DNA from: Methylobacter luteus IMV-B-3098
GTDB taxonomy: Bacteria; Pseudomonadota; Gammaproteobacteria; Methylococcales; Methylomonadaceae
Reading direction: 5' to 3'
Length of the DNA stretch: 24,000 nt
Assembly (NCBI RefSeq): GCF_000427625.1
Contig: NZ_KE386569.1
Coordinates: 3,856,313 to 3,880,312, forward strand
Numbering within the stretch: position 1 is the first letter of the stretch; every line of letters begins with the position of its first letter. This document shows positions 1-24,000 of this stretch, piece after piece. The notes beneath the pieces were generated by a model. The model searched no databases. It saw only the letters and a list, made by a program, of their open reading frames with translations, and had not been told where the DNA came from. A program made the position numbers and the translations under genes.

Positions 1-2068
1 CGCCGACACCCCCGAATGGAAAAGCGATTTCGCCGCCTTATTGCAACAGATGGATGCGCTTTATGCCGTGCGAGACGTTTATCCCGAGGATGCGCCATGG
101 TCCATGCGATTGGGACTTTACCAGGGCGATAAAGTCAGCCCCCTGGCCGATAGCGCCTACGGCAGGCAATTGACGAACCGTTTGCTGCCGCTCATCAAAG
201 CCAGGCTGGAACAGCGCCTTGTCGGTGAGGAATCCAGAAACCCGGAGATTATGTATGAATTGTTGCGCATCTATTTGATGCTCGGCAATCCCGACAAAAT
301 GGATGCCGGGATTTTCCGCCCCTGGATCGCGCTGGACTGGGAAAACAATTACCCTCAGGCTGTGCAGCAGGGATTGCTGGCGCATCTGGACAATCTGCTG
401 AAGTTGCCGCTGGAAGGCCAGTCATTGGATGAACAGTTGATTGCAGGCACCCGTCAGATACTGACGCAAATACCGGTCGCGCAACAGGTTTACATGCGCA
501 TCAAGCGCGAGGCCCTGCAGCAGCATGATTATGACTTCAAGCTGATCGATGCCCTGGGCCTGAGCGGAAGCCGCGTTTTTTCGACTGCCAGCGGCACCCT
601 GGAAGAACAGCTGATTCCGGGCTTTTTTACCTATAACGGTTTCTATCAGGTTTTTTTGAAGGAAAGCAAGGATCTGGCCAAGCAAGCGGTTGAGCAACAG
701 TGGGTGCTTGGCGAGGCCAATATGGCCGGCGCGCAGGACCCTTCGGAGCTGGAAGCCAAGCTGCGCGGTTATTATTTCATCGACTTCATCAAGCGCTGGG
801 ACGACCTGCTGAATAATCTGAATATCAGAGCCACGGCCAATATACAGCAATCCATAGAAGTGCTGGAAATAGTCTCCGGCGGCGACTCGCCCTTGCGCAA
901 GCTGCTGCAGGCGCTGGATCAGCAGACATCGCTGACGCGCGTGCCGGCCGATGCCGGCGCCCTGGATAAGTTGAAACAGGGCGTCGAAGCGGCAGGCGGC
1001 GACGCGCGCATGCAAAAGCTGCTGAACACGGCGAAAGTGGCCGGCGTAGCTGGCGAAGCGGCGGGCGATTCGGGGCAGGAAGTCGAACGCCATTTTGAAA
1101 GGCTGACTTCCCAGATCAGAAATATCGGCGGTGCCGTGGCCATCGATCAGGTCATCGCCGACCTGGGACAGCTTTATGGCTACATGGCCGATCTGGGCAG
1201 TACGTCCGATACCTCCGCCGCGGTTAATCTGGCTGTGCAACGCAGTTCGGGCGGCGGCAATGACATCATCGCCCAGATTCAACTGCATTCGGCCCGGTTG
1301 CCGGACCCGTTGAAAAACTGGATCAGAACCCTGGCTTCGGGCAACTGGGGCATTATTCTGGGCGGCGCCAAGGCCCAGCTGAACCGCAGTCTGCAGAGTG
1401 AAGTGGCCACGGTCTGCAAAAGCGCGTTGGAAGGGCGTTATCCGCTGTCAAAAGCCAGCCGTACCGACATTACCTTGCAGGATTTCGGCAAATTCTTTGC
1501 GCCGAGCGGGGTTCTGGATCAGTTTTTCAATACCCACCTGAAGCCGTTTGTCGATACCAGCGGCATGCAATGGAAGCCGATCGCCCAGGACCACCAATCG
1601 ATCGGCATTTCGCCTGGCGTATTGAGCCAGTTTCAGAATGCGGCAAAAATACGCGATGTGTTTTTTCAGAGCGGCGGGCCGTTGCCGGCTATCTCGTTCG
1701 AACTCAAGCCGCTGCAGCTCGACTCGAATGCCTCGCGCTTCTGGCTCGACATGGGCGGCCAGCAGACCAGTTATCGCCACGGCCCGGCAAAGGCCGCGCA
1801 GTTCCAATGGCCGGGCACGGGCGGCGGCCTGGTCCGGTATGGTTTCGAAAGGCTGGACGGCAGGCAGGTCAGCCGCTCGGAAGAGGGTGCATGGGCGTTA
1901 TTCAGGGTATTGGACCAAACCGACATGCAAAAATCGGCGCGGGATAGTTATGTCGTGACTTTCGAGATTGACGGCCTGAAAGCGAAATACGAGTTAAGGG
2001 CCAACAGCGTCTTCAATCCGTTTGCATTCGATGCGTTGAAAAGCTTTCGCTGCATCGCCGGAATCTGA
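1..2068 (+). CDS. tssM: TssM (IcmF-family T6SS membrane-complex protein), C-terminal ~690 codons; 5' end lies outside the window
   Basis: The frame is open from nt 2 with no upstream stop, so the M at 41 is not the true start. The C-terminal region looks IcmF-like (GRYPLSKASRTDITLQDFGKFFAPSGVLDQFFNTHLKPFVD). The stop at 2066-2068 lies 2 nt before the tagF ATG, and the gene sits in T6SS synteny. Confidence 0.85.
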   Translation, partial: ADTPEWKSDFAALLQQMDALYAVRDVYPEDAPWSMRLGLYQGDKVSPLADSAYGRQLTNRLLPLIKARLEQRLVGEESRNPEIMYELLRIYLMLGNPDKMDAGIFRPWIALDWENNYPQAVQQGLLAHLDNLLKLPLEGQSLDEQLIAGTRQILTQIPVAQQVYMRIKREALQQHDYDFKLIDALGLSGSRVFSTASGTLEEQLIPGFFTYNGFYQVFLKESKDLAKQAVEQQWVLGEANMAGAQDPSELEAKLRGYYFIDFIKRWDDLLNNLNIRATANIQQSIEVLEIVSGGDSPLRKLLQALDQQTSLTRVPADAGALDKLKQGVEAAGGDARMQKLLNTAKVAGVAGEAAGDSGQEVERHFERLTSQIRNIGGAVAIDQVIADLGQLYGYMADLGSTSDTSAAVNLAVQRSSGGGNDIIAQIQLHSARLPDPLKNWIRTLASGNWGIILGGAKAQLNRSLQSEVATVCKSALEGRYPLSKASRTDITLQDFGKFFAPSGVLDQFFNTHLKPFVDTSGMQWKPIAQDHQSIGISPGVLSQFQNAAKIRDVFFQSGGPLPAISFELKPLQLDSNASRFWLDMGGQQTSYRHGPAKAAQFQWPGTGGGLVRYGFERLDGRQVSRSEEGAWALFRVLDQTDMQKSARDSYVVTFEIDGLKAKYELRANSVFNPFAFDALKSFRCIAGI

Positions 2069-2070
2069 CC

Positions 2071-3615
2071 ATGGCAAACCGATCGATTCCGGGGTTTTAT
2101 GGAAAATTGCCGGTCCTTGGCGATTTTATTTCGCGCCGGCTTTCGCGCGAGTTTATCAATCCGTGGGATAAATGGCTGCAAAGCGCCATGGCGGCAAGCC
2201 AGCAGCAGCTCGGCGAGCACTGGCTGAAGGCTTACTTATCGAGTCCGGTCTGGCGTTTCGCATTGAGTCCGGGCCTGTGCGGCCATACCGGCTGGCTTGG
2301 CGTGCTGATGCCCAGCGTTGACCGGGTGGGGCGTTATTTCCCGTTGACGCTGGCATTGCCGGCGCCGCCGGATATCAATCTGTCCGATCTGTTCATAACC
2401 AATAACCATTGGTATGCGGAAGCCGAATCAATTGCGCTGACGGCGCTTGAAGAAAATCTCGATCTGAACGGTTTCGATAGTCTGTTGAATACCCTTCCTT
2501 CAATCAGGAGGCCAGAAATTCGAACCGGCGACAGAACCCTGCAATGGAATGATGATTCGGCTAAAAAAGCCCTCTGCATCGACATTGATCATGCGGGCCC
2601 GGCCGAAGAGGCATTAGCGGATTTAAAAACTGATTTGCTGGATGTTTTTACGTCCGGCTACAGCTTGTGGGCGACGCTCGGTTCCGAGCACATCAAGCCT
2701 TTTTTGTTAGGCTGCGACGGGCTACCGCCGGTGAGTGCGTTTGTTGGACTGCTTTCCGGCGATATGCCGCCCCGAGGCTGGCAGCTTGATAAAACCACCC
2801 TGTCGAGCACTGTTGAAGCCGTTGATCCGGATAAGACGCTGCCGCCCAGGCGTATCAATAATCACCCAGGCAGCAGGGGCTCCGCTTCCGGGCAAGGCGG
2901 CCCGGACCCTAGATGGCGGTCGTTTGCCAGAACCGATGTGGGGCTGCGCCGGAAATGCAATGAGGATGCGGTATTGGACCGTCCGCAGGCCGGCCTATGG
3001 GCGGTAGCGGACGGCATGGGAGGACATCAGGCCGGCGATGTGGCAAGCCGGATGATTGTTGAAGCGTTGAGCAAGCTGGAACTTTCAGGCGATCTGGAAA
3101 CATCGATAAAAAAAACCGACGCCTGCCTGAAACAAGTCAATGATGATCTGCGCGATCTGGCGGAAAGCCAGTTCGACAAGCAAATTGTCGGCAGCACGAT
3201 CGTAGCGCTAATAGCGGGCGATCAACGGTTCGCTTATCTATGGGCCGGCGACAGCCGCCTCTATCGGTTGAGGCATCGGCAACTGGTGCAGTTGACCGTA
3301 GACCATTGCGAAGATCAGACATATCCTGGCAACAATCCGATGCCGGCCGACAGACCGCTGAAACAGACGAATGTCATCACGCGCGCGCTTGGTGCTGACG
3401 ACGATTTAGCGCTGGACCGCGGAACCGTTGACGTACAGCCGGGCGATATTTATCTGCTCAGCAGCGACGGGTTGGACAAAGAGGTTAGCTTTCAGGAAAT
3501 TGAGACTATACTTAATGCCAATGATTATGAGGCCAGCGTGAAGGCTTTGGTTGATTTGACGCTGGAGCGCGGCGCTCGCGATAACGTCTCGATTGTGGCG
3601 ATTGAAATCTTATAA
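2071..3615 (+). CDS. tagF: TagF (DUF2094) N-terminal domain fused to a PP2C-type Ser/Thr phosphatase (PppA-like) C-terminal domain
   Basis: The N-terminus carries the TagF signature GFYGKLPVLGDFISRRL...WLGVLMPSVDRVGRYFPLTLA. A Pro/Gly-rich linker occupies about aa 240-290. The C-terminus has PP2C motifs RKCNEDA, AVADGMGGHQAGDVAS, WAGDSRLY, LSSDGL and GARDNVSIV. The start is translationally coupled to tssM. Confidence 0.9.
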   Translation: MANRSIPGFYGKLPVLGDFISRRLSREFINPWDKWLQSAMAASQQQLGEHWLKAYLSSPVWRFALSPGLCGHTGWLGVLMPSVDRVGRYFPLTLALPAPPDINLSDLFITNNHWYAEAESIALTALEENLDLNGFDSLLNTLPSIRRPEIRTGDRTLQWNDDSAKKALCIDIDHAGPAEEALADLKTDLLDVFTSGYSLWATLGSEHIKPFLLGCDGLPPVSAFVGLLSGDMPPRGWQLDKTTLSSTVEAVDPDKTLPPRRINNHPGSRGSASGQGGPDPRWRSFARTDVGLRRKCNEDAVLDRPQAGLWAVADGMGGHQAGDVASRMIVEALSKLELSGDLETSIKKTDACLKQVNDDLRDLAESQFDKQIVGSTIVALIAGDQRFAYLWAGDSRLYRLRHRQLVQLTVDHCEDQTYPGNNPMPADRPLKQTNVITRALGADDDLALDRGTVDVQPGDIYLLSSDGLDKEVSFQEIETILNANDYEASVKALVDLTLERGARDNVSIVAIEIL

Positions 3616-3690
3616 TCCTAAAATTATAAGGTTTTAGCCTTACTGATGATGTGATAGAGTTTGCACCTTAATATAATAAAAAATTAAGAA

Positions 3691-4755
3691 ATGAAGGGGG
3701 GCAAGTTGACTGTCGATATAGATAGTTATTTGGAAGCGATAGATGCGGAAAACGCCTGCGGCGACGATCTGGAATACGATGCCGAATTTATCGCTTTGGA
3801 ACAAGCGATAAAAGGCAAGCCAGAGCAGCAGGTTGGCGATACCATTCAAGAGGCGGAGCCGCCCAACTGGCGCGAGATAAAAAAAAGCGCGGAACAGCTC
3901 TTATCCCGTACCCGGGACCTGCGTGTACTGACCAGTTTTCTCCGGGCGCTGATCGCAACGGAAGGCTTTGCAGGGTTTAATGACGGCATGGCCCTGATCA
4001 GGGCGCTGGTTGAACACCGTTGGAACAGCATTTATCCCCAACTGGACCCGGATGATGATAATGACCCTACCGAACGGATCAATATCCTGATGTCCTTGTG
4101 CGATTATGAAACCATTCTGCGCCCGCTGCAGCAGACGCCGCTGGTCGAATCAAGGGGCCTGGGCCGATTCAGTCTGCGCGATGTGTCCGTCGCCACGGGA
4201 AAAATAACTCCCGCCAACAATGAAAACAGCATTACTTCATCGACAATCGACGCTGCCGTTCAGGACAGCGATCTGGAAAATCTTCAGGGAACATTCGGCG
4301 CAATCAGCTCCGGACTTGATAACCTCAACGGATTGGAGCGCTTTGTAACCGAGCAGGTCGGAATCAATGACGCCCCTAATTTTGGCGACTTAAGAAATCT
4401 GCTGAAGGAAAGCAAGGCGCATCTGACTGACTGGCTTGAAACAAAAGGCGGCGGAGAAGCTGTCGTTACGGATGAAGCTGAAAACGATACTGACAGCGAC
4501 AGCGGCAAAGCGGCACCCGCCACTGAAAAAAAATCGGCGCCGGGCGCTATCAATAATACGCGCGATGTGCTTAACGCGTTGACCCTGGTTTGTGAATACT
4601 ACAAAAAAAATGAACCGTCGAGTCCGGTGCCCATTTTCATAGAACGCGGCATGAGACTGGTCGGCAAAGGCTTTATGGATGTACTCAAGGATATTGCGCC
4701 CGATGGCTTGGATCAAGCCAATGTCATCAGAGGCATTCGCGGCGAGGATGAATAG
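3691..4755 (+). CDS. tssA: TssA (ImpA_N-domain T6SS protein)
   Basis: It has the ImpA N-terminal motif (ENACGDDLEYDAEFIALEQA) and a conserved C-terminal EPSSPVPIFIERGMRL segment. The start is uncertain: a TTG at 3706, preceded by the strong SD aagggggg (3694-3701), would give MTVDIDSYLEAI... and fits better than the ATG at 3691, which has no SD. Confidence 0.85.
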   Translation: MKGGKLTVDIDSYLEAIDAENACGDDLEYDAEFIALEQAIKGKPEQQVGDTIQEAEPPNWREIKKSAEQLLSRTRDLRVLTSFLRALIATEGFAGFNDGMALIRALVEHRWNSIYPQLDPDDDNDPTERINILMSLCDYETILRPLQQTPLVESRGLGRFSLRDVSVATGKITPANNENSITSSTIDAAVQDSDLENLQGTFGAISSGLDNLNGLERFVTEQVGINDAPNFGDLRNLLKESKAHLTDWLETKGGGEAVVTDEAENDTDSDSGKAAPATEKKSAPGAINNTRDVLNALTLVCEYYKKNEPSSPVPIFIERGMRLVGKGFMDVLKDIAPDGLDQANVIRGIRGEDE

Positions 4756-4805
4756 AAACATCGAACAGGTTTGGCAATTTAAAACGTTAAATAAAGGGGC
4801 ATTAC

Positions 4806-5336
4806 ATGGCAGAAAGCAGTCAAAAATTTATCGCGCGCAATCGCGCGCCAAGAGTCCAGATCGAATACGACGTCGAATTGTACGGGGCGGAAAAGAAAGT
4901 CCAGCTGCCGTTTGTGATGGGCGTTTTAGCCGATCTGTCAGGCAATCCCGCGGAACCTCTGGCACCGGTCGCCGAGCGCAAACTGCTGGAAATCGACGTC
5001 GACAACTTCGATGAGCGCCTGAAGTCCATGAAGCCGCGGGTGGCTTTCAATGTGCCGAACACCATTACCGGCGAAGGCAATCTGAACGTGGATATCACGT
5101 TCCAAAGCATGGATGACTTCTCGCCGGCGGCCGTGGCCAGAAAAGTGGAAGGTCTCAACAAACTGCTGGAAGCCAGAACGCAGCTGGCCAATCTGGTGAC
5201 CTATATGGACGGCAAGGGCGGCGCGGAAGAGCTGATCGCCAAGGCCATCAACGATCCCGCCCTGTTGCAGTCGCTGATTGCAGCGCCTAAACCGGATGCC
5301 GGCACATCATCAGAAACCCAGGAAGCAGGAGAATAA
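4806..5336 (+). CDS. tssB: TssB (VipA/ImpB) small sheath subunit
   Basis: Contains RVQIEYDVELYGAEKKVQLPFVMGVLADLSG, typical of TssB. An SD aagggg lies upstream, and the gene is followed 3 nt later by tssC. Confidence 0.93.
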   Translation: MAESSQKFIARNRAPRVQIEYDVELYGAEKKVQLPFVMGVLADLSGNPAEPLAPVAERKLLEIDVDNFDERLKSMKPRVAFNVPNTITGEGNLNVDITFQSMDDFSPAAVARKVEGLNKLLEARTQLANLVTYMDGKGGAEELIAKAINDPALLQSLIAAPKPDAGTSSETQEAGE

Positions 5337-5339
5337 GCC

Positions 5340-6836
5340 ATGGTTGAAGTAGCAAGTTCGCCAGAATCCCAGGCGGAAGCGCAGGTACAGGAATTCAGCG
5401 ATTTTTCATCATTGCTGAACAAGGAGTTCAAACCCAAATCGGATCGTGCCAAGGCAGAGGTTGAAAACGCGGTTCAGACACTGGCCGAATACGTCTTGAA
5501 GGACGCGTCCATCATATCGGAAGACGCCATTAATTCGATTGAGGCCATCATCGCGCAGATCGACAAGAAGCTGACCGAACAGGTCAATCTGATTCTTCAC
5601 CATGAAGATTTCCAGAAGCTGGAAGGGTCATGGCGGGGCCTGCATTATATGGTCAACAATACGGAAACCGACGAGCAGCTGAAAATCAGGGTCATGAACA
5701 TCTCGAAAAAGGAGTTGGGCAAGACGCTGAAGAAATTCAAGGGCACGGCCTGGGATCAAAGCCCGCTGTTCAAAAAATTATACGAAGAGGAATACGGCCA
5801 GTTCGGCGGCGAACCGTTCGGCTGCCTGATGGGCGATTATTTCTTCGATCACTCACCACAGGATGTTGAGCTGCTGGCGCAGATAGCGCAGATTTCAGCC
5901 GCTTCGCATGCGCCGTTCATCGCCGGCGTCTCGCCTTCGACGCTGCAGATGGATTCATGGGGCGAGCTGGCCAATCCGCGCGATCTGACGAAAATCTTCT
6001 CGACGCCCGATTATGCGGCATGGCGCTCATTGCGCGAATCGGACGATTCCAAATACATCGGTCTGGCTATGCCGCGTTTCCTGTCGCGGTTGCCGTACGG
6101 GTCCAAAACCGATCCGGTCGACGAATTCGATTTCGAAGAAGATACCGAATCGGCCAACAGCAGCAATTACACCTGGTCCAATGCCGCCTATGCCATGGCG
6201 ACCAACATAAACCGGTCTTTCAAACTGTATGGCTGGTGCTCCAGAATACGCGGTATTGAATCGGGCGGTGCAGTAGAAAATCTGCCCGTGCATTCGTTCC
6301 CGACTGATGACGGCGGCGTGGACATGAAATGCCCGACCGAAATCGCCATCAGCGACCGGCGCGAAGCGGAATTGGCCAAATCAGGCTTTATGCCGCTGAT
6401 CCACAAGAAGAATTCCGACTTTGCCGCATTTATCGGCGCGCAGTCCCTGAATAAACCGGCCGAGTATGATGATCCGGATGCCACGGCAAACGCCAACCTT
6501 GCTGCGCGTCTGCCTTATCTGTTCGCAACCTGCCGCTTTGCGCATTACCTGAAATGCATCGTGAGGGACAAAGTCGGTTCATTCAAGGAACGTACCGACA
6601 TGGAGCGCTGGCTGAATGACTGGATTCTGAACTATGTGGATGGCGATCCGGCGAACTCCAGTGAGTCAACTAAAGCCAAAAAACCGCTGGCTGCTGCCGA
6701 AGTCGTTGTTGAGGAGATAGAAGGCAATCCCGGCTATTACTCGTCCAAGTTCTTCCTTCGCCCGCATTATCAGTTGGAAGGATTGACAGTGTCGTTGCGA
6801 CTGGTTTCCAAACTGCCCTCCGCGAAAGGCGGTTAA
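5340..6836 (+). CDS. tssC: TssC (VipB/ImpC) large sheath subunit
   Basis: 498 aa with ILHHEDFQKLEGSWRGLHYMV and the conserved C-terminal sheath region (FFLRPHYQLEGL). An SD aggag lies upstream. Confidence 0.93.
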   Translation: MVEVASSPESQAEAQVQEFSDFSSLLNKEFKPKSDRAKAEVENAVQTLAEYVLKDASIISEDAINSIEAIIAQIDKKLTEQVNLILHHEDFQKLEGSWRGLHYMVNNTETDEQLKIRVMNISKKELGKTLKKFKGTAWDQSPLFKKLYEEEYGQFGGEPFGCLMGDYFFDHSPQDVELLAQIAQISAASHAPFIAGVSPSTLQMDSWGELANPRDLTKIFSTPDYAAWRSLRESDDSKYIGLAMPRFLSRLPYGSKTDPVDEFDFEEDTESANSSNYTWSNAAYAMATNINRSFKLYGWCSRIRGIESGGAVENLPVHSFPTDDGGVDMKCPTEIAISDRREAELAKSGFMPLIHKKNSDFAAFIGAQSLNKPAEYDDPDATANANLAARLPYLFATCRFAHYLKCIVRDKVGSFKERTDMERWLNDWILNYVDGDPANSSESTKAKKPLAAAEVVVEEIEGNPGYYSSKFFLRPHYQLEGLTVSLRLVSKLPSAKGG

Positions 6837-6935
6837 TGTTGATGCGCTTACGAGCCACGGAGCGAGCATTTTTTAAGAACGACGCTCCTGGCTTTTTTTG
6901 ATGTCTTAAAATAAATGTAAATAAAGGAGAGACAA

Positions 6936-7421
6936 ATGGCTGTAGATATGTTTATTAAAATCGGCGATTTAAAAGGTGAATCGCGCGATAAAACGCACAA
7001 AGATGAGATTGATGTTTTAGCCTGGAGCTGGGGGATGTCGCAATCAGGCACTACACACACAGGCGGCGGCGGCGGCGCGGGCAAAGTCAACGTACAGGAT
7101 ATATCGTTCACCAAATATGTCGATAAGTCTTCCGCGCCTTTGATGATGGCTTGCTGCAACGGCAAGCATTTTACCGATGCTACACTGGTGGTGCGCAAAG
7201 CCGGAGAGACGCCTCTGGAATATATCGTCATTAAGCTGACAGAAGTCATTGTAACCTCTGTCAGCACTGGCGGCAGCGGCGGCGAAGACAGATTGACCGA
7301 AAACGTTACGCTGAACTTCGCCAAGTTTGAATACGCTTATCAGCCTCAAAAAGCCGATGGCGCGAAAGATGGCGGCGTGATTGAGGCGAAATTTAATATC
7401 GCTGAAAACGCTAAAGAGTAA
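6936..7421 (+). CDS. hcp: Hcp (TssD) inner-tube protein
   Basis: 161 aa with the N-terminus MAVDMFIKIGDLKGESRDKTHKDEIDVLAWSWGMSQ, classic for Hcp. It has a strong SD aaggagag, its own upstream gap and a downstream terminator. Confidence 0.93.
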   Translation: MAVDMFIKIGDLKGESRDKTHKDEIDVLAWSWGMSQSGTTHTGGGGGAGKVNVQDISFTKYVDKSSAPLMMACCNGKHFTDATLVVRKAGETPLEYIVIKLTEVIVTSVSTGGSGGEDRLTENVTLNFAKFEYAYQPQKADGAKDGGVIEAKFNIAENAKE

Positions 7422-7429
7422 TGCTTAGG

Positions 7430-7467
7430 GCGCGAAGAAGGCGTAGTCCCTCTTCGCGCTGTTTTTT
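7430..7467 (+). terminator. Rho-independent terminator/attenuator downstream of hcp
   Basis: A GC-rich stem gcgcgaagaagg (7430-7441) pairs with ccctcttcgcgc (7448-7459), with one bulged base and loop cgtagt. It is followed immediately by tgttttttgcgtttt. Confidence 0.7.
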
Positions 7468-7518
7468 GCGTTTTAAACTCGAACCCAAAGCATTTTCTAT
7501 AATAAGAAGAATAAATCT

Positions 7519-8313
7519 ATGAAGCTTGCAGAGCAGCATTTACAAGAAGGTCGACTTCAGGAGTCACTGGCTGCGCTCCAGAGTCAAGTCCGCAAAGATC
7601 CCGCCAACCCTAAACTCAGGACGTTTCTATTTCAGCTGTTGACCGTTCTCGGCGAATGGGATCGCGCACTGACGCAACTGACTGTAGCGGGCGAGCTTGA
7701 TGCGGCGAATCTTCCCATGGTGCAGACCTACAGGGAAGCCATTCGCTGCGAGGTGCTACGTAAGGAAATTTTCTCAGGCCATAAGACGCCCGTGGTTTTT
7801 GGTGATCCCGCGCAGTGGATCGCACTCTTGCAGGAAGCGCTTAAACTGACCGCCGAAAATCGGTTCGCCGAAGCTAGAAATCTGCGCGATCAGGCTTTTG
7901 ATCTGGCGCCCGTAACCCCGGGATCGATTAACGGCGATGCCTTCAACTGGATAGCGGACGCCGATACCCGTCTGGGTCCCATGCTTGAAGCAATAGTCAA
8001 TGGCCGTTACTACTGGGTGCCGTTCCATCAGATTCGTGAGATTCATATTGAAGAACCGGCCGATCTGCGCGACTTTGTCTGGATGCCGGCGCATTTTACC
8101 TGGACAAATGGCGGCGAAGCCTTCGGCCTGATTCCCACCCGTTATCCAGGTTCGGAAACGGCCGATGAGCCGGCAATACGCCTGGCCCGCAAGACGCAAT
8201 GGCAGGAGTTGGCCGAGGAAACGTTCATCGGCCTGGGTCAGCGTTTATTGAGCACTGGCGAAAATGACTATGCGGTGATGGATGTTCGTGAAATCAAACT
8301 CAATGTGGATTAA
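7519..8313 (+). CDS. tagJ: TagJ (ImpE/SciE-family T6SS accessory protein)
   Basis: The N-terminus (LQEGRLQESLAALQSQVRKDPANPKLRTFLFQLLTVLGEWDRALTQLTVAGELD) closely resembles ImpE/TagJ1 as I remember it. Its position between hcp and tssE matches the H1-T6SS. Confidence 0.85.
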   Translation: MKLAEQHLQEGRLQESLAALQSQVRKDPANPKLRTFLFQLLTVLGEWDRALTQLTVAGELDAANLPMVQTYREAIRCEVLRKEIFSGHKTPVVFGDPAQWIALLQEALKLTAENRFAEARNLRDQAFDLAPVTPGSINGDAFNWIADADTRLGPMLEAIVNGRYYWVPFHQIREIHIEEPADLRDFVWMPAHFTWTNGGEAFGLIPTRYPGSETADEPAIRLARKTQWQELAEETFIGLGQRLLSTGENDYAVMDVREIKLNVD

Positions 8314-8459
8314 CCCGGGTTTGAAAAATTGACAACCTTTTGAACGGATTTAATGATACCGGAATGAAAATGCCGTCTATGTCGAACGTAACCCTGAATA
8401 CTTTTTGCTTTCTGTTCGATCCCGCGCGCCATGCCTGCCAGGAACAATAAGTAGAAACC

Positions 8460-8963
8460 ATGGCCGAACTCACCCAGAAAGAACGATTGCAACCCTCGCT
8501 GCTGGATCGGTTGACCGATGATGCTCCCGACAAGATACAGGAATCGCGCGACCAGCGCGTCTTGTCGCTGAGCAGATTGAGGCAGGGCGTATTGAGAGAC
8601 ATGGGCTGGCTGCTGAATACAGGCAGTCTGGATACTATCGAAAATTTTGACGGCTATCCTTTGGTTGCTGGCTCGGTCATCAATTACGGTATTCCCGACC
8701 TGGCCGGCACGACGCTATCGGGCGCCGATGTGCAGGAAATAGAGCGCCGCGTCCGTCAGGCCATCTGGGATTTTGAACCGCGCATCCTGCGCGACTCGGT
8801 CAAGGTTACCGTTATGGCTTCGGACGATCAGATGAATCATAACGCCATGACCTTCGACATAGAAGGCGATCTTTGGGCACAGCCGTTACCGCTACGCCTC
8901 TACCTTAGAACAGAACTCGATCTTGAGACAGGCAACATGGAAATTATCGATAGGGGCGGCTAA
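8460..8963 (+). CDS. tssE: TssE (gp25-like baseplate protein)
   Basis: 167 aa with the LQPSLLDRLTDDAP N-terminal motif of the GPW/gp25 T6SS lysozyme-like family. It lies directly upstream of tssF. Confidence 0.9.
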   Translation: MAELTQKERLQPSLLDRLTDDAPDKIQESRDQRVLSLSRLRQGVLRDMGWLLNTGSLDTIENFDGYPLVAGSVINYGIPDLAGTTLSGADVQEIERRVRQAIWDFEPRILRDSVKVTVMASDDQMNHNAMTFDIEGDLWAQPLPLRLYLRTELDLETGNMEIIDRGG

Positions 8964-8965
8964 TC

Positions 8966-10843
8966 GTGGACCCTCGATTACTAAAATACTACAACCGTGA
9001 GTTGCAGCACATCCGCGAAATGGGCGGCGAATTTGCGCGCGAATTTCCTAAAATTGCCGGCCGGCTGGGCCTGGACGAATTCGAATGCGCGGACCCCTAC
9101 GTCGAGCGTCTGCTGGAAGGATTCGCTTTCATGGCGGCGCGCGTCCAGCTCAAGGTCGATGCGGAATTTCCTCGCTTTACCCAACACCTGCTGGAAATGG
9201 TCTACCCGCATTATCTGGCGCCTACGCCGTCCATGACGGTCGTGCAATTTCAGCCCGACTTGTCGGAAGGGGCGCTCAACGAGGGCTTTCCGATTCCCAG
9301 GGAGACCTCTCTGCGCAGCCAGATCGGCAAGGGCGAGCAGACAGCCTGCGAATACCGTACCGCGCACGATCTGACCTTGTGGCCTCTGGAACTGGTGGAA
9401 GCAGAATATCTGGCCGGCGCCGGCGCCGTCGCCAACCTCGGCGCGCCGAGCCTGCCCGGTCTGAAAGCCGGCATCCGGCTGCGCCTGAGAACAACGGCGG
9501 GGCTGAAATTCAACCAGATCGCACTCAACAATCTGTCGCTCTATTTGCGCGGCGTCGGCGAACTGCCCATGCAGGTTTACGAGCAGATGCTGGCCAATAC
9601 GATTGCCGTGGTTGTGCAATCCACCCAACGACCTGCCGCCTGGCAACACGTCATCAGGGACGCGGCCGTCCGGCCGCTGGGATTTGAAGACAGTCAGGCG
9701 CTGCTGCCTTATGTCCCGCGTTCCTTCCAGGGCTACCGGTTGCTGCAGGAGTATTTCGCATTCCCCGAGCGCTTCATGTTCGTCGAGTTGACGCAGTTGC
9801 AGGAAGCCGTGCGGCAATGCGGCGACAGCGAGCTGGATATTATCATCCTGCTGAACCGCGGCAATCCGCAACTGATCAATTCAGTCGACGCGTCGCGCTT
9901 TGCCTTATTCTGCACGCCGGCCGTCAATATCTTCCCGAAACGAACCGACCGGATCCATTTGACGAACCAGACCGCCGAATACCATGTCGTTCCAGACCGG
10001 ACCCGGCCTCTGGATTACGAGGTCTATCGGGTGACCGAAGTGATGGGGTTTGGCAGCACCGCCGATGACAAGCAGGAATTTCTGCCTTTCTATCAAGCCA
10101 ATGCCGACGCCAGCCACAAGCATAGGCGAGCATACTATACGTTGATCCGGTCGCCGCGCGTCATCTCGTCCAAACAGCGGCAGTATGGCCCGCGCTCCAG
10201 TTATACGGGCAATGAAATCTATATCTCGCTGGTTGACGCCAATGAGGCGCCTTTTAACAGCGATCTGAGACAACTCGGTCTTGCCACGCTATGCACGAAC
10301 CGCGACTTGCCGCTGCAATTGCCTATCGGCGTCGGCGCGACCGATTTTACGATTCAGACCGGCGCTCCGGTTCAATCGATACGCTGTCTATCGGGCCCGA
10401 CCAGGCCGCGTCCTTCCAATGCGCATAAGGATACGGCCTGGAAACTGATCAGCCATCTGTCCCTGAACTATTTGACGATCGTCGATAACAACGAAAAGGA
10501 AGGCGCCATGGCGTTACGGAATCTGTTGTCGCTGTATGGCGAAAACAGCGACCCGGGCTTTCGCAAACAGATAGAGGGCGTGCTGTCGATTCAATCCAGG
10601 TCCATCGTCCGGCGCATCAATACCAAAGGGCCGATCGTGTTCGGACGCGGACTGGAAGTGTCGATCAATGTCGATGAAGCCGCCTTTGAAGGCAGCGGCG
10701 TATTTTTGCTGGGCACTGTGCTGGAGCAATTCTTTGCCCAGTACGTGTCTATCAACTCATTTACGGAAACGGTGTTGAAAACCAGCGACCGGGGCGAGGT
10801 AATGCGATGGCCGACGAGAATCGGACAGCGTCACATCATCTAG
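8966..10843 (+). CDS. tssF: TssF (ImpG/VasA) baseplate protein
   Basis: GTG start 2 nt after the tssE stop, with SD agggg upstream. The N-terminus YYNRELQHIREMGGEFAREFPKIAGRLG is typical of TssF. 625 aa. Confidence 0.92.
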   Translation: MDPRLLKYYNRELQHIREMGGEFAREFPKIAGRLGLDEFECADPYVERLLEGFAFMAARVQLKVDAEFPRFTQHLLEMVYPHYLAPTPSMTVVQFQPDLSEGALNEGFPIPRETSLRSQIGKGEQTACEYRTAHDLTLWPLELVEAEYLAGAGAVANLGAPSLPGLKAGIRLRLRTTAGLKFNQIALNNLSLYLRGVGELPMQVYEQMLANTIAVVVQSTQRPAAWQHVIRDAAVRPLGFEDSQALLPYVPRSFQGYRLLQEYFAFPERFMFVELTQLQEAVRQCGDSELDIIILLNRGNPQLINSVDASRFALFCTPAVNIFPKRTDRIHLTNQTAEYHVVPDRTRPLDYEVYRVTEVMGFGSTADDKQEFLPFYQANADASHKHRRAYYTLIRSPRVISSKQRQYGPRSSYTGNEIYISLVDANEAPFNSDLRQLGLATLCTNRDLPLQLPIGVGATDFTIQTGAPVQSIRCLSGPTRPRPSNAHKDTAWKLISHLSLNYLTIVDNNEKEGAMALRNLLSLYGENSDPGFRKQIEGVLSIQSRSIVRRINTKGPIVFGRGLEVSINVDEAAFEGSGVFLLGTVLEQFFAQYVSINSFTETVLKTSDRGEVMRWPTRIGQRHII

Positions 10844-11847
10844 AAGAGTCGCTAAGGAAAGAGCCGTATAAATACGGTTTTTTCCAGTTGATGCGCCTTC
10901 TGGAGTGCGCCTATCAGGATAAGCCCCGGCTGGGACGTTCGGCCCGGCCCGTCGATGATCCGGTCAGGCTGGGACAGGAGGTCTCGCTGACGTTCGAATC
11001 GTCCACGCTCAGTTCATTCACGCCAGGCAAGAACGGGCTCCCGCCGCGCCTGACCGGACGCTTTTTGGGCCTGTTCGGCGCCAATGGACCGCTGCCTCTG
11101 CACCTGACCGAATACGTTCGCGAAAGGATTCATCATTACCGCGATCACACGCTGGCGCGTTTCGCCGATATGTTCCATCACCGCATGATGTGTCTGTTTT
11201 ATCGCGCCTGGGCCGATACGGAACCGGCGGTTAACTTTGACCGGCCTGAATCCGACCGGTTTGCCGGCTATGTCGGTTCGCTGGCCGGACTGGGCCTGGA
11301 ATCCCTGCACGAGCGCGACGACATGCCCGACTTGGCCAAGCTCTATTACGCCGGTTATCTGTCGTGCCAGGCCAAACATGCCGAAGGGCTGAGGGCCATG
11401 CTGGCGGACTACTTCAGATTGCCCGTGAACATCGAGGAATTTGTCGGCGAATGGCTGGATATCCAGGCTTCCGATTTGACGCGACTGGGCGAGACGCCGC
11501 GAACCGGCGAGCTGGGCGTGTCGGCAATCCTGGGATCACGGGTCTGGGCATGCCAGCATAAATTCCGAATCCGCCTGGGGCCGTTGAGTCTGGCGGAATA
11601 TCAGAGTCTGTTGCCGACCGGCTATCGGATCGGGCAGCTGATTGCGGTAGTACGCAATTACATAGGCGATGAACTGGTCTGGGATGTCAATCTGGTTCTG
11701 AAAAGAGAACAAGTACCCGGCACCCGGCTGGATGGGCAAACGGGGTTGGGCTGGACCAGCTGGCTGGGCGACCGGCATGAGAGTGCCGATGCTGATGATT
11801 TGATGCTGAATCCTTTATGGAACGGCCTGACCGCAACGCAAGCATAA
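10807..11847 (+). CDS. tssG: TssG (ImpH/VasB) baseplate protein
   Basis: 346 aa with the EPYKYGFFQLMRLLE motif. It overlaps the tssF 3' end by 37 nt, which suggests translational coupling, and has SD gaggt upstream. Confidence 0.9.
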   Translation: MADENRTASHHLEESLRKEPYKYGFFQLMRLLECAYQDKPRLGRSARPVDDPVRLGQEVSLTFESSTLSSFTPGKNGLPPRLTGRFLGLFGANGPLPLHLTEYVRERIHHYRDHTLARFADMFHHRMMCLFYRAWADTEPAVNFDRPESDRFAGYVGSLAGLGLESLHERDDMPDLAKLYYAGYLSCQAKHAEGLRAMLADYFRLPVNIEEFVGEWLDIQASDLTRLGETPRTGELGVSAILGSRVWACQHKFRIRLGPLSLAEYQSLLPTGYRIGQLIAVVRNYIGDELVWDVNLVLKREQVPGTRLDGQTGLGWTSWLGDRHESADADDLMLNPLWNGLTATQA

Positions 11848-11875
11848 TAAAAAACAAAGTTCAATAGGGGGGAAA

Positions 11876-14614
11876 ATGACCGACATCAGTCGCGTGGCCC
11901 TGTTCGGAAAGCTGAACAGCGTATGTTACAAAGCAATAGAAGGCGCTACCGTATTTTGCAAAATGCGCGGCAATCCTTATGTGGAACTGGTGCATTGGCT
12001 GCACCAGATTCTACAGTTGCAGGATTCCGATCTGCATAAAATCATCCGTCAGTTCAATCTCGACCCGTCCCGGCTGGCCAAGGACTTTACCGATGCGCTG
12101 GACCGGCTGCCCAGAGGCTCCACATCCATTTCCGATCTGTCTTCGCACGTTGAGGAAGCCGTCGAGCGCGGCTGGGTTTTCGGCACGCTGATGTTTGGTG
12201 AATCGCAAGTCCGCTCGGGCCATCTGGTCGTCGGCATCCTGAAAACCAAGGGACTGACGCATGGCCTGCAAAGCATCTCCAGGGAATTCGACAAGATCAG
12301 GCCCGATACACTGACCGAGCGCTTTGCCGAAATCGTCAGCGGCTCGCCGGAAGAAGGCCTGCATGCCAGCGACGGCTTTCAGGTCGGCGGCGGCGCTGTG
12401 CCGGGCGAGGCCAGCGGCGCCATGTCGCCGGCGCAGATGGGCAGGCAGGAAGCGCTGAAACAGTTTACGGTCGATCTGACTGAACAGGCGCGGCAAGGCA
12501 AAATGGACCCGATCGTCGGGCGCGACGAGGAAATCCGCCAGGTGATCGACATCCTGATGCGCCGCCGCCAGAACAACCCGATCCTGACCGGCGAGGCCGG
12601 CGTCGGCAAGACCGCCGTGGTCGAAGGCTTCGCCCAGAAAATCGTCGCCGGCGACGTGCCGCCGTCCTTGCGCGATGTGTCGCTGCGCACGCTCGATGTC
12701 GGCCTGCTACAGGCCGGCGCCAGCATGAAGGGCGAGTTCGAAAACCGCCTGCGCCAGGTCATAGAAGAAGTTCAGTCATCGGAAAAGCCGATCATCCTGT
12801 TCATCGATGAAGCCCATACGCTGGTCGGCGCCGGCGGCGCGGCCGGCACCGGCGATGCGGCCAACCTGTTGAAACCGGCACTGGCGCGCGGCACCTTGCG
12901 TACGGTGGCCGCAACGACCTGGGCCGAATACAAGAAACATATCGAAAAAGACCCGGCCCTGACGCGCCGGTTCCAGGTCGTGCAGGTCCATGAACCGAGC
13001 GAGGAAAAAGCCATTCTGATGATGCGCGGCGTGGCTTCGGTCATGGAAAAGCATCATCAGGTGCAGGTGCTCGATGAAGCGCTGGAAGCGGCGGTCAGGC
13101 TGTCGCACCGCTACATTCCGGCCCGCCAGCTGCCGGATAAGTCAGTCAGCCTGCTCGATACGGCATCGGCCCGCGTCGCAATCAGCCAGCATGCCGTACC
13201 GGCCGAGGTGGACGACTGCCGCAAACGCATCGCGGCGCTGGAAACCGAGCTGGCCATCATCGGCCGTGAAAAAGCGGTCGGCATCGATATCAAAGACCGC
13301 GAAACGATTGCGGCTGAAAAGCTCGGCGCGGAAAAAGAGCGCCTGGGCAAACTGGAAGAACGCTGGAATGCCGAGCGCGAACTGGTCAGGAACATACTCG
13401 ACATCCGCAAGCAGCTGCGCGATCAGACCGGCAAAGTGGAAGGCACGGACAGCCCGCTTGAAAAAGCCGCCGACCGGGACCAGATCGCCGAAGCCGGCTC
13501 CACCCCTATCACGGCCGATGTCCCGCGCGCACAGTTGCTGGAGGAACTGAAAGCCTTGCAGGCCAAACTGCACGAACTGCAAGGCGAGACGCCGCTGATT
13601 CTGCCCAGCGTCGATGCGCAGGCCGTCGCGTCCGTGGTCGGCGACTGGACCGGCATCCCGGTCGGCCGCATGGTCAAGAATGAAATCGAAACCATCCTGA
13701 ACCTGGCCGATAACCTGGAACAGCGCATCATCGGCCAGCGCCATGCGCTGGACATGATCGCCAGACGCATCCAGACCTCGCGCGCCGGCCTGGACAATCC
13801 CAGCAAGCCCATCGGCGTCTTCATGCTGGCCGGCACTTCCGGCGTCGGCAAAACCGAAACGGCGCTGGCCTTGGCCGAGGCGCTGTACGGCGGCGAGCAG
13901 AACGTCATCACGATCAACATGAGCGAATACCAGGAAGCGCATACCGTGTCGACCTTGAAAGGCGCGCCTCCGGGCTACGTCGGCTACGGCGAAGGCGGCG
14001 TCCTGACCGAAGCGGTGCGCCGCCGTCCCTACAGCGTCGTGTTACTGGACGAAGTCGAAAAAGCCCATCCCGACGTGCATGAGATTTTCTTCCAGGTCTT
14101 CGACAAGGGCTGGATGGAAGACGGCGAGGGCAGGGTTATCGATTTCAAGAATACGCTGATCCTGCTGACCACGAACGCGGGCACGGACATGATCATGAAC
14201 CTGTGCAAGGACCCCGAACTCATGCCGGAACCAGAAGGCATCGCCAAAGCCTTGCGCGAGCCGCTGCTGAAAGTGTTCCCGCCGGCCTTGCTCGGACGCG
14301 TCGTCGTGATTCCTTACTATCCGCTCAGCGACGGAATGATCGCGGCGATTGCGCGGCTGCAGCTGGGCCGCATCGGAAAACGCATCGCCGAAAGCCATAA
14401 AGTGCCTTTTACTTACGATGATGACGTGGTCAAGCTCATCGCCGAGCGCTGCACGGAGCTGGAAAGCGGCGGCCGAATGATCGACGCGATTTTGACCAAC
14501 ACGGTGCTGCCGACCATCAGCCAGGAATTCCTGCACCGCATGATGGAAGGCAAGCCGATCGAGCGCGTGCATATCAGCGCGCAGGATGGCGAGTTTGGGT
14601 ATGGATTTGAGTGA
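11876..14614 (+). CDS. clpV: ClpV (TssH) AAA+ sheath-recycling ATPase
   Basis: 912 aa with a Clp N-domain, two Walker A motifs (GEAGVGKT and GTSGVGKT), and a coiled-coil middle region. An SD gggggg lies upstream. Its position after tssG is canonical. Confidence 0.93.
14251..14614 (+). repeat. Copy A (intact, inside clpV) of a ~360-nt direct repeat; copy B is at 16486-16840
   Basis: By hand alignment it is colinear with 16486-16840, with about 20 substitutions, one 11-nt indel and one 2-nt indel. The homology ends exactly at the stop codon. Confidence 0.9.
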
Positions 14615-14738
14615 AACCGAGAATGGTGGATGGAAAATGTTCTACTATCAGACCTGTTATATCAGGGTTATGGCATCTTCCAGACGCTTTCAAGCTTCGT
14701 ACTATTTACGATGTAAATGAATCCGTTAGGCATAAAAC

Positions 14739-15767
14739 ATGAAGATTTTTACTGAAGCATATAAAAAAGCGCAAGAAGTCATTGAAAAGAAAGAGTTTTC
14801 AGGCCCTGAATGGCAAAAGTTCCTGAAAGAGGAAGCGAAAATCAAAGGCTTGTTTGGACCGGATGGGTTTAGTACCGCTCATTTTAAAACGCCCGATAAA
14901 ATAAGGAAGAAAATAAATTCCGAGTCAACCAATGCATTGGTCAGATTTATAATTGGCGGCAAAAAAAGCGGTGACGTTGTTTATGAGGCAGCCAATAACA
15001 CGAATGATCTGGCCGGACTGAATGACAGAGCCGCCACACTGAAATTCGTCAAGCATTTATATAGAGCCCAAAAACGGGGTGGGCAGGATGTCTGGATTTA
15101 TTCGCCTCCGAAACAGCACACAGGATGGATTTTTGATGAGATCGCGGGGGGAAAGGAAACGGTTATAGCCAGGCTAAACATGGAAGAAGAACTGTTTTCG
15201 GACACTGACATGAAGAATATGTGCTCGGCACTTTCCCTGGCATTGAAAATATCCGAAGACACCAAAATAAAGCTCGCGGATAAAAGTGACAGCACAAAAA
15301 AAATTATCTGGCGTTGGTTCATGGATCAGGATTGCGGCGAAAAGGAACTCAACGGCGCCATCGCTAAATTGAGCGATGGATTCAAAAAGATTACCGATTG
15401 CTGCAACTCAAACACGCTGGTTTTTACCGATTATCCTGACTGGCGTACCCGTAGAAACACGCTTATGGGCGGCGCGATACCGGGTGGCGAGGGAGGCGGA
15501 TTTCCGATTATTTACATAGAAGGGGCCTTTACCGACCTGGCCAACCGGAGTGGAAATCTTTGGACCTGCGCCCGAACCATTATCCATGAGTTTTCTCATC
15601 ATGAGATCAAAACCAAGGATCATAAGTACAGGCATCAAGGATTAAAACCGGACAAGGCGAAATTGCCCTATGCAAAAGCCATCGATAATGCCGATAGCTG
15701 GGCCTGTTTTGCCGTGGATCTGGCCGGCTATATGCCGGAGTCTGACCGGAACAGTTTTCTTAAATAA
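14739..15767 (+). CDS. Aspzincin/M35-like zinc metallopeptidase-domain protein; candidate T6SS effector
   Basis: Three motifs are present: HEFSH (HExxH, nt 15585-15599), TKDHKY 4 residues later (matches the aspzincin GTxDxxYG third-ligand motif, nt 15612-15629), and NADSWACFA near the C-terminus (resembles the M35 NADSY motif). There is no signal peptide. The gene is AT-rich and is the first gene after clpV. Confidence 0.6.
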   Translation: MKIFTEAYKKAQEVIEKKEFSGPEWQKFLKEEAKIKGLFGPDGFSTAHFKTPDKIRKKINSESTNALVRFIIGGKKSGDVVYEAANNTNDLAGLNDRAATLKFVKHLYRAQKRGGQDVWIYSPPKQHTGWIFDEIAGGKETVIARLNMEEELFSDTDMKNMCSALSLALKISEDTKIKLADKSDSTKKIIWRWFMDQDCGEKELNGAIAKLSDGFKKITDCCNSNTLVFTDYPDWRTRRNTLMGGAIPGGEGGGFPIIYIEGAFTDLANRSGNLWTCARTIIHEFSHHEIKTKDHKYRHQGLKPDKAKLPYAKAIDNADSWACFAVDLAGYMPESDRNSFLK

Positions 15768-15877
15768 CGGGTGCTGCGCAGTCAGTCGAATCCGGCGATC
15801 CTGCCGATTGGCCGCACCCGAGGGCGAGTGACTTTCTTTTTTAACAGCACGTGCAGGCTGGGTTGGAGCTTTAGCGG

Positions 15878-15911
15878 AAACCCGGCATAGAGGGGCTCGA
15901 ATGCCGGGTTT
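15878..15911 (+). terminator. Perfect 11-bp hairpin (possible terminator or REP-like element) in a GC-rich spacer
   Basis: aaacccggcat (15878-15888) pairs with atgccgggttt (15901-15911) around a 12-nt loop. The T-tract is only short. A second 7-bp hairpin, gcgccgg/ccggcgc, lies at 15935-15951. Confidence 0.35.
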
Positions 15912-16001
15912 GTCAACACGACCTACTGTTAAAAGCGCCGGTGCCCGGCGCGGCAAACGGGATAAAAACCGCCCGTGCGTAACATCAGTTAAGTAATTTA
16001 C

Positions 16002-16481
16002 ATGGAAATTTTTTTGTTTTTTTATCGACATTCTTTAGTGCGCGCTCTGCTTGTGGCAGTAACGCTTTTTATTTTCCTGTATGGACAGGTGAAATATGCG
16101 TGCGCGCAACCAGATGTGGAAACAAGCCTGAATAATTCAGAAGAGGTTAAGGGTATGATGCAAGCTGATAGAATTCCACCCGCGGAAGTAGCGCCTGTCG
16201 TAATAGACGGCATGCGATACGAGGTTGTCCATTGGGGGAAGGAACGGGGTTTGGAGCAGAATGGGGGCTATATCGCTGCAATTGACGTTGCCAGCGGGCA
16301 GGAGCGTTGGCTATTAAAAATTTACGATGTCCAATACGATCCCGTGATGGAAGAGGATGTACAGGATATCTTTATTAAATCCATGACCAAGCCTTTTTTC
16401 AGCAAAAAGTTGAAAATCGTTGATGAGCTTGGCCGAAAGTATATTGTGGATACCACCGATCGATCTATACAACTGGAGTGA
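16002..16481 (+). CDS. Small secreted/periplasmic protein of unknown function; candidate immunity protein
   Basis: It has a hydrophobic N-terminus and an AxA-type cleavage context (LFIFLYGQVKYACA|QPD). There is no SD at the ATG at 16002; the in-frame GTG at 16038 (giving MRALLVAVTLFIF...) is an alternative start. No family was recognised. The stop lies 4 nt before the clpV remnant. Confidence 0.55.
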   Translation: MEIFLFFYRHSLVRALLVAVTLFIFLYGQVKYACAQPDVETSLNNSEEVKGMMQADRIPPAEVAPVVIDGMRYEVVHWGKERGLEQNGGYIAAIDVASGQERWLLKIYDVQYDPVMEEDVQDIFIKSMTKPFFSKKLKIVDELGRKYIVDTTDRSIQLE

Positions 16482-16485
16482 CAGG

Positions 16486-16840
16486 CTTGCGCGAGCCGCT
16501 GCTGGAAGTGTTCCCGCCGGCCTTGCTCGGACGCGTCGTCGTATCCGCTCAGCGACGGGATGATCGCGGCGATTGCGCGGCTGCAGCTGAGCCGCATCGG
16601 AAAACGCATCGCCGAAAGCCATAAAGTGCCGTTTACTTACGATGACGACGTGGTCAAGCTCATCGCCGAGCGCTGCACGGAGCTGGAAAGCGGGGCGGCC
16701 GCATGATCGACGCGATTCTGACCAATACGGTCCTGCCGGCCATCAGCCAGGAATTCCTGCACTGCATGATGGAAGGCAAGCCGGTTGAGCGCGTGCACGT
16801 CAGCGTACAGGACGGAGAGTTTGGGTATGGGTTTGAATAA
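16486..16840 (+). pseudogene. Displaced, frameshifted fragment of the clpV 3' end (corresponds to the last ~120 codons)
   Basis: It aligns to 14251-14614. An 11-nt deletion after 16542 removes gattccttact (clpV 14308-14318). A 2-nt insertion lies within 16691-16703. In the clpV frame a stop is reached at 16622-16624. There is no upstream coding sequence or start. The fragment ends at taa 16838-16840, equivalent to the clpV stop. Confidence 0.9.
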
Positions 16841-17054
16841 ATTCATTCTATTAAAAACGTTATAGGATGATGATATGCCACTGCAAAAATACAAGACCTG
16901 AGCTTTTAGCTCCCCAAAGTCGGTGGGCAGACAGCGCTGCCCATCTTACACGGCTTTAGGTAAGCTCCTCTATGCGGGGATAGCCGGGGTTGATGCACTC
17001 TTCCCACTGTATCATTGGGAGCGTGGTGTCTTAATTAGATAAGGAATTATAAAA

Positions 17055-18014
17055 ATGGTATGGCACGTTAATGATATAGATTCTGCGGTAGCAAACTCGC
17101 AGCCCCTGGTATGTTATCAACAACATGGTCAATACTTTATTGATCCAGCATGGGCGGGCGGAGGCAATAACCCCTTTACGTTAAACCCTGATCAATACAC
17201 AGTAGTATTGATAGCGAAAGTAAATGGCGTATTCTTTGGACGATTCTTAAACAATGGATTGCCTCGCACAATTAGTGAGCCTACCAAACCAATTAATCCT
17301 TCACTAAAGCCTGAACTAGGCATAACGAAGACATCGAAGCAAGCAATTGAAAGAGCAGAAGAAAAAAAGTTAAAGGCTATCAGGCAGTACAAAAAAGATC
17401 AGGTAAGTTACGAAAAGAATTTGAAAAATTATAATAATTATCTTGTACAAGTAAATGCTCAGACTTTTAATCATAGCCATGGCAGCGGGACACATGCGGA
17501 GGATGCTTTTCTTAGCGCTTGGGACGCTGCGGTTAAAAAAGGAACCATCGGTCAGCTAAAGGAACGGTGTAACAACAAGCTCTATGTCACAATCAAATTA
17601 TCGAAATCTCCATGCCAAGTTTGTGCTCCAAAACTCATTGCATTCAAGAAAAAGAGCAACGATATTTTTCTCCGTATTAAGACTCAAGCGATTTATGAAG
17701 GTGACGGGGGTATAAATGTTAATACCTTAGAAATAAAAAAGATGATAGGTGAAGGAATAGCGGTTCGTAGCTGGCATATTCCGTTCCATAGCAATAAACA
17801 TCAAAAAAATGGTGCTAAAACGAAATCGGGTATGCTACATGAACTCTCCGGCTGGGCATTCGATGAGGATGACGCATTTCACAAGTTGTTGCTTGAAGAT
17901 TTAAACATAAAGAAGGCTAAATTCGATAATAAAATGGCAAAGGGTGCAAGTTCCTATGCGCCAGAGAATCTAGAGCAAAGATATAAAGAGCTATCAAGAA
18001 ATTATAAAGGGTGA
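17055..18014 (+). CDS. Zinc-dependent deaminase-superfamily protein (HAE...PCxxC); candidate nucleic-acid deaminase toxin/T6SS effector
   Basis: H147-A-E149 (nt 17493-17501) sits in GTHAEDAFLSAW. P186-C-Q-V-C190 (nt 17610-17624) sits in NKLYVTIKLSKSPCQVCAPKLIAF. The beta-strand-then-PCxxC-helix context matches TadA and AID/APOBEC-type cores, with 36 residues between the motifs. SD aagga lies upstream, and the gene is about one-third GC by spot count. Confidence 0.7.
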   Translation: MVWHVNDIDSAVANSQPLVCYQQHGQYFIDPAWAGGGNNPFTLNPDQYTVVLIAKVNGVFFGRFLNNGLPRTISEPTKPINPSLKPELGITKTSKQAIERAEEKKLKAIRQYKKDQVSYEKNLKNYNNYLVQVNAQTFNHSHGSGTHAEDAFLSAWDAAVKKGTIGQLKERCNNKLYVTIKLSKSPCQVCAPKLIAFKKKSNDIFLRIKTQAIYEGDGGINVNTLEIKKMIGEGIAVRSWHIPFHSNKHQKNGAKTKSGMLHELSGWAFDEDDAFHKLLLEDLNIKKAKFDNKMAKGASSYAPENLEQRYKELSRNYKG

Positions 18015-18114
18015 CTATCAGAAAGCAGGCCCTGTATTTTGCATTTTATGTTTTTTGGCCAAAACTTAAACTGATCCTGTTGATTTGATTATTTTGATTA
18101 TTATTAAGTAAACA

Positions 18115-18194
18115 ATGAGTCGCCCACTTCGGCTAGAGTTTGCAGGCGTTTGTATCATGTAACCTCTCGGGGCAATGAGGAAAAGCCAATTTAG
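18115..18194 (+). pseudogene. N-terminal remnant of an IS200/RAYT-like Y1 transposase (COG1943-type), frameshifted and truncated
   Basis: The ATG at 18115 gives MSRPLRLEFAG. After a 1-nt frame slip near 18148-18150 the sequence reads LYHVTSRGNEEKPI and then stops at 18192-18194. PLR(I/L)E(F/Y)xGAxYHVxxRGN is the conserved N-terminus of this transposase family as I remember it. The remainder of the gene is absent. Confidence 0.5.
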
Positions 18195-18275
18195 TCAGCA
18201 TACAGGATCGGAAATATCCGGGTTTCTCACCATAATTTACAAGCTTTTATTACCATTTTTTGAGGGCTTACATTC

Positions 18276-19286
18276 ATGCCGCATTTTGAAAACAGCTTTA
18301 ACCCAAACACTGATGTCATTTACGGAACAGGACTCTGGATTCATATTTATCTCTACAATTATTATTTCAGATGGCCGTACGGGTACCCCGAGATCAGGAA
18401 AGACGACCTGAGATTAAGCGTGAAGTTTCCAAAGGGAGAATACGAGTCGCAGATGGCTGCCGCGCATGATAGATACGGGCTCAACGTCATAAACCTGTAT
18501 AACGAGCCAATTACCCCAAAAAGCTTCAATGTCAGCAACGACAAAAAAGTGGGCAAGCCGAATTTCGGACAGGTAAACCAAAAAGATAAAACCACGGAAA
18601 AATTAGCCCAAGATTATTTTGACAGCCTTGTAGACTGCAAGCATTACGGGCCCGAGTCAGTCGAGGGGCAGATCACTGAACGCCTGATACGGTCTTTGAA
18701 AAAATATCAGGATAGCAACTCATTGAATTTTAGTCAGAATCTATCGGGCAGAGGGTCGAAGAAGGTTGCGTTTGATCTTTATGATGTATGCATCAGGCGA
18801 TCCTGCAAATTTGGAATATATTATTTCACGGGCATCAAGAGTGCGAAATTGCATTATATTCTCGATGAGATGGATATTGGTGCCATAGTGAATAAAAGCA
18901 CAATGAAAAATGAAACGACTCAAAAGAGCAAGGTTCCAATTTGCACCTCGGAAGTCCGCTATATTTTTCGCCACTGGAATTCCTTGCGAAACGGTTCGGT
19001 ATATTTTTATCTAGACTTCCAGTTGTGCCCCTCTCCTTGGGAACATGACAAATGGAAGCAGCATTTTCCGGATTGGGCTAGATATGCAGAGTCCCGGGTC
19101 CAAAAATACCGCAAGCAGATACTGGCCGGTATGAATAACCTTGCGATTCTAAATAGATTTGATGAGTGTTCAGATGCTTTTACTCAATCGCCGAATGCTA
19201 TGAATGCAAAGAAGGTAATCAACGCTTTCCATGATTTACCCGTTAATTTGGTGAACAGCCCATCCGATGATACGGCCAAGATCTAG
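18276..19286 (+). CDS. Hypothetical 336-aa cytoplasmic protein (no family recognised); possible immunity protein or second effector
   Basis: It is a long uninterrupted AT-rich ORF with SD gaggg about 10 nt upstream. There is no signal peptide or TM segment, and I could identify no catalytic motif. Confidence 0.55.
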   Translation: MPHFENSFNPNTDVIYGTGLWIHIYLYNYYFRWPYGYPEIRKDDLRLSVKFPKGEYESQMAAAHDRYGLNVINLYNEPITPKSFNVSNDKKVGKPNFGQVNQKDKTTEKLAQDYFDSLVDCKHYGPESVEGQITERLIRSLKKYQDSNSLNFSQNLSGRGSKKVAFDLYDVCIRRSCKFGIYYFTGIKSAKLHYILDEMDIGAIVNKSTMKNETTQKSKVPICTSEVRYIFRHWNSLRNGSVYFYLDFQLCPSPWEHDKWKQHFPDWARYAESRVQKYRKQILAGMNNLAILNRFDECSDAFTQSPNAMNAKKVINAFHDLPVNLVNSPSDDTAKI

Positions 19287-19485
19287 CCGATTATGGATAA
19301 ACATAAGCGCTCCTATACTGATATTCTCAAGAAATAAATGTCGGCAAGCTTCCATTGATGGTTCAATAGCGTCCCGAAGTCATGCTGCAGAATTCAAAAC
19401 GGATTAGCGTTATTACGCAAGCCGGGATGGTTGATAGGCAGAATGTGACCAACCATGCATTTTCTTTTCCAGCGGAATACTTGAG

Positions 19486-19512
19486 CAGGACGGGGTTTAT
19501 AACCCCGTCCTG
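19486..19512. other. Perfect 12-bp inverted repeat (hairpin) in a non-coding border region
   Basis: caggacggggtt (19486-19497) pairs with aaccccgtcctg (19501-19512) around loop tat. It lies 200 nt downstream of the last cassette ORF and has no convincing T-tract. Confidence 0.4.
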
Positions 19513-19915
19513 AATGTTTCGAAACCGTTCTCCGGTGGTAATTACAATTCTAAAGGATGAGGTTTCCCACCGGCGCAATGTTTGCGATGCTCGATATCCG
19601 CGCGGAAACTCCGGAAATCGAGAAATTCACTATTGGGAATGAAGCGCTTCGGGATCGGCTATGTTTCGACCGCTGCGACGGGGGGGATGCCTCATCGCGC
19701 TCGAAGCAGCTGATTGACTTACTCTCCCTGCCATCACTATGCCTGTTTTGGCATCTTGTCGTCGGGCAGGACTATAAGTGGCATCAACCTGGGAAGTGCA
19801 AGTCAGGAATCTAAGCAATAAGCCATAATCCATAGTGTGCTATCAAGATTAACTATAATTCACCGAACTAAGCAACCAGTAAATCTGGTCAGGTAGATGC
19901 GAGAATTGGAATATT

Positions 19916-21265
19916 ATGAACCGCAATAAACGACGGCTTGCAGCCAAGCAAAGCAAGCGGCAAAAACAGGCCAATCCGGGCAGCGCCTTACCATCGGCGA
20001 TCAGCCTGCATCAAAAGGGGCAGCTGGGCGAGGCCGAGAAAATCTATCGGTCGATTCTGGCAAGGCAGCCGGATAATCCCGACGCGCTGCATTTCCTCGG
20101 CGTGCTGCTGCATCAGACCGGCCAAAGCGACAAGGCCATCGCCAGCGTTAATCAGGCGCTCCGAATCAATCCATCCTACCTGGACGCCTGCAATAATCTG
20201 GGCAATATCTATAAAGAGACAGGCGACATGCAAAAGGCGGCCGAGACGTATCGAAAGGTGATTGACATGGCGCCCGACCATGCCGGTGCCTGCAACAATC
20301 TGGGTGTGGTGCTCAGAAATTTGGGCGCATACGAGGAATCGGTGCGCGCATTGCTGAAAGCCGCCGAGCTAAGCCCGGACAATGCCGATGTTTTCCAGAA
20401 TCTCGGCAATAGCTATCAGGAGCAGGACGAATACGACAAGGCGGCCGTTGCCTACCAGCAAGCCATTGCCATAAAACCGCACCACAAATACGCCTATGAG
20501 AGTTTATGGCGGATGATGTTAAAAACGGGCCAGCCCGATCAAGCCATGGATGTTTTGCGACGCTGGATCCAGGCTGACCCGGAAAATCCGATTGCCAGGC
20601 ACCATTTTTCCGCCTGTATGGGCGAAAATATTCCCGACCGGGCTTCACAGGCTTACATACAGGACATCTTCGATAAGTTTGCGGCCAGCTTCGACACAGT
20701 GCTGAACAGGCTCGATTATCGGGCGCCCGAGTTGGTCACGCAGGCCGTATCCGTTCTGTTCCCCGACCCCCGACCAGCCCTCAGGATGCTGGACGCAGGC
20801 TGCGGAACCGGACTGTGCGGACCTTTGTTGCGGCCTTATGCCCGCATGCTGGTCGGGGTTGACCTGTCTTCCGGCATGCTGAACAAAGCCAGGGGGCGTA
20901 ACCTCTATGACGACCTGGTCGAAGCCGATCTGGTGGACTATTTAAGCCGATACGAAGCCGCTTTCGATGTGATCGTCTCCGCTGATACACTGGTTTACTT
21001 TGGCGAGCTCGGCCCTTTTCTACAGGCTGCCGCGCGTGCTCTGGCTTCAGCGGGCTGCCTGGTTTTTACTGTGGAAAAAAGCGACGAAAACAGCGGCAAC
21101 GGCTTTAAATTGAACCCTCATGGCCGTTATGCGCATACGCATGAGTATATAAAGACTACCTTGACGGCGTGGGGCTTCGATATGCGTGCGGCGGACACGG
21201 TTGTGCTGCGCAAGGAGGCCGGTCAACCCGTGACTGGCTTGCTGGTGACGGCGACCTTAAAATAA
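19916..21265 (+). CDS. TPR-repeat protein fused to a class I SAM-dependent methyltransferase domain
   Basis: The N-terminal half has repeated TPR-like units (AEKIYRSILARQPDNPDALHFLGVLL, etc.). The C-terminal half has SAM motif I LDAGCGTGLCG plus VGVDLS and FDVIVSADTLVYFG. Confidence 0.8.
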   Translation: MNRNKRRLAAKQSKRQKQANPGSALPSAISLHQKGQLGEAEKIYRSILARQPDNPDALHFLGVLLHQTGQSDKAIASVNQALRINPSYLDACNNLGNIYKETGDMQKAAETYRKVIDMAPDHAGACNNLGVVLRNLGAYEESVRALLKAAELSPDNADVFQNLGNSYQEQDEYDKAAVAYQQAIAIKPHHKYAYESLWRMMLKTGQPDQAMDVLRRWIQADPENPIARHHFSACMGENIPDRASQAYIQDIFDKFAASFDTVLNRLDYRAPELVTQAVSVLFPDPRPALRMLDAGCGTGLCGPLLRPYARMLVGVDLSSGMLNKARGRNLYDDLVEADLVDYLSRYEAAFDVIVSADTLVYFGELGPFLQAAARALASAGCLVFTVEKSDENSGNGFKLNPHGRYAHTHEYIKTTLTAWGFDMRAADTVVLRKEAGQPVTGLLVTATLK

Positions 21266-21595
21266 ACGCCGCTCATCACATACCCGGGGAGTCGCTATTT
21301 TTGCGAAAGCCTGTTTAGGGGCATCCCAGCCCCAGCAAGGGGTCGAAACTTAGGCCCCCCACATGACTTGACGCCGTTTCGCGATGCCTTTTTTCATTGG
21401 AAAGCCCCTTGAATTGTTGCGCTCATTGGCATGAAGCAGCGCATTATGTTTTATTATTATCGTGCGGGATGAAATATCGGTCACCGCTTGTTTTTGAAGC
21501 TAACCGGTCATTCTCCAATTTATCCGATCCATGTTTATAGGGAAAGCCTGTAACCCGCTAATGAAAGAGAGCAGATTCAACCTTATATCCGTTCC

Positions 21596-22453
21596 ATGAA
21601 AATGCGCCATTACCTATGGGTATCCGCCATGCTGTTAAGCTCATGCGCGACGCCTTCCGAGCGTTTTGCCCAGGCGGCAAGCGCCTTGGGTCTTAAGGAG
21701 CTGACGCTCAGAACCGACCGGTTCGCGCACCGGATCTATCACCGTGCCGGCATCAGCAAAAACACAGCGGATAAGACGCTGCACGTTTATCTGGACGGCG
21801 ACGGCTCGCCTTGGCTGCAGAAGCGCTGGATCGCGGACGATCCAACTTCGCGCAATCCAATAATACTGAAGCTGATAGCGCAGGATAGCGCGCCTTCCAT
21901 TCTGCTGGGCCGGCCCTGCTATCACGGTTTCAGTCATACTGAACCCTGCCATAATAAATTCTGGACATCGCACCGCTATTCGGCGCCAGTCGTTGAAAGC
22001 ATGGCGTCGGCCCTGGTCCAATGGCTTGAAACGGCTGATTTTAATGAGATCGCGCTGATCGGCTACAGCGGCGGCGGCACGCTGGCAGTGCTCATCGCAC
22101 CTTACATCGATAAAGTCAAAACCGTCGTGACGGTGGCGGCCAACCTTGATGTCAAGTCCTGGAGCGAACTGCACGGCTATATGCCAATCAGTGGTTCGTT
22201 AAACCCGGTATCCGGTCCCTTGCTGCCATCCTCCATCAGGCAGTTTCATTTTACCGGCGGCAAGGATGATAACGTGCCGCCGTTCATTACCGATGCCTTC
22301 GTCAAATCCCGCAACGGCGGGCAGGCTATTGTCTATAGCGATTTCGACCATCAATGCTGCTGGGCCGAAGCGTGGCCTTCGATACTTGAAAAAATCCAGT
22401 CGTGTTGCGCCAGCGAGGGGCTTTCCGGGTTCGGCAGACTGTACGATCAATGA
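21596..22453 (+). CDS. Alpha/beta-hydrolase-fold lipoprotein
   Basis: It has a signal peptide with lipobox LLSS|C (MKMRHYLWVSAMLLSSCATP), a nucleophile-elbow-like motif IGYSGGG, and D/H residues in the C-terminal part. Confidence 0.6.
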   Translation: MKMRHYLWVSAMLLSSCATPSERFAQAASALGLKELTLRTDRFAHRIYHRAGISKNTADKTLHVYLDGDGSPWLQKRWIADDPTSRNPIILKLIAQDSAPSILLGRPCYHGFSHTEPCHNKFWTSHRYSAPVVESMASALVQWLETADFNEIALIGYSGGGTLAVLIAPYIDKVKTVVTVAANLDVKSWSELHGYMPISGSLNPVSGPLLPSSIRQFHFTGGKDDNVPPFITDAFVKSRNGGQAIVYSDFDHQCCWAEAWPSILEKIQSCCASEGLSGFGRLYDQ

Positions 22454-22513
22454 ACACCGTCCCAGAAAGTTGTCTGATCGGCTTGGCCGCCGCTTTCAAA
22501 AGGGCATCAGCTG

Positions 22514-24000
22514 TCAGAACAGGAGGGACGGCGTTGTCTTTTTGTGCATGTAGGCATAATTGACAACGATTTTCCAGCTCTCGCCGGCACCGAAGTTAAT
22601 AGAATCCCAGGCGGCAATCTTAGAGATCTCGGTATTGCCTTCGATGAAGGAATAATAGCCAATGCTGTCGTCGTCAATCAGCATCAGCCTGCCGAAAGCC
22701 TGTAGCGACGGCGAGTGATTGCTGGCCGGGTCAAGAAACAGGTTGCTGGCGATATATTGGGGCGATTCGTCAAATATGATCAGCCCATCGCTGCGCATGA
22801 TCCAGACATTCCTGGGATGAGCCTCGGATTTGGAACCAAGCGGAAAAAAATCAGGCAGCACTCTTTCCGGGTACAGGCGGGCTTCGAGGCAATAGACAAT
22901 AGGGCTGTCTTGCGGCACGGGCACGCGATAGCTCAGCATCAGTCGCTCGTTTTCTATCTGGACGATAGGTTCCTTATGCTGTTGAACATAATTGCCGCCG
23001 TCTTTGCTAAAAACATTCGGGATTTCGGACGCTTTCCGAAGCGAGAAAGATTCGAATGTCGGATACCGGCTGTGCAGTTGAGCAAGCAGTTGCCGCGTCG
23101 CATCCGAATCCGGCCCGTCGATTTGAGCCGCGACCTGATTAAGGTCCGAGAGCAAGCGGCTGGTTCCGGCCGAGATGGCATGAGCTATCGCCCGCGCCTG
23201 CTGTTGCGATTGCTCGCCGAAAGCCGTCACCATGACCAGGGATTCCTCAGCTTGTATTTTGGCCTGTTCCATCTGTCGGGCATAATAAACCGAAAAGCCC
23301 GCCCCGCCGATGACAGTTATCGCCAGCAAACCGGCCATAACGATCATGGATTTGTTTTGTGACACAAAACGGCGCAGCAACTCCTGTTTCGAATAGGCAT
23401 AGGTATTCACCATGCGCCCCTCCCGGAAGGCTTTCAATTGGCCAGCCAGTTCGCCGGCATTGGCGAATCGTTCGTCAGCCTTCTTGTGCATGGCTTTCTC
23501 GCAGATGGCGACCAGTTCGGGCGGCGCGGTTGGGTTGATCTTTTTTGCCGAAGGGGATGCCTTGCCGGCCTCGATCTGCTTCTGGATGTCGGGCAACGGG
23601 CCGCGATAAGGCAGTTCGCCGGTGATTATCCGGTACAGAATGACACCAAGGCTATAGACATCACTGGCCTTGCCGTCAATGCCTTTGAATTGTTCAGGCG
23701 CCATATAAGCCGGCGTTCCCAGGACTTCGGACGTCGTAGTGTCGCTCAGCGTGTGGCGCTGGTGCGTCAGAACTTCGCGATAGAAATGGGTGTTATCGTC
23801 ATCATCGAGAATCTGCGCCAGGCCCCAGTCGAGAATAATCGTTTCGCCAAAGCTGCCGCCAATGATATTGCCGGGTTTCAGGTCCCGATGAATAACGCCT
23901 TTGGAATGGGCGTAGGCCACTGTGTCGCAAACATCGATCAGGATATTCAGCAACTTGATGCGCCGCGCGAATGCCATCCCGACTTCCGTTTGCGCGCACT
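22514..24000 (-). CDS. Transmembrane Hanks-type Ser/Thr protein kinase with a C-terminal extracytoplasmic domain; N-terminus lies beyond the window end
   Basis: The frame is open to nt 24000, so the M at 23977 is internal. Kinase motifs are HRDLKPGNI, DWGLA (a DFG variant) and GTPAYMAPE. One TM segment (MIVMAGLLAITVIGGAGFSVYY) maps to about nt 23282-23347. A domain of about 255 aa with no recognised family follows, outside the membrane. Confidence 0.85.
   Translation of the reverse strand, partial: CAQTEVGMAFARRIKLLNILIDVCDTVAYAHSKGVIHRDLKPGNIIGGSFGETIILDWGLAQILDDDDNTHFYREVLTHQRHTLSDTTTSEVLGTPAYMAPEQFKGIDGKASDVYSLGVILYRIITGELPYRGPLPDIQKQIEAGKASPSAKKINPTAPPELVAICEKAMHKKADERFANAGELAGQLKAFREGRMVNTYAYSKQELLRRFVSQNKSMIVMAGLLAITVIGGAGFSVYYARQMEQAKIQAEESLVMVTAFGEQSQQQARAIAHAISAGTSRLLSDLNQVAAQIDGPDSDATRQLLAQLHSRYPTFESFSLRKASEIPNVFSKDGGNYVQQHKEPIVQIENERLMLSYRVPVPQDSPIVYCLEARLYPERVLPDFFPLGSKSEAHPRNVWIMRSDGLIIFDESPQYIASNLFLDPASNHSPSLQAFGRLMLIDDDSIGYYSFIEGNTEISKIAAWDSINFGAGESWKIVVNYAYMHKKTTPSLLF

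Follow-up and report, generated by a model that had tools for sequence, protein, structure and literature searches.

The variable region behind clpV in Methylobacter luteus IMV-B-3098 probably preserves the traces of cargo captured serially, in two successive insertions anchored by homology at the clpV 3' end, a reading that we favor with reasonable rather than full confidence. The leftover clpV tails between the putative toxin genes indicate that new weapons were added successively by recombination, with the clpV end serving as the handle. All coordinates are positions in the window, i.e., the whole stretch of 24,000 nt analyzed from contig NZ_KE386569.1, and all features described lie on its forward strand; L-numbers denote the related loci or contigs with which it was compared. 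Gene identities were assigned by Pfam, according to which the remainder of the window is a T6SS cluster. The intact clpV (tssH) gene (11876-14614; 912 aa; AAA_2 4.7e-54, AAA_lid_9, and ClpB_D2-small) is the final conserved T6SS core gene ahead of the variable cargo, and its product is 95% identical to that of L081 and 88-89% identical to those of Methylococcales genomes. The conserved right-hand border of the cargo region is formed by a TPR-methyltransferase gene (19916-21265; Pfam TPR and Methyltransf families; 97.8% identical in L168), homologs of which follow clpV or its cargo in at least 15 loci, and follow clpV immediately in L024, L063, and L069. The cargo is AT-richer than the T6SS cluster (G+C of 0.37-0.50 versus 0.55-0.66), in agreement with the first-pass annotation; domain searches detected no integrase, transposase or recombinase domain in 14615-19900, and the cargo region of the window contains no vgrG gene.

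The last ~121 codons of the live clpV gene (copy A, 14248-14614) are repeated downstream as a frameshifted pseudogene, or scar (copy B, 16483-16840). A repeat finder revealed three colinear blocks, 14248-14307/16483-16542 (97% identity, spacing 2235), 14318-14469/16542-16693 (97%, 2224), and 14468-14615/16694-16841 (89%, 2226), whose spacings imply an 11-nt deletion and a 2-nt insertion in copy B. MAFFT and a global aligner concordantly gave 23 mismatches over 355 aligned nt (93.5% identity), with clpV positions 14307-14317 missing after 16541 and an additional GG at 16692-16693; the net change of -9 returns the final segment to the frame of the first one, and the frameshift creates a premature stop at 16622-16624. 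The perfect match to clpV begins at 16486, 4 nt past the stop codon of orf159 (16479-16481), and similarity ceases at both tail stops (TGA 14612-14614 and TAA 16838-16840), beyond which the two sequences are unrelated to each other. The illegitimate junction between the end of the M35 peptidase cassette and clpV position 14248-14251 maps to 16482-16485 and is identical in the metagenomic strain L168; the CAGG following the orf159 stop is assigned to the cassette because it is also present in the homologous cassette of Methylomicrobium album. These alignments bear out the repeat proposed at first pass, including its extent (16486-16840), its start 4 nt after orf159 and its end at the stop codons, about 20 substitutions in ~350 nt, both indels, and the frame-breaking stop. 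Of the codon changes originally counted as ~12 synonymous and 7 non-synonymous, the former number stands (12, plus the stop change), whereas the latter is 8 in the clpV frame.

An assembly artefact was considered as the source of the repeat and rejected. The independent short-read Logan contigs of SRR3945502 begin at equivalent points within the repeat and tie each diverged tail to its own downstream gene: L162 links tail A to the M35 gene, and L161, which is 100% identical to window positions 16664-21871, links tail B to the deaminase gene. Moreover, the window derives from a 4.5-Mb contig of an isolate genome, the novel orf159/clpV' junction is the same in L168 (96-97% identical), and clpV-tail fragments recur in an isolate genome.

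The two tails have an allelic, non-neutral origin and do not represent a decaying local duplication, in line with the first-pass reading. The pN/pS ratio between copies A and B equals 0.18, which rejects both neutrality (P=8e-5) and the minimum ratio of 0.5 for one copy decaying freely (P=0.015), and thus argues against duplication in situ. Mismatches are unevenly distributed, with 6 in 14249-14470 and 16 in 14471-14611 (divergence of 2.8% versus 11.3%; Fisher p=6e-4), a two-zone pattern that orthologue pairs, with a ratio of 1.2-1.3, do not show. Relative to 40 relatives, copy A has lineage-specific conservative changes (V>I, V>A); copy B has four radical changes at invariant ClpV positions. 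It is thus very improbable that the clpV 3' end was duplicated in tandem, with the additional copy decaying neutrally and the intervening genes being replaced in an unrelated process, even though the two tails are mutual closest relatives and share lineage-specific residues (28 protein letters, not shown) found in no relative. Over the final 141 nt, 5 non-synonymous changes stand against 11 synonymous ones, a ratio that, like the overall pN/pS, is incompatible with free drift of one copy; the duplication model is rejected in three other loci, and the source of the unrelated cargo would remain unexplained. In its favor, the left part of copy B, the older scar allele, differs from tail A at only ~7-9 of 204 sites (~4%), with synonymous and non-synonymous changes about equal. 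Taken by itself, the older scar event would be indistinguishable from a local duplication, and its reading as a recombination event relies on the other loci and on the analogous second event.

Such clpV-tail fragments recur in other genomes: five were found in 4 of 161 clpV loci, all of them downstream of clpV, in the same orientation and ending at the ClpV C-terminus, with left ends at ClpV residues 707, 791, 798, 841, and 852. Besides the window, four fragments are distributed over three loci, namely an isolate of Thiorhodococcus drewsii (L071) and two metagenome contigs (L137 and L088, the latter with two fragments). Their pN/pS ratios are 0.08-0.20 at pS of 0.20-0.59 (all P<=1e-3), which extends the argument against neutral in-situ duplication to these loci. 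In L088, two scars set apart Uma2, M35 plus immunity, and Tlde1 plus immunity cassettes.

The 3' end of the live clpV gene is mosaic. The window and L081, its closest whole-cluster relative and the reference for this comparison, are colinear over 3631-14612, i.e., up to the clpV stop. At a breakpoint near 14160, ~450 nt before the stop, identity drops from 90.8% to 80.2%, with an increase in pS from 0.32 to 0.57 (p=3.7e-6). The ratio of pS in the last 450 nt to pS in the rest of clpV is 1.84 for this pair, the most extreme value among 134 related clpV pairs (control range 0.60-1.46). Across related pairs, which are phylogenetically non-independent, this ratio is 1.18 for those with different cargo versus 0.97 for those with the same cargo (Mann-Whitney p=0.015; p=0.034 without the window pair). 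The clpV end had been suggested as a homology arm whose history should be discordant with the rest of the gene, and both expectations agree with this breakpoint; no description of clpV as a recombination anchor was found in the searchable literature, consistent with an earlier remark to that effect. Relatives with alternative cargo at this position were expected as well: clpV is followed by the M35 cassette alone in L163, L164, L006, L111, and L138. No donor genome with clpV directly followed by the deaminase gene was found in the databases searched.

The effector and immunity roles of the cargo genes are putative. The first gene (14739-15767) encodes an M35 (aspzincin) metallopeptidase (PF14521 Aspzincin_M35, 5.3e-15), a candidate periplasm-acting T6SS effector, with more than 200 homologs, of which the closest (83% in L164 and 77% in L163) are located directly behind clpV. 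M35 toxin domains with periplasmic immunity have been established as T6SS effectors by experiment (PMC10673891). The next gene, orf159 (16002-16481), has a hydrophobic N-terminal signal-like segment, as judged by eye, and had no match in Pfam and NCBIfam searches; its homologs adjoin M35 genes in L002, L006 (two copies), L088, L111, L163, and L165 (three copies), and it is a candidate immunity protein against the M35 effector. The M35 cassette is 1.9 kb in size. Behind copy B, an AID/APOBEC-like deaminase of 319 aa (17055-18014; APOBEC_N 40.8 bits with a cut-off of 25, 3e-10) is another candidate T6SS cargo. It has the motifs HAE...PCxxC, in which H147, E149, P186, C187, and C190 are invariant in a 22-member alignment, and belongs to a rare family (28 representatives in 1.84e9 proteins) without a close relative in the databases searched. 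If the deaminase is an antibacterial toxin, it would have been inserted in a block without an obvious immunity gene. A degenerate remnant at 18115-18191, possibly IS200/RAYT-like, is the putative right end of the incoming deaminase block. It resembles the N-terminus of a small gene that likewise abuts a scar in T. drewsii (L071 14201-14356), with weak colinear tblastn matches (75% over 12 aa and 50% over 14 aa, E=0.58) and a negative Pfam search. Finally, orf336 (18276-19286), which had no match in Pfam, NCBIfam or PDB, is cargo kept in both the window and L168 (97.9% aa identity, pS 0.060, pN 0.010) and evolves under purifying selection in the two strains. Its product may confer immunity to the deaminase or act as an effector in its own right; a homolog of the gene is located behind clpV in Dyella (L040), next to a weakly similar ORF with an FYVE zinc finger (pairwise E=0.043).

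The order of insertions is suggested by L168, a 3.9-kb metagenome contig with neither the live clpV nor the M35 gene on it. This contig has the same orf159/scar junction and scar-specific changes at 14250 and 14270; however, it lacks window positions 16816-18193 and thereby the deaminase, whose presence is therefore polymorphic. L168 rejoins the window exactly at relic C (18193-18209), a 16-17-nt remainder of a clpV tail (clpV-equivalent 14573-14589) located 67 nt upstream of orf336. Relic C matches the tail of copy B at 13 of 15 positions, a score reached by only 1.8% of 500 shuffles, and the L168 scar tail at 15 of 16, including a private A of L168 at the equivalent of 14579. Copy B itself is composite, since the old scar allele, also present in L168, makes up its left part (up to about 16701), and a third allele its right part (16702-16840). 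None of the seven B-specific substitutions falls before clpV-equivalent position 14476, and five of them occupy third codon positions (P=0.045); the L168-specific scar changes look neutral. The deaminase is thus probably the newest cargo rather than a displaced one. The first-pass annotation had it as resident cargo displaced by the foreign block, which L168, relic C, and the third allele do not support, while the clpV-anchored entry of such a block is supported. In the simplest reading, the M35 cassette displaced orf336, and the scar that it left was later entered by the deaminase, an order drawn from parsimony (one event versus two) and from small counts (7 substitutions, P of 0.02-0.05).

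We propose that, in each event, the incoming block would come from a related T6SS cluster, with its own clpV tail on the left and foreign cargo on the right. The donor tail would pair with the resident clpV tail and recombine by a homologous crossover, and the right end of the block would be joined illegitimately slightly further 3' within the resident tail. The clpV gene would remain intact because its end is now supplied by the donor, and the rest of the resident tail would become a pseudogene scar, pushed downstream together with the resident cargo. Junction anatomy points to homology-facilitated illegitimate recombination (HFIR) as the possible molecular route. The older event, common to L168, would have brought the clpV-tail/M35 peptidase/orf159 block into the live clpV gene, leaving a scar that begins at clpV position 14248 ahead of orf336. 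The second event, confined to the M. luteus lineage, may have brought a clpV-tail/deaminase block into this scar rather than into the live gene, with its crossover within scar positions 16506-16701 and its right joint at 18193; it would have turned copy B into a hybrid of old scar and new allele and left the 16-nt relic of the old scar tail ahead of orf336.

The same mechanism in the opposite order is a distinct possibility, albeit clearly a less probable one. Here the window-type array (scar B, deaminase, a longer third scar, and orf336) would be ancestral, L168 would have lost the deaminase by scar-scar recombination, the third scar would later have been trimmed to 16 nt in M. luteus, and the deaminase would be the older cargo, nearer to the first-pass model. 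T6SS arrays usually lose an effector while retaining the gene next to it (PMC5361080), as in L085, where a truncated Tlde1 lies beside an intact immunity gene; the purifying selection on orf336 in both strains fits as well, and the L168 junction falls exactly in the 15-16 nt common to tail B and relic C, as expected for a repeat-mediated deletion. However, this order takes two events, since L168 must have undergone the deletion and, separately, M. luteus must have had its third scar truncated exactly at the joint. It also treats as coincidence that B-specific substitutions cluster in the last third of the tail and favor third positions, and that an indel lies at the zone boundary. It is unlikely that the homologous anchor was instead on the right (e.g., the TPR-methyltransferase gene or orf336), with an illegitimate left joint and the clpV-tail fragment as a hitch-hiking donor flank. 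The scar-free order clpV-M35-immunity-TPR-methyltransferase in L006, L111, and L163 could then be the resident state, and both M35 cassettes preceding a scar (in the window and L088) end ~5 nt or less from the immunity stop codon; yet the position of relic C right of the deaminase block and the L168 allele in the left part of hybrid copy B would be unexplained, and a mosaic 3' end of the live clpV gene is not predicted.

Integrative elements such as e14 or phage 21 in icd, and islands in tRNA or tmRNA genes, supply a substitute 3' end for their target gene and use an integrase and a fixed core site. The architecture is alike in that the live gene ends in insert-derived sequence and the displaced end persists downstream in diverged form, most of the differences being synonymous. 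Nevertheless, a site-specific element of this kind has, together with the artefact rejected above, an almost negligible probability, given the lack of any recombinase domain in 14615-19900, the differing left ends of the five fragments, and the small size of the cassette.

Serial capture at clpV compares with several known systems. HFIR in natural transformation (de Vries & Wackernagel, 2002; Prudhomme et al., 2002; Meier & Wackernagel, 2003; as cited in PMC5361080) likewise combines one homologous crossover with a nearby joint without homology or at microhomology, and inserts foreign DNA at the cost of a little recipient sequence; it was defined by experiment, whereas our case is drawn wholly from junction anatomy. 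The M35 peptidase with its small, putatively exported partner recalls the M35 metallopeptidase toxin VgrG2b of Pseudomonas aeruginosa and its periplasmic immunity protein PA0261 (PMC10673891), although the peptidase described here (342 aa) stands alone, unfused to VgrG. In Vibrio cholerae, for which HFIR has been proposed, T6SS effector-immunity displacement yields orphan immunity arrays (Kirchberger et al., 2017, PMC5361080). There, too, T6SS cargo is diversified with a conserved upstream region as a one-sided homology anchor and an illegitimate second joint, and relatives of the window also have orphan immunity genes (L081) or a truncated effector (L085). However, anchoring in Vibrio takes place at hcp/vgrG/adaptor regions of auxiliary clusters or at vgrG-3, the old effector is destroyed, and immunity genes are all that accumulates; here the main-cluster gene clpV serves as anchor, whole cassettes are kept, and a recognizable anchor fragment persists. 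The displaced C-terminal modules of rhs and cdiA, i.e., orphan rhs-CT/rhsI or cdiA-CT/cdiI (Jackson, 2009; Poole, 2011; Koskiniemi, 2014; as cited in PMC5361080), share the succession of a conserved gene and same-orientation partial copies of its own 3' region, each with different cargo, where the copies are diverged alleles acquired by horizontal transfer and older modules are pushed distally. In contrast, the segment repeated here is the tail of a structural AAA+ ATPase rather than part of a toxin gene, each cargo gene stands alone with a start codon of its own, so that a displaced module can be expressed without being re-fused, and one scar has apparently been reused as an entry point.

The window carries a type VI secretion (T6SS) cluster, recognized by Pfam, which consists of the tssM C-terminal part, tagF-PP2C, tssA, tssB, tssC, hcp, tagJ, tssE, tssF, tssG, and clpV (11876-14614). 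Downstream of clpV are an M35 metallopeptidase gene (14739-15767), a 159-codon ORF with a signal-like N-terminus (orf159, 16002-16481), a second clpV tail, the gene of a predicted APOBEC-like deaminase (17055-18014), and a 336-codon ORF (orf336, 18276-19286), followed by a small ORF, a TPR-methyltransferase gene (19916-21265), a hydrolase gene, and a convergent Ser/Thr kinase gene. The ORF at 2071-3615 fuses TagF and PP2C phosphatase into one 514-aa product (TagF_N 2e-49, PP2C_2 7e-11), uniting two post-translational T6SS regulators. The kinase ORF (22514-23977, minus strand) encodes 487 aa vs 588-634 aa in three other loci (L001, L163, and L169), and its match covers profile positions 102-252 of the kinase domain only; it may be N-terminally truncated or frameshifted close to the window edge. 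No vgrG or PAAR gene was found from clpV to the kinase gene (14615-22500); the same interval contains DUF6931-PAAR-VgrG or a ~650-aa VgrG in L001, L005, L006, L010, L012, L163, and L165. Promoter and terminator scans of 14400-19400 returned fewer sites than in shuffles and were uninformative on expression.

Comparison of the window with itself confirmed the second clpV tail noticed in the first-pass annotation: the segments 14248-14615 and 16483-16841 match in three colinear blocks with spacings of 2235, 2224, and 2226. The live clpV tail (copy A, 14248-14614) and the pseudogene tail behind orf159 (copy B, 16483-16840) align over 355 nt with 23 substitutions, an 11-nt deletion (clpV 14307-14317), and a GG insertion (16692-16693), and the coordinates and counts of the first-pass annotation proved accurate. 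In the clpV frame the copies differ in 12 synonymous and 8 non-synonymous codons and in the stop codon, and a frameshift leads copy B to a stop at 16622-16624. Their similarity ends at both stop codons, beyond which the sequences are unrelated. In the short-read data set SRR3945502, two independent contigs start at equivalent points of the repeat (14440 and 16664), one of them running from tail A into the M35 gene (L162), the other from tail B into the deaminase gene (L161, 100% identical to window 16664-21871). Moreover, the joint between orf159 and clpV position 14248, a novel joint beyond the reach of collapsed repeats, recurs base for base in L168, a metagenome contig of another sample. 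An assembly artefact is therefore ruled out, and the reads, which might have exposed a misassembly, bear out both tails.

By the Nei-Gojobori method, copies A and B show 14 synonymous and 8 non-synonymous differences (pS 0.168, pN 0.030, ratio 0.18). These counts reject pure neutral decay (P=8e-5) and also the minimum ratio of 0.5 for one copy under selection and the other drifting (P=0.015). Decay is nevertheless visible in copy B, which carries two frameshifting indels and, at sites unchanged across 40 relatives, four radical replacements (A>G, K>E, G>S, R>C); copy A has two private changes, both conservative. The divergence between the copies is uneven, with 2.8% in 14249-14470 vs 11.3% in 14471-14611 (p=6e-4), whereas orthologue pairs differ only 1.2-1.3-fold between the same two segments. 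A search for donors by similarity found neither tail measurably closer to the M35-linked tails (L163, L164, L165) or to that of L081, the closest whole-cluster relative; all of these are 73-82% identical to tails A and B, and no close donor was found.

For a broader survey, 160 clpV loci were gathered from genomes and metagenomes, and each was searched for extra pieces of its own clpV. Three further loci contain such scars, a frequency of 4/161 in a sample that represents one clpV clade only: the isolate Thiorhodococcus drewsii AZ1 (L071) has one fragment of 72 codons; the metagenome contig L137 has one of 115 codons (94.5% nt identity); and the metagenome contig L088 carries a pair, 61 and about 200 codons long, in the order clpV, Uma2, scar, M35+immunity, scar, Tlde1+immunity. 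The five fragments, copy B included, all lie 3' of clpV, have its orientation, and run to the ClpV C-terminus, and each has a left end of its own (ClpV residues 707, 791, 798, 841, and 852). Against their own live tails, the fragments in L071, L137, and L088 show pN/pS of 0.08-0.20 at pS of 0.20-0.59, each of them rejecting the duplication model at P<=1e-3. In-situ duplication of the clpV tail is thus rejected both in the window and in the three other loci, and the scar fragments derive from diverged functional alleles, a result that is weaker for the older scar allele alone. The first-pass annotation had likewise read the two tails of the window as functional clpV alleles joined together rather than as a neutrally decaying duplication. 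The cassette bracketed by clpV and the scar in L137 (1092-1587) is a ParE-type toxin-antitoxin pair and no T6SS effector, hence the capture mechanism is not specific for secreted cargo.

The role of clpV itself in the recombination is seen in the comparison with L081, which is colinear with the window over 3631-14612 at 86.6% nt identity (ClpV 95% and TssC 97% identical). Similarity ends at the clpV stop codon, beyond which L081 carries different small genes, including an orphan orf159-like gene. A maximum chi-square scan of the two clpV genes placed a breakpoint near 14160, with identity at 90.8% before it and 80.2% after it, and synonymous divergence at 0.32 and 0.57, respectively (Fisher p=3.7e-6). 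The 3' end of clpV is thus discordant with the rest of the gene, as the first-pass annotation had anticipated, and the breakpoint and the end of similarity at the stop codon uphold its proposal that recombination used clpV as the homology arm. The ratio of pS in the last 450 nt to pS in the rest ranges from 0.60 to 1.46 in 134 related clpV pairs, so the 3' jump is no general property of clpV; the window/L081 pair is the maximum, at 1.84. With pairs split by coverage of 1500 nt, the median ratio is 1.18 for pairs with different downstream cargo (n=15) vs 0.97 for pairs with the same cargo (n=91; one-sided Mann-Whitney p=0.015, and 0.034 when the window pair is left out); split by coverage of the initial 300 nt, the data were noisy and showed no significant difference. 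The association of different cargo with raised 3' clpV divergence is only suggestive, since clpV pairs are phylogenetically non-independent. A search of 8 million full texts turned up no description of clpV/tssH fragments or of an anchor role for clpV, though a negative search of this kind is no proof that none exists.

The TPR-methyltransferase, used as a query, led to L168, a contig of a sister strain whose protein is 98% identical. L168 matches window 15946-16512 at 96%, including the orf159/scar junction and the scar-specific bases at the clpV-equivalent positions 14250 and 14270. There follow a private 128-nt deletion and a clpV tail up to the equivalent of 14589, which is without the GG insertion and has Arg rather than Cys at 14537, and the contig then jumps to window 18194-21293 (97%). 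L168 therefore lacks the deaminase gene along with the end of copy B, the spacer, and 18015-18193, and retains the methyltransferase gene and orf336 (97.9% aa, pS 0.060, pN 0.010). Where L168 rejoins it, the window has the sequence AGTCAGCATACAGGATC (18193-18209), which matches the copy B tail at 13/15 positions, a score reached in 1.8% of 500 shuffles, and the L168 tail at 15/16, including a base private to L168 (14579-equivalent). These matches identify a third clpV-tail relic of 16 nt before orf336 (relic C). Adjoining it at 18115-18191 is a short ORF start (MSRPLRLEFAG...) that resembles a 52-codon ORF just upstream of the T. drewsii scar (L071 14201-14356) and has a homologue just before the TPR-methyltransferase gene in L115 (9389-9544); it is reminiscent of the N-terminus of an IS200/RAYT-type transposase, a reading that received no confirmation from Pfam.

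Over the 204 nt common to tail A, copy B, and L168, nine changes fall on the branch between tail A and the scar lineage (copy B and L168). Seven substitutions are specific to copy B, none of them before 14476 and five of them in third codon positions (P=0.045); the six changes specific to L168, two of them radical, look neutral. The other relatives found through the TPR-methyltransferase (L169 and L170) have a non-T6SS context and were uninformative.

From these comparisons, in which the counts are small and L168 is a short contig of 3.9 kb, we infer a two-event history. In the first event, common to L168, a block of clpV tail, M35 gene, and orf159 would have entered by a homologous crossover in clpV upstream of 14248 and closed on its right by an illegitimate joint at 14248, leaving the resident tail as a scar before orf336. 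In the second, in the M. luteus lineage, a block of clpV tail, 214-nt spacer, deaminase gene, and short remnant would have crossed over inside this scar, somewhere between 16506 and 16701, and been joined at its 14574-equivalent (window 18193). Copy B would then combine the old scar on its left with a newly orphaned allele on its right, and relic C would be the remainder of the old tail. In their anatomy both events correspond to homology-facilitated illegitimate recombination, which has been proposed as the route behind the T6SS arrays of Vibrio cholerae (PMC5361080): one joint lies in homology, as indicated on the left side by the two-zone divergence and the hybrid copy B, and the other has minimal homology, the right joints at 16482-16485 and 18193 sharing at most 2 nt. 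The deaminase cassette, which the first-pass annotation regarded as displaced resident cargo, is absent from L168; that claim is probably wrong, and the deaminase gene is probably the latest arrival. The comparison with L168 suggests that this newest block is internal because it entered the scar; this second use of a scar, as a point of entry, is the most novel and also the least secure part of the history.

Several other routes to this arrangement were considered. The order of events may have been the reverse, L168 having lost the deaminase gene when copy B recombined with a third scar that was once longer, which we regard as rather unlikely; this order requires a further truncation and makes the pattern of B-specific changes a coincidence. 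Gene conversion was rejected as a complete explanation of the L168 mosaic: A-like and B-like sites are intermingled, down to the adjacent positions 14572/14573, which indicates three alleles and not conversion patches, and three alleles also fit the uneven divergence of copies A and B. Another model, in which homologous recombination alone transferred the M35 cassette along with a scar already present on its right, was discarded as well; the same junction precedes different cargo in no other genome. A site-specific element is also an improbable source of the array, since Pfam and NCBIfam reveal no integrase or recombinase domain in any ORF of 14615-19900 and the independent insertions, with five different left ends, have no common core site.

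The region behind clpV is a cargo hot spot: all relatives have different genes between clpV and the next conserved gene, either the ~650-aa VgrG or the TPR-methyltransferase. An M35-plus-partner cassette stands directly 3' of clpV in L006 (two in tandem), L111, L138, L163 (77% identical), and L164 (83% identical), so relatives do carry alternative cargo at this junction, as the first-pass annotation expected; in Crenothrix (L002) such a cassette lies between tssG and clpV. Homology among these cassettes extends from ~30 nt before the M35 start to 4 nt past the partner stop, and the interval from the clpV stop to M35 shows no conservation among the window, L163, and L164, so that the clpV-M35 adjacency cannot be dated from it. 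In the complete chromosome of Methylomicrobium album BG8 (L165), four M35 cassettes lie behind clpV at 5713-13796, one truncated (234 aa), one frameshifted along with its partner, and two intact; no clpV scars were found in this array, and cassettes thus also stack by a route that leaves no anchor fragment. The window M35 protein matches PF14521 with 56.5 bits (cut-off 30), and its partner is a conserved neighbour of M35 in six loci or more. M35 domains paired with periplasmic immunity proteins are established T6SS toxins (PMC10673891), and the M35 and orf159 products have the predicted features of such an effector/immunity pair. Exact-sequence look-ups of ClpV and orf159 gave no match, probably due to differently called starts. 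The spacer between the two genes (15768-16001) is unusually long, 234 nt, the genes being adjacent or overlapping in L002, L006, L088, and L163. It holds a perfect 11-bp inverted repeat (AAACCCGGCAT...ATGCCGGGTTT), and its fold is weakly better than that of shuffles (z=-2.1), which is uninformative on expression; the short-read contig L162 ends within it, at about 15879, suggesting a dispersed repeat element there. In the same cargo region, L081 has the orphan orf159-like immunity gene (11858-12241) without an M35 gene, and L085 has a Tlde1 C-terminal remnant beside an intact immunity homologue (4425-5105); both are classic 'effector lost, immunity kept' scars.

The product of 17055-18014 matches APOBEC_N with 40.8 bits (Pfam cut-off 25), as do 21 of its 22 homologues, and its residues H147, E149, P186, C187, and C190, which form the HxE and PCxxC zinc-binding motifs, are invariant in all 22, in accordance with a predicted AID/APOBEC-like zinc deaminase. 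The family is very rare: a HMMER scan of 1.84e9 representatives returned 28 members, and in a word-index search of 5.8e9 proteins the deaminase itself was the sole match. One homologue has an eCIS core domain and two have F-box-like domains, which hints at injected, possibly eukaryote-directed effectors. The orf336 product has no match in Pfam, NCBIfam, or PDB sequences, and could be an immunity protein or an effector. Behind clpV of Dyella nitratireducens (L040) lie two ORFs (12751-14666), the first of which terminates in a FYVE zinc finger (1.4e-12), a phosphoinositide-binding module of eukaryotes. The second (13830-14666) is a clear orf336 homologue with 28.5% identity over 207 aa, and the FYVE ORF is itself weakly similar to orf336 (pairwise E=0.043) around the motif H-x-x-L...T-S-E-L/V-R-Y...F-Y.

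T6SS effector repertoires decide strain coexistence, and cargo exchange in main clusters has mostly been inferred from presence/absence patterns. Here, footprints were left in place: the last ~450 nt of clpV have their own history, pseudogene ends stand between cargo genes, and a sister strain differs by exactly one cargo gene with scar-defined breakpoints. They provide a concrete, testable mechanism of weapon stacking in free-living methanotrophs and purple sulfur bacteria, and suggest that tail fragments of the last core gene are a simple marker for recently acquired T6SS cargo of unknown family, the rare APOBEC-like deaminase being one cargo gene so flagged. A bolder generalization, which we consider quite doubtful, is that clpV-tail scars are neutral landing pads for recombinase-free, RecA-driven cassette capture in T6SS main clusters, and that the cassettes are also mobile. 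If so, a tail-bearing block may enter either the live gene or, without risk to clpV, a scar; arrays could grow from inside; and a cassette between two tails could be excised as a loop and pass from one related cluster to another with nothing but homologous recombination, making the system in effect an integrase-free integron.

The displacement principle of rhs/cdiA and Vibrio arrays is hereby extended to an anchor other than a toxin, spike, or adaptor gene. As in rhs/cdiA orphan arrays, same-orientation partial 3' copies lie downstream with different cargo after each (copies A and B and relic C in the window; L071, L137, and L088), and the fragments come from diverged functional alleles. However, the repeated gene here encodes ClpV, an AAA+ ATPase with no toxin part, and the window cargo consists of separate ORFs that begin 124, 214, and 67 nt behind the tails. 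In V. cholerae arrays the old effector is deleted or truncated and its immunity gene kept, whereas the M35 and deaminase genes of the window are full length with intact catalytic motifs; effector loss of the Vibrio type occurs in the relatives L085 (Tlde1 remnant with immunity), L081 (orphan orf159-like gene), and possibly L168. Vibrio-type arrays also have the newest module beside the anchor and older ones distal; in the window the newest block may be internal, if the deaminase gene entered last. Unlike both systems, the window retains whole cassettes with free-standing cargo genes; the array works like rhs/cdiA and Vibrio effector-immunity arrays and is a member of neither.

Follow-up and report, generated by a model that had tools for sequence, protein, structure and literature searches.

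Does the T6SS cluster of Methylobacter luteus end in a gene for an injected deaminase and, if so, to which deaminase clade does the enzyme belong? The question is raised by a 319-aa open reading frame (ORF 17055-18014) in the window analyzed here, a 24,000-nucleotide stretch of the strain IMV-B-3098 genome, for which an initial annotation had proposed a candidate novel deaminase toxin with an HAE...PCxxC core. The window carries a T6SS core cluster composed of tssM, tagF-PP2C, tssA, tssB, tssC, hcp (6936-7421), tagJ, tssE, tssF, tssG and clpV, and the last of these genes is followed by an array of cassettes with the following features:

11876..14614, + strand: clpV (tssH), the last core T6SS gene and, by its 3' end, the left anchor of the cassette array (Pfam AAA_2, AAA_lid_9, ClpB_D2-small)
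14739..15767, + strand: candidate effector of cassette 1, a 342-aa metallopeptidase of M35/aspzincin-like type (Pfam Aspzincin_M35, 5.3e-15)
16002..16481, + strand: cassette 1 partner ORF159, 159 aa with a hydrophobic N-terminal segment, paired with an M35 homologue in L020, L024 and L054
16483..16841, + strand: displaced clpV 3' remnant, a pseudogene fragment
17055..18014, + strand: predicted AID/APOBEC-clade deaminase gene, 319 aa, ATG start (Pfam, AF2, Foldseek, PDB profile)
18117..18200, + strand: what may be the remains, with a frameshift, of the N-terminal part of an IS200/Y1-type transposase, seen by eye only (MSRPLRLEFAGV / LYHVTSRGNEEKPI)
18276..19286, + strand: ORF336, with no detectable family
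19916..21265, + strand: TPR-methyltransferase gene, which is conserved and bounds the variable region on the right (Pfam TPR, Methyltransf_11)

The deaminase gene, its family and its predicted fold

The two peptides on which the initial annotation rested, GTHAEDAFL and LYVTIKLSKSPCQVCAPKLIAF, are both present in the translation of ORF 17055-18014, and the residue numbering given for the motif (H147, E149, C187, C190) is correct, with 36 residues separating E149 from P186. The window has 65 stop-free segments of 100 aa or more in its six frames, and the pattern [HC][AV]E-x20-45-PCxxC picks out this ORF alone. An estimate from base composition (39% GC) puts the probability that a 319-codon frame stays open by chance at about 1e-9. 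The AT-richness noted earlier was borne out (GC 0.39 and GC3 0.36 vs. 0.61 and 0.77 for clpV). A plausible ribosome-binding site (AAGGA) precedes the gene by sequence reading. A simple promoter and terminator scan, which gave fewer sites than shuffled sequence did, detected no convincing promoter within the upstream 212 bp; nor did it detect a terminator-like site on the + strand, so that read-through from upstream genes is possible. An existing database record, a hypothetical protein of Methylobacter luteus, is identical to the 319-aa product, and the searchable literature holds no mention of this protein or of Methylobacter in a deaminase context. The product has an estimated mass of about 36 kDa and carries no signal peptide.

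The protein belongs to a very small family, with 28 clusters among 1.84 billion representatives, all the others being metagenomic. A search of 5.8 billion proteins returned 4 matches with a first alignment that saturated on low-complexity tails, and 12 with a core-trimmed alignment. Across 35 family sequences, P186, C187, C190, K181, R207 and K209 are invariant and H147 and E149 are kept in at least 90%; TK.GQ.HEL is a motif specific to the family. The full family alignment is too divergent to yield a pattern, and a family-pattern scan of the GTDB representative genomes found no copy and did not return the source genome either. Likewise, searches of a phage collection (by tblastn), a plasmid collection and viral contigs returned no relatives.

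The profile searches and the structure prediction followed by Foldseek that had been suggested as checks each returned a deaminase fold, and together they assign the named clade that had earlier been thought unassignable by eye. That is, the deaminase exceeds the gathering cut-offs of five Pfam AID/APOBEC-clade families (APOBEC_N 40.8 bits vs. a cut-off of 25, SNAD4 36.7, NAD1 36.5, NAD2 34.1 and APOBEC2 31), no non-APOBEC deaminase family matches it in Pfam at E<=1, and APOBEC_N is matched by 34 of the 35 family members. Because the scores are alike across several AAD sub-families (34-41 bits), the deaminase belongs to none of these specifically. When the family profile was compared with PDB sequences, AID/APOBEC chains were 59 of 60 among the matches listed (A3G 8e-21, A3H 5e-11, AID 1e-5, with APOBEC1 also matched), the remaining one being a weak designed coiled coil; TadA, CDA, DddA and SsdA chains were not among the matches listed at E<=10. 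The best 50 Foldseek matches of the AF2 model in the PDB were all APOBEC3/AID at probability 1.00, with TM-scores, normalized to the target, of 0.5-0.66 in the single-domain rows. Finally, hhalign of the family gave a probability of 95% against AID vs. 5.5% against TadA, the latter over no more than 21 columns around PCxxC. Hence, the AID/APOBEC part of the earlier "TadA/AID-APOBEC-like" label stands and its TadA part does not. By sequence profile and predicted structure, the product is a member of the AID/APOBEC-like clade of the Pfam CDA clan (PF08210 and relatives), with a zinc deaminase fold and an intact motif site.

With the family alignment, AF2 gave a model of pLDDT 84.9 and pTM 0.78; the single-sequence model was unusable (pLDDT 36), and the family alignment alone rescued it. 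The protein is laid out as follows, the secondary structure being as predicted:

17055..17255, + strand: residues 1-67, with helix 1 (8-13), strand 1 (51-56) and strand 2 (59-65) (AF2, conservation)
17256..17480, + strand: residues 68-142, the Lys-rich insert, which varies between lineages and contains a long helix (95-134) (alignment, AF2, composition)
17493..17501, + strand: H147-A148-E149, where helix 2 begins, with a zinc ligand and the catalytic Glu (sequence reading)
17610..17624, + strand: P186-C187-Q-V-C190, where helix 3 begins, with both Cys ligands of the zinc (sequence reading)
17874..18011, + strand: residues 274-319, C-terminal helices 274-295, 298-301 and 306-317 (AF2)

This layout revises the earlier view that about 125 N-terminal residues, including a Lys-rich helical stretch, are unrelated to the deaminase core. 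Residues 1-67 belong to the deaminase fold: AF2 block means are 79-95 across residues 1-60 (91-94 across residues 1-20), K55, G62 and F64 are kept in at least 90% of the family, and FGRFLN of this part pairs with FGYLRN of AID in the hhalign alignment. The Lys-rich helical insert does exist (14 K+R vs. 7 D+E) and is limited to residues ~68-142, between strand 2 and the HAE helix in the AF2 model, and it is missing from the relatives P0008, P0010 and P0011. A separate unrelated domain in the first 125 residues is thus excluded by the family alignment, AF2 and hhalign to AID.

In the remainder of the model, the HAE motif opens a helix (148-162), PCQVC comes after a strand (176-182) and runs into a helix (190-200), and these are followed by a strand (204-210), a helix (219-232), a strand (236-239) and helices at 242-252 and 274-295. 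Deaminases of the helix-4 division are distinguished by a helix that lies between strands 4 and 5 and by at least two extra helices past strand 5 (Iyer et al. 2011), and the predicted topology of the window deaminase is of this kind. As for the clade synapomorphies listed by Iyer et al., loop 211-218 has 8 residues and W240, past strand 5, is conserved; by eye there is no clear D-aromatic motif in the window deaminase (WHIP), while some relatives have WD or WN. The C-terminal tails of relatives vary and are often coiled-coil, and the C-terminal region (274-319) may serve loading or partner binding.

Membership in other deaminase groups was also considered and rejected. A TadA-like identity finds no agreement in the hhalign value or in the listed PDB profile matches given above. 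For the DddA (BaDTF1, SCP1.201-like) and SsdA (BaDTF2, DYW-like) groups there was no Pfam match at E<=1 and none in the PDB matches listed at E<=10; membership is also contradicted by the best 50 Foldseek matches, which include neither, and by the predicted helix between strands 4 and 5.

Cassette array and links to injection systems

The displaced clpV 3' end reported by the initial annotation is confirmed: 16483-16841 is a copy of 14248-14615 (93.8% identity) from which 11 bp have been deleted and into which 2 bp have been inserted. This remnant marks where clpV used to end, with the deaminase gene directly behind it, and the displacement is recent since the remnant is still 94% identical to clpV. 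The M35 cassette is the newer one, the displacer of the old clpV end. M35 homologues adjoin clpV in other genomes (e.g., directly 3' of clpV in L024), and the position 3' of clpV is occupied elsewhere by M35+ORF159 pairs and by an Ntox11 toxin; judged from this content, it is an effector slot. ORF159, for which Pfam holds no family, is likely a periplasmic immunity protein. Rfam, tRNA and inverted-repeat scans of the island gave no match, and Pfam returned nothing for the 26-aa peptide of the suspected transposase remnant.

A T6SS linkage of the deaminase, originally suggested from the window, is supported by relatives beyond it. In at least three contigs, the gene for full-length relatives with the same kind of insert (P0007/P0031) starts 13 nt 3' of hcp; another four, shorter contigs start within that hcp gene, and in a further one its last 46 codons are all that is left. 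Another relative, P0036, sits 3' of a second clpV 3' remnant, between clpV and a TPR-methyltransferase gene, in a syntenic cluster whose ClpV is 82% identical to that of the window and which continues with PAAR and VgrG; the product of 19916..21265 shares 46% identity with its counterpart beside P0036 in L103. In a third setting, relative P0022 has an N-terminal eCIS_core domain (3e-26) and an F-box fusion and is encoded downstream of an IglE_N gene, i.e., it is a fusion of eCIS-loading type. That is, the family is recurrently linked to contractile injection systems: twice in the clpV slot, once in an hcp operon and once through an eCIS_core fusion by IglE. About 8 of the ~12 family contexts with usable flanks hold no injection-system genes, and the non-secretion contexts include IS elements, a patatin gene, a toxin-antitoxin pair and housekeeping genes. 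A Pfam scan of the deaminase found no T6SS effector marker (PAAR, Rhs or similar). Effectors classically carried inside the Hcp ring are smaller than a deaminase of ~36 kDa.

The proposal that 18276-19286 (ORF336) is the cognate immunity gene found no support. ORF336 lies 261 bp beyond the deaminase gene; Pfam and NCBIfam are empty for it, and PADLOC, PHROGs and PDB gave sub-threshold matches only. It has no detectable relatives in the family loci, in 80 clpV loci or in a metagenome scan, it accompanies no other family member, and the transposase-like remnant seen by eye between it and the deaminase gene further weakens the proposal. Indeed, no conserved immunity gene was found across the family loci: there was no immunity candidate between P0036 and the TPR gene remnants, and the ORF downstream of relative P0006 is unrelated. 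For ORF336, an immunity role, a role as second effector and a place as mere island cargo are all conceivable.

Function and rival explanations

We favor, with moderate confidence, the explanation that the product of ORF 17055-18014 is an active, stand-alone deaminase of the AID/APOBEC type, zinc-dependent and acting on cytosine in polynucleotides, that Methylobacter luteus would use as a T6SS cargo effector. Its activity, substrate, secretion and loading are all predicted, whereas the analysis shows its fold and clade, the conserved catalytic residues, the history of the cassette and the recurrent linkage of the family to contractile injection systems. The intact HAE...PCxxC site, the AID/APOBEC fold and the T6SS linkage lend computational support to the candidate toxin initially proposed. 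By analogy to the AID/APOBEC clade, H147, C187 and C190 would hold the zinc-bound water and E149 would shuttle the proton; the substrate would be ssDNA of the recipient cell (or, with lower probability, RNA), in which cytosine would be converted to uracil, giving C-to-T mutations and, upon uracil excision, abasic sites and breaks. The gene is an AT-rich cassette that was acquired horizontally and first placed directly 3' of clpV; the newer cassette of M35 peptidase and partner then entered by recombination, bringing a new clpV 3' end with it and pushing the deaminase gene downstream. Loading would presumably be onto Hcp, VgrG or PAAR, and the target could be a bacterium or a eukaryotic grazer. 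Arguing against effector use, the cassette is displaced from clpV and may be poorly expressed. APOBEC3G is reported to be non-toxic in E. coli, unlike DddA (PMC7901873), so an APOBEC-like effector may mutagenize rather than kill.

Two further readings keep the protein as an injected enzyme and change its substrate or its target. It is quite improbable, in our assessment, that the secreted effector acts on RNA (tRNA, rRNA, mRNA) or on free nucleotides, poisoning translation or nucleotide pools. Some AID/APOBEC members do edit RNA, with APOBEC1 among the PDB profile matches, and the long inter-motif spacing, the basic 75-residue insert and the TK.GQ.HEL motif could shape a different substrate surface; however, the strongest matches are ssDNA deaminases (A3G catalytic domain, A3H, A3F, AID), and no dCMP/dCTP or CDA-type deaminase matched in Pfam at E<=1. 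It is also possible, if rather unlikely, that the family represents a free-standing bacterial AID/APOBEC stock that is fired by T6SS, Francisella-type T6SS or eCIS into eukaryotic cells (e.g., amoebal grazers), where its members would be genotoxins mutating nuclear DNA. Such targets would explain the F-box fusions and the NLS-like KKQK N-terminal extensions, as well as the absent conserved immunity gene and the above-threshold similarity to animal AADs, and, if this were true, the family would be a living representative of the toxin lineage that gave animal AID/APOBEC.

Alternatively, the enzyme might never leave the producer. It could be an intracellular defense enzyme, a bacterial counterpart of APOBEC3 that hypermutates the ssDNA of invaders (phage, plasmid, transposon), and it would then lie in the T6SS island only because the region gathers foreign DNA. 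The closest characterized relatives are indeed antiviral ssDNA mutators (Foldseek, PDB profile), most family members lie outside injection-system loci, near IS66/IS4 elements, a patatin gene and a DUF4160/DUF2442 pair, and there is no conserved immunity gene. Nonetheless, we regard a defense role as quite unlikely: the one PADLOC match, to DpdA over the insert, is below threshold (E 0.003, 14 bits), relatives were not found in the phage and plasmid collections or viral contigs, the F-box fusions point to action inside eukaryotic cells, and the four independent contractile-injection links are far above expectation for a gene unrelated to secretion. Still less probable, and in our judgment very unlikely, is that the gene is a stranded relic, an orphan effector gene displaced by the M35 cassette that is unexpressed or unused and still undecayed. 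The gene does stand behind a clpV pseudogene fragment and before a transposase-like remnant (seen by eye, with nothing in Pfam), the scan of the 212 bp before it revealed no promoter-like site, and the GTDB representatives hold no copy by the family-pattern scan, so it is perhaps strain-specific; yet the 319-codon frame is intact, the catalytic and fold-defining residues are kept, the AAGGA site is plausible, the displacement is recent and read-through is possible.

Comparison with known systems

As an enzyme, the window deaminase shares most with vertebrate AID/APOBEC3 (A3G catalytic domain, A3H, A3F, AID), i.e., the predicted fold, the clade, the HAE and (S)PCxxC motifs, the helix that separates strand 4 from strand 5, the extra helices past strand 5, and an LRIK...LY strand 4/loop region that aligns with L(S/T)I..ARLY of A3G and AID. 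It differs in being bacterial and encoded in a T6SS cluster, with 12-19% identity in structural alignments, and in its 75-residue helical insert between strand 2 and the HAE helix, its SKSPC (vs. SWSPC), its family-specific TK.GQ.HEL motif and its C-terminal tail. The E-to-PC spacing is also longer, 36 residues vs. the canonical spacing of about 23-28 in AID/APOBEC3. As a locus, the window resembles the displaced C-terminus orphan arrays of vgrG/rhs type known from T6SS, in which a second copy of the 3' end of the core gene upstream likewise marks successive cassette replacement by homologous recombination. Here, however, the anchor is clpV and not vgrG, rhs or PAAR, and the displaced fragment is a piece of an ATPase gene and not of the toxin itself.

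Bacterial AID/APOBEC-like members are known from Wolbachia prophage WOCauB3 (B3gp45) and Pseudomonas brassicacearum (PSEBR_m1207) and were proposed to be toxins without immunity genes (PMC3239186); such toxins were later proposed as the stock of the eukaryotic AID/APOBECs (PMC5889660). The searchable literature contains no report of testing of these two giant proteins, predicted in 2011. Architecture sets the window protein apart from them, since B3gp45 and PSEBR_m1207 are C-terminal domains of giant SpvB/RHS-type toxins whereas it is free-standing, ~320 aa long and hcp/clpV-linked in its family. The window deaminase is also above the Pfam gathering cut-offs of the eukaryotic non-classical AADs SNAD4, NAD1 and NAD2 (Krishnan et al. 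2018). Secreted SNADs are thought to act outside the producing cell (PMC5889660); the window deaminase differs from them in lacking a signal peptide, and its export would use an injection machine and not the Sec pathway.

The established precedents for T6SS cytosine deaminases as effectors and mutagens turned on other cells are DddA of Burkholderia cenocepacia and SsdA of Pseudomonas syringae, each with an adjacent small immunity gene (PMC7901873); within the deaminase superfamily, both fall in the C-terminal-hairpin division (PMC3239186). In comparison with these two, the window deaminase has no identifiable immunity gene and is of the helix-4 topology, as predicted, i.e., it falls in the other division. 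Larger polymorphic toxins carry DddA and SsdA as their C-terminal domains, whereas the window deaminase is stand-alone, with a predicted fold that starts at residue 1. To our knowledge, the T6SS deaminase toxins characterized so far (DddA, SsdA, BaDTF3) all come from the structural division to which the window deaminase does not belong. The Methylobacter luteus protein thus offers a compact, stand-alone predicted enzyme of APOBEC fold from a named species and a known T6SS cluster, and it makes testable the descent of animal AID/APOBEC mutators from bacterial toxins, APOBEC-type ssDNA deamination as an injected weapon together with the kind of cell it targets, and the use of a new small cytosine base editor scaffold with unexplored sequence-context preferences.

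The deaminase and its family

17055-18014, + strand, deaminase ORF (319 aa)

The initial annotation had placed both zinc-deaminase signatures in this ORF, and the sequence agrees: GTHAEDAFL carries H147 and E149, LYVTIKLSKSPCQVCAPKLIAF carries P186, C187 and C190, and 36 residues separate E149 from P186. The HAE and PCxxC motif pair occurs in this ORF alone among the 65 long six-frame segments of the window. The gene is also strongly AT-rich, as noticed earlier (GC3 of 0.36 vs. 0.77 for clpV), and its product has one database record, a Methylobacter luteus entry annotated as hypothetical.

The proposed deaminase core was borne out by both profile and structure searches. Judged by Pfam, the protein belongs to the AID/APOBEC clade, with five families above their curated thresholds [APOBEC_N, 40.8 bits (vs. 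25); SNAD4, 36.7; NAD1, 36.5; NAD2, 34.1; APOBEC2, 31] and no other deaminase family at E ≤ 1; NCBIfam, PADLOC and PHROGs returned nothing meaningful. When the family profile was searched against all PDB sequences, AID/APOBEC chains made up 59 of the 60 matches listed (E-values of 8e-21 for A3G, 5e-11 for A3H, 1e-5 for AID, 4e-5 for APOBEC1 and 6e-5 for APOBEC2), and no TadA, CDA, DddA or SsdA was found at E ≤ 10. Together with hhalign probabilities of 95% for human AID vs. 5.5% for E. coli TadA (both reference sequences entered by hand), this upholds the AID/APOBEC part of the earlier "TadA/AID-APOBEC-like" label and removes the TadA part.

A confident AF2 model was obtained with the family alignment (pLDDT 84.9, pTM 0.78; the single-sequence model, at pLDDT 36, was unusable), and its best 50 Foldseek matches in the PDB were all APOBEC3 or AID structures. 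The modelled order of strand 204-210, helix 219-232, strand 236-239 and further helices corresponds to a predicted helix-4 topology, i.e., the AID/APOBEC division, and not to the C-terminal-hairpin division in which DddA and SsdA sit (PMC3239186). It is nearly certain that the protein is a deaminase of the AID/APOBEC fold whose active site is intact. One earlier claim fails, that about 125 N-terminal residues are unrelated to the core: residues 1-67 are conserved in all family members (W.IN.DL...PIV...NPF.L...TV.L.AKVNG..FGRF.N), form helix 1 and strands 1-2 of the modelled fold, and align FGRFLN with FGYLRN of AID. What separates strand 2 from the HAE helix in the family alignment is an insert (residues ~68-142), which in this protein is a long Lys-rich helix (95-134), is missing from relatives P0008, P0010 and P0011, and is longer in P0006, P0007 and P0009. 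The slightly long E-to-PC spacing stems from an extra short helix predicted at 164-171. The last 45 residues are helical, whereas the matching tails of relatives vary and are often extended.

Among 1.84 billion cluster representatives, searched exhaustively with HMMER, there were just 28 relatives, which came from metagenomes or MAGs in every case whose source was looked up. P186, C187, C190, K181, R207 and K209 are invariant in a 35-sequence alignment, and H147, E149, K55, G62, F64 and E263 are at least 90% conserved. A further family-specific motif, TK.GQ.HEL (residues 255-264, window 17817-17846, following strand 5; conserved at T256, H262, E263 and L264), is to our knowledge not a familiar AID/APOBEC feature. 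The family is rare among T6SS loci too, with no member at any of 80 clpV loci of other species. GTDB representative genomes and phage, plasmid and viral collections yielded no member either.

The island downstream of clpV

The T6SS core cluster in the window comprises tssM, tagF-PP2C, tssA, tssB, tssC, hcp, tagJ, tssE, tssF, tssG and clpV. The TagF-PP2C phosphatase fusion (2071-3615) and a Ser/Thr protein kinase gene downstream on the opposite strand (22514-23977, -) suggest threonine-phosphorylation control of this T6SS. Two cassettes make up the island 3' of clpV.

14739-15767, cassette 1, M35/aspzincin-like peptidase gene
16002-16481, cassette 1, gene of a 159-aa protein (N-terminus signal-like)
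16483-16841, clpV 3' remnant, copy of 14248-14615 (93.8% identity, two frame-breaking indels)
18276-19286, + strand, ORF336
19916-21265, TPR-methyltransferase gene

Since the pair of cassette 1 recurs beside clpV in other genomes (loci L024, L020 and L054; in L024, a Methyloversatilis MAG, directly 3' of clpV and in tandem), it is a credible effector-immunity pair, the peptidase probably being an uncharacterised T6SS effector and the 159-aa protein its periplasmic immunity protein. The displaced clpV end that the initial annotation saw before the deaminase gene is confirmed by the remnant, which starts one base past the end of cassette 1. Incoming DNA would have brought a new clpV 3' end together with cassette 1, and evidently displaced the old clpV end plus what lay behind it, the deaminase gene, now 212 bp 3' of the remnant. 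Further 3' lie a possible transposase remnant, ORF336, ~630 bp with no recognisable gene, and the TPR-methyltransferase gene. The transposase remnant (18117-18200) looks by eye like a frameshifted IS200/Y1-type N-terminus (MSRPLRLEFAGV / LYHVTSRGNEEKPI); its 26-aa peptide had no Pfam match.

Injection-system links among relatives

The relatives' contexts lift the proposed T6SS association beyond mere adjacency, through links to hcp, to the slot behind clpV and to an eCIS_core fusion. Relatives P0007/P0031 share 31-34% full-length identity with the window protein and contain a similar type of insert. They are encoded 13 nt 3' of an hcp gene on at least three independent contigs, the Hcp being 63% identical to that of the window; four shorter contigs start within the same hcp and one retains only its last 46 codons. 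All eight P0007/P0031 contigs (L010, L011, L013-L018) stop exactly 84 bp past the stop codon; such a common assembly break across all samples would be expected if a repeat or polymorphic region starts there.

Relative P0036, which retains HAE and PCxxC and whose gene has 33% GC, lies in a T6SS cluster syntenic with that of the window (locus L103; ClpV 82% identical). There, clpV is followed by an Ntox11 toxin gene with a 306-aa gene, a degenerate remnant of the clpV 3' end and P0036, and then by TPR-methyltransferase remnants, an intact TPR-methyltransferase, DUF6931, PAAR, VgrG, DUF6861 and tssJ. One slot is therefore shared by two divergent family members, both preceded by a displaced clpV end of their own. 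The TPR-methyltransferase remnants (L103 11307-11623) are internally deleted, so that pieces of the core genes on either side enclose the deaminase cassette, as though recombination had brought in an entire clpV'-deaminase-TPR' segment. Immediately past this cluster (L103 19175-20568, -) are uracil-DNA glycosylase and ExoIII-like AP endonuclease genes, which could reflect self-protection or coincidence.

In relative P0022 the deaminase is joined to an F-box and to an N-terminal eCIS_core domain (3e-26), and its gene lies downstream of one for IglE_N, a Francisella-type T6SS lipoprotein (L012 1-417 and 737-2515). This combination suggests eukaryotic cells as the recipients. F-box families are also matched by P0021 and P0024. 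The available flanks of the other family contexts hold no injection-system genes and instead IS66/IS4/IS3 elements, a patatin gene with a DUF4160/DUF2442 pair, or housekeeping genes. Linkage to contractile injection systems thus amounts to roughly 4 of 12 contexts, by a rough estimate well above the few percent expected of a random gene.

Function, targets and known systems

Fold, clade, conserved active site, cassette history and the recurrent injection-system link come directly from this analysis; enzymatic activity, substrate, export and loading partner we infer. The protein would be a zinc-dependent cytosine deaminase acting on a single-stranded polynucleotide, most likely ssDNA, and would leave through the T6SS as a cargo effector loaded non-covalently. 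Once inside the recipient cell it would convert C to U, hence C-to-T mutations, and uracil excision would then give abasic sites and breaks. We consider it probable that the protein is an injection-system effector, and we lean towards the combined explanation of an AID/APOBEC-clade deaminase used as T6SS cargo. This reading is weakened by the finding of no known effector marker in the protein, by the gene no longer adjoining clpV, and by size, since classical Hcp-lumen cargo is smaller than this protein (~36 kDa by estimate). A fourth weakening point is that E. coli is reported to tolerate APOBEC3G but not DddA (PMC7901873), so the protein may mutagenise recipients instead of killing them.

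As for the target, Iyer et al. noted a lack of immunity genes for the AID/APOBEC-like toxins of bacteria and proposed eukaryotic cells as what they are aimed at (PMC3239186). The missing conserved immunity gene fits this pattern. So do the F-box fusions and a recurring KKQK(L), similar in appearance to a nuclear localisation signal, in basic N-terminal extensions of the closest relatives (P0002, P0003, P0005) and of P0022 and P0024. P0004 has a poly-Asn tract. P0002, at least, is bacterial, since an LssY_C protein and part of an IS66 element are encoded on the same contig (L009). Eukaryotic targets of a free-living methanotroph would hypothetically be protist grazers. An antibacterial role, with ORF336 as the immunity gene, stands on a par with this; ORF336 matched no family, the searched collections gave no relatives of it, and no counterpart lies beside other family members.

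Established T6SS deaminase effectors are DddA (BaDTF1), SsdA (BaDTF2) and a BaDTF3 member (PMC7901873). These belong to the other structural division, as opposed to the predicted helix-4 division of the window protein. As far as is known, each of the three forms the C-terminal domain of a larger toxin and has an immunity gene next to it. A 2011 study predicted toxin domains of the AID/APOBEC-like kind from two giant bacterial proteins of SpvB/RHS type, B3gp45 of a Wolbachia prophage and PSEBR_m1207 of P. brassicacearum (PMC3239186), and these domains have been invoked as ancestors of the eukaryotic AID/APOBEC-like deaminases (AADs) (PMC5889660); our literature search found no experimental work on these domains and no paper mentioning the window protein. 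Unlike these giants, the present family is free-standing, its fold beginning with residue 1, and occurs in clpV- and hcp-linked cassettes; it also scores over threshold on animal AAD models. Because B3gp45 was compared by description only, we file the protein under AID/APOBEC-clade deaminase effectors without a named sub-family. It is not categorically new but a rare, tractable and experimentally untouched bacterial APOBEC, relevant both to how AID/APOBEC enzymes arose and to finding scaffolds for base editors.
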